The notes under the pieces were generated by a model. The model was given only the letters and a program-made list of their open reading frames with translations. It was not told where the DNA came from and searched no databases. Positions 1 to 64,000 of a stretch of 64,000 nucleotides of DNA are shown piece after piece. The translations under genes and the position numbers were made by a program. How positions within the stretch are numbered: the stretch's first letter is position 1; the number at the start of each line of letters is the position of its first letter. This stretch comes from Burkholderiales bacterium (GTDB taxonomy: Bacteria; Pseudomonadota; Gammaproteobacteria; Burkholderiales; SG8-39): assembly GCA_026417035.1 (NCBI GenBank), contig JAOAEA010000011.1, positions 7,902 through 71,901 on the forward strand, read 5' to 3'.

Positions 1-1
1 G

Positions 2-691
2 GGCTGCGGCGCGAACCCCACGGTCGGCAACGCGTTCGACAAGCTGCACGCGCAGGGCCTCACGCTGTGCTTCGGCGAGACGACCGAGCTCACCGGCGGC
101 GAGCACCTCGTCGCCGCCCGCTGCCGCACGCCGGAAATCCGCGAGCGGTTCATGTTCATGTTCAACCGCTACCAGGACGTGGTGAACCGGCACAAGACGA
201 GCGACCTCTCGGAATCCCAGCCGACGAAGGGCAACATCGCCGGCGGCCTCACCACGATCGAGGAGAAGGCGCTCGGCAACATCCAGAAGATCGGCAAGAA
301 GTGCACCGTCGACGGCGTGCTCGACAAGGCCGAGACGCCGACGCATCCCGGCCTCTGGTTCATGGACTCCTCCTCGGCGGCCGCGGAGATGGTCACGCTC
401 TGCGCGGCCTCGGGCTACGTGGTGCACTTCTTCCCGACCGGGCAGGGCAACGTCATCGGTAACCCGATCCTGCCGGTCATCAAGCTCTGCGCCAACCCGA
501 AGACGGTGCGCACCATGGCCGAGCACATCGACGTGGACGTCTCCGGGCTGCTCCGCCGCGAGATGACGCCCGACCAGGCCGGCGACGCGCTGCTCGAATG
601 CATGTTCGCCACCGCGAACGGCCGCTGGACCGCCGCCGAGGTCCTCGGCCACCGCGAGTTCGTGCTGACGCGCCTCTACGAGAGCGCGTGA
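2..691 (+). CDS. UxaA-family dehydratase/lyase, C-terminal part (5' end outside window); altronate/galactarate dehydratase-like or sulfolactate sulfo-lyase SuyB-like
   Basis: Frame 2 is open from the window edge ([36 protein letters not shown]...) and runs into the listed 152..691 ORF. The C-terminal sequence is typical of the UxaA/GarD/SuyB family. High GC3. Confidence 0.8.
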
Positions 692-702
692 CGGAGGGCG
701 CG

Positions 703-1758
703 TCAGGCAGGCGGCGGCCCGGTCGTTCCGCGGACGATCAGCTCGGCTTCGAGCTCGACTTTGTCGGGCACCGTCTCGCCCGCGATCCGCGAGAGCAGGA
801 ACGCGGCCGCGCGTTGTCCCATCTCCGCGGACGGCACGCGCATGGTCGTGAGCGGCGGCGTGAGCTGCGCCGAGAGCTCGAGGTCGTCGAAGCCGGTGAC
901 CGAGAGCGTCCTCGGCACGTCGAGGCCCTGCGCGAGCGCCTCGAACAGGACCCCGAACGCGAGCACGTCGTTGCCACACACGACCGCAGTCGGCCGCGGG
1001 GCGTTGGCGAGGAGAAGCCGCAGCGCCGCCCGGCCTTCGCCGATCCCGTAGGGTCGCTCGACCACGCACGAGGCGGGAAGCTCGATGCCGCGCGCCCCGA
1101 GCGCCTCGCGCACGCCGCGCAACCGCTCGGCGGCGCGATCGTTGCCGCGGGTGATGCCGCTCACGACCCCGAAGCGGCGGTGGCCTAGGTCCGCGAGGTG
1201 GCTGGCGAGGCGCGCCATGGATCGGCGGTTGTCGAAGCCGATGCAGGGGTCCGGACCCGCAGGATCGAAGATCCACGTGCATACGAAGGGCACGCCGCGC
1301 GAACGCAGCAGGCCGACGGTCGCGGCGTCGTGCTCGCCGCCGACGAGCACCAGCCCGTCCACGCCGTGCTCGACCATCGCCCGTACCTGCGCGCTCTCCC
1401 GCGCGCGGTCGTACTCATCGAAGGCGACGAGCAGGCGGTAGCCGGCGGCGTCGAGCGCCGACTGCAGGGACTGGATCGCCTTGGCGAAGATCGCGTTGTC
1501 CACCGTGGGGACTACCGCGCCGATCGTCGCGGAGCGTCGCGACACGAGCGCGCGCGCCGCCCGGTGCGGGACGTAACCGAGCTGGCTCGCCGCGGAGCGC
1601 ACTTTCGCCACGAGCTCGGGACGCACGCGGTCCGGCCGCGAGAGGGCACGCGAGACTGTCGCGACGGAAACGCCGGCGACGCGCGCGACGTCCACGATCG
1701 TCGCGGCACCGCCCGCCCCGGTCCGGAGCCCCTGCAGCAAACGTTTACCGACGGGCAT
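703..1758 (-). CDS. LacI-family transcriptional regulator
   Basis: N-terminal HTH (TIVDVARVAGVSVATVSRALS) followed by a periplasmic-binding-fold sugar-binding core. Start placed at ATG 1758 (MPVGKRLL), because the 34 codons upstream in the ORF are R/G/A-rich and look non-coding. Confidence 0.9.
   Translation of the reverse strand: MPVGKRLLQGLRTGAGGAATIVDVARVAGVSVATVSRALSRPDRVRPELVAKVRSAASQLGYVPHRAARALVSRRSATIGAVVPTVDNAIFAKAIQSLQSALDAAGYRLLVAFDEYDRARESAQVRAMVEHGVDGLVLVGGEHDAATVGLLRSRGVPFVCTWIFDPAGPDPCIGFDNRRSMARLASHLADLGHRRFGVVSGITRGNDRAAERLRGVREALGARGIELPASCVVERPYGIGEGRAALRLLLANAPRPTAVVCGNDVLAFGVLFEALAQGLDVPRTLSVTGFDDLELSAQLTPPLTTMRVPSAEMGQRAAAFLLSRIAGETVPDKVELEAELIVRGTTGPPPA
1737..1748. promoter_or_regulatory. 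Candidate LacI-type operator half-palindrome GCAAACGTTTAC
   Basis: AAACGTTT core palindrome typical of LacI/PurR/CcpA-type operators. It overlaps the start region of the LacI gene. A second near-identical copy lies at 1880..1891. Confidence 0.4.
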
Positions 1759-1879
1759 CGTGCGATGTTTGCATGGCTTCGCGCCGCCGCGCAAGGATCC
1801 CCTCTCTGTTGCGGCGCCGCATCGCGGCCGGTGTCCCGGCGCTTGACAGCGCGGGCGCACTTCGCTAGCCTGCCGGCAA

Positions 1880-1891
1880 GAAAACGTTTAC
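1880..1891. promoter_or_regulatory. Candidate LacI-type operator GAAAACGTTTAC
   Basis: Shares AAACGTTTAC with the site at 1737..1748. Lies in the divergent intergenic region upstream of the TRAP operon. Confidence 0.4.
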
Positions 1892-1973
1892 ATCCCTGCC
1901 GGCGCGAGCGACCCTCACAGCCGGAAAAGGGGGGCCGGCGCAGGCCGGCTCTGCAAGGAGGAGGAGTCGTCGC

Positions 1974-2240
1974 TTGTCGAGGCCGTCGTCCGCCGTCGCA
2001 GAAGCCGGTTCCCGCGCGGCCGCGCGCCGAAACTACCGGATCGCCGCCGCCGCGCTCGCCGTGTACGCCGTCGACGTGCTCGTCGGCAAGGCGGGCGTGG
2101 TGCTCAGGTTCGTGCCCCCATTCCGCCTCGGCGAGGTCGGCGAGTTCCTCGTCGTGCTCGTAGCCGTGGTGTTCTTCGTCGCCGGGCTCCTCGTCGAGCC
2201 CCCGTCCCGCCCTTCCGCCGCCACTCAGGAGGAGTCATGA
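1974..2240 (+). CDS. Small hypothetical membrane protein (88 aa, two hydrophobic segments)
   Basis: TTG start 7 nt after a strong RBS (AGGAGGAGGAG, 1955..1965). Very high GC3. The stop overlaps the dctP-like ATG (ATGA at 2237..2240). Hydrophobic stretches IAAAALAVYAVDVLV and FLVVLVAVVFFVAGLLV. Confidence 0.55.
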   Translation: MSRPSSAVAEAGSRAAARRNYRIAAAALAVYAVDVLVGKAGVVLRFVPPFRLGEVGEFLVVLVAVVFFVAGLLVEPPSRPSAATQEES

Positions 2241-3382
2241 ATCAGCCCGTCCAGTCTCCCGATCGCCGCCGGTTCCTCGAGATCGCCAGCCGCTACGGCT
2301 TCGGCACCGCCGTCCTGGCCGCAACCGCCGGCCTGCTCTGGGACAACCGGGCGATCGCGCAGACCGCCGCCGACGAAGCGGCGAAGCAGAAGGCCGCGAA
2401 GACGACGATGATCTTCGCCACCGAGTACAAGATCGAGGACTACGTCCGCTATCCCGTCATGCAGGCGCGGTTCAAGGAGAACGTCGAGGCGGCGACCAAG
2501 GGCCAGATCTACGTGAAGCTCCACCCGGCCGGCCAGCTCGGCATCGGCGCGGCGCTCGCGCAGAAGATCCAGGCGGGAACGGTCCAGGGTGGCGCGGTGT
2601 CGCTTTCGAATTTCTCGCCGTTCGCGCCGGCCGTGGACCTCATCAACATCCCCTACTGGTGCGGCGAGAACCAGAAGTTCGCGAACCTCGTCACCTCGCG
2701 CGCGTGGGACAAGGAGATCACGCCGAAGGTCGTCGCGCGGGGCTACAAGCCGATGTTCTACTTCACCGTCGACCCGCGCACGGTCTCGGTCCGCAAGGGA
2801 TTCGGCAAGGTGATCCGCACGCCCGCGGACATGCAGGGCATGAAGATGCGCGTCCCGCCGTCGCAGCTCCTGCAGCAGTTCTACCGGCTCGCGGGCGCCA
2901 ACCCGACCGTCGTGCCCTGGGGCGAGACCGCCACCGCGATCAAGCAGGGGGTCGCCGACGGGCTCGACCCGGCGGTGTCGGCGCTCGCCACGTTCGGCTT
3001 CTCGGACATCCTCGAGACGGTGAGCACGGTGCGGTCGGTGCCCGACGCGCAGATGTTCGCCGCGAACGCGAACTGGTACAACCAGCTTCCCGTCGAGCTG
3101 AAGGCGGCGTTCGAGCTCGCCTCGGAAAAGACCCAGGTCGAGACCTTTGCGCAGATCGAGAAGGCGCGCGCCGTCTCGATGGAGCAGATGCGCAAGGGCG
3201 GTGCGAAGTTCTACAACCCGACGCCGGCCGAGTTCCGCCAGTGGGTCGAGCAGTGTGGCGAGTCGCGGCCGGAGTGGAACGAGTTCAAGATCAAGCTCGC
3301 CGGCTCGATCGACAACTTCGACCGGCTCAAGGAAGCGGCGAACACCAAGGGGCCGATCACGGTCGGCGACTTCGCCGGCTGA
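2237..3382 (+). CDS. TRAP transporter substrate-binding protein (DctP family)
   Basis: Tat-like signal (SPDRRRFLEIASRYGFGTAVLAATAG), DctP-type fold sequence, AGGAGGAG RBS, followed by the DctQ and DctM genes. Confidence 0.9.
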   Translation: MNQPVQSPDRRRFLEIASRYGFGTAVLAATAGLLWDNRAIAQTAADEAAKQKAAKTTMIFATEYKIEDYVRYPVMQARFKENVEAATKGQIYVKLHPAGQLGIGAALAQKIQAGTVQGGAVSLSNFSPFAPAVDLINIPYWCGENQKFANLVTSRAWDKEITPKVVARGYKPMFYFTVDPRTVSVRKGFGKVIRTPADMQGMKMRVPPSQLLQQFYRLAGANPTVVPWGETATAIKQGVADGLDPAVSALATFGFSDILETVSTVRSVPDAQMFAANANWYNQLPVELKAAFELASEKTQVETFAQIEKARAVSMEQMRKGGAKFYNPTPAEFRQWVEQCGESRPEWNEFKIKLAGSIDNFDRLKEAANTKGPITVGDFAG

Positions 3383-3470
3383 GCCCGCCGGCGCCCCTGC
3401 GCCCGAGGCCCGGCGCGACGCCGGGCCGCCGGGATCCCGCGGCCCGGCCGCGCGCGATGGCCCCCGACCG

Positions 3471-3995
3471 ATGACGCCCAAGCGCCTCTACGAACTGCTC
3501 GACGCGAACGCCGAGCGTTACCTGATGCTCGTGTTCTACTGCTTCGTCGTGTTCGTGATCGTCCAGGAGGTGGTGCGCCGGTTCGTGCTCAATTACTCGT
3601 CCGCGTGGGGCGAAGAGGCGGCGCGCTACGGCTTCATCTACCTCGGCTGGATCGGCGCGGCCTACGCGGTGAAGGAGCGCGCCCACATCCGCTTCGACAT
3701 CCTGCTCAACCGGCTGCCGCAGCGGCTGCACGGGTGGGTCTACGTGTTCGCCGACCTCGCGACGCTCGTGTTCGCGTGCATCGCCATCTACTGGTCGCTG
3801 CATACCATCGAGAACCTGGTGAAGTTCGACGCCGCCACACCGGTTCTGCGCGTCAACAAGGCGTGGTTCGAGGCGGCCGTCCCGATAGGCTTCGGCCTCA
3901 TGATCTGGCGGCTGCTGCAGTCGCTCGCACGCGACCTGCGCGACCTGCGCGCCGGGCGTCCCGTCTTCACCGGCAAGGCCATGTTCGAGGAATAG
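3471..3995 (+). CDS. TRAP transporter small permease (DctQ family)
   Basis: About 174 aa with four hydrophobic segments (MTPKRLYELLDANAERYLMLVFYCFVVFVIV...). Start set at ATG 3471, because the upstream part of ORF 3147..3995 is R/S-rich and overlaps dctP. Confidence 0.85.
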   Translation: MTPKRLYELLDANAERYLMLVFYCFVVFVIVQEVVRRFVLNYSSAWGEEAARYGFIYLGWIGAAYAVKERAHIRFDILLNRLPQRLHGWVYVFADLATLVFACIAIYWSLHTIENLVKFDAATPVLRVNKAWFEAAVPIGFGLMIWRLLQSLARDLRDLRAGRPVFTGKAMFEE

Positions 3996-4010
3996 CGGGA
4001 GCCGGGTGCT

Positions 4011-5279
4011 GTGGCCATCGCGCTCTCGATCCTCTTCACGGTCGTCCTGCTCGTCATCGGCGTCCCGTTCTGGGTGTCGCTCGGCCTCGGCACGGTCGCG
4101 ATCCTCGCGTCGACCGGCGCCTTGCCGCTCACGCTGATCGGCGAAGCGCTCTTCGAGGGAGTGGACTCCTTCGCCCTCATCGCCATTCCGCTCTTCGTCC
4201 TCACCGGGGACGTGATGGTGCGCAGCGGGCTCGCCTACCGCCTGCTCGACTTCGCCGAAGCGACCTTCGGCTCGCTCCGCTCCGGATTCGGCACGTCCAC
4301 CGTGATGGGCTGCGGGCTGTTCGCCTGCATTTCCGGCTCGGATGCCGCCGACGCGGCGGCGATCGGGCGCATCACCATGGCCCGGCTGCAGGAGAAGGGC
4401 TACCCGCGGGCGTACGCGTGCGCGCTGGTCGCCTCGGGCGCGTGCACCGGGATCCTGATCCCGCCGTCGATCGCCTACATCATCCTCGGCCTGGTGCTCG
4501 GCATCTCGTCGGCGACGCTCTTTCTCGCCGCGTTCGTTCCCGGCGTACTGGTCCTGCTGGCGGTGATCGTCACCAACGTCCTGGTGAACCGCGCGCGCGG
4601 CTACGAGCGCTCGACCGATGCGTTCTCGTTCGCGCGCTGGCTGCGCGCGCTCAACGACGCCAAGTGGGCGCTCTCCATCCCGGTCATCATCCTCGGCGGC
4701 ATCTACTCGGGCATCTTCACGCCCACCGAATCGGCCGCGGTCGCGGTCGCCGTCGCGATCGTCATCGGCATGGTGCAGCGCCGCCTCACGCTCGCGCAGT
4801 TCCCGGCGATGCTCGGCACGAGCGCGCGCGTGTGCGGCGTCGTGCTGCCGATCATCGCGGTGGCGCTGCTCTTCTCGCAGGCGCTGACCGTCGTCAACGT
4901 GCCGCAGGACTTCGTCGCGTGGGTGCTCTCGTTCGGAACGGGGCCTGGCGCGGTCGTGTTCCTGATGCTGGTCATCCTGGTGGTCGCGGGGATGTTCATG
5001 GAGACCGGGCCCAACATCGTGGTGCTCGGGCCACTGCTCTTCCCGCTCGCGCGCGAGATCGGCATGGACCCGGTGCATTTCTGCGTATTCATGATCACGA
5101 CGCTCGGGCTCGGCTTCATCACCCCGCCCTTCGGGCTCAACCTCTTCGTGATGGCGGGGCTCACGCGCACGCCGATCACCGCGATCGCGCGGCACGCGTT
5201 CCCGTTCGTGATCGCGCTCCTCATCGTGTCCGCGATCATCGGCTACGTGCCGGCGATCTCGACGTTCATGCTCAAGTGA
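4011..5279 (+). CDS. TRAP transporter large permease (DctM family)
   Basis: 422-aa polytopic membrane protein typical of DctM. Follows DctQ after a 15-bp gap. Confidence 0.92.
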   Translation: MAIALSILFTVVLLVIGVPFWVSLGLGTVAILASTGALPLTLIGEALFEGVDSFALIAIPLFVLTGDVMVRSGLAYRLLDFAEATFGSLRSGFGTSTVMGCGLFACISGSDAADAAAIGRITMARLQEKGYPRAYACALVASGACTGILIPPSIAYIILGLVLGISSATLFLAAFVPGVLVLLAVIVTNVLVNRARGYERSTDAFSFARWLRALNDAKWALSIPVIILGGIYSGIFTPTESAAVAVAVAIVIGMVQRRLTLAQFPAMLGTSARVCGVVLPIIAVALLFSQALTVVNVPQDFVAWVLSFGTGPGAVVFLMLVILVVAGMFMETGPNIVVLGPLLFPLAREIGMDPVHFCVFMITTLGLGFITPPFGLNLFVMAGLTRTPITAIARHAFPFVIALLIVSAIIGYVPAISTFMLK

Positions 5280-5295
5280 CCGGGCGGGTGGCGCG

Positions 5296-6261
5296 GTGAG
5301 GGCTGCCGTTTTCCATGGCGACCGGCGCATCTCGATCGCCGACGTTCCGCCGCCCGAGGCAGCGTGCGGGGAGGTGGTGCTGCGCGTCGCGCGCACCGCG
5401 CTGTGCGGGAGCGACGCGAAGCTCTGGCTGCGGGGTGCCGAACACACGCCGGGCCACGAGATCTTCGGCGTCGTCGACCGGCCGGGTCACGCGCTCCACG
5501 GCCGGCGTTCGCTCGTCTACATTCCCGTGCACTGCGGCCGGTGCGCCTCCTGTGCCGCGGGCGACACGCACCTTTGTCTTGCCGAGTCGACGCTCGTCGG
5601 CTGGAACCGGCCCGGCGGCTACGCCGAGCGCCTCTCGGTCCCGGCGCAGTGCCTGCTACCGGTGCCCGACGACGTTCCCGACGATCTCGCGCCGCTGCTC
5701 CTCGACACCATCGGCACTTCGGCGCACGGCATCCGCATGGCGCGGCCGCTCGTGCCGGCGGGCGACGTGCTGGTTACCGGTGCCGGGCCGATCGGGCTGG
5801 GCGCGATCATCGCGCTTCGCCACTTCGGCTACGAGCGGGTGTGGGTTTCCGATCCGCGCGAGAGCCGGGTCCGGTTCGCCACCGAGCTCGGCGCGACGCC
5901 GCATCCGGTCGGCGAGCTGTCGCGACGCTTCAAGCTCGTCGTGGAATCGAGCGGCTCGCACGCGGCGCGCAACCAGGGGCTCGAGGTCGTGCTGCCGAAG
6001 GGCGTCGTGCTGCTGCTGGGGGAGAACGACGCACCCTGGACGATCGAGGAGAAGAAGCCGATCCGGCGCAAGGACTTCTGGATGCTGCGCTCGTTCTATT
6101 TCCCCAAGGGGGACTTCGCGGACAACGTCGAGCTGTTGCGCCGCTACCGCGACGAGTACGCGCGGCTGGTGGACGCGAAGTTCGGCATCGACGCGTTCCC
6201 CGAGGCCTTCGCGCGATTCGCAGCGGGGCAGCTCGTGAAGCCGCTGCTCGCATTCGATTGA
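5296..6261 (+). CDS. Zn-dependent alcohol/polyol dehydrogenase (MDR family)
   Basis: GHEIFGVV catalytic-zinc motif, structural zinc cysteines (CGRCASCAAGDTHLC), GxGxxG (VTGAGPIGLG). Confidence 0.85.
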   Translation: MRAAVFHGDRRISIADVPPPEAACGEVVLRVARTALCGSDAKLWLRGAEHTPGHEIFGVVDRPGHALHGRRSLVYIPVHCGRCASCAAGDTHLCLAESTLVGWNRPGGYAERLSVPAQCLLPVPDDVPDDLAPLLLDTIGTSAHGIRMARPLVPAGDVLVTGAGPIGLGAIIALRHFGYERVWVSDPRESRVRFATELGATPHPVGELSRRFKLVVESSGSHAARNQGLEVVLPKGVVLLLGENDAPWTIEEKKPIRRKDFWMLRSFYFPKGDFADNVELLRRYRDEYARLVDAKFGIDAFPEAFARFAAGQLVKPLLAFD

Positions 6262-6275
6262 GGTCCCGCCCCCGC

Positions 6276-7187
6276 ATGCCCGCCCGGGTCGTCTGCGTCG
6301 GACACAGCGCGCTCGATCGCGTGTTCACGCTCGACGCATGGCCGCCGCCGGGCACGAGTGCGAAGGTGCCGGCCACGAGCTACGCCGAGTCGGGCGGGGG
6401 GATGGCGGCGAACGCGGCAGTCGCGGTGGCGCGCCTCGGCGGGGCGGCGGCCTTCGTCGGGCCGGTCGGCGACGACGCCGTGGCCGAGGTGATGCGCGCG
6501 GAGCTCGAGCGCTGCGGCGTCGACGCGAGCGGCATGCGGCGCATGCCGGCCCGGCGCTCGTCCACCTCGGTGATCCTCGTCGATGCACGCGGAGAGCGGC
6601 TCATCGTCAACTATCGCGGCGACGCCGTGGCGAGCGGCGCGGAGTGGCTGCCGCTCGACCGGATCGGTGGTGCCGCGGCGGTGCTCGTCGATGTCCGCTG
6701 GGTGGCCGGCGCAGAGGCGGCCTTGCGGCACGCTCGCGCCGCGGGCGTCCCGACCGTGCTCGACGCCGACGTCGCGCCGGCGCGGACACTCGCGGCGCTG
6801 GTTCCCCTCGCCGAGCACGCGATCTTCTCGGAGCCGGGCCTCGCGGCGTTCGCGGCCGGCCGCAGCGACGCGGAAGCGCTCCGCGCCGCGCTCGCCGCGG
6901 GCGCCCGGGTGGCCGGCGTGACGCGCGGGGCCGCGGGGTTCGAATGGATCGGCAGCGGCACGCCGCAGGTGCAGCACGTTCCCGCGCCGGTCGTGCGGGC
7001 GGTCGACACGACCGGCGCCGGTGACGTCTTCCACGGCGCATACGCGCTGGCGATCGCGGAGGGGCGCAGCGTCGGTGACGCGGCGCTCTTCGCCTGCGTC
7101 GCGGCTGCGCTCAAGTGCGAGCATCCCGGCGCCCGCTCGGTTCCGACACGGGCGCAGGTCGAGGCGCTCGCGGATCGCGCGGCATGA
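6276..7187 (+). CDS. PfkB-family carbohydrate kinase
   Basis: MPARVVCVGHSALDRVF... N-terminus and the C-terminal TTGAGDVFHGAYA anion-hole motif of ribokinase/PfkB kinases. Only the last 303 codons of ORF 5364..7187 are used. Confidence 0.88.
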   Translation: MPARVVCVGHSALDRVFTLDAWPPPGTSAKVPATSYAESGGGMAANAAVAVARLGGAAAFVGPVGDDAVAEVMRAELERCGVDASGMRRMPARRSSTSVILVDARGERLIVNYRGDAVASGAEWLPLDRIGGAAAVLVDVRWVAGAEAALRHARAAGVPTVLDADVAPARTLAALVPLAEHAIFSEPGLAAFAAGRSDAEALRAALAAGARVAGVTRGAAGFEWIGSGTPQVQHVPAPVVRAVDTTGAGDVFHGAYALAIAEGRSVGDAALFACVAAALKCEHPGARSVPTRAQVEALADRAA

Positions 7188-8239
7188 GCGGCAGCGTGCT
7201 TACGCCCGGGAAGGCGTGGGGCCTGCGGCGGCTCGCCGACGCTGCCGGCAACTTCATGATGCTCGCGGTGGACCAGCGGCCGCCGATCGCCGAGCTCGTG
7301 GCGCGAGGCCGGGGCGTCCCGGCGGTTGCGGCGGGCTTCGCGGACATCGCCGCGGTCAAGCGCTGCCTCGCCGAGGCGCTCGCGCCGCATGCGACCGCGA
7401 CGCTCGTCGACCCCAACTTCGCTTACCCGGCGGCGATCGCAGCCGTCCCCGCGTCGCGGGGCCTCCTGCTGACGCTCGAGGAGCATCGCTTCGAGGAGAC
7501 GCCGCACGGGCGCAAGTCGTCCTCCATCCCGGGCTGGAGCGTCGCGAAGATCCGGCGCCTCGGCGCCGACGCGGTCAAGGTGCTCGCGTGGTACCGGCCC
7601 GACGCGTCCGAGGCGGCCAAGGCGCACCAGCGCGCCTATGTCGCCGCCGTCGGCGAGGAATGCCGGCGCCACGACATCGCGTTCGTCTTCGAGCTGCTCG
7701 TCTATCCGTTTCCCGGCGAGCGCGGGCACACGAGCGCCTATCTCGAGGACGGCGCCAAGCGTCCGGAAGCCGTGCTTGCGAGCGTCGCGGAGTTCGCGGA
7801 CCCGCGCTACGGGGTCGATCTCTTCAAGATCGAGAGCCCGATCCCGGCGCCGCGCCTGCCCGATCCGCGCAGCCGGGCGGCAGTGCCGGCGCAGGCGTGG
7901 TTCGACCGGATCGCCGCAACGCTCGCCGCGCGCGACTGCCCGTGGGTGATGCTTTCCGCGGGCGCGGGGAAGGCCGAGTTCGAGCGGGTGCTGACGTACG
8001 CATACCGTGCCGGGGCGAACGGCTATCTCGCCGGCCGCGCGATCTGGTGGGAGGCGCTGCGCGCTTTCCCCGACCTCGCCGCGTGCCGCGCGCGCCTCGC
8101 GGCCGAGGCGGTGCCGTACATGCGGCGGCTCAACCGGTTGACGTCGCGGCGGGCGCGGCCGTGGCACGCCGACGCGCGCTTCGACGTCACGCGCGAGGGC
8201 GATTTCGCCCGCGGCTATCCCGACTGTGCCGCGGCGTGA
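7184..8239 (+). CDS. Class I aldolase of the LacD (tagatose-1,6-bisphosphate aldolase) / YihT family
   Basis: Block-wise similarity to LacD: MLAVDQR, AVKVLAWYRPD, QRAYVAAVGEECRRHDIAFVFELLVY, VDLFKIESP, WVMLSAGAGKAEF, LAGRAIW. The ATG overlaps the kinase stop (ATGA at 7184..7187). Confidence 0.85.
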   Translation: MSGSVLTPGKAWGLRRLADAAGNFMMLAVDQRPPIAELVARGRGVPAVAAGFADIAAVKRCLAEALAPHATATLVDPNFAYPAAIAAVPASRGLLLTLEEHRFEETPHGRKSSSIPGWSVAKIRRLGADAVKVLAWYRPDASEAAKAHQRAYVAAVGEECRRHDIAFVFELLVYPFPGERGHTSAYLEDGAKRPEAVLASVAEFADPRYGVDLFKIESPIPAPRLPDPRSRAAVPAQAWFDRIAATLAARDCPWVMLSAGAGKAEFERVLTYAYRAGANGYLAGRAIWWEALRAFPDLAACRARLAAEAVPYMRRLNRLTSRRARPWHADARFDVTREGDFARGYPDCAAA

Positions 8240-8300
8240 GGGGGCGGCCCGGCAGTTCCGACCCGAGGCGCGGCCGCCCCGCCGCGCCGCGGGCCTTTGA

Positions 8301-9629
<1,329 letters not shown>

Positions 9630-9642
9630 CCGGGAACGCGCG

Positions 9643-10410
9643 ATGGACGTCCGCGGGCTCTTCGATCTCTCGGGTCGCGCCGCCCTGGTGACGGGCGGCA
9701 ACTCGGGCATCGGCGAAGCGATGGCGCGCGCGCTCGGCCAGGCCGGCGCGCGCGTCTGCCTCGTCGCGCGCCGCGAGCCCGAGCTCGAACGCGCCGCAGC
9801 CGCGCTCGCCCAAGACGGGATCGCCGCGAGCTACGTGCCCTGCGACCTCGCCGATCCGCGGGCGATCGCCCGCTGCGCCGAGCTCGCGCGGACGCTCGTC
9901 GGGCACGTCGACATCGTCGTCAACGCGGCTGGCGTGAACCTGCGCGAGCCGTTCATGCAGGTCACGCCGGAGAGCTGGGGCCGCCAGATCGCCGTCCACC
10001 TCACAGCGCCGTTCTTCCTGGTGCAGGCGCTCGCGCCACGGATGCGCGAGCGCGGGTGGGGCCGGATCATCAACCTCGCGTCGCTGCAGTCGCAGCGGGC
10101 GTTCCCGAACAGCGCGCCCTACGGTGCGGCCAAGGGCGGCATCGTTCAGCTCACCCGCGCGTTCGCCGAGGAATGGTCGCGGCACGGGATCACCGCCAAC
10201 GCGATCGCCCCCGGGTTCTTCCCGACGGCGCTCACCGCGCCGGTGTTCGCGGAACCGGCCAGGGCCGCGGCGAACGCGGCGCAGACGGCGATCGGCCGCA
10301 ACGGCGAGCTCGAGGACCTCTACGGGGTCACCGTTTTCCTCGCGAGCGACGCGTCGGCGTACATCACCGGGCAGACGATCTACGTTGACGGCGGCTTCAC
10401 CGCCAAATGA
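9643..10410 (+). CDS. Short-chain dehydrogenase/reductase (SDR)
   Basis: [10 protein letters not shown] cofactor motif and the YGAAK catalytic motif. 255 aa. Confidence 0.9.
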
Positions 10411-10423
10411 CACGGGGAGCGAG

Positions 10424-11419
10424 ATGAAAGCGCTGGTCTACACGGCACCGAACGAGGTCACGTACCGTGACGAGCCCGAGCCCGTCCGCGGCGAGGGCGA
10501 GGCCGTCCTGCGGATCGACGCCGTCGGGATCTGCGGCTCGGACATGCATGCCTTCCACGGCCGCGACCCGCGGCGCGTGCCGCCGCTCATCCTCGGCCAC
10601 GAGTTCTGCGGCACGATCGTCGCCGGACCGGGCCAGGGCAAGCGCGTCACCGGCAACCCGCTCATCACTTGCGGCACTTGCGAGTATTGCGTGCAGGGGC
10701 GCAACAACCTCTGCGCCAACCGCACCATGGTGGGCATGACGCGCGCCGGGGCGTTCGCCGAGCGGATGTCCATCCCGGCGACGAGCCTGGTCGAAATGCC
10801 GCAGGACATGGATCCGGTCAAGGCCGCGCTGACCGAGCCGGCGGCGACGGCGCTGCACGCCCTGGACCTCGCGACGCGTGCGGCGCGGCGCCCCCTGCCG
10901 GAGCTTGCGCTCTACGTCATCGGCGGCGGCGCCATCGGCCTGCTCACGGCGCTCCTCGCGCGGAGCTACGGATGCCGCCGGATCGTGCTCGCGGAGACCA
11001 ATCCGCTGCGGCGCGCTTCCGCAGAGCGCGCGGCAGGCTGCAGGGTGCTCGATCCGCTCGCCGGCGAGGCTCCGGCGGATGGTTCGATCGACCTCGTGAT
11101 CGACGCGGTCGGTGGCGGCGCGACGCGCAAGGCCGCGCTCGCCGCCGTGAAGCCGGGCGGCGTCGTGCTCCACGTCGGCCTGCAGGACTGGGCGAGCGAG
11201 ATCGACATGCGCAAGCTGACGCTCGCGGAGGTGACTCTGATCGGCACGTACACCTACTCCACGGCCGACCTGCGCGCGACGGTGAAGGCGCTCGCCGAGG
11301 GCGCCTTCGGCGATCTCGCCTGGGTGGAGACCCGGCCACTCGCCGACGGCGCACGGGCGTTCGACGACCTCGACAAGGGACGCTCGGCCGCGGCGAAGAT
11401 CGTGCTGACCCCGGCTTGA
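10424..11419 (+). CDS. Zn-dependent alcohol dehydrogenase (sorbitol/threonine dehydrogenase-like MDR)
   Basis: MKALVYTAPNEV..., CGSDMHAF, GHEFCGTIV, CGTCEYCVQGRNNLC, GGGAIGLL. Start at ATG 10424 within ORF 10124..11419. Confidence 0.88.
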   Translation: MKALVYTAPNEVTYRDEPEPVRGEGEAVLRIDAVGICGSDMHAFHGRDPRRVPPLILGHEFCGTIVAGPGQGKRVTGNPLITCGTCEYCVQGRNNLCANRTMVGMTRAGAFAERMSIPATSLVEMPQDMDPVKAALTEPAATALHALDLATRAARRPLPELALYVIGGGAIGLLTALLARSYGCRRIVLAETNPLRRASAERAAGCRVLDPLAGEAPADGSIDLVIDAVGGGATRKAALAAVKPGGVVLHVGLQDWASEIDMRKLTLAEVTLIGTYTYSTADLRATVKALAEGAFGDLAWVETRPLADGARAFDDLDKGRSAAAKIVLTPA

Positions 11420-11501
11420 TGCCCGGGCCGCCGGCGGCGACAATGGCCGCGGCCGTCGCCCGGCGTGGGGGCGGCCGCAACCTGAACCGGGGGGCACTGC
11501 C

Positions 11502-12083
11502 ATGAGGACGACTTTCGCTGCGCTCGCCGTGATCGCGGCGCTTTCCGCCGGTGCCGCCGGCGCCGCCGTCGTCTCGGGCGTCAAGGTGGACGACAAGGCG
11601 CAGGTCGCCGCCGGCGGGCCCGAGCTCGTGCTGAACGGCGCGGGCGTGCGCACCCGGCTCATGTTCGACGTCTACGTCGCCGCCCTCTACCTCCCGGAGA
11701 AGAAGACGAACGCGGCGGACGTGCTCGCGGCTGCCGGCCCGAAGCGGGTCGCGATGACGATGATGCGCGACGTGGGCGCCGATCAGCTCGCCGAGAGCCT
11801 GAACGAGGGCATCCGGCTCAACACCCCGCCGGAAGAGCTCGCGAAGATGAAGGCGCAGCTCGACGAGCTGATGGCGACGATGAAGGCGGTCGGCACCGCG
11901 AGGAAGGGCGACCTGATCGCGCTCGACTTCGTGCCGGAAGCCGGGACGCGCGTCTCGGTGAACGGCAAGGAGACGGGCAAGCCGATCGCGGGCGCCGATT
12001 TCTACCGCGCGCTGCTCAGGATCTGGCTCGGCGAGAAGCCGGTGCAGGACAACCTGAAGAAGGCTTTGCTCGGCGGCGGCTGA
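11502..12083 (+). CDS. Chalcone isomerase-like family protein, secreted
   Basis: Signal peptide (MRTTFAALAVIAALSAGAAGAA). LVLNGAGVRTRLMFDVYVAALYL and FYRALLRIWLG are typical of the bacterial CHI-like family. Confidence 0.75.
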   Translation: MRTTFAALAVIAALSAGAAGAAVVSGVKVDDKAQVAAGGPELVLNGAGVRTRLMFDVYVAALYLPEKKTNAADVLAAAGPKRVAMTMMRDVGADQLAESLNEGIRLNTPPEELAKMKAQLDELMATMKAVGTARKGDLIALDFVPEAGTRVSVNGKETGKPIAGADFYRALLRIWLGEKPVQDNLKKALLGGG

Positions 12084-12259
12084 GGCCGGGGCGCGAGGAT
12101 TCGGGATCCAGGCGGAGCGGCGGGATGCGCGGCGACCCGAGGCGCGTCGGCAACGCGCAGCGCCGCCTCCGCGAGCGCCCGTCCGCGCCCTGAATCGTCC
12201 AGCCCGACGCACGTATCCCCGACCCCGAATGCCGATTCCCGTTCCGTGATTCCCGAGCC

Positions 12260-12673
12260 ATGCATCCGTTCCATCTCGCCTTCCCCGTGACCAGCCTCGC
12301 CAAGGCGCGCGCCTTCTACGGCGGCCTGCTCGGGTGTCCCGAAGGGCGATCCTCGGACGACTGGGTGGACTTCGACTTCTACGGGCACCAGATCGTCGCC
12401 CACCTCGCGCCCGAGGAGGCGGGGCATCGCAAGACGAGCGCCGTGGACGGCGACCAGGTCCCGGTGCGCCACTTCGGCGTCGTGCTGCCGATGGACGAGT
12501 GGGAGCGGCTCGCGGCGAGGCTCCGGGCGGCCGGCGTCGAGTTCATCATCGAGCCGCACGTCCGCTTCAAGGGCGAGGTGGGCGAGCAGGCGACGATGTT
12601 CTTCCTCGATCCGTGCGGCAACGCCCTTGAGTTCAAGGCGTTCAAGGACATCGGCCGGCTCTTCGCGAAGTAG
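12260..12673 (+). CDS. VOC (glyoxalase/bleomycin-resistance/dioxygenase) family protein
   Basis: [26 protein letters not shown]... and the C-terminal [13 protein letters not shown] are typical of VOC-fold proteins. Confidence 0.8.
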
Positions 12674-12828
12674 CGCGGGCGCCCGGCGGGAGTTCGCCGG
12701 CTGGCTATAATCGCTGCGCTCGCGGCGGCGAGCGGTCCGGGGGGGCGATGCTCCGGGCCGGGAGAAAGGGTGCCGGCCAAGGCCCTGCGTCGTCTCGCCG
12801 CGGCTTCACCAACACCGGAGGAGCATCG

Positions 12829-13785
12829 ATGAAACGGACGCTGTTTTCGCTCGCGCTCGCCGCGGGCGTCGCGCTGGCCGGGCCCGCGGCCGCGCAGAAC
12901 ATCTCGATCGGCACGGGCGGCACCGGCGGGGTGTATTACCCGATGGGCGGGGGCCTCGCGAACATCCTGTCGAGGTACGTGAGCGGGATGCAGGCGACCG
13001 CCGAGGTGACCGGTGGCTCGGTGGACAACCTCAAGCTCCTCGGGAGCGGTAAGGCCGACGTCGGCTTCTCCATGGCGGACGCCGGCTGGGACGCCTACAA
13101 GGGCCAGGACAAGTTCACGGGCGCTCCCGTGCCGGTGCGCACGCTGGCCGTGCTCTACCCGAACCGCATGCACGTCGTGACCGTGGAGGGCACCGGCATC
13201 AACACCATGGCCGACCTCAAGGGCAAGCGGGTCTCCACCGGCTCGCCGGGCAGCGCGACGGAGGTGATGGCGTTCCGGCTGATCGAGGCCGCCGGGCTCG
13301 ACCGGGAGAAGGACCTCAAGCGCGAGCGCCTCGGCGTCGCGGAGAGCGTGAACGCGCTCAAGGACAAGAAGATCGACGCGTTCTTCTGGGTCGGCGGAAT
13401 CCCGACGGCGGCGGTCACCGACCTCGCCGCGACGCCGGGCGTGAAGATCAAGCTGATCGATCACGCCGAGTTCGTCGACGCCATGAACAAGAAGTCCGGC
13501 CCGCTCTACGTGAAGGACGTCATCCCGGCGAAGTCCTACGCGGGGCAGGACGCGCCCAACCAGATCGCGAGCGTCTGGAACATCCTCGTGGCCTCCGAGA
13601 AGATGTCCGACCAGACCGCCTACAACATCGTGAAGACGCTGTTCGAGAAGAAGCCCGAGCTCATCGCCGTCCACAAGGAGGCGCAGAACATCGACTTCAA
13701 GTATCAGAACAACAGCGCGTCGCCGGTCCCCTACCACCCCGGGGCGATCAGGTACTTCAAGGAGCAGGGCATCGAGCTGCGGTGA
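12829..13785 (+). CDS. TAXI-family TRAP transporter solute receptor
   Basis: Signal peptide then IGTGGTGGVYYPMGGGLA, the TAXI hallmark. RBS GGAGGAG. Start at ATG 12829 within ORF 12748..13785. Confidence 0.9.
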   Translation: MKRTLFSLALAAGVALAGPAAAQNISIGTGGTGGVYYPMGGGLANILSRYVSGMQATAEVTGGSVDNLKLLGSGKADVGFSMADAGWDAYKGQDKFTGAPVPVRTLAVLYPNRMHVVTVEGTGINTMADLKGKRVSTGSPGSATEVMAFRLIEAAGLDREKDLKRERLGVAESVNALKDKKIDAFFWVGGIPTAAVTDLAATPGVKIKLIDHAEFVDAMNKKSGPLYVKDVIPAKSYAGQDAPNQIASVWNILVASEKMSDQTAYNIVKTLFEKKPELIAVHKEAQNIDFKYQNNSASPVPYHPGAIRYFKEQGIELR

Positions 13786-13878
13786 CCCCGCCGCCGCGAG
13801 GCGGCCACGCCATCGCGGCGGTTCGGTCGCGGTGCGGTCGTCGCGAGCCGGCCGCGAGGGGGCGGCCGGCGTGGCGTT

Positions 13879-15084
13879 TCAGCCTCCCGGCTCCGCGCTC
13901 ACGCCCTTCGCCATGAGGGCGTCGATCTCCGCCTCCGAGTAGCCGGCCTCGCGCAGGACCGCGCGGGAGTCCTCGCCCAGGCGCGGCGCAGGCCTGCCGG
14001 GCTCGGGCTGCGAGTCCGACCACGAGGTCGGCACCGCCATGCGGCGGATGCGGCCTTCGGTCGGGTGGTCCTCCCAGCGGAAGAACCCGACGGCCTCGAG
14101 GTGCGGATGCGCGAGCAGGTCCCCGACGCTGTTCATCGGCGCGGCGGGGATGTCGGCCGCCTCGAAGAGGGCGAGCCACTCCGCGGTGGTGCGCGTCGCC
14201 ATCACTTGCGCGACGTACGCGTACACCTCGGCGATGTGCGCCGCGCGGTTCGAGTGGGTCGCGAAGCGGGCATCGCGTTCCATCCTCTCCGGCTCGCCGA
14301 TCGCCGCGAAGAAGCTCTTCCACTGCTTGTCGTTGTAGATCAGCACGCAGACATGCCCGTCCTTCGTGGCGTACGGCCGCCGGTGCTCGGCGAGCAGCCG
14401 CGCGTAGCCGGGCGTGCCGAGCGGCGGATCGAAGGTCTCGCCGCCCAAGTGGTCACCCAGCACGAACTGCACCACGGCCTCGAACATCGGCACCTCGACC
14501 GACTGGCCGCGGCCGGTGCGCTCCCGATGAAAGAGCGCGGCGCACACCGCGTAGACGACGTGCAGCCCGGTGAGCCGGTCGGCGAGCGTCACCGGCGCGT
14601 AACGCGGCGTGGGGTTGCCTTGGGCGCGGAACAGGGCCGGAATCCCGCCTGCGCCCTGGATGAGGTCGTCGTACGCGGGCTTGGCGGCGTAGGGGCCGCG
14701 CTGCCCATAGCCGTATGCGCCGACGTAGACGATCCGCTCGTTGGCGGCGCGCACCTCGTCGTAGGAGAGCCCGAGCCGGGCCATCGCCTGCGGCCGGACG
14801 TTGTAGACGAGGACATCGGCGCCGGCGGCGAGGCGCAGCAGCGCGGCGCGGCCCTCGGGCGCCTTCAGGTCGAGCACGATGCTCCGCTTGCCCCGCCCGG
14901 CGTGCAGGTAGATGTGACCCATGCCCGGGTTCCGGAACGGGCCCACGTGGCGCATGTTGTCGCCCTCGCGCGTCTCGACCTTGATCACGTCGGCGCCGAG
15001 GTCGGCGAGGATCTGGGTGGCGAACGGGCCCATGACCACGGTGGTCATGTCGATGACGCGCACGCCTGCGAGGGGGCCGGGCAA
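13879..15084 (-). CDS. Family III CoA-transferase (CaiB/BaiF)
   Basis: PLAGVRVIDMTTVVMGPFATQILADLGADVIKVE N-terminus. Proposed TTG start at 15084, preceded by GGAG. The remaining 800 upstream codons of ORF 13879..17529 are antisense to the TRAP permease and R/E/D-rich. Confidence 0.85.
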   Translation of the reverse strand: MPGPLAGVRVIDMTTVVMGPFATQILADLGADVIKVETREGDNMRHVGPFRNPGMGHIYLHAGRGKRSIVLDLKAPEGRAALLRLAAGADVLVYNVRPQAMARLGLSYDEVRAANERIVYVGAYGYGQRGPYAAKPAYDDLIQGAGGIPALFRAQGNPTPRYAPVTLADRLTGLHVVYAVCAALFHRERTGRGQSVEVPMFEAVVQFVLGDHLGGETFDPPLGTPGYARLLAEHRRPYATKDGHVCVLIYNDKQWKSFFAAIGEPERMERDARFATHSNRAAHIAEVYAYVAQVMATRTTAEWLALFEAADIPAAPMNSVGDLLAHPHLEAVGFFRWEDHPTEGRIRRMAVPTSWSDSQPEPGRPAPRLGEDSRAVLREAGYSEAEIDALMAKGVSAEPGG

Positions 15085-15270
15085 GGAGGTCTCCGCAAAA
15101 AGAGCGTTCGCGCAGCGTCCCCACCGAGCACGAGGAGCCCGCCGGCTGCGCCGGGCGGCAAATTCTAGCGGTTCGCGCGGCCGCGGCGCGTCCCGTACAA
15201 TGCCGCCGCCTCGCGCGCGATGGCGAGCGGCGCCGGGCGTCGCCGAGGCACACCACCGGGACCACAACGG

Positions 15271-17388
15271 ATGGGGCAGAAGAACGCCGCAGGGGAGGGG
15301 CTCGACGGGACGCTTCCCGCCGTGAGCGAGGCGGCGCTCGCGAAGGCCGAGGAGTTCGTCGAGGAAGAGGAGGGCGCGCTCAACCGCTTCCGCGGCGCGC
15401 TCGGCGTCGCGGTCGCGCTCGGCGCGGTCGCGATGTCGCTCTTCCACCTGTACGCGGCCTACTGGATCGTCCCCGCGATGCAGCTCCGCGCGATCCACGT
15501 CGGCTTCGCGCTGGTCCTCACCTTCCTCCTCTACCCGGTTTCGCGGCGCTTCCGCGACCGGTTGCAGTGGTTCGACGTCGTGCTCGCCGTGCTCGCGCTC
15601 GCCGCCATTGGCTGGATGCTCTACTGGGGCGACGACTTCGGCGACCGCGCCACCGATCCGACCACGGTCGACCAGGTGCTCGGCGTCGTCCTCGTCCTGC
15701 TCATTTTGGAGGCGACGCGCCGCAGCTCGGGGTGGGTGATGCCCGCGGTCGTGGTGCTCTTCGTCGCCTACGCCATGGCGGGCCCGCACCTGCCGCCGCC
15801 CTGGACGCACCGCGGCTACGACGTGGCGCGCCTCATCGGCCAGCTCTACATGACGCTCGAGGGCATCTTCGGCGTGGCGATCGACGTGTGCGCGACGCTC
15901 ATCATCCTCTTCACGATCTACGGCGCGTTCCTGCAGTTTTCGAAGGCCGGCAAGTTCTTCATCGACTTCTCCTTCGCGGCGATGGGCGGCAAGCCCTCGT
16001 CGGCCGGGCGCGCCGTCGTGCTGGGGAGCTTCCTCCTCGGCGGGCCCTCGGGCTCGGGCGTCGCGACGACGGTGACGCTCGGCTCGGTCGCGTATCCGCT
16101 GCTCGCACGCTCCGGCTACGAGAAGAACGCCGCCGGGGGGCTGCTCGCGGCCGGCGGCCTGGGCGCGATCCTCTCGCCGCCGGTGCTCGGCGCGGCGGCG
16201 TTCCTGATCGCGGAGTTCCTCAAGATCTCGTACCTCGACGTGATCCTGATGGCGACGATCCCGACGCTGCTCTACTACTTCTCGATCTTCCTCATGGTCG
16301 AGATGGACGCGCGCAAGTACGCCATGCACGACGTGCCGCTCGGCGAGCGCGCGAGCCTCGCGACGCTCACGCGCCGCTACGGCTTTCACTTCCTCTCGCT
16401 CGCGGCGATCGTCGTCTTCATGCTGATGGGCTACTCGCCGATGCTCTCGGTGTTCTGGGCTATCGGCGTGGTGTTCGCCCTGTCCTTCATCCAGCGCGAC
16501 ACCGCGCTCGTCGACTACGGCGTCTTCACCGGGCGGCTCCCGCTGGTGCGCGGCCTGTGGGGCTCGGGCCTGCGCAAGGCGCTCGAGACGGGCTCGACCG
16601 GGGTGCTCAACGTGTCGGCGACGTGTGCCTCCGCCGGCGTGATTGTCGGCGTCGTCACCCTGACGGGGCTCGGGCTCAAGTTCAGCGCGATCGTGCTCGA
16701 CTACGCCGACGGCGGCGCGCGCGGCCTGGTGCAGCTCTGGGGGCTCTTCGGCGCCGCCGACACCCCCGCGCTCCTCGCGCAGATGAAGCTCCTCCTGACG
16801 GCGCTCTTCACCTCGCTGATCGTCTGGATCGTCGGGCTGGCGGTCCCGGTGACCGCGAGCTACATCATCTGCGCGGTGATCGCGGCGCCGGCGCTCATCA
16901 AGCTCGGCGTGCCGGACTTCGCGGCGCACATGTTCATCTTCTACTACGCGGTGCTCTCCGAGGTCTCGCCGCCGACCGCGCTCTCGCCGTTCGCCGCCGC
17001 CGCGATCACCGGCGGCGACCCGTACCGGACGACGCTGCAGTCGTGGAAGTACACCATGCCGGCCTTCCTGGTCCCCTTCATGTTCGTCCTCGATCCCGCC
17101 GGCGTCGGCCTGCTGCTCAACGGGTCGTTCAAGGCCCTGGAAAGGGCGGACTGGGCCTCGATCCTGCTCATCTCCGGGGCTGCCGCGATCGGCATCACAG
17201 CGCTCGCCGCGGGGCTTCAGGGCTGGCTGTTCAAGAAGACCACGCGGCTCGAGCGCTGGATCCTCGTGGCCGCCGGGGTCGCGATCGTCTATCCCGCGGC
17301 GGTCACGGACGCGATCGGGCTCGGCGGCTTCCTGCTCGCGCTCTTCCTCCAGTGGGTGCGGCGTTCTCCGCGGCCAATGGCGACGTGA
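15271..17388 (+). CDS. TRAP transporter fused permease (TAXI-type DctQ-DctM fusion)
   Basis: About 705-aa polytopic membrane protein. The cytoplasmic N-terminus with an acidic run (EEFVEEEEGALNRFRG) is typical of TAXI-associated fused permeases. The start could also be 15220. Confidence 0.88.
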   Translation: MGQKNAAGEGLDGTLPAVSEAALAKAEEFVEEEEGALNRFRGALGVAVALGAVAMSLFHLYAAYWIVPAMQLRAIHVGFALVLTFLLYPVSRRFRDRLQWFDVVLAVLALAAIGWMLYWGDDFGDRATDPTTVDQVLGVVLVLLILEATRRSSGWVMPAVVVLFVAYAMAGPHLPPPWTHRGYDVARLIGQLYMTLEGIFGVAIDVCATLIILFTIYGAFLQFSKAGKFFIDFSFAAMGGKPSSAGRAVVLGSFLLGGPSGSGVATTVTLGSVAYPLLARSGYEKNAAGGLLAAGGLGAILSPPVLGAAAFLIAEFLKISYLDVILMATIPTLLYYFSIFLMVEMDARKYAMHDVPLGERASLATLTRRYGFHFLSLAAIVVFMLMGYSPMLSVFWAIGVVFALSFIQRDTALVDYGVFTGRLPLVRGLWGSGLRKALETGSTGVLNVSATCASAGVIVGVVTLTGLGLKFSAIVLDYADGGARGLVQLWGLFGAADTPALLAQMKLLLTALFTSLIVWIVGLAVPVTASYIICAVIAAPALIKLGVPDFAAHMFIFYYAVLSEVSPPTALSPFAAAAITGGDPYRTTLQSWKYTMPAFLVPFMFVLDPAGVGLLLNGSFKALERADWASILLISGAAAIGITALAAGLQGWLFKKTTRLERWILVAAGVAIVYPAAVTDAIGLGGFLLALFLQWVRRSPRPMAT

Positions 17389-17398
17389 CGCGCCGCGC

Positions 17399-17426
17399 TT
17401 GACATGCAAATGAGAACCATTATCAT
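17399..17426 (+). promoter_or_regulatory. Sigma70-type promoter (TTGACA-16 nt-TATCAT) overlapped by a Fur box
   Basis: TTGACA at 17399..17404 and TATCAT at 17421..17426. GCAAATGAGAACCATTATC (17407..17425) matches the 19-bp Fur consensus GATAATGATAATCATTATC at 15/19 positions. This is an isolated AT-rich patch in a 70% GC context. Confidence 0.7.
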
Positions 17427-17488
17427 CTGAGCCGTGCCGCGGGCTGCGGGGCGGGGGCCCCTCCGACGGCGAGACCGGAGGGGAACGC

Positions 17489-17782
17489 ATGGATCGCCAT
17501 CCGCACCAGGACGCCGAGCGGGCCGACATTCTGTTGAGCGCCGCGCTTTACCTCATCTCCCGCTATGCCGCCGCGGCGGCTCAAGGGTCGGTGTGCTCGC
17601 GGCTCGCCGTCTCGATCCAATGCCACCTCGAGATCCTGGCGGAGCGGACCGACGTCGCGCGCCTCGTGCGCGACACCTGCGGCCTGCTCGCCGAGGAGTG
17701 GCGCCGGAGCGTCGCGAACGAGGCGGAGCGTCCCTGCGGGCCGGCGTTGCTCGCGCTGGTGGCGCGCGCACGGATGCGGTGA
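17489..17782 (+). CDS. Hypothetical 97-aa protein (no recognised family; 4 Cys)
   Basis: ATG 7 nt after GGAGGGG. Starts about 60 nt downstream of the Fur-box promoter. Predicted helical, high GC3. Confidence 0.55.
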   Translation: MDRHPHQDAERADILLSAALYLISRYAAAAAQGSVCSRLAVSIQCHLEILAERTDVARLVRDTCGLLAEEWRRSVANEAERPCGPALLALVARARMR

Positions 17783-17955
17783 GCCGTCGCGAAAGCTTAC
17801 ATACGACCCGGGCCGGCCTGGGCGGGATCGGCGTAAGAACTTCACTTCCATGATTTTTCTTCAGCCGGCGCGGTTTATGCATCCCTCACCGACTCACGCT
17901 CGCGGTTGTCGCCAAGGGCCGTGCTCGAGCGGCCGCTTGGACGGGGAAGGGAGCC

Positions 17956-19809
17956 ATGGCGAGCTTTCGACTCGACCGATCAGGGATGCTGGTGCGCCGC
18001 ATCGCCTGCTCTCTGGGCGCGCTGGCGGTCGTCGGGCTCGGCCTGGCGACCGCGGCCGCGCGGGCCGCGGTGATCACGTCTCAGGCCGTTGCGACGTTCA
18101 CCGACTCCAAGGCACCGTACCTCGGGGCGTTCACGAAGAAGAGCTTCCCGATCTACTCGGACAGCTTCGCCGATTCGATCGGCGGGATCTATGCCGGCGT
18201 CGGCGCGCAGGCGTCCGGCAGCGTGTCCGCGACGCTGGAGGGGTTCGTCGAGGCATTCTGGCTCCCCACTTACAGCTACGCGTACTCGTCGAAGAACAGC
18301 ATCCAGCTGAACTGGGCGGGCGAGAAGATGTCGGTCGGCGACTCGTTCTTCCTGCAGGCGAGCGCGATACCCGTGGGCTGGGGCAAGGTCACGCTGGAAG
18401 ACGAAGGCTTCAAGGGGGGATTCGGGCTGCGCGAGAGCGTGATCGCCGCAGCGAGCGCAAAGGGCTGTCTCGGCGGGTGCCTGGAGCTCGGGCTGAGCCT
18501 GGCGCTCAAGCAGGAGCAGGAGCTTGCCACGCTGCTTGGCGGCGCGCTGATGGTTCTCGGGCAGAACGTCGGTAACGTCCTGCCCTACTCCTACACGTCG
18601 GCGGACAACACGCTCTCGCTCGACATCCACGCGCCGAACTTCGCCGCGCCGCTGAATCAGGTCGCGGGCAAGACCGGACCGGCGACCCACACGAGCACCC
18701 AGACGCTCGCGACCGGCGCCGTGGACGTCGCGCAGCTCATCGCCAACCTGATCGGCCTGCCGGTGCCGCTATCCGGCAGCGTGGGCGGCTTCGGGTACAC
18801 GCTGATCGAGGCGCTGGTCGGTCTCGGGCTGGAGCTCGAGCGCTGGTTCAAGCTCGAGGCCGCCAAGCTCTACACGTCGCTCGCGTTCTCGGCGCCGGTC
18901 GTCATCTCGACCGATGGGGTGAACTGGAGCGAGGCGAAAACGTCGTTCACCCCCGAGCCGGGCACGGCCTACGAGATTCGGCCCGTGAACGACGCGACGA
19001 CGCTCGGGATCGTGCCGTCTTACGGGTTCTACACGAACCTCGAGGCGAGTCTCGCCCTGGTTCCGTTCGTCTTCGGGTCGGTGCGCGCACTCGAGGTCGA
19101 TGGACACGGCGTGAGCCTCGGCCCGCTCCTCAAGGACTCGATCAAGCAGCCGCTCGCTCACTTCGAGCTCGACTCGTACCAGACGCAGCGGAGCAAATGG
19201 GTTACGGGCCAACCGATCAACCTGACCTTCGACCCGCTCGTTGCCGACGCGAACAACCAGCCGGTCGGCACGCTCTGCCCGAACCTCGGCGACTGTCTCG
19301 CCACCGGCTTCATTCCGATCACGACAGCCGGGGACGGCGGGTGGCGCTCGAGCGAGATCGTCCTGGCGAGGAATCTGACGGGCGCGTGTCTCCTCGGCAT
19401 CCTCGACGACCCCGACAGCCCCTGTGACCTCGATCCGGTATTCGTGCCACTCCGCTATGACTTCCGCGAGGGTGCGAGCCGCATCGATCCGATCGAATTC
19501 ACTCCGCGGTACGACGTGCTCCGATCGATCCTCGGCGCCGTGGACCCTGTTCCCGGACCCGAGTCAGATGCCTGGATCATCGAGGCGAGCGTACGCGACG
19601 CGATCGCGCGGCTCGGCTTCGATCCCGATGCCGACGCGTTCCCCAGGCGCGCGCCGTGGGGCGATCCGGCCCCGACCGCGCCGATCGTCGGAGATACGGT
19701 CTACCTGGTGAATATCACCGCCGTACCCGAACCGAGCACGTTCGCGCTGCTCGCGGTGGCCGTTCTGGTGTTGCTCCACCCACGCGCGAGACTCGCCATC
19801 CGGCCCTGA
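17956..19809 (+). CDS. PEP-CTERM sorting-domain secreted protein (617 aa, otherwise uncharacterised)
   Basis: RBS GGGAAGGGAG and an N-terminal signal peptide (IACSLGALAVVGLGLATAAARA). The C-terminus VPEPSTFALLAVAVLVLLHPRARLAIRP is PEP motif + TM helix + basic tail. S/T/G/Y-rich composition. Confidence 0.85.
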   Translation: MASFRLDRSGMLVRRIACSLGALAVVGLGLATAAARAAVITSQAVATFTDSKAPYLGAFTKKSFPIYSDSFADSIGGIYAGVGAQASGSVSATLEGFVEAFWLPTYSYAYSSKNSIQLNWAGEKMSVGDSFFLQASAIPVGWGKVTLEDEGFKGGFGLRESVIAAASAKGCLGGCLELGLSLALKQEQELATLLGGALMVLGQNVGNVLPYSYTSADNTLSLDIHAPNFAAPLNQVAGKTGPATHTSTQTLATGAVDVAQLIANLIGLPVPLSGSVGGFGYTLIEALVGLGLELERWFKLEAAKLYTSLAFSAPVVISTDGVNWSEAKTSFTPEPGTAYEIRPVNDATTLGIVPSYGFYTNLEASLALVPFVFGSVRALEVDGHGVSLGPLLKDSIKQPLAHFELDSYQTQRSKWVTGQPINLTFDPLVADANNQPVGTLCPNLGDCLATGFIPITTAGDGGWRSSEIVLARNLTGACLLGILDDPDSPCDLDPVFVPLRYDFREGASRIDPIEFTPRYDVLRSILGAVDPVPGPESDAWIIEASVRDAIARLGFDPDADAFPRRAPWGDPAPTAPIVGDTVYLVNITAVPEPSTFALLAVAVLVLLHPRARLAIRP

Positions 19810-19951
19810 CCGCCGCGCGTGCGCGACGCGCGCCGCGCGCTAGGCCGCCGGTGCGGCCTCCGCCTCCCGGCTCGCGCGCTTGCGCTCGTGCCTGGACGAA
19901 CAAGGGGGCAAGCGCCCCCTTGTTGATCCCCCAAGCCAGTGGCGGCGCGCG

Positions 19952-21784
<1,833 letters not shown>

Positions 21785-21977
21785 GCGCGGGCCGCGGGCG
21801 AAAAATCACGAGATTCTAACAGCTTGGACCCCAGAAACCGGTCCTTCCCGCAGCTCGGCGCCAGCGGCGGCGAGCCGGACCAGCGCAAGGCCGCCCTACC
21901 CGGGCCATCAACGGCCGCACGCGGTTCGCCTAAACTTCGCCGCCATGCGAGGCGTCGCGCGAAGATCGGAGCGGCCG

Positions 21978-22901
21978 ATGGCCGGCAGCGGTCGCAGGGC
22001 CGCGCCGCGGATCGGCGCGCTGGTCCTGGGCGCGTGCGTCGCGCTCTCCACGCTCGCGCAGACGGCGGAGCGCAGCGAGGACCGGGCGCAGAAGGCGGCC
22101 CGGCTGGTCGCCGCCAAACCCTGGATCGGATCGGCCGACGAATACCTCAGGCTCGAGCCCGCGGTCGCCTCGCAGATCGAGAACGCGTCCGACGAGGTCG
22201 TGCGCTCGCTGCGCGGCGGCGGCGGGTGGAATCCAAACCATCCGAAGTGGGAAGCCATGCGCAACCGCGTGCGCGCCGACATGCGCGCCGCGTGGGACGA
22301 GGTCGGGCGGGCGCTCCTGGGCGGTATCGAGCCGGCGCGCTATCAGGAGCACCTCGTCGGACTGTACCTCGCGAGCTTCGACGATGCGGGGCTCGACGCG
22401 CTCCTCGCCTTCTACGGCTCGCCGGGCGGCACCGGCTACCTCGCGCTGCTCCGCGAGCTCACGGCCGCCGCGCGCGAGGCCGAAGCGGCGGTCGCCGACG
22501 TGCTCGCGGGCGGGCCGGCGCGCTGGCAGGGGCAGGACCCCGAGCGCACCCGGGCGCGGATCCGGACGCTGCTCGTGCTCGAGCCGATGCAGGCGATGGC
22601 GAACATCGCGCGCGAGCCCGACGACCCGCGGCTCGCGGCCGGCATGAGCGCGACGCTCCTCACCATCGTGGCGGTGCGCGGCGAACGGATCGACGCGCTC
22701 GCCGAGGGTCTCGACCCGGCCACCCGCGCCGCGGTGGACGGGCTGCCGCGCGACCCGGCGCGCGCACGGGAACGGGAGATGCTCGTCGCCGAATCCGAGC
22801 GGATCTACCGCGCGGCGGGCGAGTGGGCGTCGGCGCTCGGCGCCTTCCTGAAACGCCTCGCGGCACAGGAGTCGGTCTGGAAGGCGCTCGCCGCGGACTG
22901 A
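21978..22901 (+). CDS. DUF2059-like secreted protein
   Basis: Signal peptide ([20 protein letters not shown]). [26 protein letters not shown] resembles the DUF2059 FYxSPxG motif. The start could be 21945. Confidence 0.6.
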
Positions 22902-22911
22902 GTCGCTGCGC

Positions 22912-24069
22912 TCAGCCGGCGCCGCGGAGCGCAGCCGCGCGCGGATCCATCAGCCGCCGCCAGAGCGGCGGCACCAGCGCGACCAGGATCATCCCGGCGT
23001 AGCCCGTGGGGAGCTGCGGAGCCTCCGGGATGCTGCGCAGGATCTGGTAGGGCCGGCGCGCGTAGCGGTGGTGGTCGGCGTGGCGCTGCAGGTGGAAGAG
23101 GAAGAGGTTGGTGAGGAAGGCGTCGGCGTTCCACGAGTGCATCACGTCCACCGGCGCGTAGCGGCCGTCGGGAAGCCGGCGCCGCTCGAGCCCGTAGTGC
23201 TCGATGTAGTTCACCACCTCGAGCAGCGCGATGCCGACCGCCGCCTGCGCGACGAAGAACGCGACGCCGCGCCAGCCGAACGCGGCCCACGCCGCGGCGC
23301 CGAAGGCGGCGCAGAGCGCATACCACCAGAGGAGCTCGTTGCGCCAGTGGCAGGCCGGCAGCCCGCGCGCGGCGAGCCGCTCGCGCTCGAAACGCCAGGC
23401 TTTGCGGAAGTTGGTCGCGAAGGCGACCGCCAGGAACGCGTAGACGGACTGCCCGAGGCGCGCGGTGGTGTTGTCGCGCGGCGTGCCGACGTCGACGTGA
23501 TGGCCGCGGATGTGCTCGATCTTGAAGCCCGGATAGAGCGACGAGGAGAGGAGCACGCCGCCCGCCCACTGGTCCAGGCGGGAGGCTTTGTGGACGAGCT
23601 CGTGGCCGACGTTGATCGCGATCGATCCCGAGATGGTGCCCACGGCGAGGATCCAGCCGAGCTGCCCGGGCGGCCCGAGATCCCAGTGCACGAACGCCCA
23701 GGCGCCGAAGGCGACGGAAGCGAGTTGGACCGGCACGCACGCGAGCAGCGCCGCCCGGTAGAAACGGTCGCGCGCGAGCGCGGCGGATTCGTCGTCGGTG
23801 GGGTTGACCGGGTCGGCGCCGATCAGGAGGTCGGCGAGCGGAATCAGCCCGAAGACGACGAAGACCGGGAACCACGCCGCGAGGTCCGCCGGCATCCCGT
23901 CGCGCGCGAGGAGCCAGGCCTGCAGCGGGAGCGTCGCCGCAGCGAACGGCAGCAGGAACCCGACCTTCTTCAGGCGGAAATACCGCCGCCGCGCGGCGCT
24001 GGTGGCGAGCATGTGCGGGCCGTATCGGAACCTGGGTGCGACTATAGGCGGGGTCGCGTCGGCGCTCAA
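22912..24069 (-). CDS. alkB: Alkane 1-monooxygenase / membrane fatty-acid-desaturase-family hydroxylase (AlkB-like)
   Basis: All four AlkB signature boxes are present: HELVHK, EHIRGHH, NYIEHYGL, LQRHADHH. Multiple TM segments. Confidence 0.85.
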   Translation of the reverse strand: MSADATPPIVAPRFRYGPHMLATSAARRRYFRLKKVGFLLPFAAATLPLQAWLLARDGMPADLAAWFPVFVVFGLIPLADLLIGADPVNPTDDESAALARDRFYRAALLACVPVQLASVAFGAWAFVHWDLGPPGQLGWILAVGTISGSIAINVGHELVHKASRLDQWAGGVLLSSSLYPGFKIEHIRGHHVDVGTPRDNTTARLGQSVYAFLAVAFATNFRKAWRFERERLAARGLPACHWRNELLWWYALCAAFGAAAWAAFGWRGVAFFVAQAAVGIALLEVVNYIEHYGLERRRLPDGRYAPVDVMHSWNADAFLTNLFLFHLQRHADHHRYARRPYQILRSIPEAPQLPTGYAGMILVALVPPLWRRLMDPRAAALRGAG

Positions 24070-24183
24070 GGCGCGGCGCCGCGGGATCCGCAGATCCGTA
24101 GAATGGCGGGCGTCGCGCCGGGTACGAGCGCCGGCCGATGCCGCAGCGGGTTGCGGCAGTCACGGCTCGCGAGGACCGCAGGC

Positions 24184-24672
24184 ATGACGAGAGAGCAGCC
24201 GCTTGGCTTCGATGCGGTGATTCCGGCGCCGTTCGGCGCGCTCGGCCTGCGCCTTGTCGGCGAGGCGCTCTCGGGCATCGGGTTCCTGCCACCGGGCAGC
24301 CGCCCGCAGGCACCCGAAGGAGCAGCCGCGCGCGAGGCGGCGCGCCAGATCGCCGCCTACCTCGCTGACCCGCGGATCCGCTTCGACCTGCCGCTCGCGC
24401 GTTCCGGCACGCCGTTCCAGCGGCGCGTCTGGGCGGCGATGGCGCGCATCCCGCGCGGCGAGACGCGCACCTACGGCGAGCTCGCCGCGGCGCTCGGTTC
24501 GGCGGCGCGCGCGGTCGGGCAGGCCTGCGGCGCGAATCCGCTGCCGGTCGTCGTGCCCTGCCATCGCGTCGTCGGCAGCTCGGGCATCGGCGGCTTCGCC
24601 GGCGCCACCCGCGGATTCCTCGTCGAGGCGAAGCGCTGGCTGCTCGCACACGAGGCGCGCGCGGCGGCATGA
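24184..24672 (+). CDS. ogt: Methylated-DNA--protein-cysteine methyltransferase
   Basis: Active-site PCHRVV motif and the TYGELA helix. Only the last 162 codons of ORF 23068..24672 are used. Confidence 0.88.
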   Translation: MTREQPLGFDAVIPAPFGALGLRLVGEALSGIGFLPPGSRPQAPEGAAAREAARQIAAYLADPRIRFDLPLARSGTPFQRRVWAAMARIPRGETRTYGELAAALGSAARAVGQACGANPLPVVVPCHRVVGSSGIGGFAGATRGFLVEAKRWLLAHEARAAA

Positions 24673-25583
24673 GCGTGCAGGTCCTTCCCGCGGACGCCGC
24701 GCTGCTCGACGAGTTCTGCGACCGCCTCTGGCTCGAGGACGGGCTCGCCAGGAACACGCTGGAGGCGTACCGCCGCGACCTGCGCCTCTTCGGTGAATGG
24801 CTGGCGGCGCGGGGGCGCTCGCTCACGCTCGCGACCGAGGCCGACGTCGCCGGCTACCTCGCGCACCGGCACGCCGGTCCCGCGGCGCCGCGCGCGAGCA
24901 CGCAGGCGCGCCTCGCCTCGAGCCTCAAGCGCCTCTACCGCTTCCTCGCCCGCGAAGGCCGGATTTCGGCCGACCCCACCGCCAGGCTCGATCCGCCGAA
25001 GCGCGCGCCGCGCTTCCCGCGGAGCCTCTCCGAAGCCGATGTCGAGGCGCTCCTCGGCGCGCCGGACCCGGGGACGCCGCTCGGCCTGCGCGACCGCGCG
25101 ATGCTCGAGACGCTCTACGCGACGGGCCTGCGCGTGTCGGAGCTGGTGCACCTCAAGCTCGTCGAGGTCGCGCTCGACATGGGCGTGGTGCGGATCCTCG
25201 GCAAGGGCGCGAGGGAGCGGCTCGTGCCGCTCGGCGAGGAGGCGGCCGCCTGGCTCGTCCGCTACCTCCGCGAGGCGCGCACGGCGATCCTCGGTCGCGC
25301 GGCGTCGGACTACGTGTTCGTGACCTCCCGCGGGGCGCCGATGACGCGGCAGGCGTTCTGGAGCCTCCTCAAACGCCACGCCGCGCGCTCGGTTCCGGGC
25401 CGCGAGCTCTCGCCGCACACGCTGCGCCACGCCTTCGCGACGCACCTCCTCAACCACGGCGCCGACCTGCGGGCGGTGCAGATGCTGCTCGGGCACGCGG
25501 ACATCTCGACCACGCAGATCTACACCCACGTCGCGCGCGAGCGGCTGAAGGCGCTGCACGCGAAGCACCACCCGCGGGGCTAG
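24669..25583 (+). CDS. xerD: Site-specific tyrosine recombinase XerD
   Basis: N-terminus LLDEFCDRLWLEDGLARNTLEAYRRDL and C-terminus HTLRHAFATHLLNHGADLRAVQMLLGHADISTTQIYTHV. ATGA overlap with ogt. Confidence 0.92.
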   Translation: MSVQVLPADAALLDEFCDRLWLEDGLARNTLEAYRRDLRLFGEWLAARGRSLTLATEADVAGYLAHRHAGPAAPRASTQARLASSLKRLYRFLAREGRISADPTARLDPPKRAPRFPRSLSEADVEALLGAPDPGTPLGLRDRAMLETLYATGLRVSELVHLKLVEVALDMGVVRILGKGARERLVPLGEEAAAWLVRYLREARTAILGRAASDYVFVTSRGAPMTRQAFWSLLKRHAARSVPGRELSPHTLRHAFATHLLNHGADLRAVQMLLGHADISTTQIYTHVARERLKALHAKHHPRG

Positions 25584-25800
25584 CGCGTGGACCGCGGCAG
25601 CGCGAAACGCGCGCGGGTTCGCGATGGAACCTCTCGGCACGGCGCGGCGCGCGGCTGCCACCCTCGCACCGCATGGCGCCGACCTCACGGGCGAGGGATG
25701 GCGCGGCGCTCCGTGGTCGAGGGCGGACCGTGCCGGCGCTCGCACGAGCGTCCTGCGTGCGCCTCCGCGTGCTTGGCGCCATTGCGGCTCTGAGGGAGTC

Positions 25801-26286
25801 ATGTCGAAGCACGTCTCCGAGACCCCCGCCACCGCGTTCCTGAAGCGCCACGGCGTCGCCTACACGGAGCACGTCTACGAATACGAGGCGCACGGCGGCA
25901 CCCGCGTGTCGGCGCGCGAGCTCGGCGTGGACGAGCACGCCGTGGTGAAGACGCTCGTGATGGAGGACGAGCGCCGGCAGCCGCTCATCGTGCTGATGCA
26001 CGGCGACCGCACCGTGTCGACCAAGAACCTCGCGCGGCAGGCCGGGCGCAAGTCGATCGCGCCGTGCCGGCCGGAGGTCGCCCAGCGGCACACGGGCTAC
26101 CAGGTCGGCGGCACCTCGCCCTTCGGGACGCGCAAACCCCTGCCGGTGTTCCTCGAGCGCTCGATCCTCGACCTCGAGCGCATCTACGTGAACGGCGGGC
26201 GGCGCGGATTCCTCGTCGGCATCGCGCCGGGCGAGCTGGTGCGGATCCTCGAGCCCACGCTCGTGGAGGTCGCGCTCGCCGGCTGA
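25801..26286 (+). CDS. ybaK: Cys-tRNA(Pro)/Cys-tRNA(Cys) deacylase YbaK
   Basis: TPATAFLKRHGVAY..., GYQVGGTSPFG motif. RBS GAGGGAG. Confidence 0.85.
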   Translation: MSKHVSETPATAFLKRHGVAYTEHVYEYEAHGGTRVSARELGVDEHAVVKTLVMEDERRQPLIVLMHGDRTVSTKNLARQAGRKSIAPCRPEVAQRHTGYQVGGTSPFGTRKPLPVFLERSILDLERIYVNGGRRGFLVGIAPGELVRILEPTLVEVALAG

Positions 26287-26317
26287 ATGCGGGCGGCGCG
26301 AAGGAGGTCGCGACCGC

Positions 26318-26671
26318 CTACGCGCGCGAGCGCTCGATCGTCACGCCGACGTGCCGGACGCCCTTGATGATGCCGAGCTTCGCCACGGACACGCGCACCC
26401 AGGGCGCGTGGAACTCGTCGAGCAAGAGGTTGGCGATGAAGTCGGCGAGGTTCTCCACCAGCCCGAAGCGCCGCTCGCCGAGCTCGTCGCGGATGCGCTG
26501 CACGACGACCGCGTAGTCGATCGTGTCGGCGACCTTGCCGCTCGCGAACACCGCGGCGCTCGGCAGCCCGATCTCGAGGTCGAGCTCGATGGCCTGCCGG
26601 GTGACGCGCTCGCGCCGGTAGATGCCGACCATGGCGTCGAGCTTGAGCTCGCGCAGGAAGATGATGTCCAT
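26318..26671 (-). CDS. folB: Dihydroneopterin aldolase
   Basis: [22 protein letters not shown]... and 117 aa, typical FolB. Confidence 0.9.
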
Positions 26672-26674
26672 GCC

Positions 26675-26719
26675 GGGGATCGGGTCTCGGGGAATCGGGG
26701 ATCGGGTCGCGTGATCGGG
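26675..26719. repeat. GGGGATCGGG-type degenerate heptad-like repeat cluster
   Basis: GGGGATCGGGTCTCGGGGAATCGGGGATCGGGTCGCGTGATCGGG. Its complement abuts the folB start codon. Confidence 0.6.
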
Positions 26720-26811
26720 CAGCGTCGCCGGCCAGGGCCGCGCGGTTCGTGCTGCAGCAGGCTCGCGACGGTTCGCGCTACACTGCGCCGCATCCGCGTC
26801 TGCACGATGCC

Positions 26812-27459
26812 ATGGCGACTGCCGCGTTCATTTTAATCGCTTACCTGATCGGGTCGCTTTCGTTCGCCGTGATCGTGAGCCGGGCGTTCGGCTTGCCCGA
26901 CCCGAAGACCTACGGCTCCGGCAACCCCGGCGCGACCAACGTGCTGCGCACCGGCAACCGGCTCGCCGCGGCGCTCACGCTCGCGGGCGACGCGCTGAAA
27001 GGGTTCGCCGCCGTGATGCTCGCGCGCTGGCTCGGCCCGCAGTTCGGCGTCGGCGCGGCGGGGATCGACGCGGTCGCGCTCGCGGTGTTCGCCGGCCACC
27101 TCTATCCCGCGTTCTTCGGCTTCCGCGGCGGCAAGGGCGTCGCGACCGCGGCCGGCGTGCTGTTCGCGATGAACGTGTGGCTCGGGCTCGCGACGCTCTT
27201 CACCTGGGGGATCGTCGCCGCGCTGTTCCGCTACTCGTCGCTCGCGGCGATCGCGGCGGCCTTCGCCGCCCCGTTCTTCGCCGCGATGCTCTCCGGGCAG
27301 CCGCTCGCCGTCGCCACCGTCGCGGCGATCGCGCTCCTGCTCATCTGGCGCCACCGCGACAACGTGCGCCGGCTGCTGGCGGGCGCGGAGACGCGCATCG
27401 GGCGGAAGCCGGCGGCTCCCGCCGCCGAGCCGGGGATGCGCGACCAGGGGTCAGGCTAG
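26812..27459 (+). CDS. plsY: Glycerol-3-phosphate acyltransferase PlsY
   Basis: [34 protein letters not shown]. Start at ATG 26812 within ORF 26749..27459. Confidence 0.92.
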
Positions 27460-28518
27460 CTCCGCGGCCGGCGCCAGGGCGGCGAGGTCCCAGCGCGGCC
27501 TTACGGTGAACGCGTGCGGCCCGGGCCCCTCGGCTGCCACCGCCCCGCCGGTCGCCGATCCTCGATCCCTCGCCGACGCGAGCCGCAGCGCGCCGGCGAA
27601 CGCGATCATCGCCCCGTTGTCGGTGCACAGCTCGAGCTCCGGGTAGAAGACTTCGAACCCGCAACGCGCGGCCTCGGCATCGAGGCGGCTCCGCAGGTGG
27701 CGGTTCGCGCCGACGCCGCCCGCGACCACCAGGCGCGCGAGTCCGGTTGCGCGCACCGCGGCCGCGGCCTTCGCGACGAGGACGTCCACGATCGCGGACT
27801 GCAGCGCGCGCGCGATGTCCGCCTTCGTCTGCGCGTCCAGGATCTCCCCGCGCACGAGGTCGCGCACCGCCGTCTTCAGACCGCTGAAGCTGAAGTCGAG
27901 ATCGCCGCTCGCGTGCATCGGCCGGGGCAGCCGGAAGCGTCCCTCGGCGCCGGACTCCGCGAGGCGCGCGATCGCCGGCCCGCCCGGATACCCGAGCCCG
28001 AGGAGCTGCGCGGTCTTGTCGAAGGCTTCGCCCGCGGCGTCGTCCAGGGTTTCTCCGAGGAGCCGGTAGCGCCCGACCCCTGCCACGCGCATGAGCTGCG
28101 TGTGCCCGCCCGACACGAGCAGCGCGACGAACGGGAAGGCGGGCGGCCGCGCGGCGAGGAGCGGCGAGAGCAGATGTCCCTCGAGGTGGTGCACGCCGAT
28201 CGCCGGGATCCCGCGTGCGTAGGCGAGCGACGCCGCGACGCTCGCGCCGACGAGCAGCGCTCCGGCGAGCCCCGGGCCCTCCGTGTAGGCGATGCCGTCG
28301 AGATCGGCCGGGCTCGCGCCGGCCTCGCCGAGGACGCGCCGCGCGAGGGGGACGACGCGCCGGATGTGGTCGCGCGAGGCGAGCTCCGGGACGACGCCGC
28401 CGTACGCCTCGTGCATCGCCACCTGGGAATGCAGCGCGCGCGCGAGGAGGCCGCGCTCCGTGTCGTACACGGCGAGCCCGGTCTCGTCGCAGGAAGTTTC
28501 GATGCCGAGGACGAGCAC
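27451..28518 (-). CDS. tsaD: tRNA N6-adenosine threonylcarbamoyltransferase TsaD
   Basis: [37 protein letters not shown]. Confidence 0.95.
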
Positions 28519-28613
28519 GAGCGGGCGCCGCCGCAGGGGCAGAGAAAGTCAGCAACGGGTAAGGAAAAGGCCCGTAGCATAGCGCGCCCTTGCGTTCCTG
28601 AGGACTTCCCACG

Positions 28614-29909
28614 GTGTCCCGAGCCGCGGCCGTGCTGCTCCTGGCAGCGGCCCTCGTCCCCGTTCGCGCGCCCGCCCAGGCGATCCCGCGGGTCGAACTC
28701 GCCGCGCTCACACTCGCGGACGCCGAGCGCCTCGTGGCCGCGCGCAACCGCGAGGTCCTCGTCGCGCGCCGCGCGCTCGAGGGCGCGCAGGCCGACGTGG
28801 TGAGCGCAGGAGCGGCGCCGAATCCCGTCGTCACGCTGAATGCCGGCGTGGTGAATCCGCAGTCGGGTCTCGGCAAGGCAGCGATTCCGGGGGCCGCGCG
28901 CATCGAGCAGCTCATCGAGCGGGGCGGGAAGCGGGAGCTGCGCGTGGCCGCCGCGCAGCGGCTCGAGTCCGCGGCGAACGCCGAGCTCGCCGACACCCTG
29001 CGGCAGCAGCGGCTCGCGACGGTCTCGGCCTACTACGACCTGCTGCTCGCGCAGGACAAGGTCGCCACCGCCGGGGTGACCGCGGACCTCTTCGCGAAGA
29101 GCGTCGCCGCGACCGAGCGGCGGCTCGCGGCTGGCGACGTCGCGCCGGCGGATCTCACGCGCCTGCGCGTCGAAGCCCTGCGCGCGGAGAACGAGCGGCG
29201 GGCGGCCGAGGCCGAGCGGCAGCGCGCGCAGAACGCGCTCGCCTATCTCATCGGTGCGGAACGCGAGGCCGCCGCCATCCGCGCCGCGGACCCTTGGCCC
29301 TCGCTCGAGGAAGTCGCGCACGCGGCGATCGACGACGCGCTGCTCGACGCGCGCCCCGACGTGGCCGCGGCGCGCGAGCGGCTCGAGGCGGCGAACAAGG
29401 CGCGCGAGCTCGCGAGGAGCCTCGCGACGCGCGACGTGACCCTCGGGGCCGGCATCGAGCGCACGCCGCCGAGCGAGACGAACACCGTGGGTGTGGGGAC
29501 GATCGTCGGCGTCTCGGTGAGCTTTCCGCTGTTCCTGCGCTACACCTACGAGGGGGAGATCGCGCGCGCCGAGGCCGACTACACGGCCGCCATCGAGCTC
29601 CTCGAGATCGCGCGCGCGCAGGCGCGCACCGAGCTCGGCACGGCGGCCGCGGACCTCGCCGCCGCGGCCGAACGGCTCAGGCGCTACGAGGTGAGCCTGC
29701 TCGCCGAGGCGAGGAAGGCCGCCGACTACGCGGAGTTCGCCTACCGCAACGGCGCGATCGGCGTAATCGACCTCCTCGACGCGCGGCGCACGCTGCGCGC
29801 GGTGGAGCTCGACGCCGCCGCCGCGCGGGCCGATTACGCGAAGGCGCTGGCGCGCTGGCGGTCGGGGCTCGCGCGGCACGAGCCCGCGAGCCCGGCGCGA
29901 CGCCCGTGA
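28614..29909 (+). CDS. czcC: Outer-membrane efflux protein, CzcC/TolC family
   Basis: Signal peptide and two OEP repeats. First gene of a C-B-A heavy-metal-RND arrangement. Confidence 0.85.
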   Translation: MSRAAAVLLLAAALVPVRAPAQAIPRVELAALTLADAERLVAARNREVLVARRALEGAQADVVSAGAAPNPVVTLNAGVVNPQSGLGKAAIPGAARIEQLIERGGKRELRVAAAQRLESAANAELADTLRQQRLATVSAYYDLLLAQDKVATAGVTADLFAKSVAATERRLAAGDVAPADLTRLRVEALRAENERRAAEAERQRAQNALAYLIGAEREAAAIRAADPWPSLEEVAHAAIDDALLDARPDVAAARERLEAANKARELARSLATRDVTLGAGIERTPPSETNTVGVGTIVGVSVSFPLFLRYTYEGEIARAEADYTAAIELLEIARAQARTELGTAAADLAAAAERLRRYEVSLLAEARKAADYAEFAYRNGAIGVIDLLDARRTLRAVELDAAAARADYAKALARWRSGLARHEPASPARRP

Positions 29910-29941
29910 AGAGGCGGACGCAGAGGGGAGCCGAGGGGAAG

Positions 29942-31066
29942 ATGCGAAGCCGGCTGTTGGCCGTGGCGCTGCTCGCAGCCACGCTCGCCGCGTGCGGCGA
30001 GGAAAAGAAGACCGCGCCGCCCGGGCCCGAGGTGTCCGGCGAGCAGGTGTCGTTCGCACCCGGCAGTCCGCAGGTCGCCGCCATCCGCGCCGAAGCCGTC
30101 CGGGCAGGCGAGCCGATGATGGTGCGGCTGCCCGGGCGCCTCGTCTGGGACGAGGACCGCACGGTGCGCGTCTATCCCGCCTTCGCGGGCCGGGTCACGC
30201 GGATCGTGGCGAAGGTCGGCGACGCCGTGAAGCCCGGGCAGACGCTCGCGCTCATCGCCTCCCCCGACTTCGGCGAGGCGCAGGCGGACGCCGGCAAGGC
30301 CGCAGCCGATCTCGCGCTCGCGCAGAAGAACCTCACCCGCCTGCGCGAGCTCGTCGAGAACGGGGTGGCCGCGCGCAAGGAGCTGCAGGCCGCGGAGGCG
30401 GACTTCGCGCGCGCGCAGGCCGAGGCGGCGCGCGCTGCGGCCCGCGTCAGGCTCTACGGCGGCGGCAGCGCGGTGGACCAGAACCTCGTGCTCGCGGCGC
30501 CGGTCGCCGGCGTCGTCGTGGAGCGCAACGTCAATCCGGGGCAGGAGCTCCGGCCGGACGTGGCGATGGCGAACCAGCCGGCGCTGTTCGTCATCACCGA
30601 TCCCTCGCGGCTCTGGCTGCAGCTCGACGCGACCGAGCGCGACCTGCCGCTGCTCGCGGCGGGCAAGACGGTGCGCATCCGGTCGAGCGCCTACCCGGAG
30701 GAGACGTTCACGGCGCGCCTCGACGTCGTCTCCGACTTCATCGACCGGGAGACGCGGACGATCAAGGTGCGCGGCTCGCTCGACAACGCGGATCGCCGCC
30801 TCAAGGGGGAGATGTTCGTCACGGCCGAGCTCGAGGTCCCGCCGGTGGCGGGCTTCGCGGTGCCGGCGAAGGCGGTGTTCCTGATCGGCGACCGCTATTT
30901 CGTGTTCGTCGAGGAGGCGCCGGGCCGCTACGTCCGCAGGCAGGTGCAGGCCGGGCCGGAGCGGGGCGGCAAGGTGCCGGTCGCGCGCGGGCTCGCGGAC
31001 GGCGACCGCGTGGTGGTGGACGGCAGCCTGTTCCTGCAGCAGATCTTCGCCGCCGCGAAACGCTGA
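29942..31066 (+). CDS. czcB: RND efflux periplasmic adaptor (CzcB/CusB-like), lipoprotein
   Basis: Lipobox LAAC and barrel-sandwich hybrid motifs. Start at ATG 29942 within ORF 29294..31066. Confidence 0.85.
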   Translation: MRSRLLAVALLAATLAACGEEKKTAPPGPEVSGEQVSFAPGSPQVAAIRAEAVRAGEPMMVRLPGRLVWDEDRTVRVYPAFAGRVTRIVAKVGDAVKPGQTLALIASPDFGEAQADAGKAAADLALAQKNLTRLRELVENGVAARKELQAAEADFARAQAEAARAAARVRLYGGGSAVDQNLVLAAPVAGVVVERNVNPGQELRPDVAMANQPALFVITDPSRLWLQLDATERDLPLLAAGKTVRIRSSAYPEETFTARLDVVSDFIDRETRTIKVRGSLDNADRRLKGEMFVTAELEVPPVAGFAVPAKAVFLIGDRYFVFVEEAPGRYVRRQVQAGPERGGKVPVARGLADGDRVVVDGSLFLQQIFAAAKR

Positions 31067-31087
31067 GCGCGGGGCGCCGCCCGACCG

Positions 31088-34000
31088 ATGATCAAGCGCA
31101 TCGTCCACTTCGCCCTGCACCAGCCGCTCTTCGTGGTGCTCGGCCTGGCGCTCTTCGTCGGCGCGGGCATCGCGGCGTTCAGGTCGCTGCCGATCGAGGC
31201 CTTCCCCGACGTCACCGACACGCAAGTGAACGTCATCACGCTCTACCCGGGGCGCGCGGCGGAGGAGGTGGAGCGGCAGGTCACGATCCCGCTCGAGGTC
31301 TCGCTCGCCGGCATCCCGAACGCGGTGCGGATGTTCTCGCACACGCAGTTCGGCCTCTCGTTCATCATCCTCACGTTCGACGACAAGCCGACCCCGTATT
31401 TCGCGCGCCAGCAGGTGATCGAGCGGCTGCGGGAGGCGGACCTCCCGGAGGGCGTGAAGCCGGAGCTCGCGCCGCTTTCGACGCCGATCGGCGAGGTCTA
31501 CCGCTACCGGCTGAAGTCCGACGGCCACGACTCGCGCGACCTGCGCACGATCCAGGACTGGGTGGTGATGCGGCAGCTCAAGCTCATCCCCGGCGTGGCC
31601 GACGTGGTGAGCCTCGGCGGGCTCATCAAGCAGTACGAGGTCAACCCCGACCTCGCGCGGATGCGCGACTACAAGGTCACGCTGCACCAGCTCGCCACCG
31701 CGCTCGAGCGCGGCAACGCGAACGCGGGCGGTGGCTACACCGAGCAGGGGCGCCAGCAGTATCTCATCCGCGGCATCGGCCTCCTGCGCTCGGCCGACGA
31801 GATCGGGACGATCGTCGTCACCGAGCGCGACGGCGTGCCGGTGCTCGTGCGGGACGTCGCGCAGGTGACCATCGGGTCGGTACCGCGGCAGGGGATCGTC
31901 GGCCAGGACGCGGACGACGACGTGGTGACCGGAATCGTCCTGATGCGCAAGGGCGAGAACCCCTCGCAGGTGCTCGAAGCGGTCAAGGCGCGGGTGGCGC
32001 AGCTCAACGCCGGCGGCCTCGAGCCCGGTGTGCAGATCGTGCCCTTCTACGACCGCACCTGGCTCATCGGCAAGACCCTGAGGACGGTGTTCGGCAACCT
32101 CGTCGAGGGCGCGCTCCTCGTCACCATCGTGCTGGTGATCTTCCTCGGGAATTTGCGCGCCGCGTTCATCGTCGCGGTCATCATCCCGCTCTCGCTCCTC
32201 GGCACCTTCCTCGGCCTCACGATCGTCGGCATCCCGGCGAACCTGCTCTCGCTCGGCGCGATGGACTTCGGGATCATCGTGGACGGCGCCGTGATCGTCG
32301 TCGAGAACGTCTACCGGAGGCTCACCGAGGAGGCGAACGACCGCGTCCCGCGCCTGCAGAAGATCCTCGAGGCGACGGTGGAGGTCGGGCGGCCGACGCT
32401 CTTCTCGATGCTCATCATCATCGCGGCGCACATCCCGATCTTCACCCTGCAGCGCCACGAGGGCCGCATCTTCCAGCCCATGGCGTGGTCGGTCACCTCG
32501 GCGCTCGTGACCTCGCTCGTGCTCTCCCTGACGCTCGTGCCGCTGCTCTGCTACTGGCTGCTGCGCAAGAACCTCCCGCACGAGGAGAACCGGGTCATCC
32601 ACTGGGCGAAACGGGTGTACGAGCCGGCGCTCGCCTGGTCGCTCGACCACCGCCGGATCGTGATCGGCACCGCGGTCGCTGCCCTCGCCGCGAGCCTCGC
32701 GCTCGCCGCGCGGCTCGGCACCGAGTTCCTGCCGGAGCTGAACGAGGGCTCGGTGTGGGTGAACGTGCCCTATCCGCCGAGCGTGTCCGTGCGCGAGGCG
32801 CAGGACATGAACCGGACGATCCGCGCCGAGCTCCTCTCGCTCCCCGAGGTGAACAGCGTGATCTCCAAGGCGGGGCGCCCGGAGGACGGCACGGACCCGA
32901 AGCTCATCAACATGGCGGAGTTCCTCGTGGACCTCAAGCCCGAGTCGGCCTGGCGGCCCGGGTACACGAAGCGCCGGATCCTCGACGAGATGGAGGAGCA
33001 CCTCGAGAAGCTCCCCGGCGTGGACGCGAGCTTCTCGCAGCCGATCCGCGACAACGTGCTCGAGTCGATCTCGCAGATCGACGGGCAGATCGTGATCAAG
33101 GTGTTCGGCGACGACCTCGCGGTGCTGCGCGAGCTCGCCACCCGGACGCTCGCCGCGGTGCGCGACGTCGAGGGCGTGTCGCGCGCGTTCGTCGACCGGC
33201 TGGGCGAGCTGCCGCAGATCCAGATCCGCATCGACCGCGCCGCGGCGGGGCGCTACGGCCTCAACGTCGCCGACATCGAGGAGGCGGTCGAAACGACCCT
33301 CGGCGGCCACGTGGCCACCCAGCTCTGGGAGGGCGAGCGCCGCTTCGACGTGGTGCTGCGGCTGAAGGGCGACGAGCGCACGCTCGCGAAGATGCAGGAC
33401 GTGCTCGTGACCGCGCCCTCGGGCGCGCACATCCCGCTCTCGCAGGTGTCCGAGTTCCGGACCGTCGGCGGCAGCATGAACATCAGCCGGGAGAACGGCA
33501 GGCGCGTGCTCTCCATCGGCATCTTCATCAAGGACCGCGACATGGGCAGCGTGGTCGCCGACATGAAGGAGCGCGTCGCGGAGAAGGTGACGCTGCCGCC
33601 CGGCTACACGATCACCTGGTCCGGCGAGTTCGAGAACCAGGAGCGCGCGATGGCGCGGCTCGCGATCATCGTGCCGATCTCGGTGCTCATCATCTTCCTC
33701 TTCCTCTTCGACGCGTTCCAGTCGTTCAAGAGCGCGCTGCTCATCATGCTCAACATCCCGTTCGCGCTCATCGGCGGGATCGTCGCGCTCTACGCGACCG
33801 GCATCCCGCTCTCGGTCTCGGCCGCGATCGGCTTCATCGCGCTCTTCGGCCAGGCCGTGCTGAACGGCGTGGTGATGGTGGCCTACTTCAACCAGCTGCG
33901 CAGCGCCGGCATGCCCCCGCGCGAGGCCGTGATGCGCGGCTCGCTCGTGCGGCTGCGCACGGTGCTCATGACGGGGCTCCTCGCGATGCTCGGCCTCCTG

Positions 34001-34174
34001 CCGATGGCGCTCTCGCACGACATCGGGTCGGAGACGCAGAAGCCCCTTGCCGTCGTCGTGATCGGCGGGCTCATCTCGGCGACGCTCCTTACGCTCATCG
34101 TCCTGCCGACCCTGTACCTCGTCTTCCAGCAGTTCCGGCGCCACAAGCACCGGCCGCACCCGCGCGCGGCATGA
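31088..34174 (+). CDS. czcA: Heavy-metal efflux RND transporter, CzcA/CusA family
   Basis: 1028-aa, 12-TM RND protein. N-terminus MIKRIVHFALHQPLFVV... is typical of the HME-RND family. Confidence 0.92.
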   Translation: MIKRIVHFALHQPLFVVLGLALFVGAGIAAFRSLPIEAFPDVTDTQVNVITLYPGRAAEEVERQVTIPLEVSLAGIPNAVRMFSHTQFGLSFIILTFDDKPTPYFARQQVIERLREADLPEGVKPELAPLSTPIGEVYRYRLKSDGHDSRDLRTIQDWVVMRQLKLIPGVADVVSLGGLIKQYEVNPDLARMRDYKVTLHQLATALERGNANAGGGYTEQGRQQYLIRGIGLLRSADEIGTIVVTERDGVPVLVRDVAQVTIGSVPRQGIVGQDADDDVVTGIVLMRKGENPSQVLEAVKARVAQLNAGGLEPGVQIVPFYDRTWLIGKTLRTVFGNLVEGALLVTIVLVIFLGNLRAAFIVAVIIPLSLLGTFLGLTIVGIPANLLSLGAMDFGIIVDGAVIVVENVYRRLTEEANDRVPRLQKILEATVEVGRPTLFSMLIIIAAHIPIFTLQRHEGRIFQPMAWSVTSALVTSLVLSLTLVPLLCYWLLRKNLPHEENRVIHWAKRVYEPALAWSLDHRRIVIGTAVAALAASLALAARLGTEFLPELNEGSVWVNVPYPPSVSVREAQDMNRTIRAELLSLPEVNSVISKAGRPEDGTDPKLINMAEFLVDLKPESAWRPGYTKRRILDEMEEHLEKLPGVDASFSQPIRDNVLESISQIDGQIVIKVFGDDLAVLRELATRTLAAVRDVEGVSRAFVDRLGELPQIQIRIDRAAAGRYGLNVADIEEAVETTLGGHVATQLWEGERRFDVVLRLKGDERTLAKMQDVLVTAPSGAHIPLSQVSEFRTVGGSMNISRENGRRVLSIGIFIKDRDMGSVVADMKERVAEKVTLPPGYTITWSGEFENQERAMARLAIIVPISVLIIFLFLFDAFQSFKSALLIMLNIPFALIGGIVALYATGIPLSVSAAIGFIALFGQAVLNGVVMVAYFNQLRSAGMPPREAVMRGSLVRLRTVLMTGLLAMLGLLPMALSHDIGSETQKPLAVVVIGGLISATLLTLIVLPTLYLVFQQFRRHKHRPHPRAA

Positions 34175-34315
34175 TCCCGCCACACGGCGTGGGCTACCGC
34201 GACGCATTGTTTTGCAAGCACTTTTCAGCGCCAACCCGGTCGAGTGCCCCGGCTCGGCCTGACCCGCGGGGCTTCCCGTGCGGCCGGCGTGGCGTCCTGC
34301 GGGCGCGCGGGCGGC

Positions 34316-34345
34316 TTGTCGGGACGAGCAGTTTGCGAATAGAAT
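34316..34345 (+). promoter_or_regulatory. Candidate sigma70 promoter of rpsU (TTGTCG-18 nt-TAGAAT)
   Basis: Hexamers at 34316..34321 and 34340..34345, about 40 nt upstream of the rpsU ATG. Confidence 0.4.
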
Positions 34346-34385
34346 TCAAAGCTTTCCGACGTCCAGCTCCGAGATCCGAGGTTTC

Positions 34386-34598
34386 ATGCCGACCGTCCGC
34401 GTCAAAGAAAACGAGCCCTTCGAGGTTGCGCTCCGCCGCTTCAAGCGGACCGTGGAGAAGACCGGGCTCCTCACCGAGCTCCGCTCCCGCGAGTTCTACG
34501 AGAAGCCGACGCAAGCCCGCAAGCGCAAGCTCGCCGCGGCGATCAAGCGTCACTTCAAGCGCATCCGCAGCCAACAGCTGCCGCAGAAGCTCTACTAG
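34386..34598 (+). CDS. rpsU: 30S ribosomal protein S21
   Basis: [42 protein letters not shown]... is a canonical S21 sequence. Confidence 0.97.
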
Positions 34599-34614
34599 GA
34601 GCCGGCGCTTCCGA

Positions 34615-34650
34615 CGCGAAGGCCGCGGGGCGCGCGCGCGAGCCTTCGCG
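34615..34650 (+). terminator. Stem-loop downstream of rpsU (possible attenuating terminator)
   Basis: CGCGAAGGC (34615..34623) pairs with GCCTTCGCG (34642..34650), followed by a weak GCTTTCT tract. Confidence 0.35.
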
Positions 34651-34761
34651 CCGTCGTGCTTTCTGGGCGCCCTGGACGGCGCCAACGCGAAGGACGCCGA
34701 GGCAGAGCACGACCGCCTCGTCCCCTCCCCGCGCGACGGCGGAGCATTCGAGGCAAGGCGT

Positions 34762-34802
34762 GATTCCCGGCGCCGATCGCTGACCCCGACCCCGGATTCC
34801 CG
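34762..34802. repeat. CCCCGA/ATTCCCG-type repeat cluster abutting the yqeY-like start codon
   Basis: GATTCCCGGCGCCGATCGCTGACCCCGACCCCGGATTCCCG immediately followed by ATG at 34803. Confidence 0.6.
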
Positions 34803-35252
34803 ATGTCCCTGAAGGCACGGCTCAGCCAGGACATGATCGCGGCCCGCAAGGCGCGCGACGAAGTGCGCAAGGCCGCGCTCGAGTCGATCCTCACGGCGGT
34901 GAAGCAGCGCGAGGTGGACGACCGCAAGGAGCTCACCGACGCCGAGGTCCTCGCGATCGTCGAGAAGCTGCTCAAGCAGAGACGCGAGTCGATCGCGGGC
35001 TACGAGCAGGGCGCCCGCGCGGACCTCGCCGAGCGCGAACGCGCCGAGGCGGCGGTGCTCGCGGCCTACCTGCCGCAGCAGCTCTCCGAGGCGGAGATCG
35101 CGGCCGAGGTGGACGGGGCGATCGCGGCGGCGGGCGCGGTCGGGCCGCAGGACATGGGCAAGGTCATGGGCCTCCTCAAGACGAAGCTCGCCGGCCGGGC
35201 CGACATGGGCCGGGTGTCCGCGGCGGTGAAGGGGAAGCTTTCGGGCCGGTGA
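34803..35252 (+). CDS. GatB/YqeY domain-containing protein
   Basis: MSLKARLSQDMIAARKARDEVRKAAL... and GPQDMGKVMGLLKTKLAGRADMGRVSAAVK are typical of the YqeY family. Confidence 0.9.
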   Translation: MSLKARLSQDMIAARKARDEVRKAALESILTAVKQREVDDRKELTDAEVLAIVEKLLKQRRESIAGYEQGARADLAERERAEAAVLAAYLPQQLSEAEIAAEVDGAIAAAGAVGPQDMGKVMGLLKTKLAGRADMGRVSAAVKGKLSGR

Positions 35253-35549
35253 GGCACCGGCCTTGCGCTCCCGCGGGAATGGCCTATAAAGCCTGAATGG
35301 GCGGCCCGGCGAAGGGCGCACGCCGGGCGGGGGAGGCGGGACGGGCGAAGGGCGCCGCGCCGCCGCACGCAGAGACTGACAGGCTGTTGAAAAACGCTTC
35401 CCGGCACGCTCCGACGGCGACGACGACCGGCCCGCTCGAGAGGAATCGTCTATCAACGGCCCCTGAATCAGGGGGTCGATGGGGATGTGCCCCCTGTTCC
35501 AACACCCTGCCAACGCGCACCGTCTAGCGCAGGATCGCGCACCGCGAGA

Positions 35550-37343
35550 GTGATTCCGGAGTCGTTCAAGCAGGCGCTGCTCGCGCGGGTCGATCTCGTC
35601 GACGTGATCGACGCGCGCGTGCCCTTGAAGAAGGCCGGCGCCAACTTCACGGCGTGCTGCCCGTTCCACACGGAGAAGACGCCTTCCTTCACCGTGAGCC
35701 CGGCGAAGCAGTTCTACCACTGCTTCGGCTGCGGGGCGCACGGCAACGCGATCTCGTTCCTGATGGAGTACGGGGGCCTCGGCTACGTCGAAGCCGTGCG
35801 CGAGCTCGCCGAATCGGTCGGCATGCAGCTCCCGGCCTACGAGGAGAGCCGCGCGAGGCCCGCGCCCGGCCCCGACCTCTACGAGGTGATGGAGCGTGCG
35901 GCGAAGTACTACCGCGACAGCCTGAGGCGTTCGCCCCAGGCGATCGAGTACCTGAAGGGCCGCGGGCTCGAAGGGCGCACGGCCGCCCGCTTCGGGATCG
36001 GCTATGCCCCGGCCGGCTGGCAGAACCTGGAGGCCGTGTTCGCGAATTACGCCGACAAGGCGCTCGCCGAAGCGGGCCTCGTGATCGCGAACGACGAAGG
36101 GCGGCGGTACGACCGATTCCGCGACCGCATCATGTTCCCGATCCTCGACCAGCGGGGCCGCGTGATCGGATTCGGCGGGCGCGTGCTCGCCGGCACGGAC
36201 GGCCCGAAGTACCTGAACTCGCCCGAGACGCCGCTCTTCGAGAAGGGGCGCGAGCTCTACGGCCTCGCGCAGGCGCGCGAAGCGATCCGCTCGAGCGGGC
36301 GCGTGCTGGTGGTGGAGGGCTACATGGACGTCGTGATGCTCGCGCAGCACGGCGTCGAGAACGCGGTCGCGACGCTCGGCACGGCCACCACGCCGCTCCA
36401 CGTGCAGAAGCTCCTGCGCCAGGCCGCCGAGGTGGTTTTCTGCTTCGACGGCGATGCGGCGGGCCGCAAGGCCGCGTGGCACGCGCTCGAGGTCAGTCTG
36501 GGGGTTCTCTCGGATGCGGCGACGATCCGCTTCCTCTTCCTGCCGCCGGAGCACGACCCGGACTCGTTCGTGCGCGAGCGCGGGCGCGACGCTTTCGAGG
36601 CGGCGCTGCGCGCCGCCGAGCCGCTCTCGGCCTTCCTCGTCGCCGAGCTGCGGTCGCGGGCGAACCTCGGCACGCCCGAAGGACGCGCGCGGCTCGTGCA
36701 CGAGGCGAAGCCGCTCCTCAAGCGCGTCGCGGCACCGGCCCTGCAGTTCCAGCTCATGCGGGCGCTCGCAGACCTCGCCGGCATGACGGCCGCGGAGCTC
36801 GCGCGGCTCGCCGAGATCCGCTCGCCGGCCGCATTCGCCACGCGCGGGACGGCGGCGCCGGCGCCGCAGCGTGGCGGGCACGGGCTAGACCGCAAGCTCG
36901 AGCGCGACATGCTGCGCTGCCTGCTCGCCAAGCCGGAGCTCGCGCGGGAGCTCCCGGAGGGCCTTCGCCTCGGCGCTCATCCCGAGGCCGAGGCGCTCGA
37001 GGTCTTTGCCCAGCTCGCCCACGAGAGCGAGCAAGCGCTCACGTCCGCGGTGGTCATCGAGCGTTTCCGGGAGACACCGCTCGCCGGTTTGATCGCCGAG
37101 CTCCAGGGCCGTAGCCTGGAGCTGGGGCACGACGAGGGGGCGGCCGAGGGCGAATTCCGCGGCGCGCTGCAGCAGCTGCACATCCGCGAGCTGAAGGAGC
37201 GATCCCGGGAGCTCGAACGCAAGGCCGGCGCGGTCGGGCTCACGCCCGCCGAAGAGCGGGAGGTCGCGAGCCTCGCCGCCGCCATCCACGAGGCCCAAGC
37301 CGCCTTGCGGCGAGGCGGGGCGGCCCCATCTAAGGTGCTATAA
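35550..37343 (+). CDS. dnaG: DNA primase
   Basis: [20 protein letters not shown], zinc finger [14 protein letters not shown]...[26 protein letters not shown] 35550 chosen by alignment with the E. coli N-terminus. The ORF is open from GTG 35487. Confidence 0.9.
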
Positions 37344-37387
37344 TCTCGCCCTTTTTTCCAACCATCCCACTTCGGCCAGGAACCCCA

Positions 37388-39718
<2,331 letters not shown>

Positions 39719-39740
39719 CGCCGCGGCCGGTTCCGGGAAC

Positions 39741-39773
39741 GACGCCCCGCCCGAGCGCGGGGCGTCCTTTTTT
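39741..39773 (+). terminator. Rho-independent terminator after rpoD
   Basis: GACGCCCCGC-CCGAGC-GCGGGGCGTC followed by CTTTTTT. Confidence 0.8.
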
Positions 39774-39972
39774 CCGGCGCGCGCGCCGCTGTCCTCGGGC
39801 CGCGGGGTGCGCAGGCGACGCCGAGTTGGACGAGAATCCGCAGCGGCCGGTACGGCGCCGCCGTCCGCGGGCCGGGAGCCGGGATTCGCCTCAGGGCGCG
39901 GCTCCGCGTCTTGCCCGGCGAACGCGGCCGCCGGCCGGGCGCGGGACCGGAATCATCTGACGGGCGGCAGAC

Positions 39973-41361
39973 ATGGCTCACTTCGACTACGACCTCTTCG
40001 TGATCGGCGGCGGATCGGGCGGCGTGCGCGCGGCGCGGATGTCCGCGGGCTACGGCGCGCGCGTCGCCATCGCCGAGGAGCACCGCTACGGGGGCACCTG
40101 CGTGATCCGCGGCTGCGTGCCGAAGAAGCTCTTCGTCTATGCGTCGCACTTCCGCGACGAATTCGCGGACGCGCGCGGCTTCGGCTGGACGCTCGGCGAG
40201 CGCTCGTTCTCCTGGCCCGCGCTCGTCGCCGCGAAGGACCGGGAGATCGCGCGCCTCGAGTCGGCGTATCGCGGGCTTCTCGAGAAGGCCGGCGTGACGG
40301 TGCTCGCCGGGCGCGCGCGCCTTCTCGATCCGCACACGGTCGAGCTCGGCGGGCGGCGCCTGAGCGCGCGCTACATCCTGGTCGCCACCGGCGGCCGGCC
40401 CTTCGTGCCGGACATCCCCGGCCGCGCGCTCGCGATCACATCGGGCGAGGCGTTCCACCTCGCCGAGCTGCCGCGGCGGATCGTCGTCGCCGGCGGCGGC
40501 TACATCGCGGTGGAGTTCGCCGGCATCTGGAACGGGCTCGGCGCCGAGACGACGCTCGTCCACCGCGGCACGGAGATCCTGCGCGGATTCGACCACGACG
40601 TGCGCCGCTTCCTGCACGCGGAGATCGCGAAGAAGGGCGTGCGCGTGCTGCTCGGCACCGAGGTGCGCTCGCTCGAGCGCCGCGACGGCGCGATCGCGGC
40701 GCAGCTCGCCAGCGGGGAGACGCGCCTCGCCGACGCGGTCATGTTCGCCACCGGCCGCGTGCCGAACACCGAAGGGCTCGGGCTCGAGGAAGCGGGCGTC
40801 GCGCTCGCGGCCGACGGCTCGGTGCGCGTCGATGCGCACTCGCGCACGAGCGCCGCGAGCGTCTACGCGATCGGCGACGTGACGCATCGCCTGCAGCTCA
40901 CGCCGGTGGCGATCCGCGAGGGCGCCGCCGTCGCCGCGACGCTCTTCGGCGGGAGGCCGACGCCGGCCGACCACGAGAACGTGCCGACGGCCGTCTTCAG
41001 CCAGCCGCCCGTCGGGACCGTCGGGCTCACCGAGGAGGCGGCGCTCGAGCGCTACCCGGAGCTCGAGATCTACCGCACCGATTTTCGCCCGATGAAGGCG
41101 ACGCTCTCCGGATCGAGCGAGCGGACGTTGATGAAGCTCGTGGTGGACCGCGCCACGCAGCGCGTCGTCGGCGCGCACATGGTGGGCAACGACGCGCCGG
41201 AGATCATCCAGGGCATCGCGATCGCGGTGAAGGCGGGGCTCGCGAAGTCCGATTTCGACGCGACCGTCGGCATCCACCCGACCGCCGCCGAGGAGTTCGT
41301 GACGCTGCGCGACAAGGTGGTCGTGACGCGCGCGGCGGCCGCGGCGGGCACCCCGATATAA
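39973..41361 (+). CDS. gor: Glutathione-disulfide reductase
   Basis: [15 protein letters not shown], redox-active [14 protein letters not shown]-terminal HPTAAEEFV dimerisation/His-Glu motif. Confidence 0.9.
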
Positions 41362-41412
41362 TCCGCCGCCGTTTCGCCGTGGCGCGGCGAGCGCCGCTCC
41401 CGGCGCGTCGAA

Positions 41413-41485
41413 GGGCCTGTAGCTCAGCGGTCAGAGCAGGGGACTCATAATCCCTTGGTCCCTGGTTCGAATCCAGGCGGGCCCA
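41413..41485 (+). tRNA. tRNA with anticodon CAU (Ile2/lysidine-type more likely than elongator Met); CCA not encoded
   Basis: Cloverleaf with acceptor GGGCCTG/CGGGCCC, anticodon loop ACTCATAAT and T-arm CCTGGTTCGAATCCAGG. The anticodon stem and variable region (GACTCATAATC..TTGGTC) resemble E. coli ileX more than metT. Confidence 0.85.
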
Positions 41486-41526
41486 CACTCCGGAACTCGG
41501 CTCTGGCCGTGCGCAGTGTCCGTCCC

Positions 41527-42372
41527 TCACCCGAGCGCCGCGGTCGCGTCCATCGCGAGCGCACCCTCGTGGTCGCGCGCCCAGAGCCGTACCGTTGTCC
41601 CGTCGGCCTCGGGCGCGCCGCACACGTCGAACGCCTGCGTGTCGAAGAGCGGCCGGACGGCCCTGAACGCGAAACGCGCGATGCGCGCGCCGGGCAACAC
41701 ATCGGCGAGGAGGTCGAGGAGCAGCGTCGCGATGAGCGGTCCGTGCACCACGAGCCCGGGATAGCCCTCGACTTGGGTGGCATAGCGCCGGTCGTAGTGG
41801 ATGCGGTGGCCGTTGAACGTGAGCGCGGAGTAGCGGAAAAGCAGGACGTCATCGGGCATCCAGCGCTTCGTCCACGCCGCCGGCTCCGGCGCGCGCTGCG
41901 GCGCGGGCGGCGCGTCACCCGCCTTCGGCGCATCGCGATAGACGATGTCGTGGCGCTCGGTGAGCGCGACCTCGGCCTCGTCCGCGCGCCGGATCTCGTG
42001 GCGCACCCGCACGAACACGAGCGCGCCGCTGCGCCCCGTCTTCGCGGTCACGTCCTCGATGGTCGAGGTGCGCATGACGGAGTCGCCGACGAGGATCGGC
42101 CGGTGGAACGCGAGCTCGCCCCCGGCCCACATCCGCCGCGGCAGCGCGACGGGCGGCAGGAAGCCGCCGCGCCGCGGATGGCCGTCCGGGCCGAGCTCGG
42201 AGCGGCGGACGACGGGCAGGAAGTAGAGCCAGTGCCACAGCGGCGGCAGCGGTGTGCCCGGCGCGGGCCGGTCCGCGCTGCGGTCGAGCGTGGCCGCGAG
42301 GGCCGCGAACGGCGCGGCGGTCACGACGTCGGCGACGGTCTCCGACCGGCCGACCCAGTCTCTCGGATCCAT
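41527..42372 (-). CDS. MaoC/HTD2-family acyl dehydratase (3-methylfumaryl-CoA hydratase-like)
   Basis: PLPPLWHWLYFLP motif, hot-dog fold C-terminal half (LFRYSALTFNGHRIHYD...GLVVHGPL). Start at ATG 42372 within ORF 41527..42603. Confidence 0.75.
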   Translation of the reverse strand: MDPRDWVGRSETVADVVTAAPFAALAATLDRSADRPAPGTPLPPLWHWLYFLPVVRRSELGPDGHPRRGGFLPPVALPRRMWAGGELAFHRPILVGDSVMRTSTIEDVTAKTGRSGALVFVRVRHEIRRADEAEVALTERHDIVYRDAPKAGDAPPAPQRAPEPAAWTKRWMPDDVLLFRYSALTFNGHRIHYDRRYATQVEGYPGLVVHGPLIATLLLDLLADVLPGARIARFAFRAVRPLFDTQAFDVCGAPEADGTTVRLWARDHEGALAMDATAALG

Positions 42373-42509
42373 GCTGGGCGCTCCTCCAGGTTCCGCTCGT
42401 GTCGCCGGGATTCTCGCAGGCGAATCCGGTGGCCGCTGTGCACGTTCGCGGGCGAAAGCCGCGGGCGGCGTCTTCGGCTGCGGCGAACGTTTCGGGCGGA
42501 GCTTCCCGC

Positions 42510-42932
42510 TCAGGCCGACACGACCGACTCGGCCCAGTCGACGATGCCGCGAAGGCGCGGCGCGAGGAGCGCGCGCGCCTCGTCGAAGCTCGCCCAGCGC
42601 CATTCGTGATGCTCCGGGCGGCCGAGCTCGGCGCTCACCGGCAGCGCGATGCGCTCGGCATCGGTCTCGCCGAGGTAATAGCGGGCGACCTTCCCGCCCG
42701 CGTAGGGGCCGGTCTCCCGGAACGCGTGTCCCCAGGGAAACGCGAGGCGCTCGATGCCGGTCTCCTCGCGGACCTCGCGGACGGCGGCCGCGAGCGGCGT
42801 CTCGCCGGGCTCGACCAGGCCCTTCGGGAAATCCCAGTTGCGATAGGCGCGCAGGAGGAGGACCCGCCAGCCCGCGCTCGTCCTGCGCAAGACGACGACC
42901 CCGGCGGAACGCTTCGGCGCGGACGAGTCCAA
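42510..42932 (-). CDS. NUDIX hydrolase
   Basis: Nudix box GLVEPGETPLAAAVREVREETGI. Proposed TTG start 7 nt after GGGAGG. This is the only coding part of ORF 42510..44177. Confidence 0.8.
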   Translation of the reverse strand: MDSSAPKRSAGVVVLRRTSAGWRVLLLRAYRNWDFPKGLVEPGETPLAAAVREVREETGIERLAFPWGHAFRETGPYAGGKVARYYLGETDAERIALPVSAELGRPEHHEWRWASFDEARALLAPRLRGIVDWAESVVSA

Positions 42933-43001
42933 AAACGAGCCTCCCGGGAGGATAATAACGGGGCCGGCCGCCCGAACAACACGAAGCGAACCCCCGCCGC
43001 G

Positions 43002-44183
43002 ATGAACGCCCCCTCTGACATCGACCTGCGTCCCGACTACGACGGCGGGAGCATCGTCAACCTGATGGCGACGCTGATGGCTTCGCTCGGCGGGCACGCG
43101 GACGGCTACCTGCCGCTCGCCGCAGCGCGGCTCGACGGCCTGGCGGAGGCGCGCACCGTCGTGCTCGTCGTCGTCGACGGCCTGGGCGACCTCTGGCTCG
43201 ACCGCCTCGGGCGCGGCGGGCCGATCTCGGCGCATCGCCGCGCGTCGCTGACGTCGGTGTTCCCCTCGACGACGGCCTCCGCGGTGACGACGTTCTTCAC
43301 CGGGCTCGCGCCGGCCCAGCACGCGCTCACCGGATGGCACGTCTATCTGCGCGAGCTCGGCGGCATCGCCGCGATCCTGCCGCTCACCGCGCGGCCCGGG
43401 GGGCAGCCGGTGCTCGCCGCCGGGGCCGACCTGCGCGCGTTCTTCCGCCACGAGCCGGTGTTCGATCGCATCGCGGCGGCATCGACGATCGTGCTGCCGA
43501 AGTGGATCGCCGACTCGCAGTTCACCGTGGCCCATGCCGGGCGCGCGCGCCGCGTCGGCTACCACGGCGTGGAGGAGATGTTCGGCGCGATCGCGTCGGT
43601 CGCGCGCGCGGGGCGCGGCCGCCGCTTCGTGTACGCGTATTACGCGGACATCGACGCGCTCGCCCACGCCCACGGCATGGCGAGCGATGCCGTCCGCGAG
43701 GACTTCGGGCGGCTCGAGCGCGCCTGGGAGAAGTTCCTCGCCGGCATCGCGGGCACCGGCACCGCGGTCGTGCTGACGGCCGACCACGGCTTCATCGACA
43801 CCACGCGCGAGAGCGTGGTCGACCTCGCCGACCTGCCGGGGCTCGCCGACACGCTGGTGCTGCCGCTCTGCGGCGAGCCGCGCGCCGCTTACTGCTACGT
43901 CAAGGCGGGCCGGGAAGCGGAGTTCGAGCACCACGTCGCGACCGAGCTCGCGGGGCGCGCGACCGCTTACCGCAGTGCCGACCTCGTCGCCGAGGGGCTG
44001 TTCGGACCCGGGCTGCCGGACCGCCGCCTCGCGGGCCGCATCGGGGACTACGTGCTCGTCATGCGCGGGAACCACGCGATCCGCGACCAGCTCCTCGGCG
44101 AGCATCGCCACCCGCAGATCGGCGTCCACGGCGGCGCCACGCCGGACGAAATGCTGGTCCCGTTGGTCGTGGCGCACGCCTGA
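43002..44183 (+). CDS. Alkaline-phosphatase-superfamily protein (type I phosphodiesterase / nucleotide pyrophosphatase or PglZ-like), cytoplasmic
   Basis: Metal and nucleophile motifs VVVDGLGD, FPSTTASAVTTFFTG, DIDALAHAHG, LTADHGF, HGGATPDEMLVPLV. No signal peptide. Start at ATG 43002 within ORF 42252..44183. Confidence 0.8.
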   Translation: MNAPSDIDLRPDYDGGSIVNLMATLMASLGGHADGYLPLAAARLDGLAEARTVVLVVVDGLGDLWLDRLGRGGPISAHRRASLTSVFPSTTASAVTTFFTGLAPAQHALTGWHVYLRELGGIAAILPLTARPGGQPVLAAGADLRAFFRHEPVFDRIAAASTIVLPKWIADSQFTVAHAGRARRVGYHGVEEMFGAIASVARAGRGRRFVYAYYADIDALAHAHGMASDAVREDFGRLERAWEKFLAGIAGTGTAVVLTADHGFIDTTRESVVDLADLPGLADTLVLPLCGEPRAAYCYVKAGREAEFEHHVATELAGRATAYRSADLVAEGLFGPGLPDRRLAGRIGDYVLVMRGNHAIRDQLLGEHRHPQIGVHGGATPDEMLVPLVVAHA

Positions 44184-44257
44184 GGCGCGCGCGCCTCGCG
44201 GACCGGCGCCCGCGCGGCGGGGTCCGCCGCGTCCGACGGGAGCGCGAGCGAACGCCG

Positions 44258-44833
44258 ATGGCGAGGATGCCCCGCAAGTACCACCACGTGATCGGGTTCG
44301 ACGACGCGCCGTTCGACCGCGCGCATCGCGGCGACGTGCTCGTGGTGGGCACCGTCTTCACCGGGACCCGGCTCGAGGGCGTGCTCTCGGGCAAGGTGCG
44401 CCGCGACGGCGTCAACGCGACCCGCGTCCTCGCCGGGATCGTGCGCCGCTCGCGCTTCCGCGCGCACGTCGGGCTCGTGCTGTTGCAGGGGATCGCGCTC
44501 GCCGGCTTCAACGTGGTGGACATCCATGCACTGGCGCGCGAGACGGGCCTCCCGGTGCTCGTCGTCATGCGCCGCCGCCCTCGCTTCGACCGCATCCGTC
44601 GCGCCCTGCTCGAGAACGTCCGCGGCGGGCGGGCGAAGCTCGCGCTGATCGAGGCCGCCGGGCCCGTCGAGCCCGCGGCGGGGCTCTTCGTGCAGCGCGC
44701 CGGGATCGCGCTCGCCGACGCCGCTGCGGTCCTGAAAGCGCTCGCCGTCGCCGGCCGCCTGCCCGAGCCGCTGCGCGCCGCGCATCTCATCGCGGGGGGC
44801 ATCGGCACGGGCGAGAGCCGGCACCGCGCCTGA
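44258..44833 (+). CDS. DUF99 (UPF0215, endonuclease V-fold) family protein
   Basis: HVIGFDDAPFDR..., VVGTVFTG..LEGVLSGKVRRDGVNAT, GLVLLQGIALAGFNVVD. About 191 aa, typical of DUF99. Start at ATG 44258 within ORF 43334..44833. Confidence 0.7.
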   Translation: MARMPRKYHHVIGFDDAPFDRAHRGDVLVVGTVFTGTRLEGVLSGKVRRDGVNATRVLAGIVRRSRFRAHVGLVLLQGIALAGFNVVDIHALARETGLPVLVVMRRRPRFDRIRRALLENVRGGRAKLALIEAAGPVEPAAGLFVQRAGIALADAAAVLKALAVAGRLPEPLRAAHLIAGGIGTGESRHRA

Positions 44834-44972
44834 AGGGCGCACCGCGCGCCCGGCGTGCCGCGTGACCGACTTCCCGAGGGCGCGCTCCGTCCCCTATGCG
44901 CGCGCGGCGGTGCGGCATAGAATACGCGCGAACCGGTGCCGCTAAGGCGGCGCGTCGAAAGGGGAAACGCCG

Positions 44973-45341
44973 ATGAAACTGCGCGCGATCGTGCTGGCGG
45001 GCGTGCTGGGCTCCGCGCTCGCGGGCTGTGCGGGGATGGACGCGAAGGACGTCAAGGTCGTGGAGCTCGGCGCCGTGCCGCAGGGTTCCTACGATCTCGT
45101 GGCGCGCGTGTGGACCGAGACGTGGATGACACCCTTCTGGATTCCGTGGTACGCCACCGAAGCGGACGCGATGGAGGGCCTCAAGTCGCAGGCCGCGCTG
45201 CGCGGGGCCGACGCGGTCGCGAACGCCGTGTGCATTCCGGCGCCGACGGCCTGGGGCGGCACGCGGTACTTCTGCCACGGCGACGCGGTGAAGATGCGGC
45301 CCGCGGCGGACCGCCCGTTCTTCACGCCGCCGAAGACCTGA
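44973..45341 (+). CDS. Hypothetical lipoprotein (122 aa)
   Basis: Lipobox LAGC after a hydrophobic signal. RBS AGGGGA. Confidence 0.65.
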   Translation: MKLRAIVLAGVLGSALAGCAGMDAKDVKVVELGAVPQGSYDLVARVWTETWMTPFWIPWYATEADAMEGLKSQAALRGADAVANAVCIPAPTAWGGTRYFCHGDAVKMRPAADRPFFTPPKT

Positions 45342-45381
45342 GCGCGCGAAGCGCGCGCCGCACCGTCCCGGGAGAGGGCCC

Positions 45382-45867
45382 ATGACCGGCCAGGCCACCG
45401 TCGACCTCCTTCGCCAGACCAAGCTCGCGGTCGAGCTCGACGACGCCGAAGCGAAAGTGCTCGCCGAGCGCGTGACCGTGCGCGACCTCGCCGACGGCGA
45501 GATCCTGTGCGACGAGGGCAGGAGCGACGACCGCGTGCACGCGATCCTCTCCGGCGCGATCGCGGTCGCGAAGCGCCAGCCCGACGGCGCGTATCTCAAC
45601 CTGAACGTGCTCACCACGGGCGACCTCGTCGGCGAGCTCGCGTTCATGGACGGCAAGCCCCACTACGCCGCGTTGAAGGCTCTGGGGCCGACCCGCGTGC
45701 TCAGCCTCTCGCGCGAGGCGCTCGAGCAGCTCCTCGACACGCACCCGCGCGCCGTCTACCACGTGATGCGCGCGATCTTCCGGGTCGTGCACGCCATCCT
45801 CCACCGGATGGGCGCGCAGCAGTCCGAGCTCACCAACTACATCTACAAGCTGCACGGGAAGTACTAG
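45382..45867 (+). CDS. Stand-alone cyclic-nucleotide-binding domain protein
   Basis: CNB beta-barrel signature GDLVGELAFMDGKPHYAALKA. No DNA-binding or other output domain in the 161 aa. Confidence 0.75.
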   Translation: MTGQATVDLLRQTKLAVELDDAEAKVLAERVTVRDLADGEILCDEGRSDDRVHAILSGAIAVAKRQPDGAYLNLNVLTTGDLVGELAFMDGKPHYAALKALGPTRVLSLSREALEQLLDTHPRAVYHVMRAIFRVVHAILHRMGAQQSELTNYIYKLHGKY

Positions 45868-46127
45868 GACAAGGGAAGCTCTGCGCCGCTCGCCGTAGGG
45901 ATCGGGGCTTCCGCGGAAGCGGGGGGCGAAGGGCGACCATTCCCTGTCCGGACATTCCCCGGCGCCGCGCGGCGTCCGCCGGCTGGCGTGGGGGCACCCG
46001 TCCGGAGCGTTGGGCCGGGTTACAATGAGCGCCCCTTCCGGCCCGGCCCGACAGGAACTCGCGGTCGCCGCGCCGGTCATTCGAACCATAGCCGGCGTCC
46101 CCGCGCCCCGGGCGCGAACCGTCACCC

Positions 46128-46571
46128 GTGAAACCCCGTCACAAGCGCATCGCGATCATCGTCGGCGGGCTCGCCGCGCTCGGCGCCGCCGCGGCGCTGG
46201 TGTTGAACGCGTTCCAGTCGAATCTGGTGTTCTTCTTCAGCCCGAGCCAGGTGCAGGCGAACGAGGCGCCGAAGGACCGGACTTTCCGCATCGGCGGGCT
46301 CGTCGAGGCGGGCAGCGTGAAACGCGAGGGCGTCACCGTGCAGTTCAAGGTGACCGACACCGCGCACGCCATCCCGGTGGTGTACACGGGCATCCTCCCC
46401 GACCTCTTCCGCGAGGGCAAGGGCGTGGTCGCGCAAGGGCGCTTGGGGCCCGACGGCGTTTTCCGCGCTTCCGAGGTCCTCGCAAAGCACGACGAGAACT
46501 ACATGCCGCCCGAGGCCGCGCACGCGGTCGAGCAGGCGGCCAAGGCGCAGAAGACCCTCAAGGCCCAGTGA
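46128..46571 (+). CDS. ccmE: Cytochrome c maturation haem chaperone CcmE
   Basis: N-terminal TM anchor and [12 protein letters not shown] haem-binding His motif. Confidence 0.93.
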
Positions 46572-46584
46572 GGGCGCGGCGGCG

Positions 46585-48564
46585 ATGATCCCGGAGATCG
46601 GACACTTCGCGCTCATTCTCGCCCTGCTGCTCGCGCTGGTGCAGGGCGTTTTCCCGATCGCCGGCGCGGCGAAGCGCATCCCTGCGTGGATAGCCGTCGC
46701 GCGGCCCGCGGCGCTCGGCCAGTTCCTGTTCGTCCTCACGGCGTTCCTCGCGCTCGCGTGGTCGTTCGCGACCGACGATTTCTCGGTGCTGAACGTCGCG
46801 ACGAACTCGAACACCCGCACCCCGTTGCACTACAAGCTCGCGGCGAGCTGGGGATCGCACGAGGGCTCGATGCTCCTCTGGTCGCTCATGCTCGCGGCGT
46901 GGACCTTCGCGGTCGCGCTCTTCTCGCGGCACCTGCCGCGGGAGATGGCCGCGCGCGTGATCGGCGTGATGGGGCTCGTGAGCGCCGGTTTCCTCCTCTT
47001 CATCCTCACCACTTCCGATCCGTTCGACCGGCTCCTCCCGCCGGCGCCGGAGGGGCGCGACCTGAACCCGCTCCTCCAGGATCCGGGGATGGTGTTCCAC
47101 CCGCCGATGCTCTACATGGGCTACGTGGGCTTCTCGGTCGCGTTCGCGTTCGCCATCGCCGCGCTGCTCGGCGGCCGGCTCGACGCGACCTGGGCGCGCT
47201 GGTCGCGCCCCTGGACCACCGTCGCGTGGAGCTTCCTCACCGGCGGCATCGCGCTCGGCAGCTGGTGGGCCTACTACGAGCTCGGCTGGGGCGGATGGTG
47301 GTTCTGGGATCCGGTCGAGAACGCGTCGTTCATGCCGTGGCTCGTCGGCACCGCGCTCATCCACTCGCTCGCGGTCACCGAGAAGCGCGGGAGCTTCAAG
47401 AGCTGGACGGTGCTGCTCGCGATCTTCGCGTTCTCGCTTTCGCTCCTCGGCACCTTCCTCGTGCGTTCCGGGGTGCTCACGTCCGTGCACGCGTTCGCGA
47501 CCGACCCGAGGCGCGGCGTCTTCATCCTCGGCTTCCTCGTGCTCGTCATCGGCGGGTCGCTCGCGCTCTACGCATGGCGTGCGCCGCGCGTCGGCCTGGG
47601 CGGGAAGTTCGAGGCCGTGTCGCGCGAATCGATGCTGCTGGTGAACAACGTGCTGCTGGTGGTGGCGGCCGGCTCGGTCATGCTCGGCACGCTCTATCCG
47701 CTGTTCCTGGACGCGCTCTCCGGCGGGCAGAGCAAGATCTCCGTCGGGCCGCCCTACTTCGACACCGTGTTCGTGCCGATCATGGCGCCGCTCGTCTTCC
47801 TGATCGGCGTCGGCCCGATCGTGCGCTGGAAGGCCGACACGGTGCTCGACCTCTGGACGAAGCTCAAATGGGCGCTCGCGGTGGCGGTCGTGAGCGCGGC
47901 GCTCCTGCCCTTCACGCTCGGCCGGTGGTCGCCCTTCGTCGCGTTCGGCCTCGCGCTCGCGCTGTGGATCGCGGCGGCCTCCGTCGTCGCGCTCCGGGAG
48001 CGGGTGAGGAACGTCCCCGCCGGCGAGCGCCTCGCGCGCCTCGCGCGCCAGCCGCGCGCTTTCTGGGGCATGGTGCTCGCGCACCTCGGCGTCGCGGTCT
48101 TCATCGCCGGCGTGACGCTCGTGAAGGGCTACGAGGTCGAGCGCGACGTGCGCATGGACGTCGGCGACACGGTCGCGATCGGCGACTACACCTTCCGCTT
48201 CCTCGGCACGCGCGACATCACCGGGCCGAACTACCGCGGCACCCGCGGCGAGGTCGAGGTGACGAAGGCGGGGCGGCCGGTCGAGCGGCTCTACCCGGAG
48301 AAGCGCATCTACCACGCGCAGCAGATGCCGATGACCGAGGCGGCCATCGACACCGGGTTCTTCGGCGACCTCTACGTGTCCCTGGGCGACCCGGTCGAGG
48401 GCAGCGCGTGGACGGTGCGCGTGTACGCGAAGCCGTTCGTCACCTGGATCTGGGGCGGCGCGTTCCTGATGGCGCTCGGCGGCTTCCTCGCGATCTCCGA
48501 CCGGCGCTACCGGTTCGCGGCCGCCCGCGAGGGCGCGGCGCTCGCGGGCCGCGCAACGGCGTGA
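46585..48564 (+). CDS. ccmF: Cytochrome c haem lyase subunit CcmF
   Basis: WWD motif WGGWWFWDPVENAS. 659-aa polytopic protein. Confidence 0.95.
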   Translation: MIPEIGHFALILALLLALVQGVFPIAGAAKRIPAWIAVARPAALGQFLFVLTAFLALAWSFATDDFSVLNVATNSNTRTPLHYKLAASWGSHEGSMLLWSLMLAAWTFAVALFSRHLPREMAARVIGVMGLVSAGFLLFILTTSDPFDRLLPPAPEGRDLNPLLQDPGMVFHPPMLYMGYVGFSVAFAFAIAALLGGRLDATWARWSRPWTTVAWSFLTGGIALGSWWAYYELGWGGWWFWDPVENASFMPWLVGTALIHSLAVTEKRGSFKSWTVLLAIFAFSLSLLGTFLVRSGVLTSVHAFATDPRRGVFILGFLVLVIGGSLALYAWRAPRVGLGGKFEAVSRESMLLVNNVLLVVAAGSVMLGTLYPLFLDALSGGQSKISVGPPYFDTVFVPIMAPLVFLIGVGPIVRWKADTVLDLWTKLKWALAVAVVSAALLPFTLGRWSPFVAFGLALALWIAAASVVALRERVRNVPAGERLARLARQPRAFWGMVLAHLGVAVFIAGVTLVKGYEVERDVRMDVGDTVAIGDYTFRFLGTRDITGPNYRGTRGEVEVTKAGRPVERLYPEKRIYHAQQMPMTEAAIDTGFFGDLYVSLGDPVEGSAWTVRVYAKPFVTWIWGGAFLMALGGFLAISDRRYRFAAAREGAALAGRATA

Positions 48565-48583
48565 CGCCAGACGGAGCCGAACG

Positions 48584-49120
48584 GTGAAGCGCGCGCTCGT
48601 CTTCGCGATCCCGCTCGCGATCTTCCTCCTCCTCGCGGTCTTCCTGCTGCGCGGCCTCGGCCTCAACCCGCGGGAGGTGCCCTCGCCGCTCATCGGCAAG
48701 CCCGCGCCCGCCTTCCAGCTCGCGACGCTCGCCGACCCGGCGAAGGCGTTCTCGCAGAAGGACATGGCCGGGAGGGTGTGGCTCCTCAACGTGTGGGCCT
48801 CGTGGTGCGTCGCCTGCCGCCAGGAGCACCCGCTGCTCGTGGAGGTCGCGCGGAAGAACGTGCTCCCCATCGTCGGGCTGAACTACAAGGACGATCCGGC
48901 CGACGCGAAGGCCTGGCTCGCCCAGTTCGGCGACCCCTACCTCCTCTCCGTCGCCGACCGCGACGGGCGGGTGGGCATCGACTTCGGCGTCTACGGCGTG
49001 CCCGAGACCTTCCTCATCGACAAGACCGGGACGATCCGCTTCAAGCACATCGGGCCGATCACGCCCGAGGCGTGGGAGAAAAAGATCCTGCCACTGGTGC
49101 GTGAGCTGGAGAAGGCGTGA
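48584..49120 (+). CDS. ccmG: Thiol:disulfide oxidoreductase DsbE/CcmG
   Basis: WASWCVACRQEHP thioredoxin motif and GVYGVPETFLID. Confidence 0.93.
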   Translation: MKRALVFAIPLAIFLLLAVFLLRGLGLNPREVPSPLIGKPAPAFQLATLADPAKAFSQKDMAGRVWLLNVWASWCVACRQEHPLLVEVARKNVLPIVGLNYKDDPADAKAWLAQFGDPYLLSVADRDGRVGIDFGVYGVPETFLIDKTGTIRFKHIGPITPEAWEKKILPLVRELEKA

Positions 49121-49310
49121 TGCGAGCGCATCGAGAGTGGGGGAGCTGCGAGGGGGTGTGCCCCCTCGCTCGCGCGGGCATCCTGCCACTGGTGCGTGAG
49201 CTGGAGAAGGCGTGATGCGAGCGCATCGAGAGTGGGGGAGCTGCGAGGGGGCCTGCCCTCTCGTTCCCGCGGCCATCCTGCCGCTGGTGCGCGAGCTGGA
49301 GAAGGCGTGA
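49085..49310. repeat. Tandem repeat: 2 x 95-bp units plus a terminal 36-nt copy, each starting with the last 36 nt of ccmG
   Basis: ATCCTGCC(A/G)CTGGTGCG(T/C)GAGCTGGAGAAGGCGTGA occurs at 49085, 49180 and 49275. The 59-nt spacers carry TGGGGGAGC and a G5/C5 hairpin. Confidence 0.92.
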
Positions 49311-49807
49311 GACGCTTCGTCGCAGCCCTTCTGCTCGCTGCCGGCGCCGCGGCTGCGCAGCCGCCCGCCGACCCGCGCGCGCCCGCCGAGACGGCGAAGG
49401 CGGCGCTTCCCACGCCCAACGATCCGGTCGCGGCGAAGCGCGCGGTGGCGCTCGGCAACGAGCTCCGCTGCCTCGTGTGCCAGAACCAGTCGATCGAGGA
49501 ATCGAACGCGGAGCTGGCGGTGGACCTGCGCCGGCAGATCCGCGAGCAGATCGCCCAGGGCAAGTCCGACCGCGAGATCATCGACTACATGGTCGCCCGC
49601 TACGGCGACTTCGTCCTCTACCGCCCGCCGTTCAAGGCCACCACCGCGCTGCTCTGGATCGGCCCGTTCCTCCTCCTCGCCGTCGGCCTCGCGGCGGCGC
49701 GCCGGGTGATCGCGGCGCGCCGGGCGCGCGCCGACGAGCGTCCTCTCACCGAAGCCGAGCGCCGCGAGGCCGAGCGCCTGCTCGCCGGCGCACGCGAGAG
49801 CGAATGA
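49307..49807 (+). CDS. ccmH: Cytochrome c maturation protein CcmH
   Basis: LRCLVCQNQSIEESN motif. GTG start overlapping the third ccmG-end copy (GTGA). The N-terminal extension of ORF 49196..49807 lies inside the repeat and is rejected. Confidence 0.88.
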   Translation: MRRFVAALLLAAGAAAAQPPADPRAPAETAKAALPTPNDPVAAKRAVALGNELRCLVCQNQSIEESNAELAVDLRRQIREQIAQGKSDREIIDYMVARYGDFVLYRPPFKATTALLWIGPFLLLAVGLAAARRVIAARRARADERPLTEAERREAERLLAGARESE

Positions 49808-51045
49808 CTGCCTTCGTCGCCATCGCCGTCTTCATGACGGCCGTCGCCCTCGCCCTCGTCGTGCGTCCGCTGCTCGCCGCGCGCCGTCCCGCGGCCGACG
49901 TCGGGCTCGCGCAATCCAACCTCGCGATCCTGCGCGCGCAGCGCGCCGAGCTCGACGCCGACCTCGAGGCCGGGACGCTCTCGGAGACGCAGCATCGCGA
50001 GGCCGTGGCGGAGCTCGAACGCCGCGCGCTGGAGGAGGCGCGGCCCGCCGCGGGCGAAGCCCTCCGGCCGGCGCCCCGGGGCGCAGCGACCGCGGCTGCG
50101 CTCGCAGTGGGGATCCCGCTGGTCGCGGGTCTCCTGTACTGGCAGTTGGGCACCCCGCTCGCCTTGTCGCCCGAAGCGCAGCAGGCCGCGGCGCACGCGG
50201 GCGGCGAGGGGCGCCAGTTCACGCAGGAAGAGATCGACGCGATGATCGCGCGGGTCGAGGAGCGGCTTGCCAGGTCACCGGACGACGCGCAGGGCTGGGC
50301 GGTGCTCGCGCGCACCTATTACACGCTGCAGCGCTTCCCCGAGGCGGTGCGCGCGTTCGCCGAGCTCGCGCGGCTCGCGCCCGACGACGCCGACGTCCTC
50401 ACCGATTACGCCGACGCGCTCGCCATGGCGCAGGGGCGCAGCCTCGCGGGCAAGCCGATGGAGCTGGTGCAGCGCGCGCTCGCGGCCGACCCGAAGCACT
50501 GGAAGGCGCTCGCGCTCGCGGCGAGCGACGCGATGAACCGCAAGGACTACAAGACCGCGCTCGGCTACTGGGAGCGCCTCGCCGCCGTCGTGCCGCCCGG
50601 CTCCGAGATGGCCCAGGCCGTCGCGTCGAACATCGCGGAGGCGCGCGAGGCGGGCGGGATCAGGGCGCCACCGGCCGCCAAGGCCGCGCCGGTGCCGCGC
50701 GCCGCGACGGTGGGAGGGACGGTGAGCCTCGCCCCGGCGCTCGCGGCGAGGGCCAGCCCCGAGGACACGGTGTTCATCTTCGCGCGGCCGGCGCAGGGCG
50801 CCCGCATGCCGCTCGCGATCGTGCGCAAGCAGGTGAAGGACCTGCCCGTGTCGTTCTCGCTCGACGATTCGATGGCGATGGCGCCGAACATGAAGCTCTC
50901 CGACTTCCCGGAGGTCGTCGTCGGCGCCCGCGTCGCGAAGGGCGGCACCGCGACCTCGCAGCCGGGCGACCTCGAGGGCCTCTCGGCTCCGGTGAAGACG
51001 GGCGCGACGGGCGTCGCGGTCGTCATCGACCGGGTGCTGCCCTAG
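49804..51045 (+). CDS. ccmI: Cytochrome c biogenesis protein CcmI (CycH), TPR-containing
   Basis: N-terminal TM MTAFVAIAVFMTAVALALVV and TPR region (GWAVLARTYYTLQRFPEAVRAF). ATGA overlap with ccmH. Confidence 0.85.
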   Translation: MTAFVAIAVFMTAVALALVVRPLLAARRPAADVGLAQSNLAILRAQRAELDADLEAGTLSETQHREAVAELERRALEEARPAAGEALRPAPRGAATAAALAVGIPLVAGLLYWQLGTPLALSPEAQQAAAHAGGEGRQFTQEEIDAMIARVEERLARSPDDAQGWAVLARTYYTLQRFPEAVRAFAELARLAPDDADVLTDYADALAMAQGRSLAGKPMELVQRALAADPKHWKALALAASDAMNRKDYKTALGYWERLAAVVPPGSEMAQAVASNIAEAREAGGIRAPPAAKAAPVPRAATVGGTVSLAPALAARASPEDTVFIFARPAQGARMPLAIVRKQVKDLPVSFSLDDSMAMAPNMKLSDFPEVVVGARVAKGGTATSQPGDLEGLSAPVKTGATGVAVVIDRVLP

Positions 51046-51059
51046 GGAATGTCTGAACC

Positions 51060-51079
51060 AAGGGGGACACATCCCCCTT
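51060..51079. terminator. G5/C5 hairpin between convergent ccmI and phaC (likely bidirectional terminator / REP-like)
   Basis: AAGGGGGA-CACA-TCCCCCTT, with an imperfect outer extension GTCTGA...TCAGAC (51051..51097). Confidence 0.5.
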
Positions 51080-51170
51080 TGGCCGCCGATGTCAGACGAA
51101 GCCCTGATCCATTCGGGGAATCGATCAGAGCTTCCCTGGCGATCCGCCCGGGCGGGGCCTCCCCGACGGC

Positions 51171-52865
51171 TCAGGTCTCGAGGACATAGGCGCCTGGCGC
51201 GGCGGCGAGCGCGGGGTGGCTCGCGGTCGCGACCGGACGGGCGGGGACCATCTCGCCGCAGAGCGGCGCGAGCCACGCGACCCAGTCCTCCCACCAGCTG
51301 CCCGGCGTCTCGGTGGTGCGCGCGAGCCACGACTCGACCGTGTCGGTGATGCGCGCCTCGCCGGCGCGGAAGCTGCGCTTCGCCGGCGTGACCGGCGGGT
51401 TGACGATGCCCAGGACGTGGCCAGCGCTCGAGCGGACGTAGCGCTTCGGGCCCGCCGCGAAGTTCGCGATCCGGAAGGTCTGCTTCCAGGGCGCGATGTG
51501 GTCGTCCTGGCAGCCGACCGCGTAGAGCGGCTGCGCGATCCGCCCGAGGTCGATCGGCGTGCCGGCGATCGCGAGAGCGTCGGGCTCGACGAGGCGGTTG
51601 GCGAGGTAGAGCTCGCGCAGATACCAGGTGTGCATCGCGGCGGGCATGCGCGTGGTGTCCATGTTCCAGAAGAGGACGTCGAGCGGGCGCGGCGCCTCGC
51701 CGTAGAGCCAGCCGCGCACCACGTATTGCCAGATGAGGCTGTTCGAGCGCAGCAGCCGGAACGCGGCGGCCATCTCCTTCCCGTCGAGGTAGCCCTTGCG
51801 CGCCATCGCCTCCGCGAGGTGCGCGACGGTCGATTCGTCGAGGAACACCTCGATGTCCCCCGGGCTCGCGAAATCGACCAGCGTGGTGAAGAGCGTCCAG
51901 TGCGGCACCGGCGCGTGCAAGGGCGCGGCTCGCGCGTTCGCCCAGGCGAGGTACATCGCGAGCGCCGTGCCGCCGAGGCAGTAGCCCACCGCGTGCACCT
52001 CGCCCGAGCCGCTCACGCGGCTCGCGGTCTCGACGAGCTTCGCGATCCCGTCCTCGATGTATGCGTCGAACGTGACGTCGCGCATCTCGGGCGTCGGGTT
52101 CTTCCAGCTCGCGATGTAGACGTCGAAGCCGCGGTCCAGGAGGAAGCGCACCAGGCTGCGCCCCTCGGCGAGGTCGAGGATGTAGAACTTGTTGATCCAG
52201 GGCGTCGCGATCGCGACCGGGATGCGGTGCACGCGGTCGCGCGTCGCGCGGTAGTGGATCACCTCGAGGAGGCGGTTGCGGAAGACCACCGCGCCGGGCG
52301 CCGTCGCGAGGTCCTTGCCGACGTGGAAGTCGCGCGGGTCGGTGAGCCGCACCGTGCCCGCCTCGAAGTCCGCGAGGAAATTGCGCCACCCTGCCGCGAG
52401 GCTCGCGCCGCCCGTCTCCACCGCCTTGCGCAGCGCCACCGGGTTCGTCCAGAGGAAATTGGTCGGCGCGGCGGCGTTCAGCCACTTCCGCCACCAGAAC
52501 GCGGCCTGCCGGCGCTGCTTCTCCGAGAGGCCGGGGGTCCGGTAGAGCGCGTCCTGGACGTGGTGGGTGAAGGCGAGGTAGCCCTCCTTCAGGAGGTCCC
52601 ACGCGACGTGCTCGCGCCAGACGGGGTCGGCGAAGCGCTGGTCGTCCGGGTGCGGCTCCACCGGATCGGCGCTCGGCAGCCCGGCGGCCCGGAGCCACGC
52701 GTGCCGTTGCAGCTCGAGCGCGAGACCCGCGAACTGCGCGCCGAGGTCGGCGAGCTCGCGCGGGTGCGCGAGCCACGCGAGCTGCGCGTGCAGCACCGGC
52801 GTCATCATCCCGTAGGGGTCGAGCGCGCGCTCGAGGAAGCTCGAGGCGGAAGCAGTGGAGCTCAT
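51171..52865 (-). CDS. phaC: Class I poly(R)-hydroxyalkanoate synthase
   Basis: Lipase box GYCLGG and conserved PhaC N-terminal and alpha/beta-hydrolase blocks. Start at ATG 52865 (MSSTASASS). Confidence 0.92.
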   Translation of the reverse strand: MSSTASASSFLERALDPYGMMTPVLHAQLAWLAHPRELADLGAQFAGLALELQRHAWLRAAGLPSADPVEPHPDDQRFADPVWREHVAWDLLKEGYLAFTHHVQDALYRTPGLSEKQRRQAAFWWRKWLNAAAPTNFLWTNPVALRKAVETGGASLAAGWRNFLADFEAGTVRLTDPRDFHVGKDLATAPGAVVFRNRLLEVIHYRATRDRVHRIPVAIATPWINKFYILDLAEGRSLVRFLLDRGFDVYIASWKNPTPEMRDVTFDAYIEDGIAKLVETASRVSGSGEVHAVGYCLGGTALAMYLAWANARAAPLHAPVPHWTLFTTLVDFASPGDIEVFLDESTVAHLAEAMARKGYLDGKEMAAAFRLLRSNSLIWQYVVRGWLYGEAPRPLDVLFWNMDTTRMPAAMHTWYLRELYLANRLVEPDALAIAGTPIDLGRIAQPLYAVGCQDDHIAPWKQTFRIANFAAGPKRYVRSSAGHVLGIVNPPVTPAKRSFRAGEARITDTVESWLARTTETPGSWWEDWVAWLAPLCGEMVPARPVATASHPALAAAPGAYVLET

Positions 52866-53081
52866 GGTCGCGGTCCGGAGGACACGGAAACGGGGTCGCG
52901 GGGCCACTGCACCGCTCTTTCCCGATCCCGATTTCAGAATAGCCGCCCGCGAAGGGACCGCGCGGGGAAGGTTGTGCCGAACGTGCGCGATTGCGCGTGC
53001 CCGGAGAGGGTCCCGGACGCGCCAGTGCCGGTCGCCCGGGCAGGCGGCGACTTCCCGACGCCCGCGCGCGCGGCCCGGGCG

Positions 53082-53252
53082 TTACTCGGCTGGCGTTTCG
53101 GGCGCGGGTGCGGCGGCGAGCGCGCGGGCGAGGCGCGCGCGGGCGAGCAGGGTTTCCACGACCACGACCGCCACCGCGGCCGCGTACGAGCCCCAGACGT
53201 AGACGGCGTAGCCGCCCATGGCGAAGAACTGCACCGCGCTCTCCCACTTCAT
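53082..53252 (-). CDS. ccmD: Haem exporter protein CcmD
   Basis: 56-aa single-TM protein (MKWESAVQFFAMGGYAVYVWGSYAAAVAVVVV). ATGA overlap with the ccmC stop. Confidence 0.8.
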   Translation of the reverse strand: MKWESAVQFFAMGGYAVYVWGSYAAAVAVVVVETLLARARLARALAAAPAPETPAE

Positions 53253-53998
53253 TTCGTCGCCCCTTTCGCCTTGAGGTCGCGCACCCAGTCCGCGTTGCGC
53301 TCCCGCTCGAGGATGATCGCGCGCACGCGCACCAGCACGACCGCGATCGAGTACATCCACGCCGCCAGCGCCATCACCAGCATTCCCCAGAGCATCGTCG
53401 TCGCCATGCTCGGGCTCCTGGTGAGACTGACGGAGGCCCCCTGGTGCAGCGTGTTCCACCACTGCACCGAGAAGTAGATGATGGGCACGTTGATCACGCC
53501 GACGATCGCGAGCACCGCGCCGGCGCGGTCGGCGCGCCGCGGATCGTCGATCGAGGCCTGCAGCGCCATGAAGCCGATGTAGAGGAAGAGGAGGATGAGC
53601 TCCGAGGTGAGGCGCGCGTCCCACACCCACCACGTGCCCCACATCGGCTTGCCCCAGAGCGAGCCCGTCCACAGGGCGAGGAAGGTCATGAGCGCCCCGG
53701 TCGGCGCGATCGCCTGCGCCATCATCGACGAGAGCCGGGTGTTGAAGGCGAGCCCGACCGCCGCCCAGAACGCCATCACCACGTAGAGGAACATCGACAT
53801 CCACGCCGCCGGGACGTGCACGAAGATGATCCGGTAGCCCTCGCCCTGCTGGAAGTCGGTGGGCGCGACGAAGAAGCCGATGTAGAGCCCGATGGCGGCG
53901 AAGACCGCCGCGGCCACGGCGAACCACGGCACCATCTTCCCGGCGAGGGGATAGAAGGTGTTCGGCGCCGCGAAGTAGAACCAGTTGAGCTTGGGCAT
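53249..53998 (-). CDS. ccmC: Haem exporter protein CcmC
   Basis: WGKPMWGTWWVWDARLTSE tryptophan-rich motif. Confidence 0.95.
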   Translation of the reverse strand: MPKLNWFYFAAPNTFYPLAGKMVPWFAVAAAVFAAIGLYIGFFVAPTDFQQGEGYRIIFVHVPAAWMSMFLYVVMAFWAAVGLAFNTRLSSMMAQAIAPTGALMTFLALWTGSLWGKPMWGTWWVWDARLTSELILLFLYIGFMALQASIDDPRRADRAGAVLAIVGVINVPIIYFSVQWWNTLHQGASVSLTRSPSMATTMLWGMLVMALAAWMYSIAVVLVRVRAIILERERNADWVRDLKAKGATK

Positions 53999-54002
53999 GG
54001 GG

Positions 54003-54092
54003 CGGGATGCGGGATCTCGGGTCTAGGATCGAGGATCCGGGATGGAGGATCCGGGATTCAACATTCGGAATTGAGCTCTCGATCCTCGATCC
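54003..54092. repeat. GGGATC-type repeat cluster forming a long imperfect palindrome between ccmB and ccmC
   Basis: GGGATGCGGGATCTCGGGTCTAGGATCGAGGATCCGGGATGGAGGATCCGGGATTC...CTCGATCCTCGATCCTC. AGGATCGAGGATC is the perfect inverse of GATCCTCGATCCT. Confidence 0.7.
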
Positions 54093-54770
54093 TCATTCCA
54101 ACGAAATCCGCAGCCCCAGCGCCGCGGCCCAGGGCGCGAAGAATAGCGAGACCACGAGGAACGCGCCGAGGAGAGACAAGTGTGCCGCGGCGCCGGTTCC
54201 CGCCGCCGCGGCGTCGACGGCGCCCGCACCGAAGATGAGCACGGGGATGTAGAGCGGCAGCACGAGGAGCGACACGAGCACGCCGCCGCCGCGCAGCCCG
54301 AGCGTGAGCGCGGCGCCGACCGCGCCGATCAGCCCGAGCACGGGCGTGCCGACGAGAAGCGACGCCATCAGCACGCCGAGCGCGTCCCACGGCAGGTCGT
54401 ACTGCAACCCGAGCACCGGCGCGATGAAGACGAGCGGCAGGCCCGAGACGAGCCAGTGCGCGGCGACCTTCGCGGCCACCAGCAGCCCGAGCGGCTGTGG
54501 CGCGAGCAGCATCTGCTCGAGCGTGCCGTCCGCGTAGTCGGCGGAGAACAGCCGCCCCAGAGCCAGCATGGACGCGAGCAGCGCGGCGACCCAGACGACG
54601 CCGGGCGCGATCTGGCGCAGCGTCTCCATCTCGGGGCCGACGCCGAGGGGGAAGAGGCTCACGACGATCACGAAGAAGACGAGCGTCGTCAGCACGTCGG
54701 CACGCCGCCGCAGGGCGAGCAGCAGGTCGCGGCGGACGAGGGCGCGGAACGCGTCGAGGCTGCCCATCAC
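54093..54770 (-). CDS. ccmB: Haem exporter permease CcmB
   Basis: 225-aa six-TM protein with a typical CcmB sequence (LFFVIVVSLFPLGVGPE). Confidence 0.92.
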   Translation of the reverse strand: MMGSLDAFRALVRRDLLLALRRRADVLTTLVFFVIVVSLFPLGVGPEMETLRQIAPGVVWVAALLASMLALGRLFSADYADGTLEQMLLAPQPLGLLVAAKVAAHWLVSGLPLVFIAPVLGLQYDLPWDALGVLMASLLVGTPVLGLIGAVGAALTLGLRGGGVLVSLLVLPLYIPVLIFGAGAVDAAAAGTGAAAHLSLLGAFLVVSLFFAPWAAALGLRISLE

Positions 54771-54864
54771 GCGCGTCCCCGCCGATCGGCGCCATGCGCG
54801 CCGCGCGCACGCTCGCGGTCGGCCCAGGGCGAGGGGGCGCCGCCGCCGCGGACCGTGGCGCGCG

Positions 54865-55488
54865 TCATGCCGCTCCGAGCCGCAGGGTGCGGCGCGTGCG
54901 CACGGGCACGTCCACTTCCTGGTGCGTCGTCAGCAGCACGATGCCGCCCGAGTCGGCCTGGTTGGCGATGAGGTCGGCGACCAGGCGCACCGCCGCGGCG
55001 TCGAGCGCGACGAACGGCTCGTCGAGCACCCAGAGCCGGCAGCGCTCGCGGAACGCGAGCCGCGCCAGCGCGACGCGGCGCTTCTGCCCCTGCGAGAGCA
55101 CGCGCGTCGGCAGGTCCTCGAACCCCGCGAGGCCCAGGCGCGCGAGCGCGTCGCGCGCGGCTCGCGGCGTCGCGCCGCCGCCGGCCATCGTCTCCGAGAA
55201 GACGAGGTTCTCGACGCCGGTGAGGTCGTCCTTGATCCCGTTGAGATGGCCGAGATAGGCGAGCTGCCCGCGGAATTCCTCGGCAGCCGCGCGGATCGGC
55301 TCGCCCCGCCAGAGGATCTCGCCCGCCGCGGGGGCGAGCAGGCCGCACACCATGCGAAGCAGACTCGTCTTGCCGCTGCCGTTCGGGCCGACCACTTCGA
55401 GGAGCGTTCCCTCGGCGAGCTCGAAGCCGACGCCGCGGAAGAGCCGCCGCTCGCCGCGGACGCATTCGAGGTTGACGGCTTCGAGCAT
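54865..55488 (-). CDS. ccmA: Cytochrome c biogenesis ABC ATPase CcmA
   Basis: Walker A GPNGSGKTSLLR, signature LSQGQKRRVALA, Walker B LWVLDEP. Confidence 0.93.
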   Translation of the reverse strand: MLEAVNLECVRGERRLFRGVGFELAEGTLLEVVGPNGSGKTSLLRMVCGLLAPAAGEILWRGEPIRAAAEEFRGQLAYLGHLNGIKDDLTGVENLVFSETMAGGGATPRAARDALARLGLAGFEDLPTRVLSQGQKRRVALARLAFRERCRLWVLDEPFVALDAAAVRLVADLIANQADSGGIVLLTTHQEVDVPVRTRRTLRLGAA

Positions 55489-55576
55489 CAGGGCTTGGGC
55501 TGCGGCGCGCCGCGCGCGCGCCGCAGGCGCGGCGGCTCCGGACGCGGGGGCTCGGAGCCCGCCGGCGCTTCGCGCC

Positions 55577-55996
55577 TCAGATCTTCTGGATCACGCTGCC
55601 CGAAACGCGCACGCGGTCGCCGGGCCGGAAGGCCGGCGCCTGTTCGGTGCGCACGGTGCGGTCGATGCCGTCCTCGAACCGGACGGTCACGTCCCACACC
55701 GTGGTCTTGGCGACGTTCGAAGCGACCGCGCTGCCGGCCGCGGCGCCGCCCACGGCGCCGACGGTCGTGGCGATCGTCTGCCCGGTGCCGCCGCCGATGT
55801 TGCTGCCGAGCCAGCCGCCCAGCAGTGCGCCGCCGAGCGCGCCCACGACCTGGCCGCCGGTGCTCGCCTGCTGCACCTCGTGGATCGCGACCACGGTGCC
55901 GTTGCCGGTGATGTTCGCCTGCGGGCCGGCGGCGCAGGCGCCGAGCCCGAGCACCGCGGCGAGCGCGAGGAGCGCGCCGAGGAGTCTTGCCGTCAT
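55577..55996 (-). CDS. Glycine-zipper (SlyB / 17-kDa antigen-like) outer-membrane lipoprotein
   Basis: Lipobox LGAC and a glycine zipper (GALGGALLGGWLGSNIGGGTGQTIATTVGAVGGAAAG). Only the last 139 codons of ORF 55577..56611 are used. Confidence 0.8.
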   Translation of the reverse strand: MTARLLGALLALAAVLGLGACAAGPQANITGNGTVVAIHEVQQASTGGQVVGALGGALLGGWLGSNIGGGTGQTIATTVGAVGGAAAGSAVASNVAKTTVWDVTVRFEDGIDRTVRTEQAPAFRPGDRVRVSGSVIQKI

Positions 55997-56001
55997 GCGT
56001 G

Positions 56002-56859
56002 TCACTCCGGAGTGGTGTTGAGGAAGAACATCGCCGCGAGCGCGGGGCTCGGCTGGCCGAAGCCGCCGAACCAGCGCCCGTAGATCTCGCCGATCGCGCC
56101 CGAGCGGTAGATCTGCGCGAGCGCGCGGTTGACCGCGAGCCGGAAGTCGGCGTCGTTTCGGCGCATCATCAGCCCGTAGGGCTCGAACGAGAAGTCCTCG
56201 TCGATGAGGTAGAGCTTCGCCGCGTCCTTCGCCTTCACCGCGAGCCCGATCAGCACGATGCGGTCGTTCGCGTAGGCGTCGAGCCTGCCCGACTCGACCG
56301 CCGCGAGCCCGTCGAGCTCGCCGGTCACCGTCACCACCTCGGCGTTGATGAGGCGCTGCTTCAGCGCTTCGCGCAGCCGCGCCTCGGTGGTGGTGCCCGC
56401 GGTGACGCCGATCTTCTTGCCCGCGAGGTCGGCGAAGCGCTTGATGCCGGTGTCGGTGCGCGCGATCACGCTCGCGCCGTCGACGAAGATCATGTTCGAG
56501 AAGTCCACCTCGCGCATGCGCCCGAGGGTGGCCGTCGTGGTGCCGCACTCGAGGTCCACCTCGCCCTTCACGACCGCGGGGATGCGGCTCTCGGCGGTGA
56601 CCGGCACCCACTTGATGTTCAGGTCCGCGAGCTTGAGGTCGCGCTGGATCGACGCGGCGACGCGCTTGCAGAGGTCCACCGAGTAGCCGTTCGGCTGCTT
56701 GTCCCGGTCGAGGAAGGAGAAGGGCAGCGACGTCTCGCGGTAGCCGAGCGCGATCGTCTTCGTGTCACTCACCTTCTTCAGCGTGCCGGTGAGCGGCGCC
56801 TGTGCGGCAGCCGTCGAGGCCGCGGCGACGAGCGCGAGCGCGAGCAGGGTGCGTTTCAT
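56002..56859 (-). CDS. Family-3 (amino-acid type) ABC transporter substrate-binding protein, orphan
   Basis: Signal peptide. IALGYRETSLPFSF, GYSVDLC, VDLECGTTT are typical of GltI-like SBPs. No permease or ATPase gene nearby. Confidence 0.85.
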   Translation of the reverse strand: MKRTLLALALVAAASTAAAQAPLTGTLKKVSDTKTIALGYRETSLPFSFLDRDKQPNGYSVDLCKRVAASIQRDLKLADLNIKWVPVTAESRIPAVVKGEVDLECGTTTATLGRMREVDFSNMIFVDGASVIARTDTGIKRFADLAGKKIGVTAGTTTEARLREALKQRLINAEVVTVTGELDGLAAVESGRLDAYANDRIVLIGLAVKAKDAAKLYLIDEDFSFEPYGLMMRRNDADFRLAVNRALAQIYRSGAIGEIYGRWFGGFGQPSPALAAMFFLNTTPE

Positions 56860-56940
56860 GTTCGGACGGTCTCCGGAGACGGATGGGGCCGCAAGTATAG
56901 CCGGGCGGCATGAAACGCCGGATCGCGCCCCCGCGCGGCT

Positions 56941-59900
56941 TCAGTCGAAGGTGTAGCGGTAGTGGATGCCGCCGCCGGTGCGCGTCCCCGCCTCGGCGCG
57001 CAGCGAAATCCTCTGCGTCAGCAGGTAGTCGAGCTTCACCACGCTGCCGGTCGCGGCGATCGCCTGCTCGTAGGTGAGGTAGATCCGGTCCGAGAGGCGC
57101 TTGCCGAAGGCGATCACCTGGCCCTGCAGTGCGCCGCCGGGGCCCGCGCCCGCGCCGGCACCCGTGCCGGTGCCGATGGTGATGTCGTCGAGCCCGAGGG
57201 CGCGTGCGACCTGGCGCGTCACCGGCGCGTTCTCGTCGCCGTAGAAGAGCGCCGCGGCGGCCACCTGCAGGGCCGCGAGGTCGGCCTTGTTCGAGGTGTC
57301 CGGCGGGCGTCCGAGCACGAGCCACGACAGCGCCTCGCCCTCCGGCACGGGCGGCTCCGACACGATGCGCACGCGCGGCGCGCGCACCGTGCCGGTGACC
57401 TCCACCCCCGCCGCGACCTGCTGGTTACGCCGCCACGCCTCGACGCGCAGCGCCGGGTTGGCGAGCGGCCCGTCGAACACGAGCTGGCCGCGCTCGATCG
57501 CGAGGTTCTGGCCGTAGGCGCGGTAGGTGCCTTTGCGAACGTAAACGGTGCCGCGCCCGAGCGGTTCGCCGCGCGGGGCCTCGACGCGGAGCTTCCCGCC
57601 GAGCATCGCCTCGAGGCCGTAGCCCGCGACGCGCAGCCGCTCGCCGAAATCGAGCGCGAGGTCGAGGTCGAGCGGCAGGTCGGCGAGCGTCTGGCGGCGC
57701 TCGCGCGGCGCGCCGACGATCAGCACGTCGTCGCCGAGCTCCGGCAGGCCGCTGCGGCCGAACTCGAAATTGCCCTCGTCGGCGCGGAGCTCGCCGGCGA
57801 GCCGCACGCGCTGGCCCGCGTAGCTCGCGGTGCCCGCGCCGGAGGCGACGAGACGCCGGTCGGGCCGCGCGAGCGCGAGGAAGCGGTCGGCGCGCCATTC
57901 GATCCTCGCGCCGTCGTTGCCGACGCGCGGGATCCGGCCCGACGCGCGGAACGACCCCTCGCCGCCGCGCACCGAGAGCTCCGTGAGCTCGAGTGACGAG
58001 GCCGTGAGCGCCGCGCGCACCCGGCCGTCGCGCCAGTCGATGCCGTGGGGGGGTGCCTCGATGCGCAGGCCGTCGCCCGCGAACGTGCCGGTGACGACCG
58101 GGCTCGCGAGCGTGCCAGCCGCGCGCAACGTGGCGCGCACCACGCCGTCGGCGATCACCTCCTGCGGGAAGAGCCGTGCGAGCACCTTGAGCGAGGCGAG
58201 GCCCGCGTCCACGCTCGCGTCGAGCGCGGCATCGCGCGTGAGGCCGGCCTCGCCCGCAGGGGCGAGCGTCGCACGCGCCCGGATCTCGCCGAGCCCCGCG
58301 CCGGATATCGCGAGGGTCGCCGCGAGGCGGTCCGCGACGAAACGCGCGTCGAGCCGCGCTTCCGAGAGGCCGAGCGGAAACGGCGGCGCGGTCGGAAGCA
58401 CCGCATCGCCCGCCTCGCGGCGGACGGCGAGGGTTCCGTCGAGCCGCGGCGCCGCGGTGATCGACCACTCGCCCGCGAGCGTGAGATCCCCGTCCACGTT
58501 CGCGCCGAGGAGTCGCGCGAGCACGGCGGCGGGCAGCGCGCGGAACGAGCCTTCGGAAGCGATGCGGCCCTCCTCCCAGCGCGCCTCGCGCAAGCGGAAG
58601 GCGCCGTCCGCGATGCGCGCCTCGAGCGGGCCGAGGCGCGCGCGCCCCGGCGCGACCTCGAGGGAAGCGGGCGCGGCGAGCGCGGCGGGGTAAGCGCCCT
58701 CGTTCGTGAACGATTCGATCCGGCCCGACCAGCCGCGCCGCGCGTCCCAGCCGCCCGCGGCTTCCGCGCGCACGGCGAAGTCCGTGCCGGAAGCGGCGGC
58801 GCGCAGCCGGTGCCGGGCGAGCGTGCCCTCGGCGTTCGCTGCGACGCGCTCCGCCTGCAACCCGCGCGCGGCGACGCGGCCGGTGTCGATCTCGACGACC
58901 AGGGGCGCTTCCGGGCGAGGCGAGACTTCGCCGCGCGCCGCGAGCCGCGCGATCGTCGCCCCGCCGGGCAGCGCGAGCGATTCGCCCCGCACCGAGAACT
59001 TCGCCGCCGGCGCGGCGAGCGGGCCGGTGAGGACGAGGGAGCCGCTTGCGCGTCCGGCGATCGCGCGGTCGAGCTCGGCGAGCTTCGGCGCGTCCCAGTC
59101 GATGGCGAGCGCGTCGCCCGCGCGGCCGAGCGCGCCGCGCACGGTCGCCCGGTTCGCGCCCAGCGTGAGCGCCACGTCGGCTCTTGCGATCCGGTCGGGC
59201 GATGCCGACAGCGTCCCGCCGCCGGCGACCGGCGTCCCGCGGAACCGGCTCGGGCCGAGCCGCACGTCGGCGTCGGCGCGCCAGGGTGAGGCCGCTTCGC
59301 CGGCGACGGCCGCCTCGCCGGAGAGCGACGCGGCGGGATAGTCGCCGAACGCGCTCGGGTCGAACCGCGAGAAGGCGAGCTTCGCCGCGAAGGGCCGGCG
59401 GCCGCCGAGCGCGACGGCGCCGCTGCCCCGCACTTCGCCGCCGCGCGCCGCGGCGCGCGCCTCGCGGAACTCGACCGCGTCGCCGCGCCGCACCGCGTCG
59501 AACGCGAAGGCGAGGCCGGGCTCGGAGAGCGAGGCGCGCACCGACTGGACCTCCGCGGCGAGGTCCGCGTCGATCTTCCCGCCGAGCGCGCTCGTGCGCA
59601 GCTGCGAGTGCAGGCCGCGCAGGTCGAGCGCGCGCACCGTGAGCGCGACGCGCGCGCCCGAGCCGTCGATCGCCGCGGCGCCGGTCGCCGTGCCGTTTCC
59701 GGCGAAGGTCAGGGCGAGCGCTTCGAGCCTCGCCTTCCCTCCGGCGGCGAGCACATAGCGCGCATTCGCGGCCGCGACCGGAAGCCGCGCCTTGTCGAGC
59801 GGGCCCGGCTCGGCGTTCGTCGCGGCGAGGCTTCCGGCGATGTCGCCGTTCGCCGCGCCGGCGCCGTCGATCGTCACCGCGAGCCGCGTCGCGGGCCAGG

Positions 59901-60690
59901 ACGGATCGAGCTTCCCGAGATCGACGGCCGCGACGGCGATGCGCGCCTCGGCGAGCCATGCGGGCCCGAAGGGCGTGACGCGCAAGGCGCCGTCGGCCCG
60001 CTCCCACGCGCCGGAGCGTGCGGCGAGCGCGAAATCCATCGCCGCGAGCGTGCCCCCGAACGTCGCCTCCAGCACGACCGGGAACGGCGGGCCGGGCCGC
60101 TCCGCCGCGGCGGCGCCGGAGATCGCGAACGGCGGCTTCGCGGCGATGGCGTAGCGCCCGTCGCGGAGCGTCGCGCCGAACGCGCGCCCGGAGACTTCGT
60201 CGAGCCGGTGCGCCGCGGCGTCGCCGCGGTAGGCCGCGCGCACGTCGTCGAGCGCGACCGTGGATGCGCCGCTCGCGATCGCGAGCCTCGCGACCTCCGC
60301 GCGCCCGATGCGCACCGGCAGCGGCAGCCCGATGTCGCTCGGCAGCGTCGCGGGCGCAGCGGAGGGCTTCACGGTGACCGTGACGGCGGCCGCGGTGAGG
60401 GAGGCGACGTCCACGCGCCCGAAGACGAGCGCGAGCGGCGACCAGTCGAACGAGACCGCGCGCGCTTCCACCGCGAGGTCCGGATCCTCGTAGCGGATGC
60501 GGCCGATCGCAGGGGCGCCGACGATCGCGCCGCGCACGCCCTCGAACGCGAGGCGGCCGCCCGAGGCCGCGGCGATCCGGCCGAGTGCCCAGGCGAGGAC
60601 CGCGTCGCTGCGCGCGGCGACATGGAGGCCCGCCGCCGCGGCGAGCGCGAAGAGGGCGAGCGCGAGGACGGTGCGGCGGGCGGTGCGCAT
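56941..60690 (-). CDS. tamB: Translocation and assembly module inner-membrane protein TamB
   Basis: N-terminal signal anchor MRTARRTVLALALFALAAAAGL, long repetitive beta-rich body, C-terminal DUF490-type region (...SLRAEAGTRTGGGIHYRYTFD). Start overlaps the tamA stop. The upstream 249 codons of ORF 56941..61437 are rejected. Confidence 0.88.
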   Translation of the reverse strand: MRTARRTVLALALFALAAAAGLHVAARSDAVLAWALGRIAAASGGRLAFEGVRGAIVGAPAIGRIRYEDPDLAVEARAVSFDWSPLALVFGRVDVASLTAAAVTVTVKPSAAPATLPSDIGLPLPVRIGRAEVARLAIASGASTVALDDVRAAYRGDAAAHRLDEVSGRAFGATLRDGRYAIAAKPPFAISGAAAAERPGPPFPVVLEATFGGTLAAMDFALAARSGAWERADGALRVTPFGPAWLAEARIAVAAVDLGKLDPSWPATRLAVTIDGAGAANGDIAGSLAATNAEPGPLDKARLPVAAANARYVLAAGGKARLEALALTFAGNGTATGAAAIDGSGARVALTVRALDLRGLHSQLRTSALGGKIDADLAAEVQSVRASLSEPGLAFAFDAVRRGDAVEFREARAAARGGEVRGSGAVALGGRRPFAAKLAFSRFDPSAFGDYPAASLSGEAAVAGEAASPWRADADVRLGPSRFRGTPVAGGGTLSASPDRIARADVALTLGANRATVRGALGRAGDALAIDWDAPKLAELDRAIAGRASGSLVLTGPLAAPAAKFSVRGESLALPGGATIARLAARGEVSPRPEAPLVVEIDTGRVAARGLQAERVAANAEGTLARHRLRAAASGTDFAVRAEAAGGWDARRGWSGRIESFTNEGAYPAALAAPASLEVAPGRARLGPLEARIADGAFRLREARWEEGRIASEGSFRALPAAVLARLLGANVDGDLTLAGEWSITAAPRLDGTLAVRREAGDAVLPTAPPFPLGLSEARLDARFVADRLAATLAISGAGLGEIRARATLAPAGEAGLTRDAALDASVDAGLASLKVLARLFPQEVIADGVVRATLRAAGTLASPVVTGTFAGDGLRIEAPPHGIDWRDGRVRAALTASSLELTELSVRGGEGSFRASGRIPRVGNDGARIEWRADRFLALARPDRRLVASGAGTASYAGQRVRLAGELRADEGNFEFGRSGLPELGDDVLIVGAPRERRQTLADLPLDLDLALDFGERLRVAGYGLEAMLGGKLRVEAPRGEPLGRGTVYVRKGTYRAYGQNLAIERGQLVFDGPLANPALRVEAWRRNQQVAAGVEVTGTVRAPRVRIVSEPPVPEGEALSWLVLGRPPDTSNKADLAALQVAAAALFYGDENAPVTRQVARALGLDDITIGTGTGAGAGAGPGGALQGQVIAFGKRLSDRIYLTYEQAIAATGSVVKLDYLLTQRISLRAEAGTRTGGGIHYRYTFD

Positions 60691-62468
60691 CAGAAGGTGT
60701 AGCCGAACGAGAAATGGATGCGGAACTGCCGCGTCTGCTCGCCGTAGGCGACGTCGAAGCGCAGCGGCCCGATCGGCGTGCGCACGCGCGCGCCGACGCC
60801 GGCGCCGACCGCGGGCTTCAGCCCCGAGATCGTGTCGGCGGCGTTGCCGGCGTCGACGAACGCGCCCAGGCCCCAGCTCTCGGCGAACCAGTGCACGAGC
60901 TCGACGCTCGCCACCGCGAGGTAACGCCCGCCGACGACCGCGTTGCCGACGTCGACGCCGAGGCTCTGGAACGCGTAGCCGCGCACCGTGTCGTCGCCGC
61001 CGGTGCGGAAGAGAAAGGTCGGCGGTACGCCGGCGGTGTCGCCAGAGCGCGTTCCCACCGCGCCGAGCTCGATGCGCGCGGTGAGGTCGTCGCGCGGCGA
61101 GAGTGGCAGGAGCCCGGTGACGCGCGCGCGGGCGCGGACGAAGCCCTGCGTGGAGACCCCGGGCGGCGCGCCGCCGAGCTCGAGCGCGGCGAGCAGGCCG
61201 CGCCGCGGGTTGAGGAAAGCGTCGGTGGCGCGGTGGATGAGGCGGTAGCCGAGGAAGAGCGCCCGCGTGCGCGTGGTCACGTCCTCGACCTCGCTGTCCT
61301 CGCGGTGATAGGAAAGCGAGAGGTACGAGGGCCACTGCGCTTCCCAGCCCCAGTTGTGCGAGACGCCGACCGCCGCCTGCCGGACGATCTGGTTCTGGAC
61401 GTCCTGGCGCAGCGCCTTCGCCGCGAGCGAGTTCCACGCCCCGCCCTCGAGCGGCGGCGAGTCGAAGGTGGTGGCGAAGGACTGGATCTTCTGCTCGTAG
61501 CGGAGCTCGTTACGCCAGCGCCAGCTCGTGCCGAGGAGGTCGTAGTCGGCGTAGTCGCCGGTCACGCGGTAGCCGGTGTCGGTGGAGTAGCCCACGCCGC
61601 CTTCCACGCGGCGCGGGCGCGCCTCGACGACGGTCACGCGCACCGGCGCCGCGCCGGCCTGCGCCGGGTCGGGGTCGACGCCCACCTGCGCGGTCGCGAA
61701 GTAGCCGGTTTCGAGCAGGCGCCGCTGGTAGAGGGCGAGCATGTCGTCGTCGTAGGGCTCGCCGGGCTTCACCGGGCTCACTTTGCGGGCGATGTCGGGC
61801 GAGTAGCGCGCAAAGCCGCGCGCCTCGATCGCGCCGTAGCGGAAGGCCGGACCGCTCGCGAGCTCGACGAAGAGCTCGGCAGTGCGCGCCTCGGGATCGA
61901 TGCGCGCTTCCGAGCGCGCGATGCCGGCGGCGGCGAAGCGCTTCTCCGCGAGCGTCGCCACCGCGCCGCGCTTCGCGGCGTCCCACGCGCTCTGCCGGAA
62001 GCGCTGGCCCTCGGGCAGCCGCCATTCTTCCCGGATGCGCTTCGCGATCGCCGCCGCGCCGGGGTCGTCGGCCGCCGGACCGGAGAGCGAGAGCTCGACC
62101 GACGTCACCAACGTCGGCGGCCCGGGTTCGACGCGCAGGCGCACCACCGCCCGATCCTGCACCGCTTCGACCGTGCTCGTCGCGACCGCGGAGAAATAGC
62201 CCTCGGTCCGCGCGGCTTCCTCGGCCTGCACGCGCGCCTCGGCCGCAAGGCGCGCGAGGAGGGAGGCCGACATCTCCGCGTAGCCCTGCCAGCGGACGAG
62301 GTCGAGCCCCTTGGCGAGGACGCCGCGCAGCGGCTCGGGCGCCTCGATCTCCACGCGGTAGGAAAGGCCGGCCGGCGCGCCCTCGCGCGCCTCGCTGGCC
62401 GCGAGCGCGGGCACGGCGGGAGCGAGCAGGAGCGCCGCGGCGCAGGCACGGAGCGCGCGAAAAGGCAT
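60690..62468 (-). CDS. tamA: Outer-membrane Omp85-family protein TamA
   Basis: Signal peptide, POTRA region and C-terminal beta-barrel ending in ...FRIHFSFGYTF. Confidence 0.9.
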   Translation of the reverse strand: MPFRALRACAAALLLAPAVPALAASEAREGAPAGLSYRVEIEAPEPLRGVLAKGLDLVRWQGYAEMSASLLARLAAEARVQAEEAARTEGYFSAVATSTVEAVQDRAVVRLRVEPGPPTLVTSVELSLSGPAADDPGAAAIAKRIREEWRLPEGQRFRQSAWDAAKRGAVATLAEKRFAAAGIARSEARIDPEARTAELFVELASGPAFRYGAIEARGFARYSPDIARKVSPVKPGEPYDDDMLALYQRRLLETGYFATAQVGVDPDPAQAGAAPVRVTVVEARPRRVEGGVGYSTDTGYRVTGDYADYDLLGTSWRWRNELRYEQKIQSFATTFDSPPLEGGAWNSLAAKALRQDVQNQIVRQAAVGVSHNWGWEAQWPSYLSLSYHREDSEVEDVTTRTRALFLGYRLIHRATDAFLNPRRGLLAALELGGAPPGVSTQGFVRARARVTGLLPLSPRDDLTARIELGAVGTRSGDTAGVPPTFLFRTGGDDTVRGYAFQSLGVDVGNAVVGGRYLAVASVELVHWFAESWGLGAFVDAGNAADTISGLKPAVGAGVGARVRTPIGPLRFDVAYGEQTRQFRIHFSFGYTF

Positions 62469-62505
62469 GCGAAACCAGCCGCGGCGGCGAGGCGCCGCCA
62501 GCGTG

Positions 62506-63393
62506 CTACTCGGGGATGGCGTTCAGGAGGAACATCGCCTGCAGCAGCGGCCCCGGGGTGCCGAGCGCCCCGAACCAGCGGTTGTGGATCGGCGCGATCT
62601 CGCCCGAGCGGTACAGGCGCGCGAGCGTGCGGTCCACCGCGAGCCGGAAATCCGGGTCGCCGCGCCGCAGGACGAGCGAATAGGGTTCGTAGGAGAAGAG
62701 CTCCTCCGCGAGCCGGAACGCGGCCGCGTCCTTCGCGGTCATCGCGAGCCCGATCAGGATCACGCGGTCGGACGCGTACGCATCGGCGCGCCCCTCGCGC
62801 AGGGCCGCAAGCCCTTCCTGGTGGTCCTTCACGCCGACGTACGCGGGCTTCGCGAGCGCCTGCTGCAGCGCGCGCTCGAGCGCCTTCTCGGTGCTGGTGC
62901 CGGGGATGATGGCGACGCGCTTGCCGTCGAGGTCCTTCAGCGTCGCGATGTTCGCGCCGAGCCGGGTGAGGAAGCTCCCGCCGTCCACGAACGTGACCAG
63001 GCTGAAGTCCACCCGCTCGCGCCGGCCGAGCGTGTTGGTGGTGGAGCCGCACTCGAGGTCCACCTGTCCGCTCGCGACCTTCGCGAGCCGGTCCTCGACG
63101 GTCACCGCCTCCCACTTCACCTGGAGGTTCGCAAGCCCGAGGTCCTTCTTCAGCGTCTCCACCACGGCGCGGCAGAGGTCGATCGAGTAACCCGCCGGCT
63201 CGCGCCCCGGCGCGGCGAACGAGAAGGGCACCGACGCGACGCGATAGCCGAGCGTCACCGTGTTCGTGCGCTTGATTTTCTCGAGCGTGCCCGTTGGCGC
63301 GCCAGGGCCGCCGGGAGCCGTCGCGCAGCCGGCGGCGAGCGCGCACGCGGCGAGCGCGGCCATCGCCCGGATCGAAGCGGGGAAGCAAACCAT
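62506..63393 (-). CDS. Family-3 ABC transporter substrate-binding protein, orphan paralog of 56002..56859
   Basis: Roughly half of positions are identical to the other SBP by eye (TLGYRVASVPFSF, GYSIDLC, VDLECGSTT, identical-style C-terminus MFLLNAIPE vs MFFLNTTPE). Lipobox-like LAAGC. Start at ATG 63393, or 63363. Confidence 0.85.
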   Translation of the reverse strand: MVCFPASIRAMAALAACALAAGCATAPGGPGAPTGTLEKIKRTNTVTLGYRVASVPFSFAAPGREPAGYSIDLCRAVVETLKKDLGLANLQVKWEAVTVEDRLAKVASGQVDLECGSTTNTLGRRERVDFSLVTFVDGGSFLTRLGANIATLKDLDGKRVAIIPGTSTEKALERALQQALAKPAYVGVKDHQEGLAALREGRADAYASDRVILIGLAMTAKDAAAFRLAEELFSYEPYSLVLRRGDPDFRLAVDRTLARLYRSGEIAPIHNRWFGALGTPGPLLQAMFLLNAIPE

Positions 63394-63511
63394 GGGGTTC
63401 CCTCGGGGAGAGGCCGGAAGGCCGCTATTTTGCCCGAGGACGCGCGCCGCCGGGCCGCGGCGCCCTCGCGAGCTACAATCGCCCCCTCCCGCTGACGTAC
63501 GGCTCCCGCGC

Positions 63512-64000
63512 ATGCGATCCGCCCTCGCGCTTTCCCTCTGCCTCGCTTCGGCCGCGGCGCTCGCCCAGGGACCGGCCGGCGCCGAGCGCTGGAACCAGGT
63601 GGACCTCGCCGCGCAGGCTTCGCGCGAGGTGCAGAACGACGTCGTGCACGCGACGCTGTTCGTCGAGGCGAACGACGTGAGCGCCGCCAACGTCGCCGCG
63701 CAGTTGAACCGCGCCATCGCCGAGGCGCTGAAGGTCGCCGCGGAAGCGAAGACGGTGCAGGCGCGCACCGGGGCGAACGCCACCTATCCGGTGTACGACC
63801 GCAACCAGAAGCTCGCCGGCTGGCGCGGCCGGGCGGAGCTGCGCCTCGAATCGAAGGACTTCCCCGCCACCGCCCAGCTCATCGGGCGGCTCCAGCCGCC
63901 GCTCCAGCTCGCGCAGGTGAGCTTCGCGGTGTCGCCGGAGCTGCGCCGCAGGACGGAGGACGAGCTGATCGTCGAGGCGGTCGCCGCCTTCCGCGCGCGC
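63512..64000 (+). CDS. SIMPL/DUF541 (YggE-like) periplasmic protein, 3' end outside window
   Basis: Not in the ORF track because it runs off the edge. Translated by hand as MRSALALSLCLASAAALAQGP...VQNDVVHATLFVEA...GWRGRAELRLES, typical of SIMPL-domain proteins. Confidence 0.7.
   Translation, partial: MRSALALSLCLASAAALAQGPAGAERWNQVDLAAQASREVQNDVVHATLFVEANDVSAANVAAQLNRAIAEALKVAAEAKTVQARTGANATYPVYDRNQKLAGWRGRAELRLESKDFPATAQLIGRLQPPLQLAQVSFAVSPELRRRTEDELIVEAVAAFRAR

Follow-up and report, generated by a model that had tools for sequence, protein, structure and literature searches.

A DHPS operon of a Burkholderiales bacterium with an inserted kinase-aldolase module that probably acts on a sulfonated ketose

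DHPS (2,3-dihydroxypropanesulfonate) is an abundant sulfonate of algae and plants, and the pathway for its degradation is known. In Cupriavidus pinatubonensis, which carries the hpsRNOUP-suyAB cluster (Mayer et al., 2010, cited via PMC11382572), the proposed chemistry leads from DHPS to sulfolactate and on to pyruvate and sulfite, with the MFS carrier HpsU as transporter. Ruegeria pomeroyi and other Roseobacteraceae carry hpsKLM-hpsNOP, which combines TRAP uptake of DHPS with HpsN, HpsO and HpsP; the accessible portions of the papers concerned (PMC13335735; PMC11131964) mention neither a kinase nor an aldolase in these neighborhoods. Sulfolactate is handled in R. pomeroyi via SlcD and CuyA (PMC11382572). 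The sulfoglycolytic Embden-Meyerhof-Parnas (sulfo-EMP) route of E. coli employs YihS, YihV, YihT and YihU (PMC8006165).

The locus described here lies in a window of 64,000 nucleotides, the whole stretch of DNA that was analyzed, from a betaproteobacterium as opposed to the Roseobacteraceae that carry hps genes. Its DNA is 70% G+C and yields many spurious overlapping ORFs; the genes listed below are those backed by family matches, for which Pfam and NCBIfam profiles were used. All of the gene families named in an earlier note on this DNA are present, on the strands and essentially in the places given there. The ATGA overlaps it reported at 2237 and 7184 are real, and the remaining gaps, put at about 10 to 90 bp, measure 13–88 bp.

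1..691, plus strand: putative SuyB, C-terminal 229 residues, UxaA family (Pfam GD_AH_second and GD_AH_C)
703..1860 (longest ORF), minus strand: LacI-family regulator, HpsR-like (Pfam LacI and Peripla_BP)
1879..1892, no strand: candidate LacI-type operator AGAAAACGTTTACA, a palindrome in the divergent promoter region
1974..2240, plus strand: small hydrophobic protein of 88 residues, TTG start (Shine-Dalgarno, Rubrivivax counterpart)
2237..3382, plus strand: HpsK (DctP), predicted DHPS-binding TRAP subunit (match to PDB 24GC)
3471..3995, plus strand: HpsL (DctQ), small TRAP membrane subunit (Pfam DctQ)
4011..5279, plus strand: HpsM (DctM), large TRAP membrane subunit (Pfam DctM, TIGR00786)
5296..6261, plus strand: Zn-ADH1, medium-chain dehydrogenase (Pfam ADH_N and ADH_zinc_N)
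6276..7187, plus strand: YihV-like PfkB kinase, putative 6-deoxy-6-sulfo-ketohexose 1-kinase (match to 7AG6)
7184..8239, plus strand: class I (Schiff-base) DeoC/LacD aldolase, putative sulfo-ketose-1-phosphate aldolase (NF009498)
8316..9629, plus strand: HpsN (HisD-like), predicted (R)-DHPS 3-dehydrogenase (match to PDB 8V35)
9643..10410, plus strand: HpsO, predicted short-chain DHPS dehydrogenase (SDR; Pfam adh_short)
10425..11419, plus strand: HpsP, the second Zn-ADH, predicted Zn-dependent DHPS dehydrogenase (Pfam ADH_N and ADH_zinc_N)

Several of these boundaries depart from the raw reading frames. The DctQ ORF spans 3147–3995, with its start corrected to 3471, while the start codon and ribosome-binding site of hpsP place its start at 10425, not 10124. 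The LacI regulator probably starts near 1715, because in the longest ORF the helix-turn-helix is reached only at residue 54. The small ORF, which overlaps hpsK by ATGA and matches no Pfam family, is probably a real gene, since it has a strong Shine-Dalgarno sequence and a 45% identical counterpart at the equivalent position of a Rubrivivax locus. At the left edge, a 510-residue ORF running upstream of the window was rejected as an over-extension; two separate genes lie there instead. On contig C22, suyB (7420–8592, ~390 residues) starts 481 bp before the window and, by Pfam, has no fused N-terminal domain. Just upstream of it lies suyA (7115–7399, 94 residues), followed further upstream by a divergent GntR/UTRA regulator (6258–7100, minus strand).

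With the C. pinatubonensis cluster, the locus shares the LacI regulator, HpsN, HpsO, HpsP, SuyA and SuyB, at 49–81% identity. The differences are that TRAP genes hpsKLM stand in for the MFS carrier, that suyAB, though on the same strand, stands apart as an upstream unit served by a divergent GntR regulator of its own, and that three extra genes (Zn-ADH1, kinase and aldolase) are inserted. The LacI protein is 49% identical to its C. pinatubonensis counterpart and 43–55% identical to those found across all the related loci. At the position of the candidate operator, related loci carry TGTAAnCGnTTACA or TGAAAGCGCTTTCA.

The assignment of the DHPS genes draws on close matches to solved proteins. 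HpsK scores 374 bits against the solved DHPS binder of R. pomeroyi (PDB 24GC), versus at most 73 bits for other TRAP binding proteins, and it keeps all seven DHPS contacts given in PMC13335735 (Tyr75, Ser125, Asn128, Arg184, Arg207, Asp272 and Gln274); it looks DHPS-specific. HpsM (334 bits on Pfam DctM, above the cut-off of TIGR00786) is 77–80% identical to the hps-linked DctM proteins of two other loci (L013 and L020). The HisD-like gene, which the earlier note had left between HpsN and true HisD, falls on the HpsN side: it aligns without gaps to C. pinatubonensis HpsN (PDB 8V35; 77% identity) at 770 bits, versus at most 238 bits for HisD, and retains His126, Glu318, His319, Asp352 and Lys353, the sulfonate-recognizing and catalytic residues (PMC11382572). 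A second hisD, found on contig C218, scores 554 bits on the family model versus 437 for the HisD-like gene, so that the housekeeping copy lies apart from the operon. HpsO, syntenic in all hps loci compared, and HpsP are 65% and 58% identical, respectively, to the C. pinatubonensis proteins, HpsO there being an annotated one.

The UxaA-family gene at the edge kept its family, but not the status of a full-length UxaA, for a split SuyA/SuyB pair was found, with the SuyA that the earlier note had suggested seeking upstream adjoining suyB outside the window. SuyB and SuyA are 81% and 54% identical to the C. pinatubonensis proteins, and on the galactarate dehydratase model, whose cut-off is 730 bits, the edge gene scores just 99.8. 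By sequence it is assigned as the large subunit of a split (R)-sulfolactate sulfo-lyase, SuyAB. Sulfite-handling genes, which the note had likewise proposed looking for, are present elsewhere in the genome: five of the TauE family and one encoding a SorA-like molybdoenzyme.

Very probably, then, these genes make up an operon under LacI control that serves DHPS use via sulfolactate, a known pathway read here from orthology to characterized proteins. HpsKLM would bring in DHPS; HpsO, HpsP and HpsN would oxidize it to sulfolactaldehyde and then sulfolactate, with HpsN putatively oxidizing R-DHPS or R-sulfolactaldehyde to R-sulfolactate; the adjacent SuyAB would cleave (R)-sulfolactate to pyruvate and sulfite; and sulfite would be exported or oxidized by the products of genes elsewhere. 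The organosulfonate reading put forward earlier is thereby supported, each of the checks suggested for it having pointed that way, while its sulfo-sugar half rests on context.

It is this second half that concerns the new part of the locus, the trio of Zn-ADH1, PfkB kinase and class I aldolase inserted between hpsM and hpsN, the hps and suy genes representing the known route. The kinase and E. coli YihV are reciprocal best hits (46% identity). Among solved structures, the kinase scores highest against sulfofructose kinase (7AG6), with 222 bits versus 104 bits for ribokinase. It keeps Lys27, Asn109, Arg138, Asp13, Ser95, Asp162 and Asp244, and hence an intact Lys-Arg-Asn sulfonate triad (sites per PMC8006165). 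In the comparison that the earlier note proposed, YihV/YihT versus LacC/LacD/KdgK, the kinase falls on the YihV side; the aldolase is closer to another LacD-like subfamily of the same class I superfamily than to YihT. The aldolase scores 346 bits on the model of that subfamily (NF009498, cut-off 184), ~128 bits against solved LacD and 77 bits against solved YihT, its sole E. coli match at 30–33% identity. Conserved residues include the Schiff-base lysine and the counterpart of Arg253, both being general LacD-family features. The solved protein nearest to the aldolase is 8TNF (379 bits, across almost the entire length), a “DUF2090 domain-containing protein” for which our literature search found no paper. 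DUF2090 we take to be the aldolase half of IolC fusions, which presumably cleaves the carboxylate-bearing 2-deoxy-5-keto-gluconate 6-phosphate of inositol catabolism. Among solved proteins, Zn-ADH1 scores highest against threonine 3-dehydrogenase (102 bits) and HpsP (8WWD, 93 bits).

The module probably acts on a sulfonated ketose, and the reaction that we consider most likely converts a 6-sulfo-ketohexose to DHAP and sulfolactaldehyde. It would represent the lower half of the sulfo-EMP route without the usual YihS isomerase: Zn-ADH1 would convert a reduced precursor (a polyol) to a 6-deoxy-6-sulfo-ketohexose, for example sulfofructose, the kinase would phosphorylate C1, the aldolase would release DHAP and sulfolactaldehyde, and the latter would pass to the Hps and Suy enzymes of the same operon. 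Relative to E. coli, the locus lacks the YihS isomerase, YihQ sulfoquinovosidase, YihR mutarotase and YihU reductase. Several findings count against this reading. In this genome (89.6% complete), neither YihS nor a GH31 sulfoquinovosidase was found. The operon holds no importer for a C6 substrate, the genome yielded no homologue of the ABC binding protein that goes with the module in other loci, and the literature searched contains no sulfonated hexitol. The low identity of the aldolase to YihT, the generality of its conserved residues and the DUF2090 label of its nearest solved relative weigh on the same side. As the earlier note rightly had it, no published pathway is known to join a LacD-type aldolase with an HpsN-type dehydrogenase; the module has the look of a shorter, hitherto undescribed way to degrade sulfo-sugars.

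The trio recurs in ~19 further loci; cultured carriers include Shinella sp. HZN7, Sinorhizobium medicae and Piscinibacter sakaiensis. Of 21 related loci, 17 have an orthologue of Zn-ADH1 (51–70% identical) next to the kinase and aldolase, an association that sets these loci apart from the E. coli system. Four other Burkholderiales loci (53–69% G+C) combine the trio with hpsKLM-NOP in a gene order unlike that of the window, which points to repeated selection for linkage. Fusion of module and hps genes takes two arrangements in at least five genomes, and we infer that the trio is a conserved, mobile unit. Stand-alone trio operons have the layout of a sulfoglycolysis operon, with an ABC importer of the sugar type, a TauE/TSUP exporter and an aldehyde dehydrogenase resembling GabD. 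In L042, L043 and L046, the TauE/TSUP gene comes last among those on the operon strand; in L044 it stands beside the operon on the opposite strand. Beyond the module of a metagenome locus (L035) lie tauE, at ~8 kb, and suyAB together with a GntR regulator, at 9–10 kb. A FucI-like isomerase and the Zn-ADH are mutually exclusive across module loci, with two loci having the isomerase and no Zn-ADH.

In favor of the module reading, C. pinatubonensis HpsN prefers R-sulfolactaldehyde 12-fold over DHPS (PMC11382572). The stereochemistry is a point against it. D-sulfoquinovose sulfoglycolysis yields S-sulfolactaldehyde. HpsN is R-specific (PMC11382572) and SuyAB is named as an R-sulfolactate lyase (PMC11131964), so an extra step is needed, which might be supplied by inversion after HpsP or Zn-ADH1 has acted, or by a GabD enzyme encoded elsewhere.

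One tentative alternative, a possibility that we hold to be real if minor, keeps the module sulfoglycolytic and makes Zn-ADH1 a functional analogue of YihU or HpsP, which would reduce S-sulfolactaldehyde to S-DHPS for the Hps enzymes, while genes elsewhere would provide the sulfo-ketose by import or isomerization. The score of Zn-ADH1 against HpsP is near that of its best match, HpsP interconverts S-DHPS and sulfolactaldehyde (PMC11131964), and a kinase/aldolase/reductase trio would be natural, YihV, YihT and YihU being the known sulfo-EMP core. Provided that DHPS can be inverted, the S/R conflict with HpsN would be settled as well. On the other hand, Zn-ADH1 is only 28–29% identical to HpsP, and such an activity would be redundant with HpsP here and with the GabD-like dehydrogenase in rhizobial operons. 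The origin of the ketose is left unexplained in genomes without YihS, and the two isomerase-bearing loci have no Zn-ADH.

Rather unlikely, in our estimation, is a module unrelated to sulfonates that degrades an acid sugar or neutral polyol and owes its place among the hps genes to shared regulation or chance insertion. An aldonate or deoxy-aldonate might, for example, be converted to a 5-keto acid, phosphorylated and split into DHAP and tartronate or malonate semialdehyde, or a hexitol might be degraded via a ketose 1-phosphate. The DUF2090 label of the aldolase's best solved match fits such chemistry, as do the bifunctional kinase/aldolase of the 2-deoxy-5-keto-gluconate 6-phosphate pathway among the weak NCBIfam matches of the kinase, and GabD-type and MR/MLE enzymes typical of acid-sugar routes. 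In the stand-alone clusters, the binding protein of the ABC importer most resembles proteins that bind polyols (5IAI and the sorbitol binder 4RYA). Some module loci (L026, L028 and L022) have no sulfonate gene nearby, and YihS and YihQ are not linked to the module; of eight other genomes with the module, just one was found to have YihS, and there it belongs to an unrelated acid-sugar cluster. Against this stand the kinase, with its sulfonate triad and 222 bits to YihV versus 81 on the IolC model, the recurrent fusion to hps operons, the TauE/TSUP genes of the four stand-alone operons, and suyAB and tauE within 10 kb in the metagenome locus.

A conventional pathway for hexuronates, galactarate or galactitol (UxaA/GarD, KdgK-like kinase, LacD aldolase, spare HisD) is very improbable indeed, for only family-level names (UxaA, PfkB, “tagatose 1,6-diphosphate aldolase”, histidinol dehydrogenase) favor it and it is contradicted by the split SuyAB, by a YihV-like kinase scoring just 41 bits on the KdgK model, and by HpsN, HpsK, HpsO and HpsP as orthologues of DHPS proteins.

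A DHPS operon carrying a sulfo-EMP module, the two taken together, is the reading that we favor, with somewhat better than even confidence. In the proposed route, unlike that of E. coli, the C3 sulfonate would not be excreted, as enzymes of the same operon can mineralize it. If this is true, one organism would gain all six carbons of the sulfo-sugar and release its sulfur.

All of the gene families named in the earlier note are present in the window (C22:7902-71901, ~70% G+C, from an assembly that totals 3.77 Mb, comprises 249 contigs, and is 89.6% complete), as judged by Pfam and NCBIfam searches, with coordinates essentially as reported there, and both ATGA overlaps, at 2237 and 7184, prove real on reading of the sequence. 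With the starts of DctQ and of the second Zn-ADH refined, the genes of interest are as follows.

2-691: C-terminal part of SuyB, at the window edge
start probably near 1715: LacI regulator
1974-2240: small ORF
2237-3382: HpsK, the DctP protein of the TRAP system
start at 3471: DctQ
5296-6261: Zn-ADH1
6276-7187: YihV-like PfkB kinase
7184-8239: LacD-like class I aldolase
8316-9629: HpsN, the HisD-like gene, followed by hpsO
10425-11419: HpsP, the second Zn-ADH (start refined to 10425)

The small ORF is treated as a real gene because it has a strong ribosome-binding site and a 45%-identical counterpart in the same position at a Rubrivivax locus (L013, 1473-1721). Two distant hps operons thereby have, immediately before hpsK, a gene for a small hydrophobic protein of 82-88 aa with the motif LGEVGEFLxVLxAV; this protein belongs to no Pfam family and may be an accessory subunit of the hps TRAP system. 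A scan for promoters and terminators returned nothing beyond chance expectation.

A described counterpart of the DHPS genes is the C. pinatubonensis cluster reached through tblastn against plasmids, with the order hpsR-hpsN-hpsO-MFS-hpsP-suyA-suyB; identities to it are 81% for SuyB, 54% for SuyA, 77% for HpsN (the HN-2 copy), 65% for HpsO, 58% for HpsP, and 49% for LacI. As to whether the HisD-like enzyme is HpsN or a true HisD, a comparison for which the earlier note had called, the window protein aligns without gaps to the C. pinatubonensis crystal structure CpHpsN (PDB 8V35) at 770 bits, versus at most 238 bits for true HisD structures. In this alignment, where the chain index equals the residue number plus one, the catalytic residues Glu318, His319, and Asp352 are all identical, as are His126, the sulfonate-recognizing residue that sets HpsN apart from HisD, and Lys353, the second sulfonate contact (PMC11382572). 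A second PF00815 gene, hisD, does exist elsewhere in the genome, on contig C218, and its family score is the higher (554 bits, versus 437 for the window copy). The window enzyme is predicted to be HpsN, catalyzing the NAD-dependent oxidation of R-DHPS or R-sulfolactaldehyde to R-sulfolactate. HpsK matches RpHpsK (PDB 24GC) at 374 bits, with other TRAP binders at 73 bits or below, and all seven DHPS contacts listed in PMC13335735 (Tyr75, Ser125, Asn128, Arg184, Arg207, Asp272, and Gln274) are conserved in the alignment to 24GC.

When 7.9 kb of upstream DNA is added, the UxaA-family edge gene resolves into tandem ORFs of 94 and 390 aa, adjoined by a divergent GntR/UTRA regulator. This is the two-subunit layout of SuyAB, the large subunit carrying GD_AH domains, and the suyA that had been sought upstream is the 94-aa ORF; since the Pfam SAF model left that ORF unflagged in the genome search, its domain assignment comes solely from the identity to Cupriavidus SuyA. 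The choice between SuyB and UxaA/GarD falls on the side of SuyB, which is also 67-68% identical to Paracoccus homologues: the edge gene reaches 99.8 bits on TIGR03248, for which the cut-off is 730, and only 115 bits against solved GarD. The genes are split, unlike the single UxaA/GarD chain of ~500 aa, in which the N-terminal domain is fused, and the 510-aa ORF that would suggest a fused UxaA is an over-extension, with the separate suyA lying in another frame. On the far side of the GntR regulator, between it and a GST gene, stands a stretch of ~4 kb (1900-6200 of L003, the C22 sequence that precedes the window); it has several long ORFs, some on either strand, and none has a Pfam match.

The sulfite-handling genes that the earlier note wished to see are likewise encoded in the genome, with five TauE-family genes and three molybdopterin oxidoreductases that include a SorA-like enzyme. 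Because of these genes, together with HpsN, HpsK, SuyAB, and the identities to the Cupriavidus cluster, the DHPS part of the window is, on sequence comparison, the known route from DHPS via sulfolactate to pyruvate and sulfite. Taken alone, this DHPS/sulfolactate/sulfite part is a routine further member of a well-described pathway.

Inserted into the same operon, after hpsM and before hpsN, is the module of Zn-ADH1, kinase, and aldolase, of which we found no description in the literature searched. Among solved structures the best match of the kinase is the E. coli sulfofructose kinase YihV (222 bits, versus 104 for ribokinase), which is also its best match among E. coli proteins (46% identity, with RbsK next at 92 bits). 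In the reverse direction, run within the window proteins only, the kinase is the sole match of YihV, and the two would on this basis be reciprocal best hits; within the genome no paralogue scores above 40 bits against the kinase. The sulfonate triad Lys27-Asn109-Arg138 is intact, and the catalytic Asp244 (GXGD) is conserved along with Asp13, Ser95, and Asp162, following the sulfonate-triad, sugar, and catalytic residues described for YihV (PMC8006165). The triad Asn is missing from 2RBC, which ranks next among the solved kinases.

For the aldolase, the proposed likeness to YihT stands only in part. Alignment A1 shows no variation at the Schiff-base lysine (Lys193 of YihT) or at the Arg253 equivalent, and YihT is the sole E. 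coli relative (30-33% identity), but membership of the YihT subfamily does not hold, the solved matches being the uncharacterized 8TNF (379 bits), then LacD (~128 bits), then YihT (77 bits). Because the two conserved residues are general LacD-family features, they say nothing on sulfonate specificity. The protein fits NCBIfam NF009498, and a set of 5.8 billion proteins contains no sequence above 64% identity to it; the literature search yielded nothing on 8TNF, nor on DUF2090 with sulfo-compounds.

A class I aldolase with the conserved lysine requires a ketose phosphate, and the kinase would set the catabolic direction of the kinase-aldolase pair. Linkage to HpsN, SuyAB, GabD, and TauE would make sense if the product were sulfolactaldehyde, and for this reason we interpret the pair as the lower part of a sulfo-EMP route. 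CpHpsN uses sulfolactaldehyde 12-fold better than DHPS (PMC11382572). The window differs from the sulfo-EMP system as a whole in having no YihS-type isomerase and no sulfoquinovosidase, in cluster or genome: neither turned up when the 89.6%-complete genome was searched with PF07221, PF01055, and E. coli YihS as queries, nor did any GH31 enzyme. The YihS protein is the better of the two isomerase queries, since PF07221 gave no match in an E. coli control although E. coli has YihS, which the protein query did match; a negative from PF07221 by itself is thus unreliable. With E. coli as positive control, YihS was absent from seven of eight other module-bearing genomes; the only homologue, in Fulvimarina, lies 230 kb away in an unrelated acid-sugar cluster (TRAP, MR/MLE, and SDR genes), and was rejected as a partner of the module.

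At the module loci compared, Zn-ADH1 is present wherever an isomerase is absent and absent wherever one, FucI-like, is present, and because of this mutual exclusion we favor Zn-ADH1 as the enzyme that would form the ketose, from a reduced precursor. An Atlas look-up of Zn-ADH1 gave generic names only. Its solved matches are threonine dehydrogenase (102 bits) and HpsP (93 bits), the latter score pointing to an alternative in which Zn-ADH1 is a YihU/HpsP-like sulfolactaldehyde reductase. With the dehydrogenase as ketose-forming enzyme, standing in for YihS, the module might in truth act on a reduced sulfo-sugar, for example a 6-deoxy-6-sulfo-hexitol; the literature searched contained nothing on sulfonated hexitols, and nothing useful was found there on rhizobial tagatose loci or in 2026 reviews. 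The window operon contains no importer for such a compound, and a search of the genome found no homologue of the ABC binding protein from the stand-alone clusters. We tentatively propose, as a possibility short of an even chance, that the trio is an isomerase-free variant of sulfoglycolysis with a dehydrogenase in place of YihS, which in some Burkholderiales lies inside a DHPS operon, a C6 sulfonate being mineralized by one cell. Such a cell could carry the mineralization to completion, with no C3 sulfonate excreted for a second organism.

It seems to us less likely that the module instead acts on a carboxylated or neutral substrate, a reading to which several features do point: the DUF2090 label of the best solved relative of the aldolase, the MR/MLE and GabD genes of module loci, the absence of any sulfonate gene from some of these loci, and the resemblance to polyol binders (70-89 bits, versus 57 bits for SmoF) of the ABC binding protein in the stand-alone clusters. 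The GabD-like enzyme of module loci reaches 761 bits against 8C54, which we take to be a sulfolactaldehyde dehydrogenase, and ordinary succinate-semialdehyde dehydrogenases score nearly as high. A reversed aldolase, building sulfofructose phosphate, clashes with the direction of the kinase; a C3 compound from DHPS was dropped as the substrate because it has no retro-aldol site, as was a C4 sulfo-ketose on the same ground; and the hexuronate or galactitol reading of the island, which by the earlier note an organosulfonate pathway fitted at least as well, is excluded on scores. The module is best called a probable variant of sulfoglycolysis.

Stereochemistry bears on the sulfoglycolytic reading as well. 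Sulfoglycolysis yields S-sulfolactaldehyde, and for HpsO and HpsP two published models differ, one invoking racemization via a 2-oxo intermediate and the other direct C3 oxidation. HpsN is R-specific (PMC11382572), and in PMC11131964 SuyAB is named R-sulfolactate lyase, HpsP interconverts S-DHPS and sulfolactaldehyde, and GabD-2 oxidizes both sulfolactaldehyde enantiomers. An S-configured product would require a further step on its way to SuyAB. A GabD homologue on another contig of the genome is 58% identical to GabD of the Fulvimarina module cluster.

In the comparison set of 21 further loci with an aldolase relative, 19 have a Zn-ADH or isomerase beside kinase and aldolase, and the module is represented by ~20 sampled loci in all, none of which was found to have a linked YihS isomerase. 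Type A loci (n=4, Burkholderiales, 53-69% G+C) have a LacI gene and the order hpsKLM-hpsN-hpsO-hpsP-ZnADH1-kinase-aldolase, one of them (L019) being a partial contig that begins inside hpsN. Since the module follows hpsP in Type A and precedes hpsN in the window, its linkage to hps genes exists in two arrangements. Type B (n=13), from Rhizobiaceae and Variovorax plasmids, Aurantimonadaceae, Piscinibacter, and metagenomes, comprises a LacI regulator, Zn-ADH1, kinase, and aldolase, with a sugar-type ABC importer at 12 of 13 loci (all save L026) and, as accessory genes, an SDR (10), a GabD-like aldehyde dehydrogenase (7), MR/MLE (4), and a TauE/TSUP transporter (4). At one metagenome contig (L035, 19078-21047), TauE lies ~8 kb, and a GntR/UTRA regulator with suyA and suyB 9-10 kb, beyond the ABC-type module operon, a regulator-lyase layout the same as that upstream of the window. 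In Type C (n=2, actinobacterial-type) a FucI-like isomerase accompanies kinase and aldolase, and the Zn-ADH is lacking; this variant could represent a full sulfo-sugar route whose isomerase is not YihS. Its two loci are L027 (5830-13997) and L033 (9090-12567), the isomerase is 466 aa, and L027 also encodes a PALP enzyme, a 2-hydroxyacid dehydrogenase, an aldehyde dehydrogenase, and Gfo/Idh/MocA oxidoreductases.

The trio is carried by Alpha- and Betaproteobacteria of soils, the rhizosphere, and fresh water. Clusters of hpsNOP without it are common, and in a search of 30 relatives of the genome HpsN was found in 6 of 18 same-family genomes and the aldolase in none; in the same-genus genome the contig breaks inside hpsN. 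In the window lineage the hps operon appears to be the older part, to which the module was added.

Several further features of these loci may be recorded. An MR/MLE (enolase-superfamily) gene, for a putative dehydratase or racemase/epimerase, follows the aldolase or SDR at L034 (11092-12264), L035 (11040-12209), and L042 (15319-16488). Adjoining the hps-module operon at L020 (Burkholderiaceae, 53% G+C), the minus strand (11183-13471) encodes a ~590-aa thiamine-diphosphate enzyme; it could be sulfoacetaldehyde acetyltransferase (Xsc), and there is no suyAB in that locus. In the LacI-operon intergenic regions of L011-L046 the candidate operators differ with cluster type: one, TGTAAnCGnTTACA, stands ahead of module operons of types A and B, another, TGAAAGCGCTTTCA, ahead of hpsNOP-only clusters including that of C. 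pinatubonensis, and the candidate in the window (1879-1892) is a hybrid, AGAAAACGTTTACA. Downstream of hpsP (window 11502-17388) lie genes for a chalcone-isomerase-like protein, a glyoxalase-family protein, a TAXI-type binding protein, a CoA-transferase (minus strand), and a fused TAXI-TRAP permease. In the same-genus genome (L052, 4039-6269) the first three have syntenic counterparts of 76-90% identity, which hps loci of other genera lack; being conserved solely within the genus, the TAXI-TRAP genes were set aside as importer of the module.

Few organic sulfur compounds are as abundant as DHPS and sulfoquinovose, whose turnover makes a large contribution to the sulfur cycle. This turnover is pictured in two tiers, with one organism cleaving the sulfo-sugar and excreting DHPS or sulfolactate, and a second freeing the sulfur. 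A sulfoglycolysis-like kinase and aldolase in one operon with DHPS and sulfolactate enzymes would put both tiers in one cell. If the module is indeed sulfoglycolytic, surveys with gene markers that require isomerase, kinase, and aldolase together, such as that of PMC13372026, would miss these organisms, and the module would point to a substrate that nobody has sought.

Follow-up and report, generated by a model that had tools for sequence, protein, structure and literature searches.

In a 64,000-nt stretch of DNA from a Burkholderiales bacterium (the window), the junction between ccmG and ccmH is occupied by a tandem array in which the last 36 nt of ccmG occur three times, with two 59-nt inserts between the copies (49085-49310). 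From comparison with related junctions, we consider it likely that a hairpin element inserted long ago into an overlapping ccmG|ccmH junction, that a 36-nt target was duplicated along with the insertion, that the window's lineage later gained one more unit of gene end plus element, and that translational coupling to ccmH was kept. The inserts match a dispersed family of hairpin elements, represented here by covariance model R1. The features of the junction are as follows.

48584..49120, + strand: ccmG, DsbE-type thiol:disulfide interchange protein, 178 aa (ORF listing; homologues named CcmG/DsbE, Pfam Redoxin/AhpC-TSA)
49085..49120, + strand: copy A1, the working ccmG end (ILPLVRELEKA-stop) with GGAG and the GTG/ATG starting mini-ORF 1
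49117..49215, + strand: mini-ORF 1, 32 codons from GTG (49117) or 31 from ATG (49120) (ORF listing)
49121..49179, + strand: insert 1, 59 nt (R1 match 49124-49180, 54.5 bits, E 1e-14), comprising 5′ filler (49121-49137), G-box TGGGGGA (49138-49144), the hairpin below and tail (49170-49179)
49148..49156 paired with 49161..49169, + strand: insert 1 hairpin, perfect 9 bp, loop TGTG (predicted fold)
49180..49215, + strand: copy A2, same sequence as A1; encodes the C-terminal part of mini-ORF 1 and provides the start of mini-ORF 2
49212..49310, + strand: mini-ORF 2, 32 codons from GTG or 31 from ATG (ORF listing)
49216..49274, + strand: insert 2, 59 nt (R1 match 49219-49275, 45.5 bits)
49243..49251 paired with 49256..49264, + strand: insert 2 hairpin, nine RNA pairs including two G-U (predicted fold)
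49275..49310, + strand: copy A3, the ancestral ccmG|ccmH junction, with Shine-Dalgarno-like GGAGAAGG and a GTG overlapping TGA (single-copy in 80 relatives and in L296)
49307..49807, + strand: ccmH, GTG start at 49307, product begins MRRFVAALLL (ORF listing; relatives' genes with Pfam CcmH)

Tandem Repeats Finder reported the array with a period of 95, 2.4 copies, 93% matches and a score of 396, the runner-up within the window scoring 73, which confirmed the triplicated gene end with 59-nt spacers described in a first-pass annotation of this DNA. The copies at 49085, 49180 and 49275 have identities of 100, 100 and 94%; as had been noted, the two differences (CCA/CCG and CGT/CGC) are both synonymous and lie in the third copy. 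Because the CcmG C-terminus and stop, as well as the ribosome-binding site and GTG start of ccmH, lie within the duplicated 36 nt, ccmG and ccmH are both whole, and the ccmH GTG at 49307 overlaps the TGA of a ccmG end copy. The first 36 nt of the spacer were found at two sites only in the window (0 matches in 100 shuffles), and the pattern TGGGGGA-N3-12-GGGGG occurred three times in the window, in both ccmG units and near typA, against 0.03 expected.

Units 1 and 2 are identical at 89 of 95 positions (53 of 59 within the inserts), and all six differences fall in the final 23 nt, as first described; this uneven pattern (0/72 versus 6/23) is not explained by simple duplication followed by uniform drift. 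The hairpin of unit 2 had been called destroyed, which holds for the perfect DNA palindrome and for nothing more: as sense-strand RNA (GCGAGGGGG/CCCUCUCGU) it keeps nine pairs, two of them G-U. Insert 2 is probably the older unit of the array, since its loop and tail resemble the single unit of relatives (L290).

The family to which the inserts belong consists of dispersed elements of ∼50 nt with the consensus CTGAnnTGGGGGAtnTAC-AAGGGGGC-loop-GCCCCCTT-GTTCG, found in some Burkholderiales-type Betaproteobacteria. In its members a G-box (TGGGGGA) precedes a 10-bp G5/C5 hairpin, whose outer stem shows compensatory changes, and a GTTCG tail follows. In the window, R1 scored 54.5 and 45.5 bits at the two ccmG units and 61.3 bits at typA (E 1e-16 to 5e-12), the model having been trained on 54 sequences that included ccmG unit 1 and the typA copy but not ccmG unit 2. 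Over the 54 copies, 98.7% of cells were paired, four pairs showed compensatory changes, and none of 500 shuffles equalled the observed covariation score; since the search pattern prescribed the G5/C5 core, only the outer pairs are informative. An outer CTGA/TCAG helix was only 64% paired and was therefore excluded from R1. The matches listed for the genome collection included more than 120 family stretches, and some betaproteobacterial MAGs had several each; the comparison loci, mostly MAG or metagenome contigs, were chosen by an exact-motif scan, and all counts refer to the matches listed. In contrast to these loci, 160 unrelated betaproteobacterial loci (about 1.0 Mb) contained no family match.

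The family also has a full-length form of ∼100-110 nt with 19-bp terminal inverted repeats (TAGGGAAnCGCTGATCAAG... / ...CTTGTTCAGnnnnTCCCTA) and TA/TAG flanks, which recurs many times in identical form within a genome. Both terminal repeats are missing from the ccmG and typA inserts, which are built from the core hairpin module and a variable filler (alignment A2). Rfam held no relevant family, either for the whole window at gathering thresholds or for 48900-49500 searched more permissively (E up to 10), and a BLAST search of plasmids with the full-length unit found nothing. Clustering of ORFs at 69 loci revealed no recurrent transposase, reverse transcriptase, integrase or other protein beside the copies, so that no insertion machinery was identified for the family. 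Literature searches for an element with these traits returned analogues only (MIRU, long-target-duplication insertions, REP, MITE, the IS1634 group and integrative elements), and the family is apparently undescribed.

A structure related to that at ccmG had been reported at typA, and this proved correct; a further member lies beside ccmI.

19830..19891, − strand: distal truncated copy of the typA end, 60/62 identical, with one synonymous and one non-coding difference
19889..19947, − strand: typA family member, 50-nt insert (19892-19941), hairpin ACAAGGGGGC-GCTT-GCCCCCTTGT (R1 61.3 bits, E 1e-16; fold z-score −3.85)
19942..20003, − strand: proximal copy of the typA end, last 16 codons plus TAG plus 10 nt beyond, within the working typA (19952-21784)
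51043..51140, − strand: ccmI-side member, a diverged full-length MITE-like unit of ∼98 nt with terminal inverted repeats (alignment A2 with units of other genomes)

At typA, the two 62-nt gene-end copies (97% identical) enclose a 50-nt hairpin spacer. No long duplication accompanies the ccmI-side copy; at its end, CTAGGG overlaps the ccmI stop TAG (51043-51045), and its hairpin (51060-51079) is a partial R1 match of 12.4 bits.

The first-pass annotation had suggested a search for other copies of the spacer flanked by duplicated gene ends, and such copies were found. In other genomes, among the matches listed, direct repeats flanked 24 of 90 family copies (27%) compared with 12 of 450 control positions (2.7%), and the flanking duplications comprised 18-84 nt of a gene terminus. 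Their geometry is polar: the second repeat copy begins 4-10 nt past the end of the R1 model, so that a truncated gene-end copy follows a short constant tail while the 5′ side varies; an intact gene or tRNA lay on the G-box (G-run) side in all of about 19 loci inspected by eye; and the end of the proximal repeat lies 0-12 nt, in one case 25 nt, past the coding boundary. The closest GTDB genome has the same 2.5-copy architecture, with period 124, at another gene. Inverted copies (7-18 nt) of the target start are found inside the filler at six loci. In about six loci the duplication covers the beginning of a gene encoded on the opposite strand, and neighbouring genes can have either orientation with respect to the family copy. 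One possible source of the duplications, a cDNA copied from the 3′ end of a terminated mRNA, would account for the constant tail and the variable 5′ end, but the opposite-strand gene starts do not fit it. Selection alone as the cause of the polarity leaves unexplained the absence of antisense copies downstream of a gene end on the tail side.

A manual tally of differences between gene-end copies across loci gave about 29 synonymous, 11 non-synonymous and 5 stop-to-stop changes. Since the differences are mostly synonymous, gene conversion or imported alleles fit the data and free decay of a dead copy does not.

The ccmG|ccmH junction of relatives, a comparison proposed at the outset, provided both filled and empty sites. 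Eighty relatives have a plain overlapping ccmG|ccmH stop/start, which confirms the earlier proposal that copy 3 is the ancestral junction. In the L290-L294 lineage (CcmG 87-88% identical) one unit is present at the same junction, identical in five contigs (two MAG assemblies and three metagenomes), with a sixth contig ending inside the junction. One unit is also present at this junction in L297 (CcmG 78%), and the L290-L294 and L297 units have related filler and tail. L296 (CcmG 83%) has a clean empty site, and in P0005 (CcmG 82%) the ccmG and ccmH gene calls overlap. Given the tree (L297,((L290,L296),window)), the filled junction is ancestral among these lineages and L296 represents a loss. 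As judged from units at the same junction in two related lineages, the insertion is old and inherited, kept across lineages with about 73% CcmF/G identity, and is no recent or unstable slip. Concerted evolution of the gene-end copies, attributable to gene conversion, is evident from comparison of the lineages: both copies read IMPMV in L290 and both working copies read ILPLV in the window. The insert can evidently also be removed cleanly by recombination between the copies, as shown once, in L296. Since the L290 lineage has a degenerate hairpin, selection on the element itself may be absent in some lineages.

How ccmH would be translated behind the array is suggested by the reading frames. As first described, each mini-ORF reads the next gene-end copy in the ccmG frame to its TGA, which the ORF coordinates bear out: mini-ORF 1 runs through insert 1 into A2 and its TGA overlaps the next GTG, and mini-ORF 2 runs through insert 2 into A3 and its TGA overlaps the ccmH GTG. 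The four units known from three lineages have periods of 95, 95, 128 and 122 nt, all 2 mod 3 (a chance of about 1 in 9 for three lineages), and although the filler carries indels of 27-33 nt, every GTGA-to-GTGA mini-ORF (32, 32, 43 and 41 codons) is open. Comparable read-through ORFs are present at other family loci. Open frames across GC-rich inserts of 60-90 nt are common by chance (the other two frames were open in 13 of 22), and the case for coupling therefore rests mainly on the 2-mod-3 periods and the stop/start geometry. These open units favor a coupling chain from ccmG through the mini-ORFs to ccmH, in which ribosomes ending ccmG would restart at GTGA/TGATG, translate through and thereby melt the hairpin, and stop at a TGA overlapping the next start, so that translation would be handed on to ccmH. 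We also considered the 5′ filler as a diverged ccmH start, but its likeness to the ATGCG...TCGA starts of relatives is too weak in GC-rich sequence.

An alternative explanation for the array is that the module of gene terminus plus element was imported or re-integrated by recombination rather than made in place, the proximal copy being a foreign allele. A single crossover of Campbell type could have integrated a small molecule, circular or ends-in, that carried the gene end and the element, or a relative's linear fragment ending just past the hairpin could have joined by homology on one side and illegitimately on the other; we regard import or re-integration as rather improbable. The intact gene on one side and the repeat boundaries match integrative elements that bring a replacement gene end; the copy differences are mostly synonymous, as between alleles (in L096, five differing codons and the stop codon, all synonymous, with L021, L081 and L052 similar); a duplication of the 3′ 51 nt of tRNA-Arg at one locus, from anticodon stem to CCA, resembles a classical att site; and L016 and L096 share a proximal-type gene end, with a GC-richer distal copy in L096 only. 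However, the units are just 60-143 nt and lack an integrase, homology-based capture would be needed separately at about 19 different targets, the first module at each gene is left without an origin, and lineage-specific substitutions shared by both ccmG|ccmH copies are more simply explained by gene conversion. It is also conceivable, though unlikely, that the element was kept for operon function, with an RNA hairpin between ccmFG and ccmHI setting the ratio of upstream to downstream products by 3′-end protection, partial termination or translation-dependent attenuation, and with tandem doubling strengthening the effect. REP hairpins are known to stabilize upstream mRNA segments, as at malE-malF. 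Retention of the insertion over the CcmF/G divergence given above, stem changes tolerated as G-U on the sense strand only (window unit 2 and L297) and the compensatory changes of the family hairpin agree with such a role. Against it, no U-tract follows the ccmG hairpins and a terminator scan of 45000-53000 was empty, the L290 lineage has two hairpin mismatches and a degraded G-box, L296 lost the insert with no visible compensation, and family copies lie in both orientations relative to neighboring genes.

Local replication slippage or unequal crossing-over of an ordinary ccmG-ccmH spacer, with no mobile element, would produce head-to-tail units with identical 72-nt stretches like those observed, and an event of this type probably lies behind the step from one unit to two in the window's lineage. 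As the primary event it is very improbable and already contradicted: the ancestral junction had no spacer, with stop/start overlap in 80 relatives and L296; the spacer is a scored member of a family dispersed at unrelated genes in other genomes; and typA has the same design with a different copy of the element. Slippage survives only as the secondary amplification step. Of the two readings offered in the first-pass annotation, the evidence favors the first, the insertion of a hairpin element at gene ends with long duplications being supported by the R1 scores (54.5 and 45.5 bits), the 18-84-nt duplications and the filled and empty sites, and an amplification selected for coupling fitting the secondary step (two units in the window versus one in L290-L294 and L297, with open 2-mod-3 frames) but not the primary event. 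Mis-assembly of the repeat number or of the whole structure is the least probable explanation. Exact look-ups of the window's own CcmG, CcmF and TypA proteins found no record, and two metagenome scans (one with a junction, one with a gene end) gave zero matches, but the same junction design recurs base for base in five independent contigs (two MAG assemblies, three metagenomes) and again in a third lineage, and analogous arrays lie in contigs of 0.3-2.3 Mb (L005, L205). With six differences between them, units 1 and 2 cannot be one identical repeat collapsed or expanded by the assembler.

For the preferred reading, insertion of a hairpin element with target duplication, we tentatively take the route to have been polar and linked to replication or recombination, and not a classical transposition with two ends; the candidates are template switching triggered by the hairpin, and a joining that is homologous on one side and illegitimate on the other. 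More speculatively, and with little confidence, we propose that the core module spreads by a polar, transposase-free mechanism that rebuilds the gene terminus during insertion and would define a new class of gene-sparing mobile element, overlapping coupled junctions included. Such a mechanism could be template switching triggered by the hairpin at the replication fork, or homologous invasion on one side only, from a DNA end protected by, or cleaved at, the hairpin. It is suggested by the fixed polarity, the constant 3′ tail as opposed to the variable 5′ filler, the inverted copies of target starts and the mostly synonymous differences.

Several known systems resemble parts of this structure. 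MIRU units of 40-100 bp, often tandem, lie between operon genes and carry a small ORF per unit whose ends overlap the neighboring stop and start (−4 spacing), with expression hardly disturbed (PMC12548453). The ccmG units are likewise tandem and intercistronic, with GTGA-to-GTGA ORFs in three lineages. MIRU belong to another phylum, however, a duplication of 18-84 nt of a flanking gene or a G5/C5 hairpin core is not described for them, and the mini-ORF ends here come from the duplicated gene end and not from the element. In insertion with long target duplication (Nobusato 2000; Furuta, Abe and Kobayashi 2010), DNA without mobility genes lies between direct repeats of >30 bp that are single-copy at the empty site, variable in length, often in contact with a gene 3′ end or tRNA, and able to drive later amplification (PMC2853133). 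Such insertion is known for restriction-modification genes. The 36-nt ccmG repeat, single-copy in L296 and 80 relatives, fits this description. In contrast, the inserts described are kilobase restriction-modification gene units from single events, whereas the ccmG insert is 59 nt, non-coding apart from the read-through mini-ORF, and a member of a ∼50-nt repeat family that is recurrent with fixed polarity.

REP, BIME and REPIN sequences share with the family short GC-rich imperfect palindromes in or between operons and a conserved single-stranded motif 5′ of the hairpin. The two large REP superfamilies are defined by a GTAG or CGTC tag at the foot of the palindrome, and the survey describing them makes no mention of target duplications (PMC3733652). 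The family lacks this tag, GGGGGAnnT... preceding its stem and TCG/TCAG following it (alignment A1), and no RAYT gene was found beside its copies (ORF clustering, 69 loci). We know of no target duplications for REPs. MITEs (Correia, ERIC, RUP) resemble the full-length form with its terminal inverted repeats, and the copy at 51043-51140 has such termini; in contrast, the ccmG and typA inserts lack the TAGGGAA.../...TCCCTA termini and are flanked by repeats of 36 and 62 nt. Both repeats far exceed the 2-14 bp of target duplications made by transposases. Insertion of IS1634-group elements (IS4 family) is reported to produce long variable direct repeats of tens to hundreds of bp. These are autonomous elements of 1.5-2 kb with a DDE transposase and terminal repeats, unlike the present family. 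The IS1634 group is not known to have a polarity towards gene ends. When e14 or phage 21 integrates in icd, or islands integrate in tRNA 3′ ends, the element-side copy restores the terminus of the target gene, the displaced original fragment stays on the far side, and most differences between the copies are synonymous. Such an element spans kilobases and encodes a site-specific integrase, which serves one target, in contrast to units of 60-143 nt, without integrase, at many targets. The tRNA cases of gene-end-replacing integration are discussed in PMC2853133.

Other candidates were rejected on inspection. No terminator-like site was found in 45000-53000, the tails after the ccmG hairpins being CGCUCGCG and CGUUCCCG and that of the typA copy only UUGUUCG, which speaks against a Rho-independent terminator. 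Defining integron attC as R″ RYYYAAC ... R′ GTTRRRY core sites bounding a folded site, the 3′ box (GTTCAG/GTTCGT) has C at position 4 where attC has a purine, and the 5′ box reads CTGAAG/CTGACT. The structure is not a CRISPR array, as its 'spacers' are 53/59 identical and its repeats are the coding end of ccmG. A diversity-generating retroelement does not fit either, the sole two differences (A/G and T/C) lying at synonymous third positions and not in a template-adenine pattern.

The usual view of small intergenic repeats such as REP, MITE and MIRU is that they insert where intergenic space is free. The family described here occupies gene junctions without free space, by bringing a copy of the gene end along, and translation appears to be relayed over the insert by a mini-ORF of conserved frame. 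If the family-wide pattern of long duplications, fixed polarity, concerted evolution and clean reversibility is true, the family would offer a natural system for studying the origin of long-target-duplication insertions and a second example, outside mycobacteria, of translational coupling that buffers an insertion. Annotators would then be warned to treat as a single phenomenon the short pseudo gene ends, the mini-ORFs and the tandem repeats found at operon junctions of these genomes. The family also offers variable-number tandem markers for uncultured Burkholderiales lineages.

Tandem Repeats Finder identified a single outstanding tandem array in the window, at 49085-49310 (period 95, 2.4 copies, 93% matches, score 396), with the runner-up repeat scoring only 73. 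The array lies at the junction of two genes:

48584-49120: ccmG, the last 36 nt of which are copy 1 of the repeated gene end
GTG 49307: the ccmH start, which overlaps the third TGA

As the first-pass annotation had claimed, the 36-nt end of ccmG occurs in three copies, that at 49180 being identical to copy 1 and that at 49275 (copy 3) having two synonymous third-position differences. The two 95-nt units (a 36-nt copy plus a 59-nt insert) are likewise identical at 89 of 95 positions, all six differences falling within the last 23 nt, and 32-codon ORFs (49117-49215 and 49212-49310) each traverse the next copy in the frame of ccmG, stopping at its TGA. The same differences had been said to destroy the unit-2 hairpin; this did not hold, since none of the nine stem pairs is lost in the RNA fold, where two are G-U, and the hairpin is weakened rather than destroyed. 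The spacer had no further occurrence in the window and none in shuffles. Elsewhere in the window, two 285-nt stretches (55997-56281 and 62501-62785) that are 72% identical and 6.5 kb apart are probably paralogous coding segments.

Each 36-nt copy carries the CcmG C-terminus and stop together with GGAGAAGG and GTG (copies 1 and 2 have an additional ATG), so that, judged from sequence, the duplication restores both genes. The ccmH frame is open upstream through insert 2 to GTG 49196 (203-aa ORF, 49196-49807), and an N-terminally extended CcmH could therefore come from automatic annotation; both the relatives and the signal-peptide-like MRRFVAALLL favour 49307 as the true start.

The insert belongs to a dispersed family, and a related structure had been reported at typA, where we found 62-nt copies of the typA end (19942-20003 and 19830-19891) enclosing a 50-nt hairpin spacer. 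The ccmG and typA spacers have in common TGGGGGA-N6-AGGGGG-loop-CCCCCT, found three times in the window versus 0.03 expected. Scanning the species-representative genome collection yielded at least 120 stretches matching the spacer motif; among the matches listed, many were from Betaproteobacteria/Burkholderiales MAGs, often several per genome. The consensus of 54 aligned copies is CTGAnn-TGGGGGA-TnTAC-AAGGGGGC-loop-GCCCCCTT-GTTC, with a 10-bp hairpin that is 98.7% paired and shows compensatory changes in four outer or closing pairs. A covariance model derived from this alignment gave 61.3 bits for the typA copy and 54.5 and 45.5 bits for the two at ccmG, and had no other full-length match in the window. 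No Rfam family matched. A profile search found no family copies in 160 ccmG- or typA-centred loci of other Betaproteobacteria (∼1.0 Mb), and a generic terminator of the clade was rejected on this count. Next to typA, a convergent 617-aa ORF (17956-19809) ends in a PEP-CTERM-like sorting signal (VPEPSTFALLAVAVLVLL...R), its stop being separated from the distal copy of the typA end by 20 nt.

In some genomes, a MITE-like unit of ∼105 nt, which has 19-bp terminal inverted repeats and is flanked by TA/TAG, contains the core as its right half. The window contains one such copy:

51043-51140, minus strand: a diverged full-length MITE-like family member between ccmI and the convergent PHA synthase gene

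The terminal CTAGGG of this copy overlaps, or supplies, the ccmI stop TAG (51043-51045); the copy has no long flanking duplication. A module of similar make-up (TGGGGGAGTCCAGAGGGGG-loop-CCCCCTCTGG), after which more G5 runs often come and whose stems covary between lineages, is repeated in genomes of Chloroflexota/Dehalococcoidia, Clostridia (Flavonifractor, Oscillospiraceae), Fibrobacter and Spirochaetes (fetched loci L001, L003, L004, L007, L009, L018, L032, L037, L090 and others).

Long duplications of gene termini are a trait of the family. Among 90 non-redundant copies from the loci fetched by then, 24 were flanked by direct repeats (score ≥14), compared with 12 of 450 random control positions, which supports the earlier reading of a hairpin element that inserts at gene ends; the window's own subfamily (GAGCTnCGAGGGGG) has five members, each so flanked. 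The repeats span 18-84 nt, and the downstream copy begins 4-10 nt past the model end while the upstream copy lies anywhere between 0 and 55 nt from the G-box (TGGGGGA). What is duplicated differs by locus: a co-oriented gene contributes its end, an opposite-strand gene its start and, in one case, a tRNA-Arg its 3′ 51 nt. In every one of ∼19 loci inspected, the intact gene is on the G-box side and the proximal repeat stops 0-12 nt (once 25) past the coding boundary. In six loci the variable filler includes an inverted copy (7-18 nt) of the repeat start. No recurrent protein adjoins the family copies, and differences between repeat copies were mostly synonymous; tallied manually, they comprised ∼29 synonymous, 11 non-synonymous and 5 stop-to-stop changes. 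The ccmG design recurs in CAZKHE01, the closest GTDB genome, where a sugar-phosphate isomerase-like gene has its end in triplicate, along with two copies of the element (period 124, 2.5 copies, 97%).

At L005 (CAVQUV010000021.1, ∼5060-5089), a family copy sits immediately 3′ of an entire tRNA-Arg(CCG) gene, and after the element comes a perfect repeat of the tRNA 3′ 51 nt, from anticodon stem to CCA; the layout resembles attL/attR of integrase-driven islands, but the insert is merely ∼70 nt. L205 (CAVTJG010000009.1, a 2.29-Mb contig, ∼4800-5000) has three tandem units of the first ∼30 nt of an lgt-like gene plus the element (period ∼70 nt) upstream of the opposite-strand gene, with unit differences concentrated in the hairpin top and tail, as in the window. 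Two orthologous pairs come from different genomes: L030/L201 have element plus duplication at one shared site behind a MoxR-like gene, with stems diverged through compensatory changes, and L016/L096 both have the element, the distal gene-end copy being present in L096 and absent in L016. In L096 the distal and proximal copies differ at five codons and the stop codon, all synonymously.

In 80 relatives (CcmG 59-78% identical) the ccmG stop and ccmH start plainly overlap or abut (ATGA, GTGA, TGATG), which bears out the suggestion that copy 3 is the ancestral junction. Closer relatives, found by protein search and examined on their fetched contigs, have both filled and empty junctions. In the L290 lineage (CcmG 87-88% identical), two identical 36-nt ccmG ends enclose a 92-nt insert ahead of ccmH (period 128); this junction is identical in five contigs (two MAG assemblies, three metagenomes), and a sixth contig ends within it. 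In the L297 lineage (78%), a 27-nt repeat flanks a 95-nt insert (period 122). These inserts match the family profile (20.4 and 29.7 bits, respectively) and have the tail/repeat joint (...GC|ATC...) and related filler in common with the window. These junctions exclude assembly artefact as the source of the design. The L296 lineage (83%) has a clean single-copy GTGA junction, and an 82% lineage has overlapping ccmG/ccmH gene calls. Because a tree built by neighbour joining from CcmF (C-terminal 300 aa) and CcmG has the topology (L297,((L290,L296),window)), the filled state is ancestral to this clade, and the insert was lost precisely in L296, as repeat-to-repeat recombination would do. Relatives have one unit fewer than the window lineage, whose unit 2 is like theirs in loop and tail and is thus probably the original. 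Both L290 copies have the same lineage-specific changes, including two amino-acid changes (IMPMV vs ILPLV), which shows that gene-end copies evolve in concert by gene conversion; such conversion also accounts for much of the synonymous excess between copies.

The four units in the three lineages (95, 95, 128 and 122 nt) are all 2 mod 3, the value that places the GTGA start in the next copy's ccmG frame; indels between lineages are 27, 33 and 6 nt, and all four unit ORFs (32, 32, 43 and 41 codons) are open. At other loci, where positions come partly from manual sequence reading, ORFs from at or near the upstream stop run across the element and enter the distal copy in frame with the gene, with a suitable start -1 to +16 nt from the stop in 7 of 11 cases; where a gene start had been duplicated, the ORF beginning at the displaced start terminates +1, +1, +5, -21 and -29 nt from the real one. 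GC-rich DNA of this kind commonly contains open frames (in 13 of 22 cases the other two frames were open). We infer that ribosomes would pass from ccmG across the hairpins to ccmH by termination and reinitiation, a relay that would preserve coupling and hold the hairpins melted. The ccmG hairpins are not called terminators because they have no U-tract 3′ and the terminator scan found none; an RNA-stabilising or attenuating role is possible.

The MITE's transposase is an unlikely agent of insertion, since the terminal repeats that mark the full-length form are missing from core-only copies. The constant 3′ tail, variable 5′ filler, inverted target snippets, long variable-length duplications and strict polarity favour a polar process tied to replication or recombination, candidates being hairpin-provoked template switching, or a fragment ending at the hairpin that would be joined by homology on one side and illegitimately on the other. 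The cDNA of a terminated mRNA end would fit the gene-end cases but fails for opposite-strand gene starts. A live rival to such a polar process is import, through a single crossover, of a pre-formed module of gene end plus element, which would account for both the polarity and the allele-like differences but leaves the module's first origin unexplained.

We found no description in the literature of the G-box/hairpin family or its gene-end duplications. The defining tag of REP superfamilies (PMC3733652) is absent from the family, and the terminal repeats expected of MITEs are missing at ccmG and typA. The closest counterpart in function is the mycobacterial MIRU, tandem intercistronic units with an internal ORF coupled to the neighbouring gene at -4 spacing (PMC12548453), and in structure it is 'insertion with long target duplication', a process known from restriction-modification gene units (PMC2853133). 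The elements represent a variation on known kinds of small intergenic repeat, and what is unusual about them is reproducible: target duplications are long and polar, the copies evolve in concert, and the relay ORFs keep their frame.
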